64,000 nt of DNA from IMGVR_UViG_3300029267_004162:186001-250000; one strand, 5' to 3'. Positions 1-64,000 are shown, counted from the stretch's first letter. Made by a program: numbers and translations. The notes: a model not told the origin generated them from the letters alone.

Positions 1-93
1 AGAACCGGTGAAACGCTCTAAAAAGATCCTAATTCTGATTTCTTAATCTGGACAACCGCGTATCAAGTTCAGCAATTTCGCTTTAACAGGCGG

Positions 94-522
94 TTATTCC
101 AAAGTGGTAGGCCGATAAGAAGGATTACTAGAATAAGGCAATCGCGAAGGAACCGTGTGGAGTAGAGTTAAGGAAAAGAAAGGGTCCTTTTCCAAATCAG
201 TATACTCATATACGTTGATACCGATTTGCCAAGCAACCAATACCTCAGTATTAGCGCCGGTTGACTCCCGCCAATTAGGAAGGATAATCACACACCCGCT
301 CTGTCCATGACCCTCCGATTTGTTTAAATTCAAAACATGTTGTACATCTCGAAGCATGCATTCTCGTCTACCCCCTCCCAGAGCCTTGGTCATTTCAGCG
401 GGGCACACAACTTTAAACCGGTTTTTACGCAGGATTTCCCTAACCCTTTTGAATTCAGGGAAATTGGCCTCGGGTAGTCCAGACATAGGACCAGCTAAAT
501 ACACTCTTTTTTCGGGAACCAT
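94..522 (-). CDS. DUF4406 / nucleoside deoxyribosyltransferase-like protein
   Basis: N-terminal VYLAGPMSGLPEANFPEF and W.ESTGANTE motifs typical of DUF4406. Confidence 0.7.
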   Translation of the reverse strand: MVPEKRVYLAGPMSGLPEANFPEFKRVREILRKNRFKVVCPAEMTKALGGGRRECMLRDVQHVLNLNKSEGHGQSGCVIILPNWRESTGANTEVLVAWQIGINVYEYTDLEKDPFFSLTLLHTVPSRLPYSSNPSYRPTTLE

Positions 523-1247
523 TACACTTGCCTCATTTTGTTACCAACCGTTATAGCGTTATCAAACCCCTCTGATTCTGCATCAGCGAAATCGGATTGA
601 TATGCCCTTTCTTTAATAACCCCCGTCCAGTGCTCTCTGCTAAACCCTCTGGCGTTTTCCATTCGACGATCGATTAGTTCTTCGGGACTCGAAGCAGTGG
701 CGAATAAAACCAGTGTAGTTCGGGCGTGTAGTTGTTGAGCGAGTTCCCGAAAACGAACTCGCGTACTCCTGAGGTGACACACTTTATCAACAATCACGTC
801 TCGACCATTTAAGAGGGCGTTTTTAATGCAGTCCCATTCTATGGCCTTGTACAAAGGTTGGAATTTTCGCTGGTAATCAGTGTACACCCCACCGTGCAAC
901 ATTGCAGTAATACAATCAATATCAATAACGACTGTATCTGGGTGGTCTTTCAGGTGTTCTTTTGCCCACTTGGTTTTCCCCACACCCGGTAGACCACACA
1001 AGACATGCAAAGTAGGTGGGTGTTCTTTTTCTGTGTGCACCTCTGTTGCCCTCTTAAGTTGAACTAAGGCTTGGTCTAAAACTGTGGCACGCTTTTGTTG
1101 ATCTTTATTCGCTTGAACACAAGAAGGTCCAGTGGTATTCCATCTGACATCACAACTACGGCGATAGGCCTCCAGTATCCGAACCGGGTACTCTTCATCT
1201 GGAGTAACATCTATAGTCATTGGAAAACTGATTTCAGGATTCATCAA
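522..1247 (-). CDS. P-loop kinase (AAA_33, polynucleotide kinase-like) with N-terminal extension
   Basis: LCGLPGVGKTKWA Walker A, VIVD..C....R motif, RR lid. Confidence 0.7.
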   Translation of the reverse strand: MMNPEISFPMTIDVTPDEEYPVRILEAYRRSCDVRWNTTGPSCVQANKDQQKRATVLDQALVQLKRATEVHTEKEHPPTLHVLCGLPGVGKTKWAKEHLKDHPDTVVIDIDCITAMLHGGVYTDYQRKFQPLYKAIEWDCIKNALLNGRDVIVDKVCHLRSTRVRFRELAQQLHARTTLVLFATASSPEELIDRRMENARGFSREHWTGVIKERAYQSDFADAESEGFDNAITVGNKMRQV

Positions 1248-1818
1248 CTGCCTCCTCGGTTAATTCTGGCACCCATTTACGCAACCACGCCTCGGTAAAG
1301 GGGGCCAAATCTGAACCAGATAAAAGATCCCGATTAGTATAGACAGTATCGAACTCGATTATTGGTTTACTCAGTACCCTATCGATGTTCTGCTCGATCC
1401 AGGCCCACAACTCCACACGGTCTTTAGTAAGAACCTCTTGAAAACCATGAAAGTATACAGCTGTACGAACGTCTTCAATAGCTAGTGATAGGAAACATTC
1501 CTTTACTTCGATAGTAAAAACCCAACGATTTGACCAGCCCCACCAACGATTTGGTAGCCACAGGTAGACATCCCACCACCCAAATTTGTCTCGTGGTTTG
1601 TATTGCACACTGAAGAGAGGAAAGCTGGCTTTTCCTGCTCGATGACACCGACAAAGACGACGCAACCTCTGAGCCGTTAGTTTATGCCATTGTCGAGCGT
1701 GCTTGGCATCACGAAATCGAATTTTAGAATCTCGGTATTCATCCGCTGGAGTTCGCGAACAAACTCGATCCATTTGTTCTAAAACACTCCGCGTTTTATT
1801 CATATTATCTCCACCCAC
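1234..1818 (-). CDS. hypothetical protein
   Basis: 194-aa ORF packed with overlaps in a minus-strand operon. Confidence 0.55.
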   Translation of the reverse strand: MGGDNMNKTRSVLEQMDRVCSRTPADEYRDSKIRFRDAKHARQWHKLTAQRLRRLCRCHRAGKASFPLFSVQYKPRDKFGWWDVYLWLPNRWWGWSNRWVFTIEVKECFLSLAIEDVRTAVYFHGFQEVLTKDRVELWAWIEQNIDRVLSKPIIEFDTVYTNRDLLSGSDLAPFTEAWLRKWVPELTEEAVDES

Positions 1819-2623
1819 ACCGAGGACACTCGTGTTGAATTAGCCCTTCTCGCAGCCGTGACAATGTTCTACGTTTCTCAGGAACAGTGAACTGCTGAAT
1901 AGTTTGAACTCTAATGTTCCCTCGTTTAACGTAGTTCTCACTGATTTCGAGACCCACACCCCTCCGACCCACCAATTCACAAACAGCCAAAGTGGTGGCC
2001 GATCCAGAAAAAGGGTCAATGACCAAATTTTTGGGTTTAGTCAATGACACCACGAGCCGATAAACCAGTTTCATTGGTTGTTGACATTTGTGCCACCCCT
2101 CACGTTCTTTAAACGTCCCGCAAACTTGACTAATTTGCCAGACGTTTTGTGGAATCTTTCCTTTGGGACTGGCTCGTTTATCTTGGTATTTTATCATTCG
2201 ATCACTGGGAACCCGGATGTGGTCCCAGTTAGGCGTAGTTTCTCGTGATAGATTGAAGAGCAATACCGCCGTCCACCCCCGACTGAGCCGTTTATTTGAT
2301 TGGCTTTGATTTCCGAATGTGCGATACCAAGCAACAGTATCATGATAGATGAACCCCCGCTTGTATGCTATGTCCTGGTACAAGTACACCAATTCAGGAG
2401 CGCAACAAATCACCAACCAACCCGACACCTTCAAATGTAAGAATGCTTGATCCACCCATTTTTCAGCGAATTCTCGATAATCAGCTTCCAACATCTTATC
2501 GTCGTGTTGATCATAATCGACCCCAATATTGAACGGGGGATCTGCGTATACCAATGAAGCGGCTTTCTCTTTTAGAAGAGGCCACGGCTGTTGGGAATCA
2601 TGCAAAAGCGTTTTAGTTAGCAT
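1805..2623 (-). CDS. N4-C/N6-A DNA methyltransferase (beta class)
   Basis: DPPF catalytic motif followed by HKCQQP and DPFSGSATT SAM-binding motif. Confidence 0.9.
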   Translation of the reverse strand: MLTKTLLHDSQQPWPLLKEKAASLVYADPPFNIGVDYDQHDDKMLEADYREFAEKWVDQAFLHLKVSGWLVICCAPELVYLYQDIAYKRGFIYHDTVAWYRTFGNQSQSNKRLSRGWTAVLLFNLSRETTPNWDHIRVPSDRMIKYQDKRASPKGKIPQNVWQISQVCGTFKEREGWHKCQQPMKLVYRLVVSLTKPKNLVIDPFSGSATTLAVCELVGRRGVGLEISENYVKRGNIRVQTIQQFTVPEKRRTLSRLREGLIQHECPRCGWR

Positions 2624-2939
2624 CCTGGTGAGAACCTTCTAGTTTGGTCGTGATCAGGTCAAACAAATAACAGCAGGAAGCCCCCAAAGCTGCATCACAA
2701 AATGGGTTTACTATTACTAACGATCCACCCCCCAGCCAACTAACCCCAGACACCAGAAAACTGGCTACTGTTCCTGTACACATGGCACAAACCAGTTGAT
2801 CCCGAAAAAAACGAATACGCTTTCTTAGGTACACTCGGATAACCCGAATAACACATATCTTAGAGTACATCGCCACAAAAGTAAGCCAGTACGAGACCAG
2901 AGCAAAAACCAGTATTCGACTAGGGTCAAAAACCATCAC
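2613..2939 (-). CDS. small membrane protein, DUF1360-like
   Basis: hydrophobic helices and LVCAMCTG (CxxCxG) motif. Confidence 0.5.
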   Translation of the reverse strand: MMVFDPSRILVFALVSYWLTFVAMYSKICVIRVIRVYLRKRIRFFRDQLVCAMCTGTVASFLVSGVSWLGGGSLVIVNPFCDAALGASCCYLFDLITTKLEGSHQDAN

Positions 2940-3733
2940 AAGACCTTGGTTAGCTGGGTTTTCAATTTGTGAAGCGTTTTATTACGAATCTGACGAACCC
3001 GCTCTTTGGAAATCCCCAAATCTTTCCCAATAGTATCCAAAGTAGGCGGCTTTACGTCGTAAGTGTAGGACTGTCTCAAAATAAACAACTCACGTAAAGA
3101 GAGACCGTTGGCGGGGTCGTCAAGAATCTGCCGTATCCGATCAATAGCCCATTCCAAACTTGGGGTGGGCGGCGGTGTTACTAAGGTAGTTGGGAGTATA
3201 GCATCTTCCGTATTCAAAGAATAGCACAGGGGGCGGTGAACTTTCTGACGAGCTAGAATCCGAAGGATGTCCGTATAAATAGCCTTAAAGGCATAAGAAG
3301 AAAACCGGAAACCTCGGTAGGGGTTAAACCCCCAAAGACATTTTAGTAAAGTGAGCGTCCCATCACCAACAAGATCATCTCTCTGCTCGTGATGCCCCCA
3401 AATTTTCCTTCGCACAGTGGCAAAAACTAGCCCTATATTGATCTCACAAAGGGATGCTCGCAGAGCCATAAAGCGTTCGATCAAAACAGATAATCTCGAC
3501 AGCTCCACACCAGTGATTTCTTCTGAGCCCACCTCTTTTATCAATCGACAAATCTGTACTCGCACCCCATGAAACTCGTGAAACTCGTCTCGCTGGTCTA
3601 TGTCGGCAATTTCTTCTGCTTTCCCCTCGAATCCAAAGAAACATTTTTTCCTTAGAACCTCAGATTCTACAGTCTCGCCATGAAGATAACAAGGTAAAGT
3701 GAACGAGGGAACAATTTGGACTTTCTTTGACAT
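2936..3733 (-). CDS. sigma-70 family RNA polymerase sigma factor
   Basis: region 2 (NIGLV...FNPYRGFRFSSYA) and region 4 HTH (TLDTIGKDLGISKERVRQI). Confidence 0.9.
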   Translation of the reverse strand: MSKKVQIVPSFTLPCYLHGETVESEVLRKKCFFGFEGKAEEIADIDQRDEFHEFHGVRVQICRLIKEVGSEEITGVELSRLSVLIERFMALRASLCEINIGLVFATVRRKIWGHHEQRDDLVGDGTLTLLKCLWGFNPYRGFRFSSYAFKAIYTDILRILARQKVHRPLCYSLNTEDAILPTTLVTPPPTPSLEWAIDRIRQILDDPANGLSLRELFILRQSYTYDVKPPTLDTIGKDLGISKERVRQIRNKTLHKLKTQLTKVL

Positions 3734-3738
3734 ATAGG

Positions 3739-4851
3739 TTATTTCGACAATGTTTGGATAAACTTAGACTCGACCTGAGTTTTTACAAGTCCCCAGAACT
3801 GGGCTTTGTCAGATTCACCAAAACCGCTGACATCAAAAATGTTGAAAGGAACCGCAGCCCCGCCCACCCGATTTTTCGCTTTAGTTCCTCCAAACTCCTT
3901 ACCGAAGACACCATCAATTACCAGTCTAGCATCACGTGTGCTCTGTTGTCTAATGCGAACAGAAGCCATTAGAGCATTTTCCACTAAGCCGTAGACTACA
4001 ACCAAACCAACCCCTTCAACTTGCAGGAATTCTTCAGCCAGAAGAGACAGGCAAGCTTTGTGGTCGGGGTTGATAAAACCAATACCGGTTATGAAATTGG
4101 GGGCGTGAGGCTCAAGCCGGTTTTTCCACCCCTGCATCAAGTAATCCATTACATACGAAGGGATTTGGTAATTTACGATCTGGTCTAAATCATCTTCGCT
4201 AGCGTATTGACTAGCGAATTGGTATGCACGAAAATCCCCTGGAGTCACGTTATCAGATCGAAAATCCCTAGTATCTGTTTTAATCGCCACAGCCAACGCA
4301 GTAGCAAGATCTTGTGTTTCCCCAGACAAGAAGTCATGATCCCCTTCACGCAGATAAGCAACTATCTGGTGTCCCAAATTACAAATCAAAGTAGAGGTGG
4401 CTCCTACCATATCTACGATGTAAAGACAGTCCTCTGCATGTTTTTGATCGGTGCGGTGGTGATCAATTACCAACTTCGGTGCAGGAATCGAACCTAAGCA
4501 AGAAATATTGGAACTACCTGGACTACAATCCAACAGTACAATAACTGAGTCGTTCCAATCACACTCTTGAAGTGATTTAGAACTTAGTTGATTCAACGAA
4601 ATATCCAGAACCGATTTCATAGCCATATTTCGATGATCCCCGATCGGACCAAAGTGACAACCTACTATCGACTCTACGCCCAGCATCTTAAGAAGGAATT
4701 CCAGACCCATAATCGAGGCCATAGAATCCGGATCAGGGGCGTCATGACTGAATAGAAACCACTTCTTGGTCTTATTCGCTTCTACTAAAGCCAAAAACCC
4801 CTCAAATTGGGCTTCAACTACTGGGTTGGGTTTCCAGGACGCGATATCCAC
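3739..4851 (-). CDS. DHH/DHHA1 family phosphoesterase
   Basis: HDAPDPDS, LLDC, IDHH, TDT motifs and C-terminal GG..GGA. Confidence 0.85.
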   Translation of the reverse strand: MDIASWKPNPVVEAQFEGFLALVEANKTKKWFLFSHDAPDPDSMASIMGLEFLLKMLGVESIVGCHFGPIGDHRNMAMKSVLDISLNQLSSKSLQECDWNDSVIVLLDCSPGSSNISCLGSIPAPKLVIDHHRTDQKHAEDCLYIVDMVGATSTLICNLGHQIVAYLREGDHDFLSGETQDLATALAVAIKTDTRDFRSDNVTPGDFRAYQFASQYASEDDLDQIVNYQIPSYVMDYLMQGWKNRLEPHAPNFITGIGFINPDHKACLSLLAEEFLQVEGVGLVVVYGLVENALMASVRIRQQSTRDARLVIDGVFGKEFGGTKAKNRVGGAAVPFNIFDVSGFGESDKAQFWGLVKTQVESKFIQTLSK

Positions 4852-4963
4852 ATTCTTCTCCAGCTAGTGACCCATTTCTTCTCGGACAATCCCATCCGCA
4901 ACCGCCGCAAGCGTACGTGTTCCGTAGAAGCTAACGACGAAACGACTCAACCTACACATCTAG

Positions 4964-5566
4964 CTACCGTGGCCGCTTGGGTCGCGCAAAATGCGGTCTG
5001 CTCACGCAAGTCTCCGTGGGCAAATCGCTAGCTAGTAGCTGCTGAAATTCTTGACACCACTTGCGATGCACTGCTGCTAGACTGGGGTTTGGCAAAGCAT
5101 CACGCGCACGCTTAGCTTCTTTCACTGCTTCGACCGCTCTGGCAGCAGCTTTCTTTGCTTTTGCTCTGTCAGGATCAGCTATTCGCTTACACACCCACTC
5201 GCATGAAACCCTCTTCGCCCCAGCTGCGTCATACGCATACTGAGCCTGCTGATATACTCGGTTTTCGTCAATAGCCCGGTATAGCTCATTACAAGCCTCT
5301 TCAAAAGCAGTCCACGAAGGGGCGTCTTTCCAAGCCTCGGCTAGAACAGCCGCTGAAACATCTAGATGTGGTTTATCTAGTGCCGCAAACTCAGCCGCAG
5401 AAACCTCCGCTGCTCTAACGTTCTCATCCGTGGGTCTTTGCCTGGCTACTTCCGCGGCACTCTTAGCTGCAATATTGCACGTCGCCCAGTACTCTGCGGC
5501 TGTATTCTCGTACAACAACGCGTCCAATAGCTTTTTTATCCGACTAAAGAACATCGTTTCCTCCAA
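4964..5566 (-). CDS. hypothetical Ala-rich helical protein
   Basis: 200-aa ORF; GGAGG precedes the internal ATG. Confidence 0.5.
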   Translation of the reverse strand: MEETMFFSRIKKLLDALLYENTAAEYWATCNIAAKSAAEVARQRPTDENVRAAEVSAAEFAALDKPHLDVSAAVLAEAWKDAPSWTAFEEACNELYRAIDENRVYQQAQYAYDAAGAKRVSCEWVCKRIADPDRAKAKKAAARAVEAVKEAKRARDALPNPSLAAVHRKWCQEFQQLLASDLPTETCVSRPHFARPKRPR

Positions 5567-5985
5567 TTGTTGAATTCCACCGCTGTAACGCGTTACATTA
5601 CCCCAGCTTACAAGCTAAACCCTACCGCGATGCTTCAAGTTCCCGACTATTGAGCCTGCAATAGATCGTTGACAACCTGACTTAACTCCTTGACCCGGTT
5701 GTTCAATAGAATTACCGCTACTATCGTCACGCCCAAGGCAAATCCCCAAAACCAAGTTACCCCAACTTGCGGCGATACACATTTTAGTTTCATCATTTAC
5801 CTCTTATTGCGACTGCGCTAAATGATAGCCACGAGACGTTTTATACCGGCATTGTGCATCACAAGGGTAAGCGGTATCCGTTTTCAACGACACAGCGGCT
5901 GCTCGCCTACCGAGGGCATTCCACCTTCTGGGGGCGTTCCACCCGACACTCACGTTCACCACACGTGTTTGCCTGCCCCGATTCT

Positions 5986-6294
5986 TCATCGCCTTTTCAC
6001 CTGTTCACTACAAAATGTTTCAAAACACTTGATCGCTTCGAGTACATCAAATTTCTCACCGAAAAGGTACTTATCCAAGAGTGCTGTTCGCTGTTCATCT
6101 ATAGCCTTACCAAAATTGGCTGCCGCCTCCTGGACAAGGATATCTACGTGATGGACCGCATGTACTCTATGAAGTGCCAACTCCAATTTTTCTTCTGCGG
6201 CCTTTATGATCTCTACCAGACGTTTCTGCAAATATTCCCACTTCGCAACGTCCATCTGCGATTGCGGCTCTTCATCCATTAGCCATCTCCTCAA
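5986..6294 (-). CDS. hypothetical protein
   Basis: helical 102-aa ORF; GAGGAG before internal ATG. Confidence 0.55.
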   Translation of the reverse strand: MRRWLMDEEPQSQMDVAKWEYLQKRLVEIIKAAEEKLELALHRVHAVHHVDILVQEAAANFGKAIDEQRTALLDKYLFGEKFDVLEAIKCFETFCSEQVKRR

Positions 6295-6319
6295 GTCACC
6301 GGTTCTATCTTAGGCGCAA

Positions 6320-7033
6320 TCATACGCCTCGTTTGTTGTCCCACAGTAGCACGTGAGTGCGAAAACTGACCTTGAAACCAAATTCGATGGCGGCCTGAAT
6401 TAACCAATCTGCTTCTTTCCTAATCTTACTCGCGGTGGTCCCCAAAGGCATCAACCAAACATCGTCAAAGGATAGATTCAATTTTTTAAGCCAAATTTCC
6501 AGTGCTTGAACTTCATCACGATTTCGTACTGGAGCTTTGATGGTGTAGTTTCGTGCCCACACAAAATCTTCTCTCATGTAGTCTTGTTTGACCCACTCGA
6601 ATTTGGGACTAAAAACCATTCGCAAAACAGGGGTAACCCCCGATTCTTGGTGTTCCCAATTAGGGCCAGTTCTAGGGAGTCGGGTCGTCCACACCTCAAG
6701 ATATTCACCAGCAGACCCATTCTTAGGACCAATAGTCCCATTCGTCTCAATCTCAAAACGATGGCCCAACGGAGCACAAAGAGCAATTACTCTCTGTATA
6801 GTCTCTTGGTAAAGCATAGGTTCCCCACCGGTAAACACACAAAGCTGTGGCCCCTGGATTACTTTACGAGCCAATTCCTCTGCAGTAATCTGGACTCCTC
6901 CATCCTTTTTCTGGGCGTAAGGTGTGTCACACCATGCGCATTTGAGATTACACCCAGCAAAACGGATAAAAGTAGCGGGATGCCCAGTCGAAGGACCTTC
7001 TCCCTGGATAGACACGAAATGCTCATTCAACAT
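6320..7033 (-). CDS. queE: 7-carboxy-7-deazaguanine synthase (radical SAM)
   Basis: EHFVSIQGEG...FIRFAGCNLKCAWCDT, FTGGEP, IETNG, SPK, HVLLW; ATG at 7033 preferred over the track start. Confidence 0.92.
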   Translation of the reverse strand: MLNEHFVSIQGEGPSTGHPATFIRFAGCNLKCAWCDTPYAQKKDGGVQITAEELARKVIQGPQLCVFTGGEPMLYQETIQRVIALCAPLGHRFEIETNGTIGPKNGSAGEYLEVWTTRLPRTGPNWEHQESGVTPVLRMVFSPKFEWVKQDYMREDFVWARNYTIKAPVRNRDEVQALEIWLKKLNLSFDDVWLMPLGTTASKIRKEADWLIQAAIEFGFKVSFRTHVLLWDNKRGV

Positions 7034-7475
7034 GAGTATCAGCCTCTGTATACCAGACGAAACTATAGGAAGTCCATTCTCGTGGTCCTGTTGTTCCCAC
7101 CACTTCAAACCCCTGCCCCTGGTAGAAATCTAACAGCCCATACTCCTCAAAAGAATCCACGGTTAACCGAGCACAGTCTAATTGCACGGCCCGCTGTTTG
7201 GCAAATTCAACTAAACAGGCACCCCGACCTTCACCCCTGGGGGATACAGCCAAAGTCAAAATGTGCAATTCGTCATCTGGTTTATGTTTGAGACACAGAG
7301 CCCCAGTAACTTGGTTGTCCTGATCGTCCCCAAGAAGGAGCCAAAAATCACCTTGTTCAATTTGACGGCTAATCCAATCTTCCCGGTCCCAACAAAAACC
7401 CGGCATATCAAGATGAAATTGTTCATTCAGACACGCGATGATCGAAAGATGTTGCACACCCGCTTGGACTATCAT
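7023..7475 (-). CDS. GNAT family N-acetyltransferase
   Basis: LAVSPRGEGRGACLV acetyl-CoA motif, FYQGQGF; ATG 7475 overlaps the upstream stop (ATGA). Confidence 0.8.
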   Translation of the reverse strand: MIVQAGVQHLSIIACLNEQFHLDMPGFCWDREDWISRQIEQGDFWLLLGDDQDNQVTGALCLKHKPDDELHILTLAVSPRGEGRGACLVEFAKQRAVQLDCARLTVDSFEEYGLLDFYQGQGFEVVGTTGPREWTSYSFVWYTEADTHVE

Positions 7476-7657
7476 GGTAACATCCATTGTAATGTGATGA
7501 AAGTCGCAACCGCCATTCCCCACAGCCAAAATAAACCAGCACTGATCCTGGGTTGGAATCGGTTTCTAGTCATCTTAACTGTGATACTGTATCCAACTCC
7601 CGCTGTTATCGTCAAACACAACCACTTGATAAACAGGATAAGCAGATTTGTTATCAT
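7472..7657 (-). CDS. small two-helix membrane protein
   Basis: two hydrophobic segments, ATGA-coupled on both sides. Confidence 0.55.
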   Translation of the reverse strand: MITNLLILFIKWLCLTITAGVGYSITVKMTRNRFQPRISAGLFWLWGMAVATFITLQWMLP

Positions 7658-7920
7658 CGTGTCTTCCTGGAATTTTTCTGGTATTTCCCTAAATCAAGCT
7701 CCACCAAAGCCTTCTTCACCGCTTTAGCGGTGGGTTTAGTAGAATATCGTGTGTCCAGTGAGTGAGCCGCCAAATGGCCTTCTCGTTCTGCCTTCAAATA
7801 GACAGCGGTCTGTTTCCATTTGCTAACCGTCTTCCTTTGCCAGATCACAGCGATAGTGGTGATGATACCATAAACCCCTAGGACAATTTCTTTTATCTGA
7901 TCAATTACGTCCACTAACAA
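7654..7920 (-). CDS. small protein with N-terminal TM helix and basic tail
   Basis: AGGAG RBS before TTG start. Confidence 0.55.
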   Translation of the reverse strand: MLVDVIDQIKEIVLGVYGIITTIAVIWQRKTVSKWKQTAVYLKAEREGHLAAHSLDTRYSTKPTAKAVKKALVELDLGKYQKNSRKTR

Positions 7921-7929
7921 GTGAATCTC

Positions 7930-10422
7930 CTAGCAAGCAGAGTATGAACAAGCATAACACTTAACGCATTTGCCTTCACTTACAACCAAACGATTACCAC
8001 ATTCTGGGCACCGAAGTTCAAACGCGTCATCGGCTTGGTTACTACCACCAAACTGCCCAGCCGTTTCTAATTTGTCTAATTCATCAGCCGACAAAGTAGA
8101 TTCACCCAACAACAGAGCCTTTACACCGAATTTTTCTTTAGCAATAGCATATCTGCTTAGAGCCTTGGCTAGTGCATCCGCTAGTGACCCAATTTTGCCA
8201 TCTTTAGATGGAAGTTGCAAGGTACTACTAATTCCACTTAACTGACGGATAATGTACTTAAGAGAACCCCCGGATCGCAGATACAGACTACTCAACCGGC
8301 AAATGGCTTCCAAATCAGCGGCTGCGATTTCTCCACCTTTCCCCAATTGAGCAAAAACTTCTAACTCCCGGTCTTGTTGGGGGTCAATTGAGACGTGAAT
8401 ATGCAGGTTCCCGAATGGAGAAGTCTGTCTGAGTTTAATAGAAGCAGTGAATCGAGGAGTGGGATCCGGATCAATTTGTCTGGATTTGCTTAAATCTTCC
8501 ACCCTGTTTCCCATAGACATGGGTTGACTGGACCGTGATCCATCGCGATAAATCGTAATTCCTTTGCACCCCAAATCATAGGCTAATTGGTACGCCCGGT
8601 CAACTGCACCAGGCTCACAATCCTTATCCAAATTCGCAGTCTTTGAAACTGCGTTATCGGTGAACTTTTGTACAGCCGCTTGCATCATTACGTGCTGATC
8701 AGCGGTGATATCAGCAGTAGTTAAAAACACGTCTTTGATTTGCTGCGGGATTGATTCCACGTCCCGGAGAGACTGATTTTTAGAAACCTCTATCAACACT
8801 TCATCAGTTAACAACCCCTCTTGCCTCAATACTTCTTGGAAAACTGGGTTGATTTCCAACAAGGGTTTGCTGTCCTCCCGTTCCTTCATAATATTACGAT
8901 CGAACACCAAAGCAAACAAGGGTTCTACTCCCCCGCTACACCCAGCCAGTATAGAAATAGTCCCAGTAGGAGCGACAGTCGTGATACGAATGTTTCTACG
9001 CCGGGGCGCCCCTTCATCTTTGTATTCATTATAAGCCCCATAGTACCCCCGGTTCTCACCCAACCACTCCGAAGCTTCGTGAGAAGTCTCTTGGATAAAT
9101 TGCATGATCTTTTCGGCCAGATCAAAACTCTCTCCCGAACCATATTTAATTCGTAATTTATAAAAGAGATCAGCCAAGCCCATAATACCTAACCCAATGT
9201 CCCGAGTCACAGCGGTTACTTTGGCTATTTCTGGAGTTGCCCAAGAACTAGTTGAAACCACGTTATCCAGGAATCGAGTAGCGTCGAGGGTGCATTGGTG
9301 TAAGGCGTCCCAGTCAATTTGGGGGATTCCATTCGCATCTTCGAATACAAAGGCAGACACGTTAATCGAACCTAAGACGCATGCGCCGTTCGGGGGGAGC
9401 GGCGTCTCGCCACACGGGTTCGTGGCTTCAATTTCGATGGGCAGTGGGAAATCATTGTTCACGCGGTCGATAAAGCATAGCCCCGGTTCCCCGGTTTGCC
9501 AAGCGTTCTGTACAATGATTTCCCATATATCGGCTACAGTTATGACTTGTTCTTGAGGAGTACCATCCTCAACTGGGAACAAATCATCAAGCGAATAACA
9601 CGAATTGATAAGTTTATAATCGTGTATTCCATTGGCCGACACCTCCGCCGCCTTGCGACAAACATCGATCAAACGGTGAGGCAAGTAGTATTCTGCGTGG
9701 TTTCGCGGGTTAACCACCCGTAAAGGATTTTCTGGTTTCTTCCGAAGTTCATACATGAACCACTCCGGAATCTTCACAGAAATATTGTATGAATTAAATA
9801 GGGCGAGGTCTTGTTTAGCAAACAGGAATTTCAGTATGTCCACGGCAAAGACATTCATCATTCCCATGTTGGCCCCCCGACGCTTACCACCCTGGGAAAT
9901 GGCGTCTGTTACAGCATTTAACACCCCCCAGAATAAGATGGGTCCGCCTGCCCGGCCCCCGGTGCTAGAAACGATGTCCCCGGTTGGGCGGAGACGATCC
10001 AGGGGGATGCCCGTCCCGCCGCCCCCCGCTTGAATGTCACAAATATCCTTGGCACATTTCATGATGGACTCGCGGTCATCATCGAGAGCCAAAACAAAAC
10101 AGGCGGACAACCCCAACTTCCCGTTTCTTCCCGCGTTCATCAGACACGGAGTGTTGGGAAGAAATTTCCCAGTAGCCATTAAATCATGGAAATTGGCGTA
10201 TAACTCAGTTAAATCCCGTTTTCGTGATATCCATCCCTGTTTAGCCTCTGTTGAAGCTATCGCCCACGCTACTCGGCGATAGACATCTTCAGGTTCTTCT
10301 GTCGTCTTGCCCTCGGCATCTCGCGCTACATAGCGAGTTTCCAGCACCTTTTTGGCGTTAGGAGTTATCTGAGGCGCGGTTAATTCGACATTTGCTGGGG
10401 GTGCAACCGGTATATTTTTCAA
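7930..10422 (-). CDS. nrdJ: class II adenosylcobalamin-dependent ribonucleotide reductase with C-terminal TSCPD/Zn-ribbon
   Basis: FLPNTPCLMNAG, LSACFV, RRGANMG, TNPCGE, APTGTIS, SKTAN, YRDGSR, terminal CPECG...CYACSYSAC. Confidence 0.95.
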   Translation of the reverse strand: MKNIPVAPPANVELTAPQITPNAKKVLETRYVARDAEGKTTEEPEDVYRRVAWAIASTEAKQGWISRKRDLTELYANFHDLMATGKFLPNTPCLMNAGRNGKLGLSACFVLALDDDRESIMKCAKDICDIQAGGGGTGIPLDRLRPTGDIVSSTGGRAGGPILFWGVLNAVTDAISQGGKRRGANMGMMNVFAVDILKFLFAKQDLALFNSYNISVKIPEWFMYELRKKPENPLRVVNPRNHAEYYLPHRLIDVCRKAAEVSANGIHDYKLINSCYSLDDLFPVEDGTPQEQVITVADIWEIIVQNAWQTGEPGLCFIDRVNNDFPLPIEIEATNPCGETPLPPNGACVLGSINVSAFVFEDANGIPQIDWDALHQCTLDATRFLDNVVSTSSWATPEIAKVTAVTRDIGLGIMGLADLFYKLRIKYGSGESFDLAEKIMQFIQETSHEASEWLGENRGYYGAYNEYKDEGAPRRRNIRITTVAPTGTISILAGCSGGVEPLFALVFDRNIMKEREDSKPLLEINPVFQEVLRQEGLLTDEVLIEVSKNQSLRDVESIPQQIKDVFLTTADITADQHVMMQAAVQKFTDNAVSKTANLDKDCEPGAVDRAYQLAYDLGCKGITIYRDGSRSSQPMSMGNRVEDLSKSRQIDPDPTPRFTASIKLRQTSPFGNLHIHVSIDPQQDRELEVFAQLGKGGEIAAADLEAICRLSSLYLRSGGSLKYIIRQLSGISSTLQLPSKDGKIGSLADALAKALSRYAIAKEKFGVKALLLGESTLSADELDKLETAGQFGGSNQADDAFELRCPECGNRLVVSEGKCVKCYACSYSAC

Positions 10423-10504
10423 AGGAACACTCTATTAAAGGTTATTGTTTATGTGGTATGATTTATAACGAACCAATACTTCTAAGTTCATTCATTGCAA
10501 CTTC

Positions 10505-10860
10505 TATCTCTCCTGACCAAAGAGTAACCAAAGCGTTTGCGCCGGGGGTTGTACTTCAAGTTGATCCCCGAAACAGACTTGTACTACCCCGACCTCCCCC
10601 ACTAGGGTTCCACTGCCAAAGACATCCTGGCAGAGACGAGCCCTTTTAGGTTGAAAAACAGACTGCCCAAAACTAAACCCATCCACCTCGTGTTGACGAC
10701 TATCAAGATCACACCTCGCACACCGGTTGACGGAGGGGCCAATAGCTCCATCTCCTCCCGGCGGGAGTTTGGTATTGGCTATGAAATAGTCAAGACAGTA
10801 AGAGTTGTGAGACCTGAGAATCAGGACGTATCAACTCTTACAACGTACATCAGGAGATGG
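10505..10860. ncRNA. closed ~355-nt structured RNA domain (unassigned; partial group I-like core)
   Basis: terminal helix 10509-10516/10850-10857, 10-bp stem 10798-10807/10832-10841, several internal hairpins, no convincing ORF. Confidence 0.55.
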
Positions 10861-11037
10861 ACATACAACCCCTAGAAGGGGTTCAACCAAAAGGTAAAAA
10901 TTTGTCCATTAATGATTAAAATTAATCAGTATTACGCATATAAGGGTTTATTGCCGATTATTGCGCATCGCCGAATTGGGGGGCGGGGGGAACGGGGCAT
11001 CACTCTATGGATGCTTGGGTCCGTCCCTTGATTAAAT

Positions 11038-12111
11038 TTAAGAATTAGAAGCAATTTGTAATGCAGGTAACCAAATCTGCATTACTACTTTGTTCCTGAG
11101 ACACGCTTCAGTCCCAGGGAGGACAAAAATCGATCCACCAGTCCATCGCAATAAAAAGAAGGACTTGTGGTAACTCCCAAGACAAGATCCGTTAAGCGTC
11201 CAAGGGGCGTCAACGTGCACACGCTCCACATCGGACGGTAACTTCAAATTAACTTCAAGAGAGCTTCCTAATGGTGATCCAACCCACCCACCACCGCAGT
11301 TAATGGCAGCAGCGGGGAATTCGATCAATGAAACCAACCTACTATCCCTGTAATATTCAATTAGTAGAAATGATTCGTTACCTGGTTCGGACAGGCATAG
11401 CCGAACCGAAAACGCATTACATACTCTACGCAATGGATTCCGCCGGTCGGAGTGTGTCGCTCCTGAACGGTGCCTCCTTTTATACTGCATAGGGGTTGTT
11501 GAATGCCTGAATGATCGCCCTTTTGGGTGGCTACTTGTTCGACTCGGATTAACTTTTTTACCGGTCTTTACTTTCGGAAACATCGTTCCACTTACCTGAC
11601 CACGACTGCTACACGAGTTAAACTTAGCCACAGAATCATTTCCTGCCCGGTCTCCACTGCTCTCGGAAGGGTAACGCGAAATATGGATCGACGAGGCAAG
11701 GACTTTGACATTGGCCACCACTACGGAATTGACTTCCGGGGACGGGCTCCAACGCCTAGTTGTAGACACGTGGTGCGCACCGCAATAACCACGTAATTTG
11801 CCAGCTACGCTTTGGGCTATCTCTTCTGGCTTGAGATATCCTGATTCCTTCTGGTGATGTCGCGGCATCAGACCAAAAAGGGGATGAGAAGCTCGGTAGG
11901 CACATGTAGTTGGTATATCTTCCAACCTGCCCTGTGTACTGCTCGGCTCCGGAGTCAGTGTACTGCGATAGTCATAATCTATCAGCAATAGTGGGATAGA
12001 TTTGACGGTAGTCGTGTCAGGCGTGAGTACCACCCCTGACACAGTCGTCATGGCAATAGGTTCGTCGTTAATCAGTTGACTAACACGTGCTCTGCTATAT
12101 ACCAGGGTCAA
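11038..12111 (-). CDS. unexplained 357-codon ORF overlapping the structured RNA
   Basis: long stop-free frame, but no RBS, no recognisable motif and Ser/Arg/Pro/His-rich composition. Confidence 0.3.
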   Translation of the reverse strand: MTLVYSRARVSQLINDEPIAMTTVSGVVLTPDTTTVKSIPLLLIDYDYRSTLTPEPSSTQGRLEDIPTTCAYRASHPLFGLMPRHHQKESGYLKPEEIAQSVAGKLRGYCGAHHVSTTRRWSPSPEVNSVVVANVKVLASSIHISRYPSESSGDRAGNDSVAKFNSCSSRGQVSGTMFPKVKTGKKVNPSRTSSHPKGRSFRHSTTPMQYKRRHRSGATHSDRRNPLRRVCNAFSVRLCLSEPGNESFLLIEYYRDSRLVSLIEFPAAAINCGGGWVGSPLGSSLEVNLKLPSDVERVHVDAPWTLNGSCLGSYHKSFFLLRWTGGSIFVLPGTEACLRNKVVMQIWLPALQIASNS

Positions 12112-12740
12112 ACCTAAACCTACGTCTTGTCGCGATGTATTCCATTGATTAATAAACTCGCGATCTCATTCCCCACAACAAGTGGGCAACCCAGATGATA
12201 TCGACCTGGGACTGGATCAATCAATGAATTGTCTAAAACCACATTCGCATTGGGAATCGAACCCAATTTTACCATTACGAATAAAACTGACGCCGCCTAA
12301 CAGACGGCGTCGGAACTCTACCAACACATGGCAGGTGAGCTACATATCGTCATTTGGATGTTCAATAACTCCACCCCCTCTACTACATTGTGAAATCTGC
12401 CAGTCACCACATCATAACCAAGACAGTCATCGGGGTCAGTATGACCCTCTAACCACGGCAATAGAAAACAACAAACTGACACACTGGTTACAGATAACAC
12501 ACCAGGTTCGCCAGATACAACAGCAGGCACACCATCTTCTATTGGCTCACTGGTCATCTGTGCGGATGTCTCACGTAAGCTTTCGATGATTCCAAACCCA
12601 ACTAGAAATCCAATTAGGACAGGCAGACCATTAGTAATGATCCTTCTCATCAATCGGTCCCTTCCTTACTGTCATCTGTTTTGGGGGTATGACAAAGCAA
12701 AGACGCCGCGAAGATGCGCAACACACATTATGACACATAG
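11040..12740 (-). ncRNA. large, highly structured RNA of unknown family
   Basis: many nested helices (e.g. 11367-76/11633-42, 11527-33/11625-31, 12014-21/12035-42, 12289-98/12302-11), T-loop GGGUUCGAUUCCC at 12249-12267, G-U pairs favour the minus strand; ends approximate. Confidence 0.65.
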
Positions 12741-12751
12741 CAAATCACCGG

Positions 12752-13123
12752 CTATTGTTCGTTACTACCTTCAACTCCGCGAGAGATACGTTCTGTTGTA
12801 CGAATCTTCAGGTTCATCAAAGCAAGTTTAACACTCGTTAAAGCCTTCGCGTTTGCTTCACAGGCGTATTTGCCTTGTTGAAACCCTTCTAAGCGGTCAA
12901 TTACAACAGCCAATAGAGATTCATTTGTCAGACCGTTTGGACCGGCTTCTTGAAGGGGACCGTGTTGGAAGTTAACGGTGACCCCCTGCTCTGGACTCAT
13001 TTTAGGCCCCCAGTTTATATCGTACACATGACAAGCGTTTCCGGGACCGGGTTCATCTATAACTTCAATAGCTATACTGTTTCGTTCTTCATCCGCTATG
13101 TGTGTGGTAATTGTCCGTGACAC
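12752..13123 (-). CDS. tad1: Tad1-family (Thoeris anti-defence) signalling-molecule sponge
   Basis: GPGNACHVY...FQHGP...NG...LLAVVIDRLEGFQ.G.YAC..NA.AL...RT.ERI.RGVEG matches the Tad1 pattern over its whole length. Confidence 0.82.
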   Translation of the reverse strand: MSRTITTHIADEERNSIAIEVIDEPGPGNACHVYDINWGPKMSPEQGVTVNFQHGPLQEAGPNGLTNESLLAVVIDRLEGFQQGKYACEANAKALTSVKLALMNLKIRTTERISRGVEGSNEQ

Positions 13124-13220
13124 GACTCTTCTACCTCACCTTAAATGCCATTGTTAGATGATGGATCGTTCGTTCAAACTTAGCCATTATGGTCGTAGCC
13201 GCCAGCGATAAGCATTTGGT

Positions 13221-13781
13221 TCACTCCGGATCCGGTGGGGGTGAATTATTAGGACGGGAAACAGGTGGTGGTACTGGCGGGGTTGGGGACTTGGGCAAGA
13301 TGTTACCAAATCGTTTGGTCGGGGGGATAACGCTGTAAGCATCCAGGAAGTCTATTCCTGTGCCATACAAATCCACGACAATCGCATAGGTCTCTGGATT
13401 TTCCTGTCGCCACTTACGCTTCAGTGACAGGGGTACGATCCAGAAATAATCCCTGTGATCTGCATTAACGGTAACAATTTGCATACCGTTAAAGAAGCTT
13501 CGAATGAAGAAACCGGGTGTTAATTTCTGGGGCCAGTCTTCCGGTGGGTTTTTGGTGAGAGGTTTTATAGGTGTGGTGATGAAACACCCCCGAGGCTGGC
13601 CGGGTTCTGTTTCCTTGGTCACGTCTACTAACCAAAAGGCATTCTCTAATTCTTTGATGCGGTGTTGGTTATCGTCTAACCAGATACGGTCTGGGACTGC
13701 GATTTTCCCCAGGGTGGCTGAACAAATGATGTTACCTTTTGTGGGGTTATCATTGCGAAAAAACTTGATTACTGTTTTCAA
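13221..13781 (-). CDS. hypothetical protein with Pro-rich C-terminus
   Basis: 186-aa ORF in operon. Confidence 0.6.
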   Translation of the reverse strand: MKTVIKFFRNDNPTKGNIICSATLGKIAVPDRIWLDDNQHRIKELENAFWLVDVTKETEPGQPRGCFITTPIKPLTKNPPEDWPQKLTPGFFIRSFFNGMQIVTVNADHRDYFWIVPLSLKRKWRQENPETYAIVVDLYGTGIDFLDAYSVIPPTKRFGNILPKSPTPPVPPPVSRPNNSPPPDPE

Positions 13782-13790
13782 CGCGACACC

Positions 13791-14081
13791 TTACACTTTC
13801 AGAAGTGAATTTATGAATTCAGCAATTTCTTTTAACATTTCTAATAGCTGGCGAGAAGCAGAGGAATGGGCATCCTCTACGGAAGGCGAACTGGCTTCTG
13901 TGGTAATGAAATTATCTTGCCATATTTGGAGAGATAGTCTTACCTTATAAACGAACCTATCTTTTTCTTTTTGTTGGCTAACGTTATACACCAGCTTCTT
14001 CTTTTTAGACAACTCCGTTGCGTCAACACCCTGAGTTTCCAAAAACCGCATGACAAGATCTGGCCTGTACGCTCTCGCCAT
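13791..14081 (-). CDS. hypothetical protein (possible dsRBD-like alpha-beta-beta-beta-alpha fold)
   Basis: 96 aa; FVYKVRL...EASSPSVEDAHSSASRQLLEML pattern. Confidence 0.5.
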   Translation of the reverse strand: MARAYRPDLVMRFLETQGVDATELSKKKKLVYNVSQQKEKDRFVYKVRLSLQIWQDNFITTEASSPSVEDAHSSASRQLLEMLKEIAEFINSLLKV

Positions 14082-14083
14082 AA

Positions 14084-14947
14084 CTAGATCCTATTCGTAG
14101 TGATATCTAGTATTTGAATGTCACCCACCAAAAGCAAATCCAGAATAGTGTTCGCTAGAGTGGGGGCTTGTTGACTGATTAGCGGTTGGATCTCAAACGA
14201 ATCCACTGCTCCGGTACAACTAAAGGTTTGCACATACTCATAGTTGGGTAACAATTCAATCTTTACTGTGCTACCTATAGATCCGATTACCCGAATACAA
14301 GCGGATTGGATAACACCCGCCAACCCGATCTGAATCTGGGCTCCACTGGTTTCATACACTGGACCAAAATCATTCACTACCAAAGTCAGATCGGTCGAAG
14401 AACTTAGGTGGTAATGGAAAGGCGGGATTTTCTTTTCCACCGCCTTGGCAGCATCAATCACGCTCAATTCTGTTGGTTGGACAATCCAATACCAGTCATC
14501 AGGGTCTGATCCAGAGAGCCATTGCATATGACCTATGACGAGGAACTCATACTCCGCCTCTAACAGGCCCAAATCTTGATAGGTCAAAATGTCCATGTTT
14601 TCATCAGACAGGAACCCTTCGACTATCATGTATTTGGATTCTGAGCTTCTTGTAGTGGTTCCTAGAATCGAGTAGGCCACAACCGTGAAGGAAGCAAGAG
14701 ACCCTTTGCTGACAGTAGGCAACGGTAAAGTGATTAGTTGCTGTTCTTCGATCACTTTACCAGAGGCATACATGTATTTGAATCCAACCGATTCAGAAGA
14801 GTGTACAACCAAAGTGCTGTTGTTGGTGTCTATCTGAATCGGTGGTGAACGGTAGACACCTCTCGGAATGATGTGTTGCATCCAAGCATTTAGTTTGTTG
14901 AAGGGCATAGGGGATAAGAAATCCCACCATCTTAGTTGTTTAGCCAC
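14084..14947 (-). CDS. probable virion structural (baseplate/tail) protein
   Basis: beta-rich, S/T-rich; IPRGVYR-type N-terminus. Confidence 0.45.
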   Translation of the reverse strand: MAKQLRWWDFLSPMPFNKLNAWMQHIIPRGVYRSPPIQIDTNNSTLVVHSSESVGFKYMYASGKVIEEQQLITLPLPTVSKGSLASFTVVAYSILGTTTRSSESKYMIVEGFLSDENMDILTYQDLGLLEAEYEFLVIGHMQWLSGSDPDDWYWIVQPTELSVIDAAKAVEKKIPPFHYHLSSSTDLTLVVNDFGPVYETSGAQIQIGLAGVIQSACIRVIGSIGSTVKIELLPNYEYVQTFSCTGAVDSFEIQPLISQQAPTLANTILDLLLVGDIQILDITTNRI

Positions 14948-15098
14948 GGCTAACCCTACCTGTATTGGTTTTAACTGCTGGTGGTTGAATGGCCATATCC
15001 CATTTGGTTGGGGAGTACGAGGAAAGTAGTGTGGATCTTTGGGATAAACAAAGGTTGATACCCTCGGTCTAAGGGAGTGGGATAAACTCGTTTCTTTG

Positions 15099-17078
15099 TC
15101 ATCCTGCGACCAAAGCCCAAAATGGGATTCTGGTAGTCAATGTGGTAATACGAATATGAAAAACCTCATTGGCGTTCATATGAAGAATGGCTTCGCTGGG
15201 TAAAGTCCACCGTCTGTTTTGAACTCTGGCAGCGACTTGGGGGCAAGCGTCGGTAAGGGAAGTCTCCGGGGTACACGTATATTCTGTGGACCCGATACTG
15301 ATTAGAACCTCCACATCAGTAGGACTGCGGAATTCTTGATCAGTGTTCAGAACGATGTATGGAGCGGAACCAACAGATTGAACTATCAATGGACGTGTTT
15401 GGTAAATTCCCCGAATCAGAGAGGTACTCTCTGGATCCCATTCACATCCATTTCCACCCAACATAGGGTTGGTAGTGCAATCGAATAGGATGGTATCTTG
15501 GTCGTTGTGGAATTTCTGTTGCAGTGCAGAGATAATGGGGCGATCATCCTGTAACGATGCAATTCCACTGCCTCGGCTAGTTTTGATTGTGGCCAACCGT
15601 AGACCTGGGGGAGAAACTTCTTCGTTGAAAACGGCGAGGATGGTGTTGATTGAAGGCCCACCTGTCCCAGAAATTGAGTCAACGCGAATCTTAGTTAGGG
15701 TCTTGAAAGTGTTGGTGCCTTCGACATACTGATCGGGGAAGTATCCTACATGACTGGTGGGGGCTTCAGTCCATGCGCTAGAATCATTTAGGATAACCGT
15801 CTCAGATATGTTGGTACCAGAGGCATCAGTACCGGATAAGGTAACAACAACATTGGCAGTAAAGGAATTAGTTTCCGCGATTCCAATTATCAATTTAGAG
15901 GGGAAGGGCAACTCAACGTTGACGGAAATGCCCTCCGGTACTTGAAAATCGGACAACAAAGCAACTTCTGTGGCCAAACTAGGTGTCAGTCGAGTTGTAC
16001 CAGTTGAGTTGACAATGACTCCCATGTCCAAGGGGAAATGGACGAATTCTTTCGTGGAGTGAATCTGTTGAGTCAAATCAACGGCTGCTCCCTCCGAAAT
16101 CACGACTTCTTTCTCGACAGGGGCTAACACTTCAAATTCTGTGGTTGTTCCGGGGATTGGTTTAACTTGACCCGCATACACAGTGGTATATTCGAATATG
16201 ATATTGCTGCCCCCGGCGTGGAAAAACTGAACCTGTTTTTGAGAAGGCGCGAATGCAGAGTATTTTTCCACACCGCTCTCGGAAGTTTCGATGAAAGAGT
16301 TGGGGAAGTAGGACAGAGTGGCTTGTTTGAGGGCACCAACACTTTCGAACTGGGTACTGGGGATAGTATCAGCAACTCGTTTTCCATGAAAATGTCTTTC
16401 CATGTTACCAACTACAATCCCATCACCGGTAATCAAATCCCAGAAACGCAAGTCATTTTTCAGGGTTAGGTCGTTGAAACTAATCGCATGCGGGTTAGAG
16501 GGTGTTTGTTCCCCCGTTCCCAAATCACTGCGGTGGGTGATATCAACCGGTGTAGCCCATCTGCGAATAGAAACTGTGTAAGACCCACTGAATTCAATTG
16601 TCCAAGAATCATCAGAGGCTATGTATGCCAAGACAGCGATTACTTCTTCATTGGTTTCCTGGACATAGGAACCTATCGGAACTGTTTCGATTTCTCCGGT
16701 TCCAACGATCCGAGTTTTTATGATCTCATTGTAATCAGATAGCTGATCGTCCTGCTCTTCTTCAACAAATTTTGCTACCAGAAAATGATCGGCTTTGGTG
16801 CTGGGGAATGTGACCTCGGTAGTCTCAAATGAATGGAGGTTACCATTCTCAAACAGAACAGTCCCCGAGTGAACGATGACTCCCGTTAAAGACGGATTGG
16901 GTTCAACATAGAAGGGGCTTTCCAATTGAGGGACACTAGGATTATCCGGATCGATGATTCCAGGAGTAGAGAACTCGGTGGTCCGATTGATTAATTCCCC
17001 CTCGATAGAAGATTGGAGAAAATGAATCAAGTCAGAAGTGACTCTGATCCCGACTTTTTGACAATTGATTCTATCCAC
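15099..17078 (-). CDS. probable virion structural (baseplate/tail) protein
   Basis: 659 aa, acidic and beta-rich, PSNPHAISFNDL motif seen in tail proteins. Confidence 0.5.
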   Translation of the reverse strand: MDRINCQKVGIRVTSDLIHFLQSSIEGELINRTTEFSTPGIIDPDNPSVPQLESPFYVEPNPSLTGVIVHSGTVLFENGNLHSFETTEVTFPSTKADHFLVAKFVEEEQDDQLSDYNEIIKTRIVGTGEIETVPIGSYVQETNEEVIAVLAYIASDDSWTIEFSGSYTVSIRRWATPVDITHRSDLGTGEQTPSNPHAISFNDLTLKNDLRFWDLITGDGIVVGNMERHFHGKRVADTIPSTQFESVGALKQATLSYFPNSFIETSESGVEKYSAFAPSQKQVQFFHAGGSNIIFEYTTVYAGQVKPIPGTTTEFEVLAPVEKEVVISEGAAVDLTQQIHSTKEFVHFPLDMGVIVNSTGTTRLTPSLATEVALLSDFQVPEGISVNVELPFPSKLIIGIAETNSFTANVVVTLSGTDASGTNISETVILNDSSAWTEAPTSHVGYFPDQYVEGTNTFKTLTKIRVDSISGTGGPSINTILAVFNEEVSPPGLRLATIKTSRGSGIASLQDDRPIISALQQKFHNDQDTILFDCTTNPMLGGNGCEWDPESTSLIRGIYQTRPLIVQSVGSAPYIVLNTDQEFRSPTDVEVLISIGSTEYTCTPETSLTDACPQVAARVQNRRWTLPSEAILHMNANEVFHIRITTLTTRIPFWALVAG

Positions 17079-17089
17079 AATAAATCTGC

Positions 17090-17356
17090 CTATGTGAGTT
17101 TGTCCGACATATCATAAATCCGAATATCAGAGACAGCGAAATCGATAGCATCTCCGACGATGTCCAGGTTTTCTCTAGTTACCCAATCGGAAAACTTGTG
17201 TTGTGTGTGGGCAATTTCATATCGAATGGTAGCACAAATGGGGTATCGTTTGGCTATCGCTTCGAGGATTATGCGTTTTGCATTTCTTTTTCCGCCTGCA
17301 TCACAATAGAAAAGCCACCTGCACCCATCGTTTTCTGAGCAGTATCGTTTATGCAA
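17090..17356 (-). CDS. hypothetical protein
   Basis: 88-aa ORF overlapping the upstream stop. Confidence 0.5.
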   Translation of the reverse strand: MHKRYCSENDGCRWLFYCDAGGKRNAKRIILEAIAKRYPICATIRYEIAHTQHKFSDWVTRENLDIVGDAIDFAVSDIRIYDMSDKLT

Positions 17357-18320
17357 TTTCTACTTCCAGTTGAGCAGGCTCGAAGTTTTCATATACCGCT
17401 TGCAACAAAATACGTCCTGGAATCCTGCCTCTCCCCTCATATGTGAAGGTGCCTATTTTACGGAGTTGTAAAATTTTGGGGTCTGAGGAGGTTACACTCA
17501 AAGGTATGGCATCTTGTCGGCCCGTTAAAACGAACTGGTGTTTGGTGCCAGTCAGAATAGACTGTGGGCCTGACCACATTGGGTTCCCGTCTAGCCCGAA
17601 TTCGACAGGGACTTCGGTTATGGGGGCTTCACCCAGATTGACATAATCAACTTGTTCGAAGAATAATTCCAGTGTTCTCTCTCCCCAATGAATCTGAGAG
17701 AAGGATGCGCGAACTTCCTCTCGACGATTGATAATGTCGCTGGGTTGAGTCATCTTGGGGAAACACAACTGCCAATTTTGTTGCGGGCTCAGGATTCTTC
17801 CCCCAAAGATCGCGGGGATGTATTTGGTGATTATGTTATCTGCTAGGTGGCCCAGATCTGCCATCACTGATCCGGAATGGGCTGTAGTGAACAGGATGCA
17901 ATTGACCTTATAGGCACTACGAAAAGCCACCTGAGCCCTTTGGACTATGTGCCGGTTTCTTTCAAAACCAGTATTGAGATCCGGCTGTAACACAGGAATC
18001 CCCAGCACAAACTGAATAGCCGGGGTGATCTTCTCTATTTCCTGGTTGTGAACTCGGAATTGAATCTTGACTTCCCCCATGTTTTCATCTGCATCCGTAG
18101 CGTAATTTGCTAGGTTGGGATTGGCTTTGATGAAAGTTCGGTGTTTCCCAGATTTAGACAGGAATTCCCCGAACAGTTCCTCTAAGATAATCTTGAGGGT
18201 TGCTAGGGGTTTGCTCTGTCGAGGGGTATCTGCAACCAGTGCTTCAGTTTTACTCCGGGGAGTGTCGGAGAAAGGGATTTTGAATCTGGCAAGGTTGTAC
18301 GGTGTTGCGTGACTAGCCAT
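17349..18320 (-). CDS. hypothetical, probably virion (neck/tail) protein with C-terminal Ig-like segment
   Basis: 323 aa; SVTSSDPKIL Ig-like motif. Confidence 0.45.
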   Translation of the reverse strand: MASHATPYNLARFKIPFSDTPRSKTEALVADTPRQSKPLATLKIILEELFGEFLSKSGKHRTFIKANPNLANYATDADENMGEVKIQFRVHNQEIEKITPAIQFVLGIPVLQPDLNTGFERNRHIVQRAQVAFRSAYKVNCILFTTAHSGSVMADLGHLADNIITKYIPAIFGGRILSPQQNWQLCFPKMTQPSDIINRREEVRASFSQIHWGERTLELFFEQVDYVNLGEAPITEVPVEFGLDGNPMWSGPQSILTGTKHQFVLTGRQDAIPLSVTSSDPKILQLRKIGTFTYEGRGRIPGRILLQAVYENFEPAQLEVEIA

Positions 18321-18951
18321 TCGTCGTGCTCTCGTTCGTTGGGTCAGGCCCCGACCATCCAGCGGTCGGCGTTAAGCCAACCCTAAACTCATGGAGGTTC
18401 TGTTCTAAAGCATGATCGCCTTCAATTCGATTTGCGTAATACAGCATGCAGGATGCGAAAAGTTCCAAAGGATTCCCCTCGTACGCAACGATGGACAAAT
18501 CCTCATGACCCTTAAGCATGAGTTGCACGGCCCATTCTGAATCACAGTCCCCCTGGCTGTATTCGTTTTGTCTGCCAAAGTAGCTCCCCTGTTTTCCATA
18601 GACGATTTTGGCCACGCCATATTGTAGAAGCTGAGCGAAACAACGGTGACAGGGGAATCCGGTCACATAGATAGTCGAACCTTCCAGATTGGACCCGTTG
18701 GCATTAGCAAAAGCGTTTTCTTCTGAATGGGTAGAGAAGTAGTATTTGTCCGGCCTCTTATCCCAAGGAATAAGATCATCTCGGCAACCTCGGGGTGCTC
18801 CATTATAGCCAAGGGTCAAGATACGATTTTTCTGATCAACGAACACACACCCGTGTTTCGTATCTGGGTCGGGAGACCGCATGGCCACCAAAAAAGCCAT
18901 CGTCATGAAATAATCGTCCCATCCAGGCTTGTCCGTGAATTTCTTATTCAT
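18313..18951 (-). CDS. dCMP deaminase (ComEB family)
   Basis: WDDYFM, RSPDP, GYNG, HSEENA, FPCHRC. Confidence 0.9.
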   Translation of the reverse strand: MNKKFTDKPGWDDYFMTMAFLVAMRSPDPDTKHGCVFVDQKNRILTLGYNGAPRGCRDDLIPWDKRPDKYYFSTHSEENAFANANGSNLEGSTIYVTGFPCHRCFAQLLQYGVAKIVYGKQGSYFGRQNEYSQGDCDSEWAVQLMLKGHEDLSIVAYEGNPLELFASCMLYYANRIEGDHALEQNLHEFRVGLTPTAGWSGPDPTNESTTNG

Positions 18952-19274
18952 TGCGCAATTATCCTCTTGATCAACCTTGGTACTTCTTTTCGGGCGAAGA
19001 CTACCAGTTTGTGAGAATCAACATGGAGAGATAGAAACACGTCCAGGCAAAGAAGCAACCAGATCAGGCTTTCCTCTATTCGCCACCCTCTTCGAAATGC
19101 TCTATAGCAAGAGATTGTTTGCGTTTCCGTGGGAAAGGCTTTGAAATTGGCCTTGAAGTGTTCCGTAAACTCTTGTAAATCTTGGCTTCCGATACTGTGA
19201 TAGTAAGATTGTACACACCCCATCATCGGATTAGGTGATGTCGGTAGCGAAATCCTTGCTCTTGTCATTACCAT
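18948..19274 (-). CDS. hypothetical protein
   Basis: ATGA-coupled to the deaminase. Confidence 0.5.
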   Translation of the reverse strand: MVMTRARISLPTSPNPMMGCVQSYYHSIGSQDLQEFTEHFKANFKAFPTETQTISCYRAFRRGWRIEESLIWLLLCLDVFLSLHVDSHKLVVFARKEVPRLIKRIIAQ

Positions 19275-19297
19275 TTAGTTTGAGAAAGCACCCATTT

Positions 19298-19807
19298 CTA
19301 TTTACCTGCACGAATTGATGACCCAATGACCCTAAGATTCTCTTGTTGAACTTGAACTGCTTGTCTACTAGAAGTGAGGTCTTTTGATATCCTCTCGATC
19401 ATTTCATACACCCCCCGCATTCTTTCCAAGAGAGTAAGGGGTTCTTTTAAAATACCCCACAAAGCGGCTTCTCTCGTTTCATTGTTCCGAAACTTAGTAA
19501 ACGCTTCTTTGTCATAGATGTATGTTTTGGCGCGTTGGCAAAGAATGTTTATTTCCGTATAAGCGATGGTTAGCCGGGAGTATACCAATCCAAGTCGAGA
19601 CAATCTAGCGGCCCATTCTTGGATGGTTTGGTTGGCCCGGCGAATGGATTTCTTATTGGGGTCTAAAAGAGGAACGTCGATTTGACCATATCTAAGAATT
19701 TCACGTTGAATTTCTTCTATGTCAATTTTCTTAGATACACGTTCAACCCGTCCTATAATATTGGCGATCCGGGGGTCCACTCGAATAGAGTTTAGGGCAT
19801 CTTGCAA
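19298..19807 (-). CDS. helical coiled-coil protein, possibly UvsY-like recombination mediator
   Basis: all-helical 169 aa; resemblance only. Confidence 0.4.
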   Translation of the reverse strand: MQDALNSIRVDPRIANIIGRVERVSKKIDIEEIQREILRYGQIDVPLLDPNKKSIRRANQTIQEWAARLSRLGLVYSRLTIAYTEINILCQRAKTYIYDKEAFTKFRNNETREAALWGILKEPLTLLERMRGVYEMIERISKDLTSSRQAVQVQQENLRVIGSSIRAGK

Positions 19808-19930
19808 GAGGGGCTCCTTATCTGCTGGTTTTATAACGAATGACTGCCTAACCCCATTTTGTCTAGTCTAACTAGTTTCTGTTGGGTTTTTGTTAGGTAA
19901 TAGGGGCTCTCCTTGACTTCTCAGGAGGTC

Positions 19931-19959
19931 TTGACAAACTGGCTGTTCTCTGCTATAGT
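19931..19959 (+). promoter_or_regulatory. sigma70-type promoter
   Basis: TTGACA-N17-TATAGT with TG extension. Confidence 0.7.
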
Positions 19960-19994
19960 AGATAATAGAGAGGGTTGAACCCCCATCTTGCGTA

Positions 19995-20023
19995 TTGACA
20001 AAACAACCCCGCCATGATATAAT
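19995..20023 (+). promoter_or_regulatory. consensus sigma70-type (early) promoter
   Basis: TTGACA-N17-TATAAT with TG extension; AAGGAGGT RBS follows. Confidence 0.85.
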
Positions 20024-20042
20024 GGGAATAAGGAGGTAGGAA

Positions 20043-20402
20043 ATGGCAAAACCGATACGAAAGCGAAAGCAGCCCGCCCCGCGTGGGACATCATCAGAAT
20101 TGTTACACATCTTGACACTCGTAGAAGCGCTGTCTAACACGGATCTTCGTCAATTACCAGAACTGGCGAACGGAGTCGTCAGAGAACAAATGGTCAACCG
20201 CTCTAAGGAATTGACCAGCTTTATACACCGCAAAGTGAAATGTCACTTCGAGGGTCGTAAAGAACTACTCGACGCGGAATTGATAGCGGTGGATTCCGAA
20301 ACCGGGCGAGTGTTGGTGGCGTTTGACGAAGACAAAGCTACTGTTGGTTCTGAAGACGATGTGTACAAGGTTCCTTCCACATGGATAGAAACCGTTTTTT
20401 AA
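20043..20402 (+). CDS. hypothetical early protein
   Basis: strong RBS, first gene after the tandem promoters. Confidence 0.7.
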   Translation: MAKPIRKRKQPAPRGTSSELLHILTLVEALSNTDLRQLPELANGVVREQMVNRSKELTSFIHRKVKCHFEGRKELLDAELIAVDSETGRVLVAFDEDKATVGSEDDVYKVPSTWIETVF

Positions 20403-20415
20403 GGGAGGATTCGAG

Positions 20416-21681
20416 GTGGCAAAGAAAGTTACTATCCAAAGTATTCTTCCATCAATCTCCAAATGGATGCGCCAGGAGTATAACGTCTTGTTTCGGGGAG
20501 ACCATGGGGTAGGCAAGACATCCGTGATACTAGAAGCCGCGAGAGAAGTAGGTTTGCGGCTGAAGTATTACTCCGTTCCCACCATGGACCCCCAAACACA
20601 ATTCATAGGGATACCCTATCCTGAAGAAGTGCCCGAGGAGCAAATTCTGCTCGCCTCCGCCATCAAAGCACTGGAGAAGATCAAAACCAAACACACCTCG
20701 TTCACACATTTGGCCAAGGCGCTGGGCTTAGTGAAAGGCACCCGTCAATTGCGGTTCATTCGTCCCCATGATGTGGACGATGCAGAGATTATCTTCTTTG
20801 ATGAAATCGGGCGTGGTCACCCCCGGATTCTGAACGCCATGTTTGAGTTAATCCAGTTCGGCTCTCTGAATGGGGAGAAACTTCCTAACTTGAAGATGAT
20901 TTGGGCAGCCGGGAACTTTGGTCGAGATTATGACTCGGTTGAATTGGACCCGGCGTTGGAAGATAGGTTTCATATCCAGATTCAACTAGAAGCCAACCCT
21001 GATCGAAAGTGGATGACCGAAGTCGCTGGGATTACCCCAGAAATCTCTCAGGCTTTGGTTGAATGGTGGCGAACGCTTGCCCCTGATGCTAAACGCCTAG
21101 TCTCACCCCGGCGATTGGAATACATAGGTCGGCAGTATATGCAGGGCGTTCCCCCAGATCAAGCTCTTCCGCCAAATAGAGTACCAGTCGCAGCCCTGGA
21201 TGAATTGCTGAAACAGATTTCTATCGTCCCGAGGGTCGTTCAGGCGTTAGCAACTCCAGCGGGATTCGGGGAGTTGCAGGCTGAGTTTCTAGACCAAGTA
21301 AAGGCCATGAAGCTTCGTAACCAAATTGAGGCTATGAAACCTAAGGATCGCAAACCGATTCTGGATGCGCTAGCTGTTTTGCCCAGTGAAGTGCTCTCTG
21401 GGATCATCAGGACTAATTCGGAGATCAAAACAGAGGTAGGAGAAAACATCGCCGATCTGCCTAATCTGCAACAAGCCCTAGACAAAACCGGAGATTTGGC
21501 GGGCATCACTAGTTCCATAACTGCCGATTACTCGGGTTTAATCACTGAGCCTTCCTGGTATTATGTCAGTCCAGGAGAGCGACACGGGGGTAAATTTGGT
21601 TGGAAAAACGGGGACACTGTCGTTCGGGATAAAGAAGAATGGAGGGCGAACAGTGGCTCCGCAATTGCTAAACCAATTTGA
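20416..21681 (+). CDS. MoxR-like AAA+ ATPase
   Basis: GDHGVGKT, FFDEIGR, AAGN, LDPALEDRF, SPRRL. Confidence 0.85.
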   Translation: MAKKVTIQSILPSISKWMRQEYNVLFRGDHGVGKTSVILEAAREVGLRLKYYSVPTMDPQTQFIGIPYPEEVPEEQILLASAIKALEKIKTKHTSFTHLAKALGLVKGTRQLRFIRPHDVDDAEIIFFDEIGRGHPRILNAMFELIQFGSLNGEKLPNLKMIWAAGNFGRDYDSVELDPALEDRFHIQIQLEANPDRKWMTEVAGITPEISQALVEWWRTLAPDAKRLVSPRRLEYIGRQYMQGVPPDQALPPNRVPVAALDELLKQISIVPRVVQALATPAGFGELQAEFLDQVKAMKLRNQIEAMKPKDRKPILDALAVLPSEVLSGIIRTNSEIKTEVGENIADLPNLQQALDKTGDLAGITSSITADYSGLITEPSWYYVSPGERHGGKFGWKNGDTVVRDKEEWRANSGSAIAKPI

Positions 21682-22918
21682 GCTGACCGAGAAATGGAAT
21701 CGCGTAGTCGATATCATTGATTGTTCACACGCACTGGCGTGGTCATCTCACCTCTACCGGATAGGGACTCCTTTGTGGACGACGTTAACCGAGACGGCCG
21801 CAGTGTCTCACAGTCCCAAACAAGGGCTGCAATTCATCTTTAACCCGCAATTCATGTCTGGTCTCACTGATGTTCAGATAGCGTTCGTTGCCCTGCATGA
21901 GGCGTGTCACATTATGTTGGGGCATTGCCACAAGGTAAACTGGATTCGAGACCACCACAGATGGAACATAGCTTGTGATATCGTGATTAACGAAATGCTG
22001 CTTCGCATGCCAACGTTTGGTGACGAGGGCAGGTCGTTGCAATCAGCATCTTTCAGGCCCCAGCTTTTGGCTAATAATGGTCTACCCCCTGGCGATTATA
22101 CCGCCGAGCAGGTGTATGGGCTTCTTGGGGAGACCAATTTATCCAAAAAGAACACGTTGGACGATCACAAGTTCGGGGAAGATTCTGCTGGTGCGATTGG
22201 AGAAGCTATCGACAAACTGTTGGAGGATCCAACTTTTCGCAATCAGGTTGACGAATTTTTGAGGGCCGGTAACACGTCATTGGGAAACGAGTTTCTTGTT
22301 CCTAGCAAGGCGCAGAATCTTGACAAGGAAAAATACCCTGTAGAGCAGTGGTTCAAGGACGCCGTTAGGACAGTAATGGGGGAAAGAACAAACGAGGTGT
22401 GGGGGCCAATGAATCCCAGGATAGCCGCATTTTGGCCGGATACTTATCTACCTGTTGAGGCTGTAAGTTCGGGTCTTAAATACAGACTCCGAGTGTACAT
22501 GGACACCAGTGGATCGATTGTCTCGGCCCGGTACCGGGGTGGGTATGATTTGTTGGAAAGGTTCAGTTTAGTTTTGGAAACTGTCCCCACCAACCACTTC
22601 GAAATGGAAGTATTCACGTTTGACACAGGGTGGAAGGTAGATCGCCCCTCTATGGGGGTTTATCCGCTTACGAAAGACCGTAACGGAAAATTTGTTTTCC
22701 GGGGCGGGGGAGGCACCTGTTTCAAACAATTAGAAAGACACTGCTTGTCTGGACTTCGTTATCCAGATTGCATAATGGTTTTAACAGATGGTATGGGTTC
22801 TCCAGTCGAGGTGAAATACCCAAATCGGTGGGTATGGCTTCTAACCAGAAAACCGTACCTTCAGTTGCCTGGGAAAGTTATTAATTTGCCTGTGCCTAAG
22901 CCGAGGCAGAGGCGATGA
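21563..22918 (+). CDS. DUF2201-type metallopeptidase-like + VWA domain protein
   Basis: LHEACHI (HExxH), WNIACD..IN, DTSGS MIDAS, GGGGT, LTDG; true start probably GTG near 21653. Confidence 0.85.
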   Translation: MSVQESDTGVNLVGKTGTLSFGIKKNGGRTVAPQLLNQFELTEKWNRVVDIIDCSHALAWSSHLYRIGTPLWTTLTETAAVSHSPKQGLQFIFNPQFMSGLTDVQIAFVALHEACHIMLGHCHKVNWIRDHHRWNIACDIVINEMLLRMPTFGDEGRSLQSASFRPQLLANNGLPPGDYTAEQVYGLLGETNLSKKNTLDDHKFGEDSAGAIGEAIDKLLEDPTFRNQVDEFLRAGNTSLGNEFLVPSKAQNLDKEKYPVEQWFKDAVRTVMGERTNEVWGPMNPRIAAFWPDTYLPVEAVSSGLKYRLRVYMDTSGSIVSARYRGGYDLLERFSLVLETVPTNHFEMEVFTFDTGWKVDRPSMGVYPLTKDRNGKFVFRGGGGTCFKQLERHCLSGLRYPDCIMVLTDGMGSPVEVKYPNRWVWLLTRKPYLQLPGKVINLPVPKPRQRR

Positions 22919-22943
22919 TTGTGGTTGGTTCGTTTATTCTTAT

Positions 22944-23615
<672 letters not shown>

Positions 23616-23632
23616 TTACTGGGAGAGGAACT

Positions 23633-23848
23633 ATGAAGGCCGGTACACCCCCAGAACGGGTGGCGGCGGAGGGCATTACTCTTTGTAAGAGTGTTAGGTG
23701 TCCCCTTCGTCAAAAATGTGACAGGTGGTCTGCGGGAGAGTTCCAGGAGCGAGAATGTACTTTCTACGTTCGTGATCCCTGCAATCTTCAGACCGGAAAA
23801 TGTACTTTTTTTCTCGCGCGGGTGTCTCGCAAGGCGGAGGAGGTGTAA
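23633..23848 (+). CDS. small Cys-rich protein
   Basis: ITLC...CPLRQKCDR...C..F; GAGG RBS. Confidence 0.6.
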   Translation: MKAGTPPERVAAEGITLCKSVRCPLRQKCDRWSAGEFQERECTFYVRDPCNLQTGKCTFFLARVSRKAEEV

Positions 23849-23849
23849 A

Positions 23850-24944
23850 TTGCATGTCGCCCTGTCAGTAGCAGAATTGGCTCCTGTACTCCAGGTGTTG
23901 GTTAAATTTTCATCATCACGTCATCAGTTAATTGATATCAAGGCCAATTCAGGCATAACCACTATTGGCTGTGCGGATGGTGATTTTGCTACTTCGTTTC
24001 AGACGGATAAGTCGTTTATCCGCAACGAAGGGCAAGCGGCTGTTTCTTTTGACTCCTTTTACAAGATTATTGGGAGTTTACCCCGGGGTGGCGTGGTGGA
24101 CCTTCACACGTTTGCTGATGTAATGGAGGTCCGGTCGAATGGCGTTGTGTTTACACTCCTTAAAGATGATTGTCCTGGTTCCTTCCCTCCAGAAACGGGC
24201 ACTCACCCTTCTCTTAGGATACAAGGGGCCGTGCTTCGACACATGGTCCAACAGGTCATATACGCCGCCGGTTCCGTGTGTTACCAAGGGCACCCACTTT
24301 GGGGAATACTCTGGCAACAGGAGTCCGAGCAGTTACAACTGGTCGCGACGGACACCAAACGCATAGCTCTGGCTTCTGGTACCCCCGTTGAGGGAAAGAA
24401 GTTGTCGGCTATCGTGCCTAAAAGGATCCTCGAAGTCTTCAGCGATATCGAAGGAGACGAGATCGCGGACGTTTTCTTTTATAAGGCGGGAGTTTCTATT
24501 CGGGTAGGGCCATATGAGTTCTCATCCCGTTTACTCCTGGGAGATTTCCCTGATTGGCAATCCAAGATTCCGGTGGGGAAAGCAAAAACTTATGCTACTT
24601 TTGATCGACTCCCCCTGTTGGAATCGTTGGTGTCTTTTAAGGCGGTGGGAGTAGACAATGGCGTTTTCGATTTTCGGGAAAACGGGACGACCATCGCGGG
24701 TGTTCTTATATCTGGTCCTGTTTCTGACTTCTGCCCTGTTTCTACAGAGACGCCTGTTCACTTAGCGGGTGACGCTGTTGAAATCCTTCTGAACGTCAAA
24801 TATCTTCGGGAGTTTGTTCAAGCCTTGGATGCTCCTAAAGTCGTGATTGGTTTGAGTGGTCCCAACAAGCCTATCACTGTTGGAAGTAATTTGATCGATA
24901 TTATGGGAGTAATTGCTTCCTGCAATGCGGGTGAAGACGAATGA
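23850..24944 (+). CDS. dnaN: DNA polymerase III beta sliding clamp
   Basis: LVATDTKRIA, AIVPK, SRLLLGDFPDW, LNVKYLREF; TTG 23850 after GGAGGAGG. Confidence 0.85.
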   Translation: MHVALSVAELAPVLQVLVKFSSSRHQLIDIKANSGITTIGCADGDFATSFQTDKSFIRNEGQAAVSFDSFYKIIGSLPRGGVVDLHTFADVMEVRSNGVVFTLLKDDCPGSFPPETGTHPSLRIQGAVLRHMVQQVIYAAGSVCYQGHPLWGILWQQESEQLQLVATDTKRIALASGTPVEGKKLSAIVPKRILEVFSDIEGDEIADVFFYKAGVSIRVGPYEFSSRLLLGDFPDWQSKIPVGKAKTYATFDRLPLLESLVSFKAVGVDNGVFDFRENGTTIAGVLISGPVSDFCPVSTETPVHLAGDAVEILLNVKYLREFVQALDAPKVVIGLSGPNKPITVGSNLIDIMGVIASCNAGEDE

Positions 24945-25393
24945 TCATCGCAAAATCGCAATCCATACAGGTCTCTAAGGAAATCCAGCTAGACTACGGT
25001 CACACGCTCCCCAATCACTTCAGTTATTGCAATCAGTTCCACGGCCATAGAGCTAGAGTAGTGGCTCATGTCGAAGGAGAAATCTGTACCAAGCCAGGAG
25101 ACAGCAGTGAAGGCATGGTCATGGATTTCCGCTTCCTTAAACAAGCTCTCATGTCTTTCGTCCACGATAAACTAGATCATGGGTTTGCTATTTGGAAAGA
25201 CGACCCAGATAGGGATTTTATTATACGACGAAATGAACGGTTTATCATTACCGATAAGCCCCCTACCGCAGAGTATCTTGCTCAGTGGGCCTTTGGACAA
25301 TTGAATCCCCACATACCCAAAGGACTAACTCTGGTTTCGGTGGAGTGGTGGGAAACCCCAACTTCCTGTGCAACTTGTACAGCAAGAAATTGA
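24941..25393 (+). CDS. queD: 6-carboxy-5,6,7,8-tetrahydropterin synthase
   Basis: GH.L....C...HGH, GMVMDF, LDHG, PTAE, WETPT. Confidence 0.92.
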   Translation: MIIAKSQSIQVSKEIQLDYGHTLPNHFSYCNQFHGHRARVVAHVEGEICTKPGDSSEGMVMDFRFLKQALMSFVHDKLDHGFAIWKDDPDRDFIIRRNERFIITDKPPTAEYLAQWAFGQLNPHIPKGLTLVSVEWWETPTSCATCTARN

Positions 25394-25444
25394 GGGCTGG
25401 GCTTGGGTTCCCGAGAAAATTGGTGTATGATCGAGGAGTGAAGG

Positions 25445-25831
25445 ATGGCCGAAAAAGACCCCGTTTACTCGCTGAAAAGGGGCACCGGTCTGGACGGTGA
25501 ACGCACTTGGCATGTTTGGATGGACATCGACGGGACTCGATTTCGTTTGGACAGAGAGTTTACATCAAGGGAAGTTGAGACATATTTCGACATAGATGTG
25601 GATTCAAGGGTGACTCAAGAAGGTCATCGCCTTCTCCAGTTAGGTCTTAGCAAATCCGATGTGGCAAAACGTCTTCATTCAGAGGGTTACCCTTCAAAGA
25701 CTTCCACCGGCATTCACGATTTCATTACCCACGGGTATGGGGAGTTGGACTCCCATGGTTTTTGGGAATTCCCGCTTCCGGACGGGGAATTCGTGGGAGG
25801 GTTCGACGATTTTGATGGAGGAGAAAAGTGA
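25445..25831 (+). CDS. hypothetical protein
   Basis: C-terminal GYGELDSHGFWEFPL motif common in small phage proteins. Confidence 0.6.
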   Translation: MAEKDPVYSLKRGTGLDGERTWHVWMDIDGTRFRLDREFTSREVETYFDIDVDSRVTQEGHRLLQLGLSKSDVAKRLHSEGYPSKTSTGIHDFITHGYGELDSHGFWEFPLPDGEFVGGFDDFDGGEK

Positions 25832-26088
25832 TGACAGATCAGGACATGACAAAATGCCAGCGAGCGCTGTTAGCGGGGAAGTGGGTTCATGCTAATGGCG
25901 ATGGTGCGGCGGTTATGCGTCGTATACACCCTGGGAAGACGGATCACCATGAGTTTCAACTGAGTGCATCTTTCGAGAAACGACATTGGACACCCTCAAC
26001 CAGATACACGTTCGGCGATTTCACCGACGACAAATTCACTGTCGTCGAGCCCGGAGAAAAGAATTGCCCTGCTTGTGGGCTGTCGTGA
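25828..26088 (+). CDS. small protein, distant Tad2/DUF2829-like pattern
   Basis: ALLAGKWV...WTPS...DDKFTVVE. Confidence 0.4.
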   Translation: MMTDQDMTKCQRALLAGKWVHANGDGAAVMRRIHPGKTDHHEFQLSASFEKRHWTPSTRYTFGDFTDDKFTVVEPGEKNCPACGLS

Positions 26089-26130
26089 AAGTTGTTTGTG
26101 CGTGGACTATGAAAACGGCGAGGAGAAACA

Positions 26131-26601
26131 ATGATGAAGAAGGGTGCGAAAATCGTCCCAGCAGAAACGGTTGCTATTCTAAGACAGTGGGCGGATAGGA
26201 TACCCCAAAAAAGCGGGAATTACCAAAATGGCCTTGATGATGGTCAGACCTTATTAGCAACTTCAATACTAAAAGTTCTTGAACCCGTAGACAAGCAACC
26301 CCCCAAAGAAGAGCCACCCCCGTTCAGACCTGACCCAGATGAGCCAATCCCCAAGGCGGTGATGCAATCAGCCATTACTGCTTGGAAGGCTTGGATAGCT
26401 GCGGGCGCTCCAAAACACCGGCGTTTCTTTGATCCTCATTACCATCAGGTATTGGAGGTGTCACAAGAACCCGATATACTGTATTTCAGATTTCAAACTC
26501 ATGATAGCCCGGAGGGAGACATATGGTGCCGGGGTCACCTTCGTTTGTTGGGTGATAAGGATTTTGAATATCTGGATCACGTTTGGGAGCAGGATAAGTA
26601 A
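26131..26601 (+). CDS. hypothetical protein
   Basis: GAGGAG RBS, 156 aa. Confidence 0.6.
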   Translation: MMKKGAKIVPAETVAILRQWADRIPQKSGNYQNGLDDGQTLLATSILKVLEPVDKQPPKEEPPPFRPDPDEPIPKAVMQSAITAWKAWIAAGAPKHRRFFDPHYHQVLEVSQEPDILYFRFQTHDSPEGDIWCRGHLRLLGDKDFEYLDHVWEQDK

Positions 26602-26636
26602 GCGGGTTAGGAGAATCACATGCTAGTGAAAGGGCC

Positions 26637-27092
26637 ATGATCGAATTCCGACAAGGAAATCTGTTCAAGTCTAAAGCCGATGTGTTGGTTAACGCGGTTA
26701 ACTGTGTGGGGGTAATGGGGGCCGGGATAGCTCTTCAATTCAAACTTGCATTTCCTTCTATGTTCAAAGCTTATCAGAGGGCGTGTAAGAGTAGCAGTAT
26801 TCTTCCGGGTTCCGTTTGGGTGTGGGATCGCCCTCCAGTTCTATGTGTTGCTACTAAGCACCACTGGCGGGGTGTTTCTCGCATTGAATGGATCGTGTCG
26901 GGGATCAAGGAAATCGTCAACGTGATGGAACAGCACCCTTTGTGGAATTCGATCGCTGTTCCTTTACTGGGCTGTGGGTATGGGGGTCTTGATTGGGCGG
27001 TGGTTAAACCTCATATGGTTGATTTGCTGTCAGGAATAGATGCAGAGGTGTGGATTTACACTGGTAGAAAATCATGGCCAAAATCAAGCTAA
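26637..27092 (+). CDS. macrodomain ADP-ribosylhydrolase (DarG/TARG1-like)
   Basis: GNLF, VNAVNCVGVMGAGIALQFK, TKHHW, SIAVPLLGCGYGGLDW. Confidence 0.9.
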   Translation: MIEFRQGNLFKSKADVLVNAVNCVGVMGAGIALQFKLAFPSMFKAYQRACKSSSILPGSVWVWDRPPVLCVATKHHWRGVSRIEWIVSGIKEIVNVMEQHPLWNSIAVPLLGCGYGGLDWAVVKPHMVDLLSGIDAEVWIYTGRKSWPKSS

Positions 27093-29029
27093 ACAAACAC
27101 CAAGTACAAGCCATCAAACACACCACGGGTCCTTGTCTGGTGGTTGCGGTCCCTGGGAGCGGAAAAACCAGATGTTTGACTTCTCGTGTAGCTAGGCTAA
27201 TTAAACACGGTGAAGATCCGCGGGGGGTCCTTTGTTTGACTTTCACTAACAAAGCCGCTCGTGAAATGATGGAGAGAACCGAACGGCGGTTGTCTAAGCA
27301 ACAAGTCCGGGGGTTGCTCGTCTGTACATTCCACAAGCTGTGTGTCCTGGTCCTATCGAAGTATGGTAAATCCATTGGTCTCTCCTCGAATTTCACCATT
27401 TATGATAAAAAAGACCAGCAGAATGCTATCAAGCGGATTGCCCGGAAGAACGGAATAGAGATTAACGATCCTGGGGCCTCTGTAATTGTGAGAGAAGTAG
27501 ATTATGTTCGGGAGGAAATGCTTCCTTTTAAGGAACTCCATAACCGTCTCGACACACCCGATTTTGCCACAGTGGGGATGACCTACTTGGATTCGCTTCT
27601 TAAACTTGGTTGTGTTGATTTCAGTGGATTGTTGTATTTCGCTTGGCAGTTATTACAAACTAATAGTAGAGTCCGGAAAGCGTTGCAAGAGAAATTCTGC
27701 TTCATCTGTGTCGATGAAAGTCAAGACACCAATCGCATCCAATATGATCTAGTGTGTTCCTTGGGGGAACAGCACAAAAACGTTTACATGATTGGGGATC
27801 CAGATCAAAGTATCTATGGTTGGCGGGGAGCACGCCCGGATAACCTAGACAAGTTTCAGATTCATTTCCCGGATTGCCGGGTGATCACTTTACCTGTGAA
27901 TTATAGGTCAACGGCTGACATACTGGCTAAGTCCGAAGTTCTAATTCATAACAACTCTGGTAGGGCTGGTGTTAAGCTAATTTCTAACAGGGGAGTGGGA
28001 GCCGAAGTTCAATATGCTGAATTCGAAGAGGGGGAGGGCCAGGCTAGAAGTATTGCTGGTACAATTAAACAGATGTTGGGTGCGGGGAAACGGCCCAAAG
28101 ATTTTGCTGTTCTGTACAGAGTAAACCGGTCTTCACGCATAATAGAAACCACTTTACGGCTAGCCGATCTTCCCTATCGGATAACTGGGGGTTTCAGTTT
28201 CTATGACCGCAAAGAAGTCAGAATGGCTCTGAGCTATTTGACTTTATTGGCCAATCCAAAGAATGGGATGGCCTTCGCTGAGGCCATCGCGGTACCTTCT
28301 CGACAGGTTGGCCCAGTGAAAATTGGAAAAGTGGAAAATTTCGCCGAGGCCCACACGGACGGTGATATACTGGCCGCGTGTTTGCGGGCCGATGAGATTC
28401 CTGGTTTAGGGAAGAATCCTGTAACTAATTTGAGGGCCTTTGCCCAGTTGTTGGCGAAACACCAGGAAGCTAAATACGATCTGCGAACCACCATGCACAG
28501 TGTGTTTAAAAAGTCAGGATTCTATGATTATTACGAAGGTCAGGGTGAAGAAGACGGGGTGGACCGTTTTGCCAATGTGGAAGAATTTGTGATTAGTTTA
28601 GACTCGTATGACTCAGCCGATGCTTATTTGAGGGACGCCAAGCTAACTTCTCCTGAGGATAAGGACGACCCAAATGTCATCACTCTCTCCACTATTCACT
28701 CTGCTAAGGGATTGGAGTGGCCCTGCGTGTTTTTGATCGACGTGGAGGAGGGGGTTCTTCCTTCCAGCCGGGCTTTAGCTGAAGGGGATGGGGAGGAAGA
28801 TGATCAAGAAGAACGTCGACTAATGTATGTCGCTATGACTAGGGCTAAGGATTGGTTACACATCAGTTCTCGGGCGACTATTCCTGATGGGAGAAAAAGG
28901 GATTCCGTTAGAGAAGTAGGTCCCAGTAGATTTCTGGGAGAAATTGGTCTGGTAGACATACAAGAACGTGCTCATGAGAGGAAACGCGCCCGCCGTGAAG
29001 AACGCAAATTTAGCACAGGCTGGGAATAA
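27074..29029 (+). CDS. UvrD/PcrA SF1 helicase
   Basis: PGSGKT, TFTNKAA, VDESQD, GDPDQSIYGWRGA, NYRS, TIHSAKGLE, EERRLMYVAMTRA. Confidence 0.95.
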   Translation: MAKIKLNKHQVQAIKHTTGPCLVVAVPGSGKTRCLTSRVARLIKHGEDPRGVLCLTFTNKAAREMMERTERRLSKQQVRGLLVCTFHKLCVLVLSKYGKSIGLSSNFTIYDKKDQQNAIKRIARKNGIEINDPGASVIVREVDYVREEMLPFKELHNRLDTPDFATVGMTYLDSLLKLGCVDFSGLLYFAWQLLQTNSRVRKALQEKFCFICVDESQDTNRIQYDLVCSLGEQHKNVYMIGDPDQSIYGWRGARPDNLDKFQIHFPDCRVITLPVNYRSTADILAKSEVLIHNNSGRAGVKLISNRGVGAEVQYAEFEEGEGQARSIAGTIKQMLGAGKRPKDFAVLYRVNRSSRIIETTLRLADLPYRITGGFSFYDRKEVRMALSYLTLLANPKNGMAFAEAIAVPSRQVGPVKIGKVENFAEAHTDGDILAACLRADEIPGLGKNPVTNLRAFAQLLAKHQEAKYDLRTTMHSVFKKSGFYDYYEGQGEEDGVDRFANVEEFVISLDSYDSADAYLRDAKLTSPEDKDDPNVITLSTIHSAKGLEWPCVFLIDVEEGVLPSSRALAEGDGEEDDQEERRLMYVAMTRAKDWLHISSRATIPDGRKRDSVREVGPSRFLGEIGLVDIQERAHERKRARREERKFSTGWE

Positions 29030-29032
29030 CCT

Positions 29033-29350
29033 ATGTCTCGATCTACACAATACATTGGCCTGACTGCCAAGGCGACCGCCTTTATCACAGCTCTTCCTAA
29101 GTTGGAAGAGAAGAACACCACTCTTGGAATGTTCGACGAAGAAGTTCCCCTAGGAGTATGGCAATCGCCCCTCCTTGGTAAACTTGTTGAGACCCTACAG
29201 GTTTCTCCCTGGAGCGGTGGCCCGCTACTTTTTACTTGCCTGTCTATTAAGTACGATGGGGGAGAAACTTCCATTTTTCAGTGGATAGCAGACCCAACCT
29301 TACAAGATCACCAAGAATTCGATTATGAATCAGGAGCATATTGGGTATGA
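29033..29350 (+). CDS. hypothetical protein
   Basis: 105-aa ORF in operon. Confidence 0.6.
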   Translation: MSRSTQYIGLTAKATAFITALPKLEEKNTTLGMFDEEVPLGVWQSPLLGKLVETLQVSPWSGGPLLFTCLSIKYDGGETSIFQWIADPTLQDHQEFDYESGAYWV

Positions 29351-29422
29351 TGCGTCTTGAGTTTATTGTTAATTTTAAAGTCGAGGTGTAACTTGGGGCT
29401 ATTAAAATCTGGTCCTAAACAG

Positions 29423-32284
29423 ATGGGGCAAAGGTCTGAGGGTAAAGGCTATAAAAGACAGGGGCGGGGTGGATTCCGTGGTGGCAGAGAAAACCCCTGG
29501 AATACTCCTTACCCCAAAGTTGATCTGACCAAATCCGGAAGGAAGCTCTATCGAGAAAACCGACCCCGCCCAGCCAGGGACCCTGGTCGATTGGCGGGGG
29601 CACGCAACCCCAATATTCCAGCAGAATTCTATGCTCTTCCCGAGGAGTGTGTTACTACCATTATGTTTGTTGGTGACGCACCTGGGAAAGATGATGATTT
29701 AGCTAACCGAGTATTCCATGGTAGGGCAGGTCATTTACTTCGGTTCTGTATCGAAAATTCCGATCAATCGGCTTATAACATCTATTTGACTAATGTAGTC
29801 AACACGATGCCGCCTATCGTAGAACACAATCCTGAGATTCCCACCGAGGAATCTATTGAAAGTAACCGAGAGGCCCTACAACATGAGATCGAATTAGTAA
29901 GGCCCCGAGTTATCATAGCTCTTGGTCAAATAGCCGTGTCAGCCCTTATTGATGAAGAAGAGGGGGACAGGCTGGTTAACAAACGGGGGAATTTCTATCC
30001 GTGTAAATTTGACCCCGCTATTCGGGTTATGGCGACTTGGTCTCCTTCCATGATTGTGAGGAACCCTCATCGGGGATCACAGTTGTTCCTTGACATAACA
30101 AAGGCATCAGCAAACACGGCCTTTGACATCTCTAAGATGAGAGAGCAGCCGGAGGTGAAGTGGGCTAAGACTTTGCCAGAACTACGAGAGGCTGTGGCAG
30201 AAGCATCCAAGGCCAAAGTCATGGCGTTTGACTTTGAAACAACCGGTCTATCGAGGTGTCCGGGGGATAACGCCATAGTATCCCTGCATTGGTCAACCAA
30301 TAGCACTGATTGTTGGGGAGTTCTGGTTGATCACCCGGATGCGGGGTGGACGAAAAAACAGAAACCCAAAGTACGTCGTTTGCTCAAGGATCTCCTTCGA
30401 AACAAAGTTCCCAAAATCGCTCACAACGCCAAGTTTGACTTAGCCATCGCTCGGGGGTGTCTTGGAATTAGGGTGGCTCAATTCCAGTTCGATACTATGA
30501 TTATGCAGTATCTTCTGGATGAGAATATTAACGACAAAACGCGGTCGGGTGGCCCCCCCATGTTTCGGTCTTCGCTAGACGCGATGGTCCAGTATTGGCT
30601 CGACTTTGTTGACCCAGATTGGGAAGCGGCAAAGGAACACCGCAGCAGTCTGATTCGGGTTCCAGGGAAGGATGTGATCTGGTATGGTTCTAAAGACGCC
30701 TGCTACACCCTACGTCTGTACAAACTACTGCGGAAGCTAATCGCTGCAAAAGACTCTGGTCTTCTCAAAACACCAATGGAGATCATGGCCAAACTGTCCT
30801 ATTCCGTCTCAGAATTAGAGTCGGCTGGTCTGCCCTTTGATATGGATTTGGCTACAAAGCTTCTGGGTACAAGATGGGAAAACTCGCTTTCGAATCTCAT
30901 CAACCGCCAAAGAGCGGATCTGTTCACAGATTCCAAAGTTGCCAAATTTAACGAGCAGCTTAACGACGAGCAAGTCAAACCCACTCTGTTCAAAGTGTTA
31001 GACGACGAAAACGAACAACTGTTTGACCCAATGAAAACCCAGAAACACTTGGTCCCTTTCTATTATGAATTCCTGCGGTTGCAGCCCCCACCAGGAGCAG
31101 AAGAGGGAAAATTCCCCACTGGTAAGGATTTTGAAGAACACTACGGGGAAATAGAAGTCGTTCGACAGATTAAGGAATACAAACAGGCCCACAAAATGCG
31201 GGGGTTCATCGAGAGTTTTGTGGACGCCGCTGCGATGAATACAGACGAACGAATAAGGGCGTCTTTTCGCATTAACTCCACGGTTACTGGCCGGTTGTCT
31301 TGTACTGATCCTAATTTGCAACAGATACCGCGTGCTGAAAACGAGATTAAAACCTGGATAAAACGAATTGTGGCCGTTCCACCGGGGTGGGTTCTCATAG
31401 CAGCAGATTACTCGACTGCTGAAGTGAGAATTGGGGCCATAACGAGTAAAGATGATAAGATGGCTGCTGTGTTTAGGGCCATTAGTAAATTAAAGGCGAA
31501 ATTCCGTAAGAAGCCCACCGCGAAATTATACGAGCGCATTTTTGTGGATGGGGAAGGCGACGCCCACAAACAGAATTATTCGCGGGTGTTTGGTATCCCG
31601 GTTGGTGAGGTTACCAAAGATCAGCGTACTGAAGCCAAGGGGATTACATTTGGTTGCATGTTCTCCGGTACCCCCGAGCACCAAATGGCTGGGAAACTTG
31701 GCATTCCAGTAGAAGAAGCTAAGATAAAGGTAGATGCTTTCCTTGGTCCCTTCATTAATCTAACCAAATTCCTCAAGCAGAATAACGCGGCCGCTGACAA
31801 TGTGGGATTCGTGTACAGCTTGTTTGGACGTCGTCGAACTACGTATGGTGCGTGGTCTATCAAGAGTGAGCATACTCACGCCCGCAATCAATGTCAAAAC
31901 TCTGGGATCCAGTCTACTGCCAGTGACGTTCAAATGCTAGCCGTGTATAAATTCTGGCAGTACGTTTACACTCATGAAAAGGTTTGGCGAGCCGTTAACG
32001 TAGTCCATGACTCCATCTATTTTGTCGTTCCCAGAACAGAACTGAGAGATGCTGTTGAGGTAATCGAAGATGTCATGCTCGATCCAGGGTTGGATCGGTA
32101 CGGGATCGATAAAGAGTTTACGCCCTTGGAAGTGGACATGGAGATTGGTCTAAACGCCGCTGATACCATCACCTGGGATTTTACTACCCAGCACATGGAT
32201 TTGATCGAAAAGTGGCTAGACGCTGGGGCTGATCGGGAGTGTAAACCAAAGAGTCCATTTGCTAAAAAGAAGAAGGAAGGTTGA
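29423..32284 (+). CDS. polA: family A DNA polymerase with N-terminal UDG family 4-like and 3'-5' exonuclease domains
   Basis: VGDAPG, YLTNVV; DFETT, HNAKFD; TGRLS..DPNLQQIP, DYSTAEVR, VHDS. Confidence 0.92.
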   Translation: MGQRSEGKGYKRQGRGGFRGGRENPWNTPYPKVDLTKSGRKLYRENRPRPARDPGRLAGARNPNIPAEFYALPEECVTTIMFVGDAPGKDDDLANRVFHGRAGHLLRFCIENSDQSAYNIYLTNVVNTMPPIVEHNPEIPTEESIESNREALQHEIELVRPRVIIALGQIAVSALIDEEEGDRLVNKRGNFYPCKFDPAIRVMATWSPSMIVRNPHRGSQLFLDITKASANTAFDISKMREQPEVKWAKTLPELREAVAEASKAKVMAFDFETTGLSRCPGDNAIVSLHWSTNSTDCWGVLVDHPDAGWTKKQKPKVRRLLKDLLRNKVPKIAHNAKFDLAIARGCLGIRVAQFQFDTMIMQYLLDENINDKTRSGGPPMFRSSLDAMVQYWLDFVDPDWEAAKEHRSSLIRVPGKDVIWYGSKDACYTLRLYKLLRKLIAAKDSGLLKTPMEIMAKLSYSVSELESAGLPFDMDLATKLLGTRWENSLSNLINRQRADLFTDSKVAKFNEQLNDEQVKPTLFKVLDDENEQLFDPMKTQKHLVPFYYEFLRLQPPPGAEEGKFPTGKDFEEHYGEIEVVRQIKEYKQAHKMRGFIESFVDAAAMNTDERIRASFRINSTVTGRLSCTDPNLQQIPRAENEIKTWIKRIVAVPPGWVLIAADYSTAEVRIGAITSKDDKMAAVFRAISKLKAKFRKKPTAKLYERIFVDGEGDAHKQNYSRVFGIPVGEVTKDQRTEAKGITFGCMFSGTPEHQMAGKLGIPVEEAKIKVDAFLGPFINLTKFLKQNNAAADNVGFVYSLFGRRRTTYGAWSIKSEHTHARNQCQNSGIQSTASDVQMLAVYKFWQYVYTHEKVWRAVNVVHDSIYFVVPRTELRDAVEVIEDVMLDPGLDRYGIDKEFTPLEVDMEIGLNAADTITWDFTTQHMDLIEKWLDAGADRECKPKSPFAKKKKEG

Positions 32285-32285
32285 T

Positions 32286-32504
32286 ATGGAACCCATACTG
32301 ATTGATCCTGAGATGGTTGAAACCCTGCGCGGTGAGGCGAAACGACCAGCGGAAGAAACCACACAACCGGGCGATGCCAGATTGACCGAAGCGTATCTCC
32401 GGGGGTACCAAAACGGGAGGCAAGACATGGCACAAGAAGTTTTGATAGTTGCCAGGCCCGATGTAGCACCTAAAAAGGACGACGACGATGATACTGTTGA
32501 TTAA
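32286..32504 (+). CDS. small acidic protein
   Basis: AYLRGYQNG motif shared with the 41635 and 26131 ORFs. Confidence 0.6.
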   Translation: MEPILIDPEMVETLRGEAKRPAEETTQPGDARLTEAYLRGYQNGRQDMAQEVLIVARPDVAPKKDDDDDTVD

Positions 32505-32635
32505 ACCTTGGCAACGCTGGGCGGCGGTTATTGCTGGTGTGATTCTTGGAGGTCTAGTAGTATGGCTCATATCGTAAAGTGCCCTATTTGCAACGGCAGT
32601 GAGCCTGATCCGATGGCAGAAGAAGGAGAAGCCTC

Positions 32636-32890
32636 ATGACACACCCTGCATTACAGGCTCTTTCTAGAGGGCCACGAAATGTGATGCGACGATTGTTAAC
32701 CGGAGCCTCTTTACACATACAGCCCCTTGGGTATCGTCTTTTAGGCGACGGTCGTCCTCCATGGTGTGTCACCGATTGGTGTGTACGTGATCTGGTATCG
32801 CGAGGATTACTTTACACACCTACACTCAGAGCGTACCCAACTGCTCTCGCTAAGACTTTGCAAAAAGAATTAGTTGGTGGACTTCGTTAG
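32636..32890 (+). CDS. hypothetical protein
   Basis: AAGGAG RBS. Confidence 0.5.
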   Translation: MTHPALQALSRGPRNVMRRLLTGASLHIQPLGYRLLGDGRPPWCVTDWCVRDLVSRGLLYTPTLRAYPTALAKTLQKELVGGLR

Positions 32891-32912
32891 AAAGCCCAGA
32901 GGAATGTGAGTT

Positions 32913-33122
32913 ATGTCAACACCAATTGGTACCCTGCCAATTCTTAACGTCAAGGACCAAGAGCTAGTAGTACATGTAGCCGATGGCAAGTTATTTGTAT
33001 CTACGGGTGGGGACATGTTGTTGGTTTATGACCAAGACACAAGCATAATCGCAAGGGGTTTGTCCCGTTCGTTGCGGGCCAGAGTTGCGTCATTCGTTAA
33101 ATCCTTCTTTATTCATTGGTGA
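32913..33122 (+). CDS. hypothetical protein
   Basis: 69-aa ORF in operon. Confidence 0.5.
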   Translation: MSTPIGTLPILNVKDQELVVHVADGKLFVSTGGDMLLVYDQDTSIIARGLSRSLRARVASFVKSFFIHW

Positions 33123-33128
33123 AGACGC

Positions 33129-33635
33129 GTGATCACATATTTGGACATGGATGGCGTTATCGTTGACTTCAACAAGGGGGTATCGGATAAGTTTGGAGTA
33201 GATGTTACGGACGCGGACACCAGGGCTTTACATAAATTGATTGGGGTTAGTTCCACCCTTTTTTGGAAAACCCTCAATGAATCCAGTACGTGGTGGGCAG
33301 AGTTGGAACCCTATCCATGGTTGGAAGAACTAGTGGATTTGATCGAAAAACGGGGTTCATGGTATCTTTGTACCGCTGCTGCCTCTCTTGCTGCTCTTCA
33401 TGGCAGAGTTAGATGGATTAAGAGGATCTTCGGTTCTCAGTTTGATCGGTTTGTTTTTACTCGGCACAAACATCTGTTAGCTCGACCCCACACATTGCTG
33501 ATTGATGACACGCCAAAACAGGTAGAGGATTTCAGTAGCGAAGAGGGGGCTAGAGCTGTGCTTTTTCCTCAGCCCTGGAATCAGGCCACTTATGACATCT
33601 CGGAATTTATGGATGTTTTGAGGGTAAGTCAATGA
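33129..33635 (+). CDS. HAD 5'(3')-deoxyribonucleotidase-like phosphatase
   Basis: YLDMDGVIVDF, K..LA, LIDD, PWN. Confidence 0.85.
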   Translation: MITYLDMDGVIVDFNKGVSDKFGVDVTDADTRALHKLIGVSSTLFWKTLNESSTWWAELEPYPWLEELVDLIEKRGSWYLCTAAASLAALHGRVRWIKRIFGSQFDRFVFTRHKHLLARPHTLLIDDTPKQVEDFSSEEGARAVLFPQPWNQATYDISEFMDVLRVSQ

Positions 33636-34708
33636 GTTCTCATGCGATTGAAGTCATAACCATTCCTAAGGTGAAAAAACACCCTAACGCGGATACCCTG
33701 GGGTTGGTCGATATTTGGGGTTGGTCCTGTTGTATACGGCTGAATGATTTTAAGGAAGGCGATTTAGCCGTCTATATTCCACCTGACTATATGGTACCTG
33801 ATATTGAGGCATTTCAGTTCCTAAAGGACTCCAGTAGTGACCGATGGCGTCGGATTCGGGTACGTCGATTTCGCGGGATTTTGTCGCAGGGTTTAGTATG
33901 GTTTGCACCGGAGGGCACCAAAGAGGGTGATGATGTCATGGAACTGATGGGTATCACCCGCTACGAGCCGCCTCTTCCGACGAGTTTCAACACAGATAAT
34001 GAAACTGGCCCACATGGTTACTACCCCAAGTATGATGTCGAGAATTACCGCCGCTATGGCAGCGGTATCTTTGTTGAGGGTGAAGAGATAGTAGTAACCG
34101 AGAAGATTCATGGTTGTAACGCTCGGTTTGTTTGTACTCTCCCCAAGTCAGATAAGACTTGGCCAGATGGTACTCCGATAGGTCCTTGTGACGCTGCCTT
34201 CCCCAACGAAAGTGAAACACTAAGGATGTTCTGTGGTAGTCGAACCAATTGGAAGAAAAAGGACGAAAAGAGTCCCTGGTGGCAAACCCTCCAACAAAAT
34301 CCGGCTATCGAAACCTGGTGTCGCGCTCATCCTGGACTGGTCCTTTATGCTGAGGTGTACGGGCAGGTTCAGAGTCTCAAATATGGAGCAAATCGTAATC
34401 AGTTCTTTGTAGCAGTTTTTGATATACTTGATCTGGATGGGAATTGGTTAGAATTTGATGAAGCCTTCACCCTTGTTTCAGAGGTGCCGGGATTGAATTG
34501 GGCACCTGTGGTTTATCGGGGTCTCTGTAATGAGGAAGTTCTTGAGCTGGCGGAGGGGGACAGCCTTATCCCAGGGGCAAACCACCTTAGAGAAGGCGTG
34601 GTGGTTCAACCAATTAAAGAGAGACGCGATAATATGTGTGGTCGGGTAAAGCTCAAAATTGTGAGTAACCAATATCTCGAGGGTAAGAAAAGTCATAGGG
34701 GAGCTTAA
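33632..34708 (+). CDS. ATP-dependent RNA ligase (Rnl2 / DRB0094 family)
   Basis: N-terminal HPNADTL module, SQGL, TEKIHG, AEVYG, FDI, REGVV, KIVS. Confidence 0.9.
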   Translation: MSSHAIEVITIPKVKKHPNADTLGLVDIWGWSCCIRLNDFKEGDLAVYIPPDYMVPDIEAFQFLKDSSSDRWRRIRVRRFRGILSQGLVWFAPEGTKEGDDVMELMGITRYEPPLPTSFNTDNETGPHGYYPKYDVENYRRYGSGIFVEGEEIVVTEKIHGCNARFVCTLPKSDKTWPDGTPIGPCDAAFPNESETLRMFCGSRTNWKKKDEKSPWWQTLQQNPAIETWCRAHPGLVLYAEVYGQVQSLKYGANRNQFFVAVFDILDLDGNWLEFDEAFTLVSEVPGLNWAPVVYRGLCNEEVLELAEGDSLIPGANHLREGVVVQPIKERRDNMCGRVKLKIVSNQYLEGKKSHRGA

Positions 34709-34711
34709 CAA

Positions 34712-34849
34712 GCAGACGGATGTAGGGAACGCCGCCGAATCCAGGCGTGACAATCAGCAGAGCTGATCCGGTACCGGCGCGGGTATCGGGAGTGGTAAGG
34801 GTGAGGAATTCCGCCCGAGGCCCAAGCCCTTACCACTTATTTTCTTTTT
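34712..34849 (+). ncRNA. multi-hairpin element ending in a terminator-like stem
   Basis: three short hairpins, then 12-bp stem 34791-34802/34826-34837 followed by a U-tract. Confidence 0.45.
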
Positions 34850-34870
34850 AATTCGTTAGGAAGGAATGAT

Positions 34871-34973
34871 GCTGTGGCTACATAGCGTGCTGGCTCGGCC
34901 ACTGGAGAGCGGTATACCCGCCTGTAGGAAAACGAGTGCTGCTTGTACAGCCGGTAGGAGTCCGGCCCACAAC
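34871..34973 (+). ncRNA. tRNA-like small RNA (unassigned)
   Basis: 5'/3' acceptor-like stem stacked on a GCCGG-TAGGAGT-CCGGC T-arm-like hairpin; no canonical anticodon arm. Confidence 0.45.
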
Positions 34974-35046
34974 TTTAATGGAAGGAGTCACTCATTCGTT
35001 AGGAGAAGTAATGGGATTGTAGCTCAGTTGGTAGAGCAACGGCCTT

Positions 35047-35658
35047 CAGGAAAAATAGGAGCCTTCTGTGTGGAAGATCGAGAGGGTTGTCAGTGCCAGT
35101 CCTTACAGCTTCGCTGTTGTAAGGAAGCACCCTAGCTTATGCACATGATTACGTGCCTATGCACAGGGTCGTCATGGAGAACATGATCGGTAGACTTCTC
35201 GATTCCGATGAAGTGGTTCATCAAGAACGGGAACAGGAAGGATAATCGACCTAAGAATCTGGAACTCCTGTCTAACGCCGAACACGCTAGGAGACATGGA
35301 TTTGACCAGAAACAAAAGTGGTGCGATTTCGTCTGTCCTATTGTGGTGAATCGTTCTCAAGAAAACACAATCGAACTCACCTAGGGAAGGGGAGGGGAGA
35401 TTGTACCTGCTGTAGCAGGTCTTGTGGAACCTCTTTCGCTAGAAAGAGAAATCTTCAAAGTGCAACTGCAGAAGTGGAGAGTGCCATATCGGGGAACGTC
35501 GTAAGAGTGTACAAGAAGTATGCTCACGATAATCCCGAGGAAACCGTCTGACGCGGGATCCGTAGAGGCCATACGCACTCAGCCTGAGATGGTTAAGAGA
35601 TGGTCCAGCCGACAAGCCAGCCCTAGTGTTGGTGGTTATGGAAACATGATGTCGGATG
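35047..35658 (+). mobile_element. group I intron (612 nt)
   Basis: P3 GAGTGC/GCACTC, P4 TCGGGG/TCCCGA, P7 GGCCA/TGGTC, J8/7 AAGAGA, P9 CCGACA/TGTCGG, 5' exon ends in U and intron ends in G. Confidence 0.88.
35068..35551 (+). pseudogene. frameshifted HNH homing endonuclease inside the intron
   Basis: YVPMHRVVME...EVVH/KNGNRKDNRPKNLELL...H and CP/CG...CCSRSC across three frameshifts; AGGAG + GTG start. Confidence 0.85.
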
Positions 35659-35710
35659 TTAAGCCGTGAGTCGTGGGTTCGAGCCCCACCAGTCCCAATT
35701 ATAAATCTTC

Positions 35711-35783
35711 AGGACCGTAGCTCAGTGTGCAGAGCACCGCCCTCTTAAGGCGGGGGTCGCAGGTTCAAATCCTGCCGGTCCTA
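35711..35783 (+). tRNA. tRNA-Lys(CUU)
   Basis: AGGACCG/CGGTCCT acceptor, CCGCC-CT-CTT-AA-GGCGG, TTCAAAT T-loop. Confidence 0.92.
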
Positions 35784-35799
35784 TTTGGGGTCATACGTC

Positions 35800-37340
35800 T
35801 TCTGGGGAATGTCATCCTGCGGTCTTGTCAAAATTGTAATGCCTCATTTGATATTTCTGAAGCCGAGGTGGCTCGGGGGAGGGGGAAGTATTGTTCTCAA
35901 GCGTGTTATAAAGAGTCCTTCTTAGAGGAGAGGCTTTGTCAATGTGGAACAAAGTTTAAAACCAAAAAGGGGAAACGGGGTCGTAAAACTTGTTCTAATC
36001 GGTGTGCAAAATCCAGAGTATTGAGCGAAGAAACTCGCGATAAAATTAGCAACACCTTATCTCGAGGAGAGCATCAGAAGAAGAGGGGGAAATACACCAA
36101 AAAATGTCACCGCTGTAAAACCTTATTCGAAACATACTCTTCTAAGAGCCGTCTTTGTGGGAGTTGTAAGCAATCTAAAAAATGCAAGGTCTGCAACCGG
36201 GATTTGGTCCAAAAAGAGTGCGTGTGGTGTAAAAAAGCAGTTAGCCAAAAGCCCTTACCTAAGCGGTGCCGCAATAAACGAGGGGCCAAGCTGTTGGTAG
36301 AAATCTTGAATCTAACTCAGGACAATAACCAACAGCTCTGTGAAGACTTGGGCGTGGATTTCGTAGTGGGGAAATTGGCTATTGAATACCAGAACCCAAA
36401 GTATCCCTATTCCACAGACAACGACCACGAGGATCAGTTGATGTCGCGGGGGTTTGTTCCTCATCCGATTAGTTGGAGTTTGGAGGGGGAACCTGATTCG
36501 AAAGAGCGTTTGCGGCTGGAAGCCGATATCATTGATTTTTGTGCGGCCAACGATAATCCGTTTGTATTCACATACGACAAAATCGCTTTTCAAGACCAAT
36601 ACGCCCGTTTACAAAAGACTACTTCCCTTAAAGGCTTCTGCTATTGTAGAACGGCCATGGAGTGGTACCACAAACATCTGTGGACAATGAAGACGTCCAG
36701 AGCCGAAGTTGATCCCATATCCTATTGGCGGTGCAACCCGGCGAAAATAACCGCCAATAGAATAAAATACGCCAATTTGTCTCCAACTTCCCTACGTCGC
36801 TATTTTAAGCTTTTTGACATGGTTCCAACCATGTTCCAGGATTCATTAGGTAAGCGAATGGCCCTCATGGTTGACGGGCCGGAGATAGTGGACCCCTTTG
36901 CTGGTTTTGGTGGTCGAATGTTGGGGGCTTGTGCTATTGGGAAGACATACACTGGATTCGACATCAACCCCTGGACTTGTAGTGCTAACGTTATCATGGC
37001 TAAGGAAATGGGGCTAACCGGCGTACGTATTCATCACGCTGATTCTTCTCAGATGGATCCCGTTGAATGTGACGGAGTAATTACTAGTCCGCCTTTCTTC
37101 AACAAGGACGAATACGGGGATGGGGGCTATGATTCGCTTGAGCAATATCAACGCGCGATTCATGAGACGTTCAAGCGAATCACTCTCCGGGACAAGGCCA
37201 TCTTGGATTTCAAGCCGGTTCAGGGGTGTTCTTTAGATGATTTTGTCGCGGCCCTGCCGTATCGGGTCCAGAAGATAGAAGAAGTGAATTTCGGGGGGTT
37301 GGGCCGTAAATCTATACACCACTGGGTGGTGGCCTGCTAG
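35800..37340 (+). CDS. fusion: Zn-ribbon/NUMOD3-like + degenerate DUF559-like nuclease + DNA amino-methyltransferase
   Basis: multiple CxxC, SEETRDKIS, DF...LAIEY, DPFAGFGGRMLG, GFDIN, TSPPFF; start uncertain (track start lies inside the tRNA). Confidence 0.75.
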
Positions 37341-37362
37341 GTCTTGTTAGGTTTTTGTTGTA

Positions 37363-37392
37363 TTGACAGATACCCCCCTCTTATGGTATAAT
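37363..37392 (+). promoter_or_regulatory. consensus sigma70-type (early) promoter
   Basis: TTGACA-N18-TATAAT; flanks similar to the promoter at 19995. Confidence 0.8.
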
Positions 37393-37466
37393 GGAAATAG
37401 TGAAAGACATTTTATTAAGAGGTTTGGAACAGGTCGCAAGCCAAGCGGTAGTTCGGATGTCCGAGG

Positions 37467-38462
37467 ATGTCCAGTCCTTGTTATCGACATTATGGACAAA
37501 TCGATAACTTTCTGAGCTATTCGCTGTTCCCTAAAACCAGGAGGTGCAATGTGTGTGGCCCTTATGGACACGCGTTCGTAAGTGAGATTCCCGTCCAAAC
37601 ACCGGATTTGGATGGTAACTTCGACGATGTTGAAGGAGATGGTGAAACGGGCAACCCAGTCCCTGTCGCTCCAGATAAAAACCTCCCTAGTGACGGGGCG
37701 GTGGGACTTGCGTTGGGAGATGAGCAAAAGAAGACCAGTCGGTCCGAAGCTGCTCGTAAAGCCTGGGAAACCAGAAAGAAACTGTATGGTCCCGGTGGAC
37801 GAAAACCGAGATCACTGGTATTACCCAGTGGTCAGGTGTTCTTACCTGGGTACCCTGCTTTGAACAGTCATCATGAAATTCTTACCCGGCATTCTTTGTC
37901 TAATCAAAGACGAAGACGCAGGGCAGGATGGGTTCCATGTGGGCTCCATGTGCATGATGGTTCTCTGCTTCTTCAAAACAATCGTGGCCACTCCACCCTT
38001 CCTCTCGCTGATGTTGATATCAAATGTGCCGAGCAAAATTGGCTCACTAGTATGCGGGGTGGGGGATTGTGGGATTTCGTAGCGTTCCATGGTGGTCGTC
38101 TCCAAGACAAATGGGAATGGATGAAAGAATTCCACAGGTGGTTGGATTTGCCGTTTGTCTATGGGCAGCTCAAGGGTAGGGTCGCCAAAGACAACTATGT
38201 CAAGATGCTGGAACTCCAGGTTTATCTTGATGTCGTGCAAGGAATAACCATGCCGGGGGCTGTGCTCTATACTCAGGCCCACATAAGGGGAGACATCTAC
38301 GCAGAGTTAGATGAGGTGTGTAAAAAGCAAGACACACTGAAAGTGGTTCAGCAGAAATTGGCTAAAAGCATGATACAACTTTGGGGCCGCGATCCGATGG
38401 AAGCCGCTGACACTTTGGTAGATCACCCCAATGACTTTATTGGTGAGCATGTTCTTAACTGA
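37467..38462 (+). CDS. hypothetical early protein
   Basis: 331 aa; SRSEAARKAWETR motif, N-terminal Cys residues. Confidence 0.65.
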   Translation: MSSPCYRHYGQIDNFLSYSLFPKTRRCNVCGPYGHAFVSEIPVQTPDLDGNFDDVEGDGETGNPVPVAPDKNLPSDGAVGLALGDEQKKTSRSEAARKAWETRKKLYGPGGRKPRSLVLPSGQVFLPGYPALNSHHEILTRHSLSNQRRRRRAGWVPCGLHVHDGSLLLQNNRGHSTLPLADVDIKCAEQNWLTSMRGGGLWDFVAFHGGRLQDKWEWMKEFHRWLDLPFVYGQLKGRVAKDNYVKMLELQVYLDVVQGITMPGAVLYTQAHIRGDIYAELDEVCKKQDTLKVVQQKLAKSMIQLWGRDPMEAADTLVDHPNDFIGEHVLN

Positions 38463-38532
38463 CATTCGACGAGCGTGGGCGGGCAGTGTTTCCCCGGACA
38501 CGTCTGCCCCCTCGTCGGACGAATCATTTACT

Positions 38533-38578
38533 TGGGGAGCAGGGTTGGCATCACAAGCCCCTGCTCCCCACTCTTTTT
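38533..38578 (+). terminator. intrinsic terminator
   Basis: 12-bp stem TGGGGAGCAGGG/CCCTGCTCCCCA plus TTTTT. Confidence 0.7.
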
Positions 38579-38648
38579 CGCCTCGGGATAGAGTAGGGCA
38601 TCCACGTACCTACCTCGCCCTGCTCTATCCCACCCCCCCCCTTCGGTA

Positions 38649-39197
38649 ATGGAAGTGACTCGGCCAATAAGAGAGGTACCGGAGATTCGCATGAAGATCA
38701 GTTTAAAATTAACAACTGCTAATTTGAGACGATTGACCCCGGATCAAGTGCAAACGTCTTTGAAAATGCTAGAAGCCCAAGCGGATCAGATTCGTAAGGA
38801 TATGGATAGGAATCAAAGGCTACTGGGCCATCTAAACGATCAAATAGGGGATTGTGTAAGTGTAGCTCGTTTACTCCGAGATATCGTGTGGATAGGAGAA
38901 AAACCTGTTGTTGTGGACTCCCGGCTGGATGAAACTTGTCTATCTAGTCCTTTTCCTCAGAATAAACGTTTCGGTATCGTGAGGAAAGACTGGAATGGAC
39001 AGGGAGTAACGGGGTGGACTCTTGATATTTACTTCCCAAACACTCTTCACGCGAATACGTGGCTGGGGCCGGGTTGGCGTCGAAAAGAAGCAATAGAATA
39101 TGCCAAACATTGGGTTGTGAAAGATCGCGTTTTCTGTCGGCAATTCGCAAAAGATCATCCATCACTGACTGTCTTAAAATCACGTTCCAAAATGTAG
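38649..39197 (+). CDS. hypothetical protein (N-terminal coiled coil)
   Basis: 182-aa ORF; start may be ATG 38691. Confidence 0.6.
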   Translation: MEVTRPIREVPEIRMKISLKLTTANLRRLTPDQVQTSLKMLEAQADQIRKDMDRNQRLLGHLNDQIGDCVSVARLLRDIVWIGEKPVVVDSRLDETCLSSPFPQNKRFGIVRKDWNGQGVTGWTLDIYFPNTLHANTWLGPGWRRKEAIEYAKHWVVKDRVFCRQFAKDHPSLTVLKSRSKM

Positions 39198-39351
39198 GAC
39201 ACCACAAGAAGCAGCAAACACGTGGGCAGCGTTACAAGAGGACTATGAGCGGCTGTCAGTTGGGAATTGTAATGATTGGCCTGTTGCTTGCCTTTGGGTC
39301 TAGGTTCATCGGGGCGATTGTGAGTGGACTACTTAATTAGGAGTAGGTGCG

Positions 39352-39867
39352 ATGAAACTACAAGTTGAGTTGGATGATACCAAAGAATTCACCGGGGGTT
39401 GGAGTATGGATCAAATCCCTGTTCTTTCGGCACTCCGCGCAGTCACTTTCGTGGATAAACTCAGTATCCTGGAATTCGGAACAGGAAAGAGCACTGAGCT
39501 TCTAGCAAAATTGCTCCGCGACAAGAGCGTTGACTACCGCTATGTTAGCTATGAGAACGACCCCACCTTCGTGTGCCCGGATTCCTCAATAGAGACAATC
39601 TTCTGGGAAGTCTTTCCGGCTCAGATTGTTGACGGTATATTTGACCTCATCATCAATGATGGCCCGAATGGGGTTAGACGAAAACTATGGTATGAGTTAC
39701 ATCGTAAAAATGTGAGGCCAGGGACGGTTCTGCTGCTGGACGGTTTTTACCACTACGTAGAATTTTTGGAAGCCTTGGATTTGAACTACACCTATGAGAT
39801 CCTCTCTGACCATGTAGCGAAAAGGGGAACTTGTTGGCGTGTGGTTAAGGTTCTGAGTGTGCGATGA
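39352..39867 (+). CDS. class I SAM-dependent methyltransferase
   Basis: ILEFGTGKST, SYEND, DLIINDGP. Confidence 0.75.
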   Translation: MKLQVELDDTKEFTGGWSMDQIPVLSALRAVTFVDKLSILEFGTGKSTELLAKLLRDKSVDYRYVSYENDPTFVCPDSSIETIFWEVFPAQIVDGIFDLIINDGPNGVRRKLWYELHRKNVRPGTVLLLDGFYHYVEFLEALDLNYTYEILSDHVAKRGTCWRVVKVLSVR

Positions 39868-40097
39868 GTTGCCAGGCCGCTTTTCAACCGGGTGATGAAG
39901 CGTACGCTTTTGATGGGTTTGCTTGGGTTCAGGCAGGCGGAGACCAACCCGACCAGAATCGCCAGTTTTGGAAGAAGGCAAGGGTGATAAAAACCAGCAT
40001 CGACAGTTTGAATCGCTCTATTACAGATGTGGTTTTTCTTGACGAGAATCGTAGATCTTGTAATCACCTCTCTCATTCACTTAGGAGGCCCGCTTGA
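39864..40097 (+). CDS. hypothetical protein
   Basis: ATGA-coupled 77-aa ORF. Confidence 0.5.
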   Translation: MSCQAAFQPGDEAYAFDGFAWVQAGGDQPDQNRQFWKKARVIKTSIDSLNRSITDVVFLDENRRSCNHLSHSLRRPA

Positions 40098-40396
40098 AAA
40101 CGAAAAAGAAAATGGAGACCTTGATTCCTCTTGGAGAACGGGTACTCATCCGGAAAGACGAGAACAGAACCACCACCAAAGGCGGAATTGAGTTACCTGG
40201 TTCTTTGGAAATTCCCACCCTAACTGGTCGGGTAGTAGAAATATCAGCCAAGGTAGACAGTGACCCCGACTACCCAATCAAGCAGTATGACAGGGTTCTT
40301 TTTAATCCGCAGAACGCGGTGCCTGTTGGATTCGAGGCCGATGACAGACTGATGGTGGTTCAGGTTCAGGATGTTGTGGCTGTTTTTACCAATTGA
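40094..40396 (+). CDS. groES: co-chaperonin GroES
   Basis: PLGERVLIR, TTKGGIELP mobile loop, GRVV, DVVAV; AGGAGG RBS. Confidence 0.9.
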   Translation: MKTKKKMETLIPLGERVLIRKDENRTTTKGGIELPGSLEIPTLTGRVVEISAKVDSDPDYPIKQYDRVLFNPQNAVPVGFEADDRLMVVQVQDVVAVFTN

Positions 40397-40490
40397 TCTA
40401 GGGGATCGAAATGGCAATCGTAAATTGCATACTATGGTCCTACTCACCACAAATCTGTGCTTGTTTTCGTGTTTAGGTAGGAGGACACTC

Positions 40491-41159
40491 GTGTCACGGG
40501 AAACGTTAAGCGAACTATCACGATCCGCCATCCATGAGGAATTGGGAGTCTGCGCACGGGACCTGGTAGGTCGTCCTCACCAATTGCCGCCTGATTCACC
40601 TTTTCTGGCTATCCTGGAACGGGAGAATCTTTTGGTAGAGGAATTGCGCCGCCGTGGTCGTCTTGTGGCCAAGCCTGAATCTGACTGGAAATGGCCAAAA
40701 GATTCCTCTCAACACAGAGGGGTATTTGCTGCGACTAGGGAAAATTTAGTTGAGTTTCGGGTAAAATATGGCTTCGGTGTGAGTGGGGACTCTTGTTGTA
40801 ACTGTGGTATTACCGTTAATCTGCCTGGGTGCCAAGCCGGGTGGTTTTGTCCGATCTGTGGTCATTTTACCTCTCAGAGTTTCAGTGATTGCCTTCCATT
40901 AATTGATGAGCCAACCTTTGGTCCCGATAAGGTTACCATTTTGACCGCCTGCAATGAGGCTAACTGGATTCAAGGTGAATGTGAAGCTGGTCGTCTTAGA
41001 CCTAGTGGTGAAAATTTCCATGACTATTACGATTCATTGAAGCCTTACCTGGATCGGTTGAAACCTGGGGTCTATTGTGATAAAACACACGGGTTCAAAT
41101 TTGATTTGGAGTATAGCCCTCAAGAGGAGAAGACATGTTCGCTTGGTGGAATGATGTAG
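40491..41159 (+). CDS. hypothetical Zn-ribbon protein
   Basis: CCNCG...WFCPICGH; GTG 40491 after GAGG preferred. Confidence 0.55.
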   Translation: MSRETLSELSRSAIHEELGVCARDLVGRPHQLPPDSPFLAILERENLLVEELRRRGRLVAKPESDWKWPKDSSQHRGVFAATRENLVEFRVKYGFGVSGDSCCNCGITVNLPGCQAGWFCPICGHFTSQSFSDCLPLIDEPTFGPDKVTILTACNEANWIQGECEAGRLRPSGENFHDYYDSLKPYLDRLKPGVYCDKTHGFKFDLEYSPQEEKTCSLGGMM

Positions 41160-41366
41160 CAACATGCGGTGATATCTGTGTTGGGATAGGCGGTACTCTT
41201 ATCCGAGGGGTGTTTCGGTTTTACCGGAGGATAGAAAATCGTGGATGGAAGTGGCAATGACAAACGAATCGATAGCATTGGTAATTCGGCAGTCGGTAGG
41301 CTCGTAGTACAGGAGATAGACCGGCGGGGCATGACTCTACCGACTGAAGAAGGAGTGGAGAGGGAA

Positions 41367-41567
41367 ATGACAACGAAGCCACAAAATGATCTCTACCAAA
41401 AGGCGTTGGACTCCGTGCGAGCGTATGGCCATCCGAATGTTTGTCATCTTCAAGACCAGCTTAAGATTGGTTCCACAGACGCGCGGCGATTGATTAACCA
41501 AATGTTGAAGAAAGGAGACGTGGTGTGGGACGTCCGCGGCAATCTGAAGCTGCAACTGAAACCGTAA
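41367..41567 (+). CDS. stand-alone FtsK gamma (winged-helix) domain
   Basis: DLYQKA...LQDQLKIG..DARRLINQM.KKG.V. Confidence 0.75.
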   Translation: MTTKPQNDLYQKALDSVRAYGHPNVCHLQDQLKIGSTDARRLINQMLKKGDVVWDVRGNLKLQLKP

Positions 41568-41634
41568 GGGTTATCACCAAGCACTGCTCGCATTATGGTA
41601 AAGCCACGGCGCAGGCCATAAATAGGAGAAGACA

Positions 41635-42153
41635 GTGACTGCCGCGAGAGTGATTCCGGGGAAAGCAGTCGATGTGTTAATTGCCAACAGCCGACGCGGA
41701 CTCGTCCAACCTGCACCAGGCGACCTGGCGGAATCCGAGACCGCGTATGGTCGGGGGTACCAAGACGGAATGCGAGACCTGGCAATGAAGATTTTAACGA
41801 TTGCTAATCCAGCTAAGGACTGGAGAGTAATGGCTGAGGTTGTAATGGTTTGTGTAGCTGACTCCTGTAAGAATCGGGGCGAGGCCAGCGAGGAAACTAA
41901 CTGTCCGTTGTGTAGCAGAGAGATGATACAAATCCCTCGGACTTTTTATGACGCGATCCATCACTCGACCCCACCCACCAAGGGTGTAACCGCAGAGACA
42001 GAGAAATTGCGGCAGATCAAGGAAGCGTGGGAGGCATCACGTGAGGCAGGCAAGCGAAGGGCAACCCACAACGCGGAATGTACTACTCATCGTCCCAGGA
42101 CAGAGTTGGCGGGCGTGTTGCAGGAGATATTCGCCCCTGTCTCATCAGATTAG
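41635..42153 (+). CDS. hypothetical protein with Zn ribbon
   Basis: AYGRGYQDG motif, C...C...CPLC; AGGAG RBS. Confidence 0.6.
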   Translation: MTAARVIPGKAVDVLIANSRRGLVQPAPGDLAESETAYGRGYQDGMRDLAMKILTIANPAKDWRVMAEVVMVCVADSCKNRGEASEETNCPLCSREMIQIPRTFYDAIHHSTPPTKGVTAETEKLRQIKEAWEASREAGKRRATHNAECTTHRPRTELAGVLQEIFAPVSSD

Positions 42154-42164
42154 GAGACGTGGAA

Positions 42165-42710
42165 ATGGTTCCGAATCAACTCTTCTTCACTCGTGGGGTG
42201 GGTAAGCACCACCACCCCCTGGAATCTTTTGAGGCTGCGTTGCGCGATGCGGGGGTTGCATTGTGCAATTTGGTGAAAGTATCGAGCATCTATCCACCTG
42301 GATGTAAGATCATCTCACGCCGAGCTGGGTTGGCGAAGCTCGTTCCCGGTCAAATAACCTATTGTGTTTTGGCTGAAACTCGTACCAACGAGCCCAATCG
42401 ATTGGTTTCTGCCGGCATAGGACTTGCTGTACCCGCCAAGGGGGATCAGTATGGTTACATTTCCGAGCATCACGGGTATGGACTCACCAAACTCAAGACG
42501 GCTGATTTCGTTGAGGACATGGCTGCTAGTATGTTGGCAACTACGCTTGGCATAGAGTTCAACGCCGACAGTGACTATGATGAACGCCGCGAAGTCTACA
42601 AGATGAGTGGTCAGATTGTCAAAACACGCGCCGTTGTGCAATCCACCGAGGGCGATAAGAATGGTAAATGGACCACAGTTGTGGCTGCGGCCGTCTTCCT
42701 TTTTGAATAA
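42165..42710 (+). CDS. pdaD: pyruvoyl-dependent arginine decarboxylase
   Basis: FFTRGVG.H...SFE.ALRDAG...NLVKVSSIYPP (SS autocleavage site), GYISEH, WTTVVAAAV. Confidence 0.9.
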   Translation: MVPNQLFFTRGVGKHHHPLESFEAALRDAGVALCNLVKVSSIYPPGCKIISRRAGLAKLVPGQITYCVLAETRTNEPNRLVSAGIGLAVPAKGDQYGYISEHHGYGLTKLKTADFVEDMAASMLATTLGIEFNADSDYDERREVYKMSGQIVKTRAVVQSTEGDKNGKWTTVVAAAVFLFE

Positions 42711-42721
42711 CCGGAGGCAAC

Positions 42722-42922
42722 ATGGATTTTTTGGACGCTTTAACTGAGATGCGGAAAAATCCCGACGTTGAGTTTAGTGATGATGCAGGTCATCGTAATC
42801 GTCTCCATTCGGATGGTCGTTTGGAATACTTCGATAGAGGAAAGGGACAGTGGTGTGACAATCCAGACAGTTTCAACGGACTTTTACTGAATAACTGGCG
42901 GCCAATAAAGACCACAGAGTAA
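42722..42922 (+). CDS. small protein, distant Tad2/DUF2829-like pattern
   Basis: MDFLDAL...W......LLLNNW; GGAGG RBS. Confidence 0.45.
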   Translation: MDFLDALTEMRKNPDVEFSDDAGHRNRLHSDGRLEYFDRGKGQWCDNPDSFNGLLLNNWRPIKTTE

Positions 42923-43224
42923 CCACGCCTAATTCGACCCCAAATAGTTTCCAAGGATTCCGGTCTGGCTGCGCGATAGTTTAGCCCTGATGGAGTGCGG
43001 CGTTCGTTGCACGGAGAGCATTTTATTCCGTCAGCGGAAGAAATGGTTTGGGCTGTTGTTAAGTTGATGGTCAAATCCAGGGATTTGTTGCCAGTGATTA
43101 AGTGGATGGCCGATGAGCACGAGCCGCCTGATGCTACAGAGACGTATATGTTGATTCCCCCGTATAGTCAGCCAAATAGCGATCACTGTTAGTTTCTTGC
43201 TATTGCCTAGTAGGTGGAGATGTA

Positions 43225-43512
43225 ATGCTGCGTCGCGTGGAATTGAAGACAGTAGTAAAGTTGTTGAATGAGCTGTTGGATATTGATCGGGAAGCTATTA
43301 CCCGGTTGTTTGAACACCGCGAGCCATGTGTTGATCTTTTTGTTCAGCACCCCAAAGTTGTTGTAAAAACTATTCCTGGTAGCTCGAAGCCGCATGTGGG
43401 CGTGTTGGGGATTATCAATGGGTTTTTCCGGGAGGGCCACGACCACGGTCCAATTGCTATGCGTTTGCGGCCGGACGGTCAGATTGGTGAGTTCTTGTTG
43501 TATTCTCGTTAA
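43225..43512 (+). CDS. hypothetical protein
   Basis: LNELLDIDREAI..L...R.PC...VGVLGIING, a recurrent phage family. Confidence 0.65.
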   Translation: MLRRVELKTVVKLLNELLDIDREAITRLFEHREPCVDLFVQHPKVVVKTIPGSSKPHVGVLGIINGFFREGHDHGPIAMRLRPDGQIGEFLLYSR

Positions 43513-43524
43513 GTCGTAGTGGGT

Positions 43525-43552
43525 TTGACAACCGCTGACGAGGCGGTATTCT
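43525..43552 (+). promoter_or_regulatory. sigma70-type promoter upstream of the tRNA remnant
   Basis: TTGACA-N16-TATTCT. Confidence 0.5.
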
Positions 43553-43564
43553 GCTTACTATTGT

Positions 43565-43618
43565 TGCGGAGTGGCGCAGTTGGTAGCGCGCTGGGTTCAT
43601 AGCCCGGAGGTCGCAGGT
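43565..43618 (+). pseudogene. 3'-truncated initiator-type tRNA-Met(CAU)
   Basis: intact D arm, anticodon arm CTGGG-TT-CAT-AG-CCCGG (three G-C pairs), sequence breaks after T54. Confidence 0.8.
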
Positions 43619-43670
43619 GGCGGCTGAGCGTTAGGATAAAGGGAAATCTCATGTCACCTTTCCAAGCGGT

Positions 43671-44093
43671 GTGGATAGGGTTTCTGGTATGTATACTGGA
43701 TGTAGTGTGAAGAACACTCTCTGTACGAATAATGAGTGTACTTTTTGCGGGGTTTGTTGTATCGCATTCCCCATCAAGAGTCTGGGAAAAGACTCCTTGA
43801 CGGTCTGCACACATCTATATTGGGGGGATGGGGGATTCCGCTGTGATGATTATGAGAATAGACCCCCGGAGTGTCGCGCTTTTCAGCCTTGTGTGGTTGG
43901 TGCGATGCGCGTGCTGGATTCACTTCTTTGCCAAATCGATCTTTGGTCCGATGAAGTGTGGGTCACCCTGATGACTGGGATTAAAGCGGGTGGTGGATTG
44001 GATGTGAACCACCCGGAACTGCACCCCCTAATAGAACACTTTGATGCAACCCAAATCAAACGGAAAGACAGGTTCCAAGAATTGACTAGATAG
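43671..44093 (+). CDS. YkgJ-like cysteine-cluster (CxxCxxCC) protein
   Basis: CTFCGVCC...C.HL...CDDYENRPPECRAF; start probably ATG 43689. Confidence 0.75.
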   Translation: MDRVSGMYTGCSVKNTLCTNNECTFCGVCCIAFPIKSLGKDSLTVCTHLYWGDGGFRCDDYENRPPECRAFQPCVVGAMRVLDSLLCQIDLWSDEVWVTLMTGIKAGGGLDVNHPELHPLIEHFDATQIKRKDRFQELTR

Positions 44094-44256
44094 TGGCTCT
44101 TCGGTTCAACTTCTGTGGAGTGAGTACCCTTTCTTTGCGTAGATCGTTGATAGCCTTAGCAACCTTCTCCCCCGCGCGAACCAACTCGCCCTTGCGATCC
44201 AATTCCTTGAGCCCCTTCACCACGTCTTCGGATATTTTCTTAGCATCTTTGGCCAT
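44086..44256 (-). CDS. small basic protein (56 aa, not in the ORF track)
   Basis: MAKDAKKISEDVVKGLKELDRKG...RRATI, directly after the SNF2 gene. Confidence 0.55.
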   Translation of the reverse strand: MAKDAKKISEDVVKGLKELDRKGELVRAGEKVAKAINDLRKERVLTPQKLNRRATI

Positions 44257-44287
44257 GGTGTTACTTACGAGTGTTCGGGCAATCTAT

Positions 44288-47200
44288 TTAATCATCCACT
44301 TCCACCTCTTCTTCTTCCTCTACGTCTGCCTTTCGTTTGGCTTCCCAATTCAAAGTATAAACCTGTTTTAGTACGGTTTGGATTTCTGCTTGATTTTGCA
44401 GGAAGTATTTACCTGGTTTTCGTTCAGACCCTTCGATGTAATCCAGTATTTTAAGAACCAGGGTTTTGTTCGTTTTCTTGAGGTCTAGCCACAGGCTACG
44501 ACGAACTAACTGGAATTTTGCGGCTCGTAGGATGGGTGCCGCTTGGGGGTCCAATTCATCACACAACAGTCCCGGTCGCCCGTTAAAAAGCGTAATGATC
44601 ACGTATGCTTTGGGTTTCTTTTTCGCGGCGACCACTCGCCATTTACCCAAATACTTTAATTGTTCTGTCAAGCCTACCCCACCCTCAGACGCCGTGGTAC
44701 CAGTTACATCCCATAAGTCCAATTTAGTGGCTAGACGTTTTAGGACACTTTTAGCCCGTGCTTTTGTACCACACTCTAAGAACCAGTAGGGATCGGCGTT
44801 GTAAAATCTGTATTTGCCTCTCTTGAGCTTGGTTTTTCCTGCGGGTGCCCACAGGTGGAACGATTCAGGGTAATTGACGATAGTCAAATCTAGTGTATCA
44901 GTTGTATCGTCCGGATCAGCCAACCCCTCACTGTCATGAGGTACGTCTTCATAGGGGTCCCAATCGTAATTAGCCGATTGTCTGATTCGAGGCATTTCTG
45001 CCTTCTCGGAACCCTTGATAGCTTTTGGGGTAGTCTTTTTTTCTATCATCTTCGGACCGAAGAACTTCAATGCTACCTTTGCTTCCTCCTTCTGCTGCTC
45101 TTCCATGTCATGGAACCGTTCTGTATAAGGTGCCATGTCCTCTTCTGTTCGGAAGGTACTGATGTTGTCCAAGTTCATACCAAAGAGTGTAAATTCTGTG
45201 GTATCGGTGTAATCACTATCAACTTTTCGTTTTTCATGCAATTTCGTGACCAACCGAGCGAATTTGGCCATATCCGCAGTCTTTCGAGCCAACAGAATAT
45301 CAACTGAAACCCGGTTTTTCTGACCAGGACGGAAAACGCGGGCGAATGCTTGCTGCATGTCTCCTGGGTTCCAAACCATGCTATACAAGATGGCCCGACT
45401 GGCTACTTGTAAATTTAGCCCTTCTTTTAGGGATTGCATGACAGCTACTAGAACGGTTTTTTCTGGACTGGTTTGGAAAGTGGTGATATTGGCTTTGACA
45501 CTCGCATCATAATACAGCATCTTCCCCTTAAATCTGCTGTGTTCCATAATATGACGGGCTTGACGTTTTTGTTCACAGAAAATAATGACCTTGCCTTTGC
45601 CATCACTACCAAAGTGTTTACCTAGTAACTCATCTACTTTTCCTACTTTAGGGGACACCATGTCCGCTTTTGCTAGAGATTTGGAAAATTTTTCACTGGT
45701 TGGATCATTGATATAACTATAGATCCTCGATAAACGAATGAGGATCTTACTAGGGGCGAAATCCTTTCCTACATTCTCTGGATCGGCCTGAAATTCCTCC
45801 CACGCTGCTGCTAATTCGGGATCAGCCAGAATCTCTTTAACGACTGCTTTTTCAACAGCGACGTAGACTCTTTGTTGAGCGGTGGTAAAATCACAATAAT
45901 GCACTTTTTGCTCTAATTTTGGAAGCATATGCCTCCAAGCACTCGACCGAATACTAACCCCAGCTTCTTCGAGTAACGCTTGTCTAATCTTCTTCTGAGC
46001 ATTGGGTTTCCACACGAGTACCTTGCTCGCGTCATGAACTGCGGCGTATCTGTTGCAAAATTGTTTGTAAGTACCAAAAATGGATGGGTCGAGGAGCCCA
46101 ATAGTACCTACTAAATCAGTGGGGTTGTTGGAAATGATGGTGCCGGAAGCGACACGTTTGATGGGAACAGAGGAAAAAGCCTTACATGCTTGGTGTACAT
46201 TGGTGGAGGGGTTTTTAGCTCGGTGGGCTTCATCGAAACTTACCATATCCACACCAGCCGCCATCATGTCTTTAGGTCGGGTAAAATTTCGAACATACTT
46301 GGGTTTACCTGAAGCAGTAAATTCTCCAGTAGCTAATTCATAGTATTCAGTTGATAAGAATTCATAACTAGTAAGAACAATTGTATTCGGGGGAGCCTTT
46401 TTAATTTGTTCTAGAGCCTGTGCCCATGCGGTTTCTTTATCACCCCCCATTTTATGATATGTTTCAGAATTAATTACTAAAACGTTTACTTGGCCTTTTG
46501 TCCAATTGTGGATTTCATCTTTTTGTTGTGGGATAAGGATATTGGGCATGACGATGCATGGGCGAGTCGCTTTGCCTTTAGCTAGCATGTTTAAGGCATC
46601 GGCCAGCATCGTTAAAGTTTTACCACCACCAGTGTCTACGTCGAGAATGGCTGCATCAGTTTTGTCTAACACAGCCAGAGCATACGCCTGATGAGGCATA
46701 AAATTAACATCGGGTAAACTTGGGACAGTGGGGCAATCTTTAGGAGCAGCGGTAAGGCGCGTTTTTTTGTCGTTTTTAACTTCCTGCGTTAATTTTCCAA
46801 GGACTGCCGCATTTTCCATGAGAAGAGACCACAGGATAAACCGGGGGTGGAGGACAGATAAGCGGCCTATGTGGGCTTCGCCCGCCGCTTGGATGGTTTT
46901 AGGGGTGACTTTCTCGAATTTTCTAATAATCTCAAGAACAGAAGGCTTCCCGTCTTGAGCCCAGCCCGGTGTATTCCAAATCTTCGATGCGTAAATAACA
47001 CCCGCATTAATATGCCAATCTACGAATTCTTGCGTGATTGTACACGCGGGGTCTTCGAATATCTTAATGATGTCCTTGCCGGTAACTGGCTGTGCTCCGG
47101 AGATATCTTCATATCTAGGTTTTCCTTCTCGGAGATACAAGAAATCCCCTTCAGCCATGTTACAATAGGCATAACCGCTCTCACCCTTTTCTATCATTGC

Positions 47201-47683
47201 GTGAAATTGTGCTAGGGTGATCCACCCGTCCCGAATTATAAAGCGTTTCCCATTTGACAACTTTATGGCTTTTGGGGGGCCAAATTTTTTACTGGTCTTG
47301 TCTAACCACCCGGCCAATTCTTCTACAACAGTGTCCTTTTTACTTTCAGGTGGTCCAGCAGACTGAAGTTCAGTCTTTTGATCCCATTCTTCTTCGTCTT
47401 TCCACAAGGATTCTGCTTCAGCTCTCCGCACTGCTTGTTCCGCATCAATGTGCAAACGTGCCCGCACGGCCTCAAATTTGGAAGGGCTTCGAGGAATCCG
47501 GGTCCAATCGGGATTGGGGAGAACGCCTTTTTGTTTGCAAAGCTGGATTAGCAAACGACATATGACAGGCCATTCTTCAGGTTCAAAATTGAGGAGAGTC
47601 CTCAAACCATACACGACCGGAAGATTAACCGGATTGAGTCGTTTGATGGCCTTGATAACACGAAGAGTCTGTTTATTGTTCAT
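44288..47683 (-). CDS. SNF2/Swi2-family helicase
   Basis: FMPHQ, DTGGGKT, FDEAHR.KN, SGTIISN, EGLNLQ, QAFARVFRPGQ. Confidence 0.9.
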   Translation of the reverse strand: MNNKQTLRVIKAIKRLNPVNLPVVYGLRTLLNFEPEEWPVICRLLIQLCKQKGVLPNPDWTRIPRSPSKFEAVRARLHIDAEQAVRRAEAESLWKDEEEWDQKTELQSAGPPESKKDTVVEELAGWLDKTSKKFGPPKAIKLSNGKRFIIRDGWITLAQFHAMIEKGESGYAYCNMAEGDFLYLREGKPRYEDISGAQPVTGKDIIKIFEDPACTITQEFVDWHINAGVIYASKIWNTPGWAQDGKPSVLEIIRKFEKVTPKTIQAAGEAHIGRLSVLHPRFILWSLLMENAAVLGKLTQEVKNDKKTRLTAAPKDCPTVPSLPDVNFMPHQAYALAVLDKTDAAILDVDTGGGKTLTMLADALNMLAKGKATRPCIVMPNILIPQQKDEIHNWTKGQVNVLVINSETYHKMGGDKETAWAQALEQIKKAPPNTIVLTSYEFLSTEYYELATGEFTASGKPKYVRNFTRPKDMMAAGVDMVSFDEAHRAKNPSTNVHQACKAFSSVPIKRVASGTIISNNPTDLVGTIGLLDPSIFGTYKQFCNRYAAVHDASKVLVWKPNAQKKIRQALLEEAGVSIRSSAWRHMLPKLEQKVHYCDFTTAQQRVYVAVEKAVVKEILADPELAAAWEEFQADPENVGKDFAPSKILIRLSRIYSYINDPTSEKFSKSLAKADMVSPKVGKVDELLGKHFGSDGKGKVIIFCEQKRQARHIMEHSRFKGKMLYYDASVKANITTFQTSPEKTVLVAVMQSLKEGLNLQVASRAILYSMVWNPGDMQQAFARVFRPGQKNRVSVDILLARKTADMAKFARLVTKLHEKRKVDSDYTDTTEFTLFGMNLDNISTFRTEEDMAPYTERFHDMEEQQKEEAKVALKFFGPKMIEKKTTPKAIKGSEKAEMPRIRQSANYDWDPYEDVPHDSEGLADPDDTTDTLDLTIVNYPESFHLWAPAGKTKLKRGKYRFYNADPYWFLECGTKARAKSVLKRLATKLDLWDVTGTTASEGGVGLTEQLKYLGKWRVVAAKKKPKAYVIITLFNGRPGLLCDELDPQAAPILRAAKFQLVRRSLWLDLKKTNKTLVLKILDYIEGSERKPGKYFLQNQAEIQTVLKQVYTLNWEAKRKADVEEEEEVEVDD

Positions 47684-47732
47684 GTGCGATCTACCTATAT
47701 TCTGCTGTGGCGTCGGATCTTGTGGGTTCGGT

Positions 47733-48713
47733 TCATTTCTTGTCTAATGTTGTTAGACTTTCAGTAAAAGTCGGGGTTTTACCGAGGACACCCTTTTCTA
47801 TAATGTAATGGTCACCCACCCTAGTGCTGTATTGTTTAACGAATTCAGGACTCATCTTACCGTAAATTTGTCTAAGGATAGTGGGGTACCTTTGATCAAA
47901 CTTCGCTTCACGCTCACTATAATCATCTCGCAGCAATTCCACGGCGGATAGAATCTTGTTACTACCACGAAAAGTGATGGGAGCATCAATACGAAGGTTG
48001 AGAAAACCAGTGTCTCCCTTTACTTCTTGAACTTTTACGAACCAACGCATCTTTTTGATTAAGTTGGCTAGCATTCTCCGAAGAAGGGACGTAAAATGTT
48101 GTTCTTTGGAGAATTCTCTTTCCCCAGCAGAATGAGGAGGATATCGTGTGGCGTGAGCGACGCGTTCTCTCCAGTATTCCCATAGATAATTTGTGACGTG
48201 GGGGCGCAAGGCTTTCCAGCGCTTGTCTGAAAAGCTCTTAGCAAACTTGGTTTTGTGAATACCATCCCCCCGACCAGTAGCGCGGTAATCCAATGTAGCG
48301 CGAAAGTGATCTGCTGCTCGTCGGATGATTTTCTTGACCACCCGAGGATTTTTGTTTAACTCCAGTACCCAATAATTGGTAAGCTCAACCAATTTCAGCG
48401 AAGGGGCTAAGGCATCATGTGGCATGGGTAAGTTATCTTCATCCGGCAAAGCTGTTTTGGTTTCAACCTGAACTTCAAAGATAACAGGAGTACCACCAGA
48501 TTTTTCTACCGCTCGATTGGCACTACTGTAAGCGGTGAACCAATTAAACGTTAGGTAAGTCCCGGAGTAAGACCCCTTCCATATATATTCTTTTTGATCC
48601 CATACTTTTGTTTGAGGGTTGACCACAAATCCTTCACGTAGAATACGCCGTGCAGCGCGGGATGATGTCCCGTGCCAAACCCGTTTGCGGGTTGATTGTA
48701 AGTGGAAGGCCAT
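47733..48713 (-). CDS. ADP-ribosyltransferase-fold protein (H-Y type)
   Basis: VWHGTS....IL.EGF, GTYLT....AYS.A, PVIFEV. Confidence 0.6.
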   Translation of the reverse strand: MAFHLQSTRKRVWHGTSSRAARRILREGFVVNPQTKVWDQKEYIWKGSYSGTYLTFNWFTAYSSANRAVEKSGGTPVIFEVQVETKTALPDEDNLPMPHDALAPSLKLVELTNYWVLELNKNPRVVKKIIRRAADHFRATLDYRATGRGDGIHKTKFAKSFSDKRWKALRPHVTNYLWEYWRERVAHATRYPPHSAGEREFSKEQHFTSLLRRMLANLIKKMRWFVKVQEVKGDTGFLNLRIDAPITFRGSNKILSAVELLRDDYSEREAKFDQRYPTILRQIYGKMSPEFVKQYSTRVGDHYIIEKGVLGKTPTFTESLTTLDKK

Positions 48714-48739
48714 AGTCTAACCTCAGTGAAACCAAATAC

Positions 48740-48780
48740 ATTAAGTCCCCCCCTTCTTTTCACGGAAGAGGGGACTTAAT
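48740..48780. terminator. stem-loop / terminator after the sheath gene
   Basis: ATTAAGTCCCC/GGGGACTTAAT inverted repeat. Confidence 0.6.
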
Positions 48781-48797
48781 TAGCCTGAGGAAAGAAC

Positions 48798-51446
48798 TTA
48801 GCTAGACGATTTGAACGCATTCACATCGACTGAGTAAACACCGAACACTCGTTTGATCGCATAACGCAGTACGAACCAGTATTGTACGTGGTACAACGTA
48901 GGATCGACTTCATCCCGGAAGACAATGATATCCGAGTTGGGGTCTAAGTCACGGGAAGTAGCAGTCGATACCCCGGCTGAGGCATCATCACTGTATGGAG
49001 CAATGATTTGTCGGGATACGAGGACTCTCAACAGACCTGCCAAAGCAGCCCGAATCAAGAACACACCATGTTCTACGCTCATGGGGACGACACCGATTAC
49101 CAAACGGTCTAGTTCCCGACGGATGTATTTGGTACAGAATTGCTTCTGTGCCATGGCGTTGATTTCGTGATAGTCCGGAGCAGAGAAGTCTATGGTTTGG
49201 GTATCAATGATACGGTTAAAACCATTCTTTCTTTCCAGGAAGGAATAGCCCACACCACCGATTCGACGCTGCTCTTCTTCATCAAAATTCTGAAGATCAT
49301 CATAACCAGGAATGATCTTCCTCAATTCCGTTTCATGCGGCATATCAAAACTAGCCCGCAAGGCGGCCATCGCTCCAGCAATGAAGGAGCCATCCAACGT
49401 TACACGAGCAATGGTTCTGTCTTCCTGATAGAAACTTCTCTTTGCCCAGTTGTTGGCCATCAAAACGAAGAGACCACGAGGTTGGTCACCATAGACCTGG
49501 AAGGTATCAGAGAAGCTGACGAGTGTGCCCTCTTCATCATTACTAAAACCGATCTCGGTTCCAACAGGGAAACCAACCCAAGCCAAGGACTCTTTGCCTT
49601 CGAATGGATCATTACGTTCGATCATAACCTGGTAAAGAGTATCACGAACACCATGGTTACCAAGGACCACAAGGTCAGTAATCTCCTTGTTATACCGGGC
49701 TGAGTTGATGGCATTGCGATAGTCAATGTTATTGTATGTCCCATCACCATCGAGATCCTGTACCTGGATAAAGGCACAAGTCCCAAGGAAGCCAAAACTC
49801 TCATATGCGTGATCCAACATCACGGAGAGGTGATTTTCTGAAGTGGGATAACCAATCTCATCACGCCAGGTATCCCGAGTCACAAACGTGACAGCGTTGT
49901 AGGCTTCATCTGGTCGGGTGTACTGGACGGTAAGATAGTAACCCTGGCCTGGTTCTGGTGCATTGCGGTAGCTGTAATCCGCACGAACATCGACTCCAGG
50001 ATCAGATGAGAACGAGATGTATGGGGTTCCACTGATCCAGCTAAACGGGATAGGAGCGCCTGTATCAGCGTTGTATACCCCCATGACATCGGTCAACTGG
50101 GTTTCACTGACAAAGAGGTAAAAGGTTCGGCGAGTGCCAACGACTGAACCTGCGTGGTCATAGAAGATGTCCCCCGAAGTAATAATCTCACTGGTCTCTC
50201 GTTCCATGTCCCAGTTAAGACTGTCAGTGTTAATGGCGTCCAATTCAAATTCATCAGACGGATCAAAATCTTCCAGATCAGAGAAGGCCAGATAAACACC
50301 ATTTTCTAGTGGGATACGGTCTCTGGGGTACTGCACACTGTTGATTGTGGTGTTGTAGTAATCAACGACGAATACGCCACTGGCACCCTGCGGGTCGTCT
50401 GACCACCAGGAAATATCCAGGACTGATTTGGGTGAGATGGCAATCACGATGAGGATGGTTTCACCATTATTGAAGTTGGACAGATCACTGAAGGAACAAT
50501 AGAGTCCCGTACCTGCTACGACTTCAACATTCTCATTGGTGGTATTGGTAATGGCAACTGCTGGTCCCGTGTGTAGGCCAGATGGGGTGACATCGAATTC
50601 TGGACCACCGGAAGGACCAACCAATTGGAAATTGGAAATTGTCAGGGTTAGCGTACCAGCAGTACCTCCAGTATAATCGGAGGGATCATCAATAACCATG
50701 TCACCACCACCGGTAGTAACATATGTTAGGCCACTGGTGAATAATGGGGTACTAACGGTAGTTTCGTTTTCTACTAGTACGGTGTATTTCCGAGTCACAC
50801 CCTTGTACTTGCTGTCTGGGTGTAGGGCCAAGACAGGCTCAGGGATTCGGGCAGTGAATGGCTCAGGACCGATTCGGCCAGGACCAATCAATTCTGTGAT
50901 AACCTCAAAGTCAATGTCTTCCTCATAAGTCCGAGTATTGGGATTCCTACCGACTCTTAGGATGCGTTCGGTTCCAGTGATTTCAGCAATCTGACCATAC
51001 CGGTCTGGGACCTCGACTGCTGTACTCTGGTAATCTATGTAATAGTTGGCGGTTTGATCAAATCCCTCACTACTTAGTTGCAGGATTCGAAGATCACCAC
51101 TGACATCCTCAAGGAAGGTGTAGAAGCGAGGATCAATTTCTTCTTGCTCAGTTAGTCCCTTGTATAGCCGAATTCGATTGCTTTCACCGGTGAAGCGGGT
51201 GTCAACTGGGAAATCAAGAACGGCTCGATAGGGAGCGGTAGAAGTAACAAAAGCCACATATTCGGCTTGAACGAATGAACGATCAAGTGGGAAATCCTGA
51301 AGCAACCGGCTTTCCCAACCCCTGCCAATGTAGCATGGGATGCGGGGAATGTCTAAGCTAGCTACTGGTCGAGGAATATAAACCTGACCAATGTAGACGC
51401 CTGGTTTCACATAGCGAGTGGTTGTTAAACGATAATCAATAGCCAC
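48798..51446 (-). CDS. contractile tail sheath protein
   Basis: YVKPGVYIGQ N-terminus and sheath-type C-domain (IAGAMAA...EINA...IRRELDRLVIG...Y.IKRV); GTG 51446 after AGGAG. Confidence 0.8.
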   Translation of the reverse strand: MAIDYRLTTTRYVKPGVYIGQVYIPRPVASLDIPRIPCYIGRGWESRLLQDFPLDRSFVQAEYVAFVTSTAPYRAVLDFPVDTRFTGESNRIRLYKGLTEQEEIDPRFYTFLEDVSGDLRILQLSSEGFDQTANYYIDYQSTAVEVPDRYGQIAEITGTERILRVGRNPNTRTYEEDIDFEVITELIGPGRIGPEPFTARIPEPVLALHPDSKYKGVTRKYTVLVENETTVSTPLFTSGLTYVTTGGGDMVIDDPSDYTGGTAGTLTLTISNFQLVGPSGGPEFDVTPSGLHTGPAVAITNTTNENVEVVAGTGLYCSFSDLSNFNNGETILIVIAISPKSVLDISWWSDDPQGASGVFVVDYYNTTINSVQYPRDRIPLENGVYLAFSDLEDFDPSDEFELDAINTDSLNWDMERETSEIITSGDIFYDHAGSVVGTRRTFYLFVSETQLTDVMGVYNADTGAPIPFSWISGTPYISFSSDPGVDVRADYSYRNAPEPGQGYYLTVQYTRPDEAYNAVTFVTRDTWRDEIGYPTSENHLSVMLDHAYESFGFLGTCAFIQVQDLDGDGTYNNIDYRNAINSARYNKEITDLVVLGNHGVRDTLYQVMIERNDPFEGKESLAWVGFPVGTEIGFSNDEEGTLVSFSDTFQVYGDQPRGLFVLMANNWAKRSFYQEDRTIARVTLDGSFIAGAMAALRASFDMPHETELRKIIPGYDDLQNFDEEEQRRIGGVGYSFLERKNGFNRIIDTQTIDFSAPDYHEINAMAQKQFCTKYIRRELDRLVIGVVPMSVEHGVFLIRAALAGLLRVLVSRQIIAPYSDDASAGVSTATSRDLDPNSDIIVFRDEVDPTLYHVQYWFVLRYAIKRVFGVYSVDVNAFKSSS

Positions 51447-51502
51447 AGTATTCTCCTGGGAGGGTTTCGTTATTAAAGAGCCTTCACTTCTATTCAAAAA
51501 CT

Positions 51503-53758
51503 TTGCTTGGTGAAGGAAAAAAGAAGAATTCGTCAAAAAGGAAAGATTGTTTTTCCACCTCTAAAAAGTATTGGAGAGGTATTGCCTTGGACGGAATAAC
51601 ACTAAGAGAATATCAAAAACCAGCCTTGTCTGAGCTGTTACGGGAAATGGACAAAGCTTTTGCTTCAAAAGGTCCCTCTTTCGTCGGGTTGGAGGGTTCA
51701 ACAGGGTCGGGGAAAACCATCGTCTCTTTGGTCGCTGTTTTTCGACACATTAGGACTTTACCGCCTGAGGGGAGGCCACGGGTATACGCTTTTGTGCGTA
51801 CTCGTTCTCAGATGCAATCTTTTCTTCGAGATTGCACTCTTGTTGGAATACCAGCAATTGGGCTACCTTCTAAATCCACGTGTTGTCCAAATGATGTGAC
51901 TAAAGAATTGGAAGATCCAACCGAGCTTTACAATCAGATTAACACGGCAGAAGAAGAAATTCCCGAAGCCAAATCTGAAGGAGCAAAGAGGGGGCTTCGA
52001 AAAAGCAAAGGACACAGCGGTGAGCGACAGCGGTTGCTGGACAGAATAGAAGACACAGTGGATGGCCGCTGTGTCACGTGCCCTATGAATCCCCTCTTTT
52101 ATGAGTCGTATCGAGAAAACACTGATTCGGAGTTTAAGAAGAAACACGCGAAACGCTTGGGAGCCTTGGAAGAGTACGACCAGCAATTTGGGGTACGTAC
52201 TCACGGTCTAAGTGCCAGGTTCGTTGAAATCCTGAAAGACCTTCAGGATCTGGATCAAGCTCGTGAGAATTTCAAAAAGGAATTCCCATATGCCTGTCCA
52301 TATCCCCTTGTAAAAGCGGTTTTGAAAAACTATCCCCTTATCATTCTGACATACCCTTATATCCTGAATCACAGCATCCGGGAGCTGATGTTCAACGAGA
52401 GATTCCTTGGTAATCCCTCCATAGTCATTATGGACGAAGCTCACCACATGGACCAAATCAAGGATAACTCTAATCACACTCTGTCCGTGTATATTCTGAA
52501 AAGATTATCCGCAGCGTACCGCAAAGGCAAAAGCCAGATTCCAGCCTCTATTGCTGGACGCTGTGGTCGGATGGTTCAGACCATTGATTTTGTTTTGGAT
52601 AGGTGGCAGAATTTCAAAGGAAGAGGATCGCAACGGCTTACACCCCAACATTTCACTCAATTGTTTGGGGATGTCAACAAAGTTCTGACGACATGCGAGT
52701 ATTTTAGGGCCGTCTTTATATTCATCTCCACTTTCAAAGATAAACAACTTTCACACAAGGGTACCCTTGACAATCAAGATAGGGGTCTGTTACGAACCCT
52801 GACTTCAATTGCAACCTTTGGTAAGCTCGTCTGGACGATAGCCGAGTCTTTAGCCAGAACCCACCCCAAGTTCGGGGCCACGGTGCAGGTAGCGCATTTG
52901 GCTAAAATGGATATAGATCCTGCTCTTGTCTCTTCAGGAAGGGCGATGGATAAAGGGCATCACATTCGTTCGTATTGTGATTTTGAACGCCAAGCCCTCT
53001 CAGTCCAATCCTTAGATTACAGTCCTGACATCGCTAGAGCCTTCAAGGCTACCTCGGTCGTGCTGATGTTAAGTGGAACTCTACCCAGTCCTGCTTCATT
53101 CCGGTATTTATTTGGCATCTCTCCCGCCTTAGTAAAAATGAACGCAAAAGTGGGGGCATCATCGGTGCTAAAGGTTCAAGGGGTGACAAGTAAGTGGGGT
53201 GATCGGGGGGACAAAACGTATAGAACTTATGGGGACATCGTTCAAGAACTGCACAAGCAAGCTGCTCGTAATACACTGGTCGTTTTCACTTCAAACGCGT
53301 TCATGAATGCCTGCGCTAGGTTTATGCCGCCAGTGGCGTGGTACGAAACAAATCAGACCACAACTGATTTGTTAGAAGCTCTGCGGGTTAGAAAAAAGCC
53401 AAACATCTATTGTATCGTAGCAGGGTCCAGACTATCTGAAGGAGTTGAATTCGTTAATGAAGAGGGACTAAGTTATTTTGATGTATCAGTCATCTGTGGG
53501 ATTCCTCTTCCCCCGCCCACTCCCATGACTGATGACCAAACAGAATACCTTCAGATTAAGAAGAGAGTGTCGGCGGGAGTAGCACGAGAACTACTATCTT
53601 TTGAGGTAGGATATCAAAAAGTTCGTCAAGCCTTTGGTCGATGTGTTCGAGGCCCCAAAGATAGTGTGCAGGTCTTTTTGGCCGATGATAGGTATATTTC
53701 CTGGCGGTTTTGGAAGAATAAATTTCCGGTTGGTCATCTAACCTGGGAACAAGACTGA
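51503..53758 (+). CDS. DinG/XPD (Rad3) Fe-S helicase
   Basis: LREYQ, TGSGKT, CPY, DEAH, LSGTL, SEGVEF, GIPLP, QAFGRCVR; start probably near 51587. Confidence 0.9.
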   Translation: MLGEGKKKNSSKRKDCFSTSKKYWRGIALDGITLREYQKPALSELLREMDKAFASKGPSFVGLEGSTGSGKTIVSLVAVFRHIRTLPPEGRPRVYAFVRTRSQMQSFLRDCTLVGIPAIGLPSKSTCCPNDVTKELEDPTELYNQINTAEEEIPEAKSEGAKRGLRKSKGHSGERQRLLDRIEDTVDGRCVTCPMNPLFYESYRENTDSEFKKKHAKRLGALEEYDQQFGVRTHGLSARFVEILKDLQDLDQARENFKKEFPYACPYPLVKAVLKNYPLIILTYPYILNHSIRELMFNERFLGNPSIVIMDEAHHMDQIKDNSNHTLSVYILKRLSAAYRKGKSQIPASIAGRCGRMVQTIDFVLDRWQNFKGRGSQRLTPQHFTQLFGDVNKVLTTCEYFRAVFIFISTFKDKQLSHKGTLDNQDRGLLRTLTSIATFGKLVWTIAESLARTHPKFGATVQVAHLAKMDIDPALVSSGRAMDKGHHIRSYCDFERQALSVQSLDYSPDIARAFKATSVVLMLSGTLPSPASFRYLFGISPALVKMNAKVGASSVLKVQGVTSKWGDRGDKTYRTYGDIVQELHKQAARNTLVVFTSNAFMNACARFMPPVAWYETNQTTTDLLEALRVRKKPNIYCIVAGSRLSEGVEFVNEEGLSYFDVSVICGIPLPPPTPMTDDQTEYLQIKKRVSAGVARELLSFEVGYQKVRQAFGRCVRGPKDSVQVFLADDRYISWRFWKNKFPVGHLTWEQD

Positions 53759-53766
53759 GGTGTATT

Positions 53767-54372
53767 TTGCGCAAGCCTGATTTTGAAGCATACCTATTAG
53801 AACTCAACTGTCTTAGCCATCGTAGGATAGTTTTCTTAGGCCGGGGTGTAAATGATGACGAGGAATCCGGGGTGGATACAGAGATGGTTAGGAAAGCCTC
53901 CCTGGCTCTTCTCGAACTAGATGCCGCAGAAGAAAAACCCATAGGGATTTTGATTCACAGTTTTGGTGGAGATGTGCTGGCGGGGTATAGCCTGTTTGAT
54001 CTAATCTCAGGTTGTAGGAGTCATGTTACCACAGTGGTGTGTGGTGCTGCGTGTTCTGCTGCTAGTTTCTTTATGCAAGCCGCCGACGAGCGCGTGATAA
54101 CCCCCAATTCTTGGTTGATGCTTCATGACGGTTTTTATTCCATGTCTGACATGAAAAAGAAAGACGCCATGGAGACGATACGGGTGTACAAAGAGTGGTC
54201 AGACCAGTTTGCTCGTGTATACATGGAGAAGATGGGGTTGTCCCTTTCTCGCGTAAAGAAGATTTTGGAAAATGATAAATGGATCGGGGCTAAAGAAGCA
54301 ATCGAAATGAAATTAGTTGACCGAATCGCTCCAACCTGGAAAGACGCTTTGCCAACGGCCTATACTGGGTAA
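53767..54372 (+). CDS. clpP: ClpP-like protease subunit
   Basis: HSFGGDV, ACSAAS (Ser), MLH (His), DKW..A.EA...LVD. Confidence 0.85.
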   Translation: MRKPDFEAYLLELNCLSHRRIVFLGRGVNDDEESGVDTEMVRKASLALLELDAAEEKPIGILIHSFGGDVLAGYSLFDLISGCRSHVTTVVCGAACSAASFFMQAADERVITPNSWLMLHDGFYSMSDMKKKDAMETIRVYKEWSDQFARVYMEKMGLSLSRVKKILENDKWIGAKEAIEMKLVDRIAPTWKDALPTAYTG

Positions 54373-54376
54373 CTTG

Positions 54377-55300
54377 ATGAGCATTCGAACTCAGACAGAA
54401 ATTTGGCGTAGGCTAAATGAGCTTAGGTTCGACACCGCTAAGGCTCAGGAGACTCGAAAAGATTACGTCTTCCGATGTTGTTTTCACAAGGAAAACACAC
54501 CATCTCTCTATGTGAATAAAGAAAAGGGTTTCTTCTTTTGTTTTGGTTGTGGCGAAAAGGGGTCTTTCGATAAACTAGTTCGTCATTTGGGGGGCGACGT
54601 TAAGGAAAGAAAAAAGCACACGGCTGAACAAGAAATACACCAACTTCTTGAAACGGTTAGCCCGCAAAAAGACCTAAAAAGGGTCACATATGGAATGTGT
54701 TTGAGCCCCGTCACATTTGAGTGGAGAGGGTTTAGCCCCGGTTTCTTAGGGGAAATGGGTTGTAAACTGTGGGAACAAGATGTTTCGCGGGGAACGATAG
54801 TCAAGTACATCCCAAGAATTCATATGCCCATTGAGATGAAGGGAATTCGATATGGCTATGCTGCTTGTATGGTTAACAGGAGTAACGCAACCGAAGTCGA
54901 GACATACAAAAAGATACTGTATAATTCTGGGTTGAAGATGTCCGCCCTATTCATGGGGTTTGATCGATTGAAACCCAACCGAGAAATTGTTCTGGTAGAA
55001 GGACCAGTTGATTGGTTGCGGATGAAACAGTACGGGTTTAACGTGGTCTCCATACTAGGGACTACCGGATGGTCTCCAGGGAAAGCTACCTCTCTGTTGG
55101 CGAAATCTCCCAGAAAAATCTTCATATGTATGGACGGAGACAAAGCAGGCAGGAAAGCAGGCAGGATTATCCTTAATTCGTTATCAAAGTATCCTGTCCC
55201 AGCAAAGGAAATCAGGTTGCCAGAGAAAGAAGACCCAGATAGTGTGCGACCTGATTTTTGGGCTGAAATGATCGGAGAGATCAAGAAGGTGAGAAAATGA
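54377..55300 (+). CDS. dnaG: DNA primase (CHC2 Zn finger + TOPRIM)
   Basis: CCFHKENTPS, FCFGCGEKG, VEGPVD, DGDKAG, DPD. Confidence 0.9.
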   Translation: MSIRTQTEIWRRLNELRFDTAKAQETRKDYVFRCCFHKENTPSLYVNKEKGFFFCFGCGEKGSFDKLVRHLGGDVKERKKHTAEQEIHQLLETVSPQKDLKRVTYGMCLSPVTFEWRGFSPGFLGEMGCKLWEQDVSRGTIVKYIPRIHMPIEMKGIRYGYAACMVNRSNATEVETYKKILYNSGLKMSALFMGFDRLKPNREIVLVEGPVDWLRMKQYGFNVVSILGTTGWSPGKATSLLAKSPRKIFICMDGDKAGRKAGRIILNSLSKYPVPAKEIRLPEKEDPDSVRPDFWAEMIGEIKKVRK

Positions 55301-55659
55301 AAGTCACGAAAGCTTTTTGTAACTTGACTGGACAAGAGTTATCTCACGGAGTAAGTTTCGATTCTGGTGAGTCTCACTGGGATTTTCGAGAGGATTTTGG
55401 AGCTTTGTTGTTGGCGACCATGGGTGGGCCTCATGAAGTGTCGCTTTTTAGTCGGGCGATACAACTTTTAGCCGAAGCCGAAATCAAGGTTACGATTGTG
55501 GGTTTTCAAATTAATCGGATTCGTAATGCCAAGGAATTAACAGTCATGGTACCGAAGGAGGAATTCTCTCACGCACTTGACATTTGCAAAGAAAAAACTG
55601 TACCTGTTGTTGGTCATGAAGACACATTTTTGGAATTCGTTGAAAGTCTACTAATCTAG
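55297..55659 (+). CDS. hypothetical protein
   Basis: ATGA-coupled 120-aa ORF. Confidence 0.55.
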   Translation: MKVTKAFCNLTGQELSHGVSFDSGESHWDFREDFGALLLATMGGPHEVSLFSRAIQLLAEAEIKVTIVGFQINRIRNAKELTVMVPKEEFSHALDICKEKTVPVVGHEDTFLEFVESLLI

Positions 55660-55668
55660 GAGCAGATC

Positions 55669-55992
55669 ATGGCGAAGAAAGAACAACCAAAACCCCGGAC
55701 CAAAACTCAATTAGTCTCGGAGATCGCTGAACGGGTGGGCTATACTAAGGCTGAAGTAAGGGCGGTTTTTGAAGCTATTCAAGAGATTATTGCTGAGGAT
55801 TTGTCACCCAAGGGGCCGGAATCATTTAACTTGTATGGCATATTGAAGATCAATGTGAAACACACTCCGGCGATGCCCGAACGTCCAGGTGTGAATCCTG
55901 GCACTGGGGAACCCACTACTTATCGTGCCAAACCCGCAGGGAAGAAAATTAAGATTCGTCCTCTGAAACCTCTTAAGGATGCATTGGTCTAG
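55669..55992 (+). CDS. HU/IHF-family DNA-binding protein
   Basis: TKTQLV.EIAE, RPGVNPGTGEP, AKPA.K.IK.RPLK.LKD. Confidence 0.9.
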   Translation: MAKKEQPKPRTKTQLVSEIAERVGYTKAEVRAVFEAIQEIIAEDLSPKGPESFNLYGILKINVKHTPAMPERPGVNPGTGEPTTYRAKPAGKKIKIRPLKPLKDALV

Positions 55993-56007
55993 TGTCTTCC
56001 TTTCCTT

Positions 56008-56040
56008 GCGCCCCGTAGTCCCACTGGGGCTGCGGGGTGT
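56008..56040 (+). promoter_or_regulatory. 15-bp GC-rich hairpin overlapping the next start codon
   Basis: GCGCCCCGTAGTCCC-ACT-GGGGCTGCGGGGTGT. Confidence 0.6.
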
Positions 56041-57023
56041 TTGAATTAGCTGAGGATGAATTGGCAAGATTACCCCAATTTTTACAGGACATCGCGACTC
56101 AGTTGGAACACCTTTGGAAAGAGGGACAGGCGGTTCCCACTTTTCCTCAGTCTCGGATGTCTCGACAACCCTTTTGTCCCCGAGCCATGTATTATGATTT
56201 CAACGATAAAACCGCAGAAGCTGAATTCTCTTGGTCTAGTGACCTGATTCTTTCCGTTGGGACAGCCATCCACGAGGTTATGCAGAGGTGGATTCCTCTA
56301 AAGATCGAGACCTTCGGGAATTGGGTATGTGATGGAGGAAACTCCCCCAGATCAGGATGCGGGTACAAAACGAAGGAACCTGTTTGGCACAAGGGATTGT
56401 GCCCCAAGTGTAAGCGAGAGATGCTCACCTATGTGGAGCTTGAGTTTCGGGACAAAAGACTAGGCCAAGTGTTCCAGGACGGGGACCAATGGATTGAACA
56501 CCCTCACACCGGGCATTGCGATGGAGTTTGGCGGTGGGAAGATCTGATCATTCTTGTAGATTACAAGACGACTACTCCAGAGAGTCTGAAATTCATGTGT
56601 GGTTATCCCTCATACTCTCACCAGACACAGACTACAATCTACGCGGAAAAACTGCTAGCTCAGTACAATCTCAAAACTGATTTTATCGTTGTTTTTTACA
56701 TCAATAGAGATGTCAGCACCAGACGGTTCAATTGGGAGTTGATGTGTCTTGAACCAGACTGGGCATTGTATGAAACCTATGCACGGGCAATTGAATATGG
56801 GTGGAAGTGCATTCGGAACAACAAGGTACCGCGATGGGGAATCTGTCATTCAACAGCTAACACCTACTTCTGCCCGCATACAGACAGATGTTTTGCGAAT
56901 TGTGATAGTCCGGCTAGCCGAAACTCAAAGGTAGCCGACATTCTCAGTGGTGGGGAATCGGAGGGTCTGAGTGACGCCCTAGGGAAATGGGATCTTGGGG
57001 GTGGAGATAACTCGGGATACTAA
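56037..57023 (+). CDS. Cas4-like PD-(D/E)xK exonuclease
   Basis: CPR, GTAIH, GHCDG, DYKT, QTTIY, C-terminal C..FCP...C. Confidence 0.8.
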   Translation: MFELAEDELARLPQFLQDIATQLEHLWKEGQAVPTFPQSRMSRQPFCPRAMYYDFNDKTAEAEFSWSSDLILSVGTAIHEVMQRWIPLKIETFGNWVCDGGNSPRSGCGYKTKEPVWHKGLCPKCKREMLTYVELEFRDKRLGQVFQDGDQWIEHPHTGHCDGVWRWEDLIILVDYKTTTPESLKFMCGYPSYSHQTQTTIYAEKLLAQYNLKTDFIVVFYINRDVSTRRFNWELMCLEPDWALYETYARAIEYGWKCIRNNKVPRWGICHSTANTYFCPHTDRCFANCDSPASRNSKVADILSGGESEGLSDALGKWDLGGGDNSGY

Positions 57024-57230
57024 AATGAAAACTGAGCCTTTTCAAAATCAACTTGTCGCGGTTGGTACTGTTCAAACACTAACGCAACATTGTGTTGTCT
57101 GCCCGGGGTGTCATAGGCGAGGCCCTCTTCGTAGTACGATTGCGGCGGCGTGGCGCGCGGCAGACTTACGGGGTTGGGCCGAAATGTGAAGAGAAGAAAG
57201 ATGTAGTGTTCGCGGCGAAAGGATTGACTG

Positions 57231-57518
57231 ATGAAACAAACACAGGAAATTGATCGGTGCGGCTCTTTGGAAATGCCCCGGTATAGGTGTTACAAAACAG
57301 TACACGCTTTGAAGCTGGCGGCGGTACAATTGGCCGCAGACGGGGCGACTGCTGTGCTAACGCCATGCGAAGATCGTTACGCGCCTTTCGAGGTGCCCGG
57401 CGAGTATATCGACAAGCACAATCCCCAACCCGGCGGCTACTACGTCGTTTACGCGGACGGCTACAAGTCGTTCAGCCCTGCCGAGGCGTTCGAGGCCGGA
57501 TACGTCTTGGAGGAGTAA
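57231..57518 (+). CDS. conserved small phage protein (candidate nucleotide sponge)
   Basis: MPRYRCYKTVHALK...GGYYVVYADGYKSFSPAEAFEAGY. Confidence 0.7.
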   Translation: MKQTQEIDRCGSLEMPRYRCYKTVHALKLAAVQLAADGATAVLTPCEDRYAPFEVPGEYIDKHNPQPGGYYVVYADGYKSFSPAEAFEAGYVLEE

Positions 57519-57570
57519 ATCATGGGTCTGCTACTAATCGCCCGAACCACTGGAACCATTTGGAATACGA

Positions 57571-57975
57571 ATGAAAACTGAACGGACATTGGTCATACTG
57601 AAACCTGATTGCATACGTCGTCATCTGATAGGTCAAGTGATAGACCGTCTTGAGAGAGGTGGGTTGTGTATTGAATTCTTACGTCTTACCACCCTGCCCC
57701 GTTTTGTGGTCGAAGAGCATTATGCTGAACACGAAAAGAAACCCTTCTTTCAAGACTTGGTAACCTTCCTGGTGTCGGGACCAGTCATTGTGATGATGCT
57801 CTCCGGCGTCCGAGCCGTTTCGATTGTCAGGAAACTAGTCGGAGACACTGATAGTGATTTTGCTAGTCCTGGAACCATCCGGGGAGATTGGGGAATGGGG
57901 ATGCAGAATCTGATTCACGCAAGTAGTTCTGTGGAAGCCGCTGAGAAAGAGCTTGCCATTTTGAGTGTGTGTTGA
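57571..57975 (+). CDS. ndk: nucleoside diphosphate kinase
   Basis: ERTLVILKPD, HYAEH..KPFF, PGTIRGD, NLIHAS. Confidence 0.95.
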   Translation: MKTERTLVILKPDCIRRHLIGQVIDRLERGGLCIEFLRLTTLPRFVVEEHYAEHEKKPFFQDLVTFLVSGPVIVMMLSGVRAVSIVRKLVGDTDSDFASPGTIRGDWGMGMQNLIHASSSVEAAEKELAILSVC

Positions 57976-57992
57976 CTAGTGAGTAATATGAG

Positions 57993-58283
57993 ATGGACGG
58001 ACCACAAAAAGCTGTAGCCATTTATCACCAAGTACAGGAAATGCTGGCCTTAATTCGTCAGGTCAGAAATAGTACCAGGGTTGATAAACTATTCGTTGGG
58101 CTGGGGGTATTTCGTCTTTTGGGATTTATCGCTAATAATTCCAAAGTGGATTTGGAACGTCCGAAAGTGTATTACCAATTTAGAACAACACGCATCGAAA
58201 ATGCGGATGATTTTCTTAGTGTGGTGGAAGAATACTGTAATAAAATATGTGATCAACTTGTGATTGACATATCTCCAGGCTAG
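57993..58283 (+). CDS. hypothetical protein
   Basis: 96-aa ORF in operon. Confidence 0.55.
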   Translation: MDGPQKAVAIYHQVQEMLALIRQVRNSTRVDKLFVGLGVFRLLGFIANNSKVDLERPKVYYQFRTTRIENADDFLSVVEEYCNKICDQLVIDISPG

Positions 58284-58293
58284 GAGTAAGAGA

Positions 58294-59397
58294 TTGGCTA
58301 AGAAGAAAAAACCCGCAGTTATTAGTTCAGATGGGTTTGCGGATTTGGTTGATCAGGCTGCTGGGCAAATTAGCACCGAGATCAAGCTCTTAAACATCCA
58401 AGAAGCTAAGATACAAACCGTCAATTCAAAAACTGGTTTGCCCTCCGGAGTGTTGATGATCGACCTCCTGTTGTATGGGGGCCTTCCCAATGGAAAATTT
58501 GCTTCTATCCACGGGGAGACGGGATCAGGTAAGACCACCTTTGCAAATTTGATGATGGGGGCAGCACACGCACAGAAGCGCCCGGTTCTGTATGTTGATG
58601 CGGAACAAGCGAGAGACAATCCCTATCTGAAAAAGTTCAAGGTGAAGTTCAACAACAAGGATCTCTTTCAGTACGCTTTGCCGGTGACTGGTGAAGGAGC
58701 CTTCAAGCTGATAAAGAGGGTGTTAGAGAATTGGCCTGATGACAAACAACCTGGCCCTCTGATAGTGCTGGACAGTTTTAAGGCTCTTACCCCTCGGGTT
58801 CGTACCGAAGACGAGGATAGTGAAAAACCCGCCTTGCATGCTCGTATGGCTTCTAAGTGGTTGGGAGATATCAAAAATTCAGTGGGGCTAAAAAACGCCA
58901 TATTCCTGATGATTAATCAACGACGATTGAACATTATGGCATCCTACGGTAATCCCATTATAGAACCTGGTGGGGAAGCCGTGTTGTTGACCCCTGATAT
59001 TCGCATCATGTCATCAGCTATAGGTCGAGGAAAAGCGCCAGAAACTGGGTTTATTGATTGTCGTTTGAGGTTGGTTAAATCCCGACATTGTCCACCGTTT
59101 AGGATGGTGGATGCTCGTCTGAATATAGGAATGGGGTTTGATCCGCTGTGGGATACCTGGCAGTATTTATTGGCTACAGATCAAGCGGAGGTGGTGGGTG
59201 GTAGATACGCTATTTGGTGGGAAGGGAAAGAACCGGCGAAATCTTATCGATATTCGGACGGGGCATTTCGGGAACTTCTAATGCAGACCCGTGTTCAATG
59301 TCGGAAACAACTTGAAACCGGAGAGTTTAAGGGCCTCTATGAGGCGCAGTATTTCTCTGATAAAGACATTGAACAAGCCGTAGAAAATGAAGATTAA
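58294..59397 (+). CDS. recA: RecA/UvsX recombinase
   Basis: GGLP.G, GETGSGKTT, YVDAE, VLDS, ARM, INQ.R, PGGEA; TTG 58294 after AGGAG. Confidence 0.92.
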   Translation: MAKKKKPAVISSDGFADLVDQAAGQISTEIKLLNIQEAKIQTVNSKTGLPSGVLMIDLLLYGGLPNGKFASIHGETGSGKTTFANLMMGAAHAQKRPVLYVDAEQARDNPYLKKFKVKFNNKDLFQYALPVTGEGAFKLIKRVLENWPDDKQPGPLIVLDSFKALTPRVRTEDEDSEKPALHARMASKWLGDIKNSVGLKNAIFLMINQRRLNIMASYGNPIIEPGGEAVLLTPDIRIMSSAIGRGKAPETGFIDCRLRLVKSRHCPPFRMVDARLNIGMGFDPLWDTWQYLLATDQAEVVGGRYAIWWEGKEPAKSYRYSDGAFRELLMQTRVQCRKQLETGEFKGLYEAQYFSDKDIEQAVENED

Positions 59398-59690
59398 AAC
59401 GCACTTTCCTCTTCGTCCTCTTCGTCCTCTTCTAACATACTGATGATGGCGTTTCGGGATTCTTGAAGGCCAGCCAAGGTCATGTCATTTATAGTTGCTT
59501 TTAGACAGTCAAAACAACAGCCAACTAGGCCCCTTTTCAAGGGATACCCATGATCGGCGGATTCTTCATCATATAATGTAATCTCGGCCGCAGCCCATCC
59601 AAGAGGTAGTTCATCTTCAGTCGCAGTTGTTACGCTTTTGTCACAGTGGGGGTTGTCACAAGTGTAAACGAAACGGTAATCAACGCCCAT
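59394..59690 (-). CDS. small Zn-binding protein with acidic tail
   Basis: YTCDNPHC...LP.GW...CCFDC; AGGAG RBS. Confidence 0.65.
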   Translation of the reverse strand: MGVDYRFVYTCDNPHCDKSVTTATEDELPLGWAAAEITLYDEESADHGYPLKRGLVGCCFDCLKATINDMTLAGLQESRNAIISMLEEDEEDEEESAF

Positions 59691-60214
59691 TTGCTTTCTC
59701 CTGTGTAATTCCCCTCCTCCCTTCTTCTTACGGATTTGTTGTTGTGTTCAAGACCCTTCTGGTATTACTAGCTCTACAAAACGCCTCGATCATGGTAGTT
59801 CATGTAGAGGGGATATGTGAGGGTTCGAATAAGGTTGAACCAATCGTAGGAAACTTGTTGCCTCATTTTTCTCCTCAATACGTACTAACTGAGCGGAATG
59901 CCCCCGTAGGATTACATAACATACGTGAACAAGGATTTGTTGTAGTCGTTGGGGGTTATCTTAGGGCGTGCTATTCTAACGCTCTTCAAAAGTTGTTAGA
60001 AAATTCCGCTGGAGATTCACTGGGTCTAATTATTCCCATGCGAGCAGTGTATCATGGGACCAATAGAACTCTGTATGAATATTACGTGGATAACCTCAAA
60101 AGGGATAACACCCTGCTTACTAGTTACATCAAGGAAGTAATCGAAGAGGCGGGGTTCACGAATTCCGAAATCCTGGTGTTGGGAGAAATCGTTATAATTT
60201 GGGAGAGATAGAAG

Positions 60215-60526
60215 ATGAATACCCAGTATGTGAAAAGACAATCCACCGTTATCGAGGCTTTTCAACTAACGAGAGAAACTCGCAGGTCTAATGCGGATTG
60301 GCCAAGTTGGATGAACAAGGCTTGGAACTTACCTCGTCGTAAAACAAACTCTTTGTATCCTACGATTCCTAATACTAGCACCGGTATACTATCGGTCATG
60401 ACACAAACTGGGGAACACCGTGTGTCCTTCGGTGATTGGATCATTCGGGATGATGAAGGGAACCTGGAAAAATGTGGGAACCACATTTTTGAACTGACTT
60501 ACAAAAGAGTCGAGTCCGATGCCTAA
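60215..60526 (+). CDS. PGDYG-like small protein (Acb4-like sponge candidate)
   Basis: YVKR...IEAFQ...TQTG...GDWIIRD..G....C...IFELTY. Confidence 0.65.
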   Translation: MNTQYVKRQSTVIEAFQLTRETRRSNADWPSWMNKAWNLPRRKTNSLYPTIPNTSTGILSVMTQTGEHRVSFGDWIIRDDEGNLEKCGNHIFELTYKRVESDA

Positions 60527-60878
60527 AAGAAATCGCAAATCGCTCGTTAACAGTTTGTTGCGACCTAAGATTGTATGGGAAGAAGCCAAAACTGGTAGGG
60601 CCAAGTGTACTAATAAAGCGTGTGGGAAACCCATAGTTCAGTTTTCTGCTAGACTGGTGGCCTATCAATTCAATAAATTTTCCGGACGTGATCAACAGGT
60701 GTTTTATTGTGAGGAATGCGGAAAGAAGTTATTCGATAATACAATCGCTCAGTTAAAAAAGATTAAGAAGGCCGGAAAAATTCTTAGAAAACAAAGCAAG
60801 TGGCTTTCTGATTCTTATTTGACGGAGACGGGTTGGGAGTTGGTAGAAGCGTCATTGGAATTTGGTGGGCTGGATTGA
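60519..60878 (+). CDS. PARP-type zinc finger protein
   Basis: EEAKTGRAKC...C.KPI....RL...FYCEEC resembles zf-PARP. Confidence 0.6.
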   Translation: MPKRNRKSLVNSLLRPKIVWEEAKTGRAKCTNKACGKPIVQFSARLVAYQFNKFSGRDQQVFYCEECGKKLFDNTIAQLKKIKKAGKILRKQSKWLSDSYLTETGWELVEASLEFGGLD

Positions 60879-60892
60879 CTGGAGGTGCTGAT

Positions 60893-61333
60893 ATGTTTAA
60901 GCGGATACAGTTTTGGATGGTGCTGGAATACGTCTTTTTGTTGATCTGTGTTCTTTTCGCGGCTATAATCACAGGACAAATCCTGGGTGAATGGGTAGGA
61001 GCCGTTTCTCTGACAGACACCGCTTTGTTGGGTTTGTTTAATATGATGGTGGCGATCTATTGTCGGCTCAATCGACTAAAGGAAGTACATACTGAACTGA
61101 CTCGTCTTAGGGCTGCTGCACCCGATCTCTTGGAAGCGTGCAAAAAGACTGTGGCGTCATGTTTCGGGTGTAATGGTAATGGGATGCGAGCGAGACCAGG
61201 ACTTGAATCATGGCATACAGAAAACGGTGCTGTGCCTCCTGAAGATTCCGAATTTCCATGTCCTACTTGTAGTCTCGCTCGTACCGCAATCGCCAAGGCT
61301 ACGGGAACCACCGTTAGTGAGCCTAAAGACTGA
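60893..61333 (+). CDS. membrane-anchored hypothetical protein
   Basis: two TM segments, AAAPDLLEAC, CFGC...CPTC; GGAGG RBS. Confidence 0.55.
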   Translation: MFKRIQFWMVLEYVFLLICVLFAAIITGQILGEWVGAVSLTDTALLGLFNMMVAIYCRLNRLKEVHTELTRLRAAAPDLLEACKKTVASCFGCNGNGMRARPGLESWHTENGAVPPEDSEFPCPTCSLARTAIAKATGTTVSEPKD

Positions 61334-61339
61334 ATATGA

Positions 61340-61699
61340 ATGATCACCACGATGTATCTTTGGGGCGGAGGTTGGATAATGAGTATAGAAGGAGTTATGA
61401 AGCAAGCCGTAGAACAGGGTTGGCTTCGACCCGGCACAACAGTATTCGCAATAAAAGAACTAACTAAAGACTGGTGGGTGACAACAGTCCCTCAAAAACT
61501 TACCGGAATATTTCTCCATGCTGCCCTAGACAAACTCGGAGGTTTGCAGATTCAGTGTCAGTACCAGTTTGGGGAACGACAAGTTTATAACCATAAGGAT
61601 TTATTTCCAGATTTCTCCGCAGCACAAGAAGAATGCAATAATCGCAATGGGGCGATAATAGGGGTAGGTCTTTCTTCGATGGATGATGATGAGGAGTAA
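61340..61699 (+). CDS. hypothetical protein
   Basis: ORF in operon; start likely ATG 61379. Confidence 0.55.
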   Translation: MITTMYLWGGGWIMSIEGVMKQAVEQGWLRPGTTVFAIKELTKDWWVTTVPQKLTGIFLHAALDKLGGLQIQCQYQFGERQVYNHKDLFPDFSAAQEECNNRNGAIIGVGLSSMDDDEE

Positions 61700-61704
61700 A
61701 TGGG

Positions 61705-62355
61705 ATGACAGGGCCAAAACAAGTTACTTGCAGTATTTGCGGAGAAACTGTCTTCAAGGCTCGGACTGCTCATGTAGGAAATGGTGAGCGGGCTTGTAAA
61801 GAACATGAGGGGGTAGTTGACAAAGCTAATCAGGTTCAGATCCAACAGCAAGAAACACTTCGGAAATCAAGAAAGCCAAAGACGAAGCCGGATCGAACAC
61901 GGGACTTCAAGAAGGAACTGGTATGCATGACTTGCGGCCAAGAGAGTGTAAAGGTTTCTGACATTCTTTCCGAAGTCCTGGTAATAAGTAAGAAAATGGA
62001 GATGGGGGGTGAACCCATTAACCTGTTACTTAACCCCGCTAAGGTAATAAATGAAGCTAGAAAGTCTTTTGGCGAAAAGAAGCCCATGTACGTTTTCACG
62101 AAGGATGAATTAACTGCAGACCAGTGGCAGAGGGTTAAGAAGAATGCTGGTCACCTTCGAGAAGTTCTCGACCTCTTTGGGGTTATCGGGGTATGTGTAG
62201 AGTGTTGTACGAAACTGGATCTCCCCGATAAACTGCAACAAATTGAACAACCTTCTTTAGAGACCTTATCGTTAATGGGGGCCATGATGGAAGAACCCTT
62301 CAGGCAAGAGGTGGAGCGGAGAGCGGAGGCGGAGGCGGAGGCGGAGGCGGACTAA
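61705..62355 (+). CDS. Zn-finger protein
   Basis: CSIC...C..H, CMTC...CVEC; ends in a GCGGAG repeat. Confidence 0.6.
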   Translation: MTGPKQVTCSICGETVFKARTAHVGNGERACKEHEGVVDKANQVQIQQQETLRKSRKPKTKPDRTRDFKKELVCMTCGQESVKVSDILSEVLVISKKMEMGGEPINLLLNPAKVINEARKSFGEKKPMYVFTKDELTADQWQRVKKNAGHLREVLDLFGVIGVCVECCTKLDLPDKLQQIEQPSLETLSLMGAMMEEPFRQEVERRAEAEAEAEAD

Positions 62356-62358
62356 TAT

Positions 62359-62757
62359 ATGCCTACGATGCCCAAATCTTGGCGAGGTAAGCCTCTTAGG
62401 ACCCCAATAGGGCGTGTCTTAGAAATAGCTATTGAAGAGGCCCTGAAGAGCGAAGTTAAACGATCCAAGCACAGTGCTTTAGGTTTAGACAGTCGGTTAA
62501 GGAATGTTCTTTCTAGGACTCATAACACACGAGTTTTTGGTTACAAGAACAAATGGACTCTTCATGCCGAAGAACGGCTGCTAGCAAAGATCAGAGAACC
62601 ACTCCACACCATGTTAATATGCCGGGTTATGGGAAATCGGTCTTTTGGTAACAGCAAACCATGTCCAAGGTGTATGCAATTACTCCAGGAATCGGGAGTA
62701 AAACGAGTGATTTTTTGGCAAGGTGGGGTTTGGACCAGTCTTCTTTTACTTCGTTAA
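62359..62757 (+). CDS. cytidine/dCMP deaminase-fold protein
   Basis: LHAEE, SKPCPRC, GVKRV. Confidence 0.85.
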   Translation: MPTMPKSWRGKPLRTPIGRVLEIAIEEALKSEVKRSKHSALGLDSRLRNVLSRTHNTRVFGYKNKWTLHAEERLLAKIREPLHTMLICRVMGNRSFGNSKPCPRCMQLLQESGVKRVIFWQGGVWTSLLLLR

Positions 62758-62789
62758 AAAAGAGGATTTTTGTACAAAAAGGACTGGTT

Positions 62790-63188
62790 ATGGGTGCTTC
62801 ATCTACCACTTACCTCTGCGAGTTTACACCTGAACAAATGCGCGTCATACGCGTAGCCCTGGATTGTTTTTCGCGGATAGGCATGGGTCAACTGAGCGCG
62901 GCGGTCGACCACTTATCGCAGAATAATCGGCTCTCCTCCAAGAATGTTAATGATCTGCGTGAACAACTAAAACAGTTAGAGCCTTTGGCCACAGGTTTGC
63001 CCTACACCGGCCATTTGGGTATTACCAATTCAACCATCGGGGAAGACCATAAGATGGCCTGGGATATCATGCAAACACTGCGTCATTGTCAAGCATGGGA
63101 GGAACACCCTGGGGGTGGCTGGTCCGTTGATTTCGATAAACCAATGAAAACGTCTACGTGTCCTTTACCGAAAGTGCAAGTAAAGTAA
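62790..63188 (+). CDS. hypothetical protein
   Basis: ALDCFSRIGMGQL...AWDIMQ.LRH, a recurrent phage family. Confidence 0.6.
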   Translation: MGASSTTYLCEFTPEQMRVIRVALDCFSRIGMGQLSAAVDHLSQNNRLSSKNVNDLREQLKQLEPLATGLPYTGHLGITNSTIGEDHKMAWDIMQTLRHCQAWEEHPGGGWSVDFDKPMKTSTCPLPKVQVK

Positions 63189-63198
63189 GGAGAACCTT

Positions 63199-63597
63199 TT
63201 GCCAGGTCAACAACAGCAACAATTGTCTATCGATCCGCAGCAGTTAATTCAAGGAATGGTTATATCGCCATTTCAGGCTTTGATTTTAAGAGCCATGTTT
63301 GAACAATGTTTCCCCGAGGAAGCTGATCGTGCGAAAAGAACGGAAGCGATAAAGGGAGTCATCACACTAGGTTTGGATAATACATTCAAGCAGATGCGTG
63401 CTGATTCCAACCTATCTCACATGGTGATTGACGGGTCTTTGTCGAAGATGGAAGAAATGGCAAAACACGCCTGTGCTTCCATATGCGACGATTTCACTAA
63501 ATTGCCTGATTTGAATGAAGCAGCTCAGGCGGCGACCGAGGAAACCGAAGCGGAAACCGAGTCTAAGTCTGGTCCCAAATTAGTATTGGAGGAGTAA
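63199..63597 (+). CDS. hypothetical protein
   Basis: AAGGAG RBS + TTG. Confidence 0.6.
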   Translation: MPGQQQQQLSIDPQQLIQGMVISPFQALILRAMFEQCFPEEADRAKRTEAIKGVITLGLDNTFKQMRADSNLSHMVIDGSLSKMEEMAKHACASICDDFTKLPDLNEAAQAATEETEAETESKSGPKLVLEE

Positions 63598-63643
63598 CAT
63601 CGCTACCGCTACTGAGAAAAAGAAAAAACCGATAGCTAAGAAA

Positions 63644-64000
63644 ATGGAAACAAGGCTAACAGAAGTTGAGGAACAGGTTCAAAATTTACGCGATCAAGTG
63701 TTAACGCTCTCAAGAAAACTGAATCGGGTGGATCGGAAGGCTACCGGAAAGAAGAGTGGTAGGGGTGTTGTGCTTGATATCACTGTTGAAGAACTGCAAA
63801 ATCATATTCAGCAATTGGCTGAGAAATCGTCTCTAACTGATAGATATTTGAGGTATCATGAGTATCTGCCAGTTGAAGAAGTCCCCAAATGGCAAGTTGA
63901 AGAGCAAGTTACGGCTAAGAAAGAGATAACAAAACTGGCCAACCGCCATCGATTAGCCACTAAACTCCCATATACCGCAGAACAATTGGCTGCAATGCCC
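63644..64000 (+). CDS. hypothetical protein, runs off the window end
   Basis: open frame METRLTEVEEQVQNL... to 64000. Confidence 0.55.
   Translation, partial: METRLTEVEEQVQNLRDQVLTLSRKLNRVDRKATGKKSGRGVVLDITVEELQNHIQQLAEKSSLTDRYLRYHEYLPVEEVPKWQVEEQVTAKKEITKLANRHRLATKLPYTAEQLAAMP

Follow-up and report, generated by a model that had tools for sequence, protein, structure and literature searches.

How can a reading frame remain open for 357 codons in a phage genome and carry no protein-like signal? This question is raised by a minus-strand open reading frame (ORF) at positions 11038-12111 of the window, by which we mean the whole 64,000-nt stretch analysed here; it corresponds to positions 186,001-250,000 of the 262,650-bp IMG/VR record IMGVR_UViG_3300029267_004162. 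The record is rated complete by CheckV, 89% of it is coding, and matches in metagenomes place the phage in sediment and seawater. Both ends of the record lie inside one acidic GAGGAAGAGG... coding repeat, which suggests that the record is probably circularly closed; although nominally linear, it probably represents a circular, or else a permuted, genome that was opened inside the repeat gene. Genome positions 1-533 and 262,455-262,650, outside the window, form one tandem repeat (GAGGAAGAGGAG...) that codes for an acidic E/D tract.

The ORF is located in a gene-poor island (10423-12751) whose 2329 nt, if the ORF is disregarded, form the longest non-coding gap in the genome. The minus strand carries all genes from 522 to 19807. 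The downstream neighbour is nrdJ (7930-10422, minus strand; PF02867, PF00317 and PF12637), which encodes a class II ribonucleotide reductase, and upstream lies a homologue of the sponge protein Tad1 (Thoeris anti-defence 1; 12752-13123, minus strand). The latter matches PDB 8kbb (E 6.4e-16) and phrog_2428, and PF24729 is precomputed for the gene and its homologues, while a local Pfam scan gave no match for it; its homologues elsewhere show at most 53% identity and are not syntenic. Between tad1 and a terminator-like hairpin (described below), there is a 111-aa ORF (12318-12653, minus strand) with an N-terminal hydrophobic helix, AAGGAAGG 8 nt before the ATG at 12650, and a weakly positive codon LLR (+0.03), which is probably a real small gene. 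Besides NrdJ and the Tad1 homologue, the nearby genes encode a dCMP deaminase, a QueE-like enzyme, an acetyltransferase and a sigma factor, and a replication module (clamp, helicases, DNA polymerase, primase, exonuclease, UvsX-like recombinase and RNA ligase) occupies window positions 20-60 kb.

Even the closest homologues share no more than 46% identity with the phage NrdJ. Both of the genomic contexts that were inspected are bacterial (Phycisphaerae-like), and the homologues with a name come from MAGs of Phycisphaerae/Planctomycetota or Patescibacteria. This kinship may point to the host, or to a gene captured long ago. The phage lineage, whose nrdJ resembles nothing more closely than this, is isolated.

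A frame too long for chance

The ORF runs from a TTG at 12111 (first ATG at 12051) to a TAA at 11038-11040 on the minus strand, and the full open frame spans 375 codons from stop to stop (11041-12165), bounded upstream by an in-frame TGA at 12166-12168. An earlier note on this DNA had reported the same frame, as 357 codons plus about 18 upstream of the TTG. Public gene callers also call the ORF (entry P0001). About 19 stops are expected in 375 codons, and 0 were seen. Over the ORF span, by comparison, the other two minus-strand frames contain 18 and 27 stops and the plus-strand frames 18, 12 and 23, and outside the ORF, stops are as frequent as usual in its own frame, with 20 among about 400 codons (about 5%).

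To put a number on this openness, the probability that 375 codons stay open was calculated as 2e-9 from the real base composition, and as 3e-9 to 6.5e-8 per run from Markov models of order 1-2, in which the highest value came from the model trained on the ORF itself. The equal-codon estimate given in the earlier note, (61/64)^357 or about 4e-8, thus had the correct magnitude. Scaled up to the roughly 242 runs of the locus and 27,000 of the genome, these values give such an open frame a chance probability of about 1e-6 to 2e-5 locally and of at most 2e-3 across all 262,650 bp. The frame is far too long for chance, and the earlier judgement that it is unlikely to be accidental holds up.

The same note had argued against a shadow cast by a gene on the plus strand, and this also stands, since the plus-strand frames carry the 18, 12 and 23 stops mentioned above and no gene lies beneath. 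The longest ORF counted in our shadow set has 224 aa; a 257-aa ORF at 22940-23713 (minus strand), which we read as a shadow, was counted in the gene set and not in the shadow set. This 257-aa ORF is antisense to a 223-aa ORF at window 22944-23615 (plus strand), with both frames open, and it scores as a shadow (-0.22 bits/codon), showing the length that antisense shadows can reach here. An alternative genetic code or recoding was ruled out, as all three stop types are present in the other frames. A decayed or frameshifted gene in the other frames was likewise ruled out: the other frames of the island (10423-12751) gave no family matches, the island shows no paralogy to the remaining genome, and no paralogue of the ORF was found in any frame of the genome.

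Coding statistics and the predicted product

Apart from its openness, the frame looks non-coding. Its codon score (stops excluded) is -0.077 bits/codon, compared with 0.115 +/- 0.068 for real genes (n=208) and -0.071 +/- 0.090 for shadow ORFs (n=169), which places its codon LLR 2.8 sd below the real-gene distribution and equal to the shadow-ORF mean. An iid real-codon model gave +0.126 +/- 0.031, with the ORF 6.5 sd below, and a random-open null, having the base composition of the ORF with stops removed, gave -0.127 +/- 0.032, with the ORF at the 94th percentile. No codon-position (3-base) periodicity was detected in the ORF: its position-by-base chi2 is 7.1, as for a random-open frame (P = 0.65; mean of the simulations, 9.1). 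Real genes cut into pieces of 357 codons (n=60) have a median of 36.7 and a minimum of 14.7. The other ORFans of this phage without a PHROG match are all coding-like, with LLR values of 0.06-0.15 and chi2 values of 13-80 per 357 codons. The G+C and 4-mer content of the ORF is not foreign.

The amino acid composition tells the same story, correlating at r = 0.93 with a random translation and at 0.735 with the proteome, in line with the S/R/P/H-rich, off-frame-like composition previously described. A Shine-Dalgarno core (GGAG/GAGG/AGGA at -18 to -4) was found at none of the seven candidate starts of the ORF, confirming the reported lack of a ribosome-binding site (RBS); because the motif is also missing from about half of the real genes (it is present at 84 of 176 first ATGs genome-wide, or 48%, against a background of 10%), this is a weak test. 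The predicted product is basic (pI 9.7) and S/R/P-rich, its helical hydrophobic periodicity falls below the 10th percentile of real proteins, and its AF2 model has a pLDDT of 31 and almost no secondary structure. Overall, the frame behaves statistically like random sequence that has lost its stops and nothing else, as the suggestions of a "frame kept open" or a "nascent gene" predict, and the product is, as had been claimed, unlike an evolved protein.

Homology searches gave a consistent picture. No homologue of the ORF product was found among about 15 billion proteins, Pfam, PHROGs, PADLOC, PDB and GenBank phages, nor in the ESM Atlas together with 5.8 billion clustered proteins, and tblastn and blastn against GenBank phages returned no match to the ORF. 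The earlier description of the product as free of any motif is confirmed. Two protein-database searches returned only the identical protein and a second protein, P0002, and a full HMMER pass over 1.84 billion representatives gave nothing beyond the latter. P0002, matched with an E-value of 4e-11, is a repeat protein of 1034 aa encoded on a eukaryote-like contig. It contains at least five near-identical repeats, each of which matches residues 60-104 of the ORF at about 39% identity, and it is to these repeats that the E-value is due. One repeat alone is far from significant, and P0002 was rejected as a homologue. Scans of IMG/VR, JGI metagenomes and GTDB genomes found only 100% identical assemblies or nothing, and four DNA runs yielded one identical 52,846-nt contig and no variants. 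As the lineage is isolated, the absence of homologues is weak evidence.

Hairpin-rich ends and a candidate replication origin

Folding was measured as the MFE z-score of minus-strand pieces of 421-466 nt against dinucleotide shuffles (100 of them for 11880-12345). The two ends of the ORF stood out, with z = -5.2 at 10690-11110 and z = -4.4 at 11880-12345; the values in the ORF body were -2.35 (11110-11530) and -0.98 (11480-11900), and those of two control genes were -1.0 and +0.2. A scan with 200-nt windows gave the same picture with both strands alike, and this excess on both strands means that the strand of the structure cannot be assigned. No family match at the gathering score was found in 10300-12900 with Rfam 15 (covering GOLLD, ROOL, OLE, group I/II introns, riboswitches, tmRNA and tRNA); with the cut-off relaxed to E < 10, the sole match was an unrelated sRNA at 20 bits (E 0.39), for which the gathering score is 112. 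The structured RNA that the earlier note had placed under the ORF is therefore borne out at both ends (z -4.4 and -5.2) but not in the body (z -1.0 and -2.35), and it has no Rfam match.

The 5' zone (11880-12345, minus strand), which extends over the ORF start, contains a hairpin at 12014-12042, several stem-loops in 12120-12290 and inverted repeat I9, and its 200-nt windows reach z-scores of -3 to -4 on both strands. A terminator-like, 10-bp G+C-rich hairpin followed by AGTTTTATTC (12289-12311, minus strand) would end the upstream tad1/111-aa unit. Between this hairpin and the ORF, there is a weak sigma-70-like promoter match, TTGATT-18-TATCAT (12195-12224, minus strand), which is a lead only, as three such sites were found against 3.3 expected in shuffles. 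No phage-specific promoter motif stood out once the k-mers of the acidic end repeat were removed; this coding repeat at the contig ends was the sole source of strongly enriched k-mers. ARAGORN called a 90-nt tRNA-Asn(gtt) at 12241-12330 (minus strand), of which only the T-arm TTGGGTTCGATTCCCAA is canonical. A tRNA or tmRNA at this site was rejected, given that no Rfam tRNA model matched and that the "anticodon arm" is the 10-bp terminator-like hairpin; the call may be a tRNA relic or false.

The 3' zone (10690-11110, minus strand) covers the ORF end and the space before nrdJ, with 200-nt z-scores of -2.7 to -5.1 on both strands and inverted repeat I1; its hairpins include one over the last ORF codons (11048-11095) and a long one at 10798-10841. 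It also holds GGGGGGCGGGGGGAACGGGG (10975-10998, plus strand), the G-richest 21-mer of the genome (from 10978 onward), which has two adjacent G6 runs and forms a C-run in the minus-strand RNA about 45 nt past the ORF stop. A patch of 78% A+T is found at 10900-10939; windows of at least 75% A+T make up 0.16% of the genome. The 21-mer and the patch are about 40 nt apart, and both fall in the spacer that separates the ORF from nrdJ.

Cumulative GC skew traces a V across the genome: the global minimum falls at window 13,149 (genome 199,149) and the maximum at genome 61,811, about half a genome apart, and both extremes adjoin large intergenic gaps. The minimum is broad, spanning about 2 kb (12.7-14.7 kb), and the island lies about 0.4 kb from it. 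The strand switches in the gene map are convergent at about 61 kb and divergent at about window 20 kb. Among the minus-strand genes, the GC3 skew is -0.05 for nrdJ and -0.09 for the ORF, and +0.23, 0.00, +0.29 and +0.16 for the next genes, so that its sign flips between nrdJ/ORF and the gene at 13221. Such a flip among genes of the same strand indicates that the skew switch is not due to gene orientation alone. The switch marks a candidate replication origin, no more than about 2 kb from the island, and the maximum at about 61,811 marks a candidate terminus. No iterons, tandem repeats or DnaA-box cluster were found, and short repeats are at chance level; hence, the origin call draws on the skew, the A+T and G-run elements and the proximity of the replication module. 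The island at this switch offers a testable origin candidate for an uncultured jumbo phage. Six minus-strand genes at 13221-19807 have a C-rich coding strand, unlike the other genes.

Readings of the open frame

Two readings fit both the non-chance openness and the lack of a protein-like signal, namely a young, weakly constrained orphan gene and a frame translated for the passage of ribosomes. A typical old gene fits the open frame but not the missing protein signal, and non-coding origin DNA does the reverse, needing an accident of 1e-6 to 2e-5. We tentatively prefer, at a little short of an even chance, a lineage-restricted orphan ORF that is kept open by selection and translated now or until very recently, and that is not an old folded protein gene. 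This reading is ranked first because it needs no new mechanism and because of the layout as a separate unit beside an anti-defence gene.

In such a layout, the terminator-like hairpin would close the tad1/111-aa unit and be followed by a hairpin-rich leader and the ORF as a separate expression unit, with the stop-codon hairpin and then a trailer rich in hairpins completing it ahead of nrdJ; the excess in folding falls in these two end zones and not in the coding body. The unit would sit in the accessory, gene-poor island of the phage by the GC-skew switch. Its product would be a basic, S/R/P-rich polypeptide, probably disordered, under little or no protein-level constraint, as expected of a very young or de-novo-like gene. 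Translation, young age, product disorder and an own transcription unit are all features that we infer. In favour of an orphan gene, the ORF shares the strand of its neighbours from 522 to 19807 and fills what would be the largest gap, and it is lineage-restricted with non-coding-like statistics, the combination that marks de novo genes or proto-genes. Against it, every intrinsic coding test fails (codon LLR, periodicity, RBS, helix periodicity and AF2), and with a G+C content of 47%, 357 codons cannot open de novo in a single step, which leaves the origin of a young gene without a clear route.

Anti-defence genes are often found among fast-evolving orphan accessory genes. The closest parallels to an orphan gene of this kind are the strain-specific pandoravirus ORFans, which have intergenic-like statistics (PMC5995976) that the ORF matches, and the bacterial ORFans reviewed in PMC12315717: like these, the ORF has no homologue, resembles intergenic sequence rather than core genes in its statistics, and is located in a gene-poor accessory region. 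However, pandoravirus genomes are G+C-rich and long random ORFs are common in them, whereas here, at 47% G+C, a random frame of 375 codons has a probability of about 1e-8, and typical de novo candidates are several times shorter. If it is a simple orphan accessory gene beside tad1, it adds one more hypothetical protein; if, instead, selection keeps the frame open but leaves its sequence unconstrained, the locus would exemplify either the birth of a very large gene de novo in a bacteriophage or translation serving purely as an RNA-protecting or remodelling device, ideas that are much discussed and hard to demonstrate.

The second reading is unlikely in its general form: a phage transcript of about 1.1 kb by the origin would be kept stop-free in one frame, its sequence otherwise unconstrained, with selection acting on ribosome transit itself, either as shielding from Rho and nucleases or for the timing of RNA folding by the origin and nrdJ. 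A 357-residue protein born from non-coding DNA in a phage of 47% G+C would be equally unusual. If selection does hold the frame open without constraining its sequence, this would be an unusually clean natural case. Rather unlikely, in our estimate, is the specific version in which translation occurs for its own sake, with stops excluded so that ribosomes can cross about 1.1 kb of an otherwise non-coding transcript, either an nrdJ leader or one heading toward the origin-like A+T/G-run segment, preventing Rho-dependent termination or RNase attack or setting the folding of the structured end zones. This version corresponds to the dual-function RNA suggested in the earlier note, in which a further idea, an RNA that encodes its own partner protein, is likewise speculative. 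Of all the readings, it alone predicts precisely the observed pattern, in which stops are selected against and no other constraint is apparent, and it agrees with a composition, codon use and periodicity indistinguishable from those of a random-open frame, with a poorly folded body between strongly folding zones, and with nrdJ downstream on the same strand. The C-rich RNA run about 45 nt after the stop points the same way, as a Rho loading site would be exposed there after the ribosomes have left. These points have to be set against the lack of an RBS, the 615 untranslated nt between the stop and nrdJ, the lack of a precedent of such size, and the absence of an evident reason for a phage to keep 1 kb of meaningless sequence.

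Known cases of this sort include the dual-function sRNAs SgrS/SgrT and RNAIII/hld, leader ORFs, and the shielding of transcripts from Rho by translation (transcriptional polarity). The likeness lies in translation, or a co-resident ORF, beside an RNA-level role, with a C-rich tract after the stop in the present locus; but leader ORFs and dual-function sRNAs have about 10-60 codons and a demonstrated regulatory RNA part, whereas the ORF here has 357 codons and no RBS.

We consider it quite unlikely that the island is non-coding origin or regulatory DNA, in which the hairpins, A+T patch and G-run act as DNA or RNA, no protein is made, and the open frame is a statistical accident. Such DNA would account for coding measures that all equal those of non-coding frames, for the lack of an RBS, homologue and fold, and for the site of the island, about 0.4 kb from the GC-skew minimum, at the GC3 flip and with the replication module 10-45 kb to the right; the G-richest 21-mer and the rare A+T patch in the 3' zone, and a folding excess equal on both strands, as for plain inverted repeats, also agree with it. 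The accident itself, however, would have a probability of about 1e-6 to 2e-5 at the locus and at most 2e-3 in the genome, even under the ORF-trained Markov model, the longest counted shadow ORF reaches 224 aa, and an origin here would have no iterons, tandem repeats or DnaA-box cluster and a skew minimum as broad as 12.7-14.7 kb. Phage origins within or next to an ORF, or primed by transcripts, are familiar, as the lambda ori lies inside gene O and T4 and T7 origins are primed by transcripts. The ORF resembles these in its position at the GC-skew switch, near the replication module and adjoining an A+T-rich patch, a G-run and inverted repeats, but lambda O is a normal conserved protein, whereas this locus has no iterons or initiator-like domain and its origin is deduced from skew only.

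A functional protein gene recently acquired from an unsampled donor of unusual composition, for example one for a basic nucleic-acid-binding or anti-defence protein travelling with tad1, is decidedly doubtful. The length of the ORF, the strand shared with its neighbours, the adjacent Tad1 gene, the basic product and the poor sampling of the lineage and its surroundings would suit such a gene; on the other side, codon-position periodicity is universal and persists in foreign genes but is absent here, the G+C and 4-mer content is not foreign, and the 1.84 billion representatives contain no match save the repeat-inflated one.

Very unlikely is a large structured non-coding RNA across the ORF, whether its class is new or already known (GOLLD/ROOL/OLE-like, or an intron), since the 1.9-2.3 kb of island without coding signal, the end zones at z -4.4 and -5.2 and the T-arm-like hairpin on the 5' side are opposed by the lack of an Rfam match, a body that folds like control genes, a strand-symmetric signal, the lack of an RT in the genome for a retroelement, intact neighbouring genes that leave no room for an intron, and an open frame left unexplained. 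GOLLD and ROOL, large ornate RNAs studied by cryo-EM (10.1101/2024.12.08.627333), are similar as large phage stretches without coding signal by a tRNA-like hairpin, but they carry no long ORF, and the present locus has no covariance-model match and no folding excess in its body. The DRT2 "neo" template RNA (PMC11974808) has a stop-free frame in an ncRNA, and thus shares with this locus a frame without stops in otherwise non-coding-looking sequence; neo, however, depends on a reverse transcriptase and on rolling-circle copying of a short template (about 120 nt), whereas here there is no RT and the frame is 1.1 kb long. RNAs linked to retroelements (group II intron, retron, DGR and DRT2-neo) were rejected, as the genome contains no RT (PF00078), an intron was rejected because the neighbouring genes are intact, and an attP site was rejected because the genome contains no integrase.

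Elsewhere in the genome, a tRNA-Lys(CTT) at window 35711-35783 (plus strand) overlaps the listed start of the ORF at 35727-37340, and ARAGORN calls a tRNA with a 4-base anticodon (cata) at genome positions 20,421-20,513.
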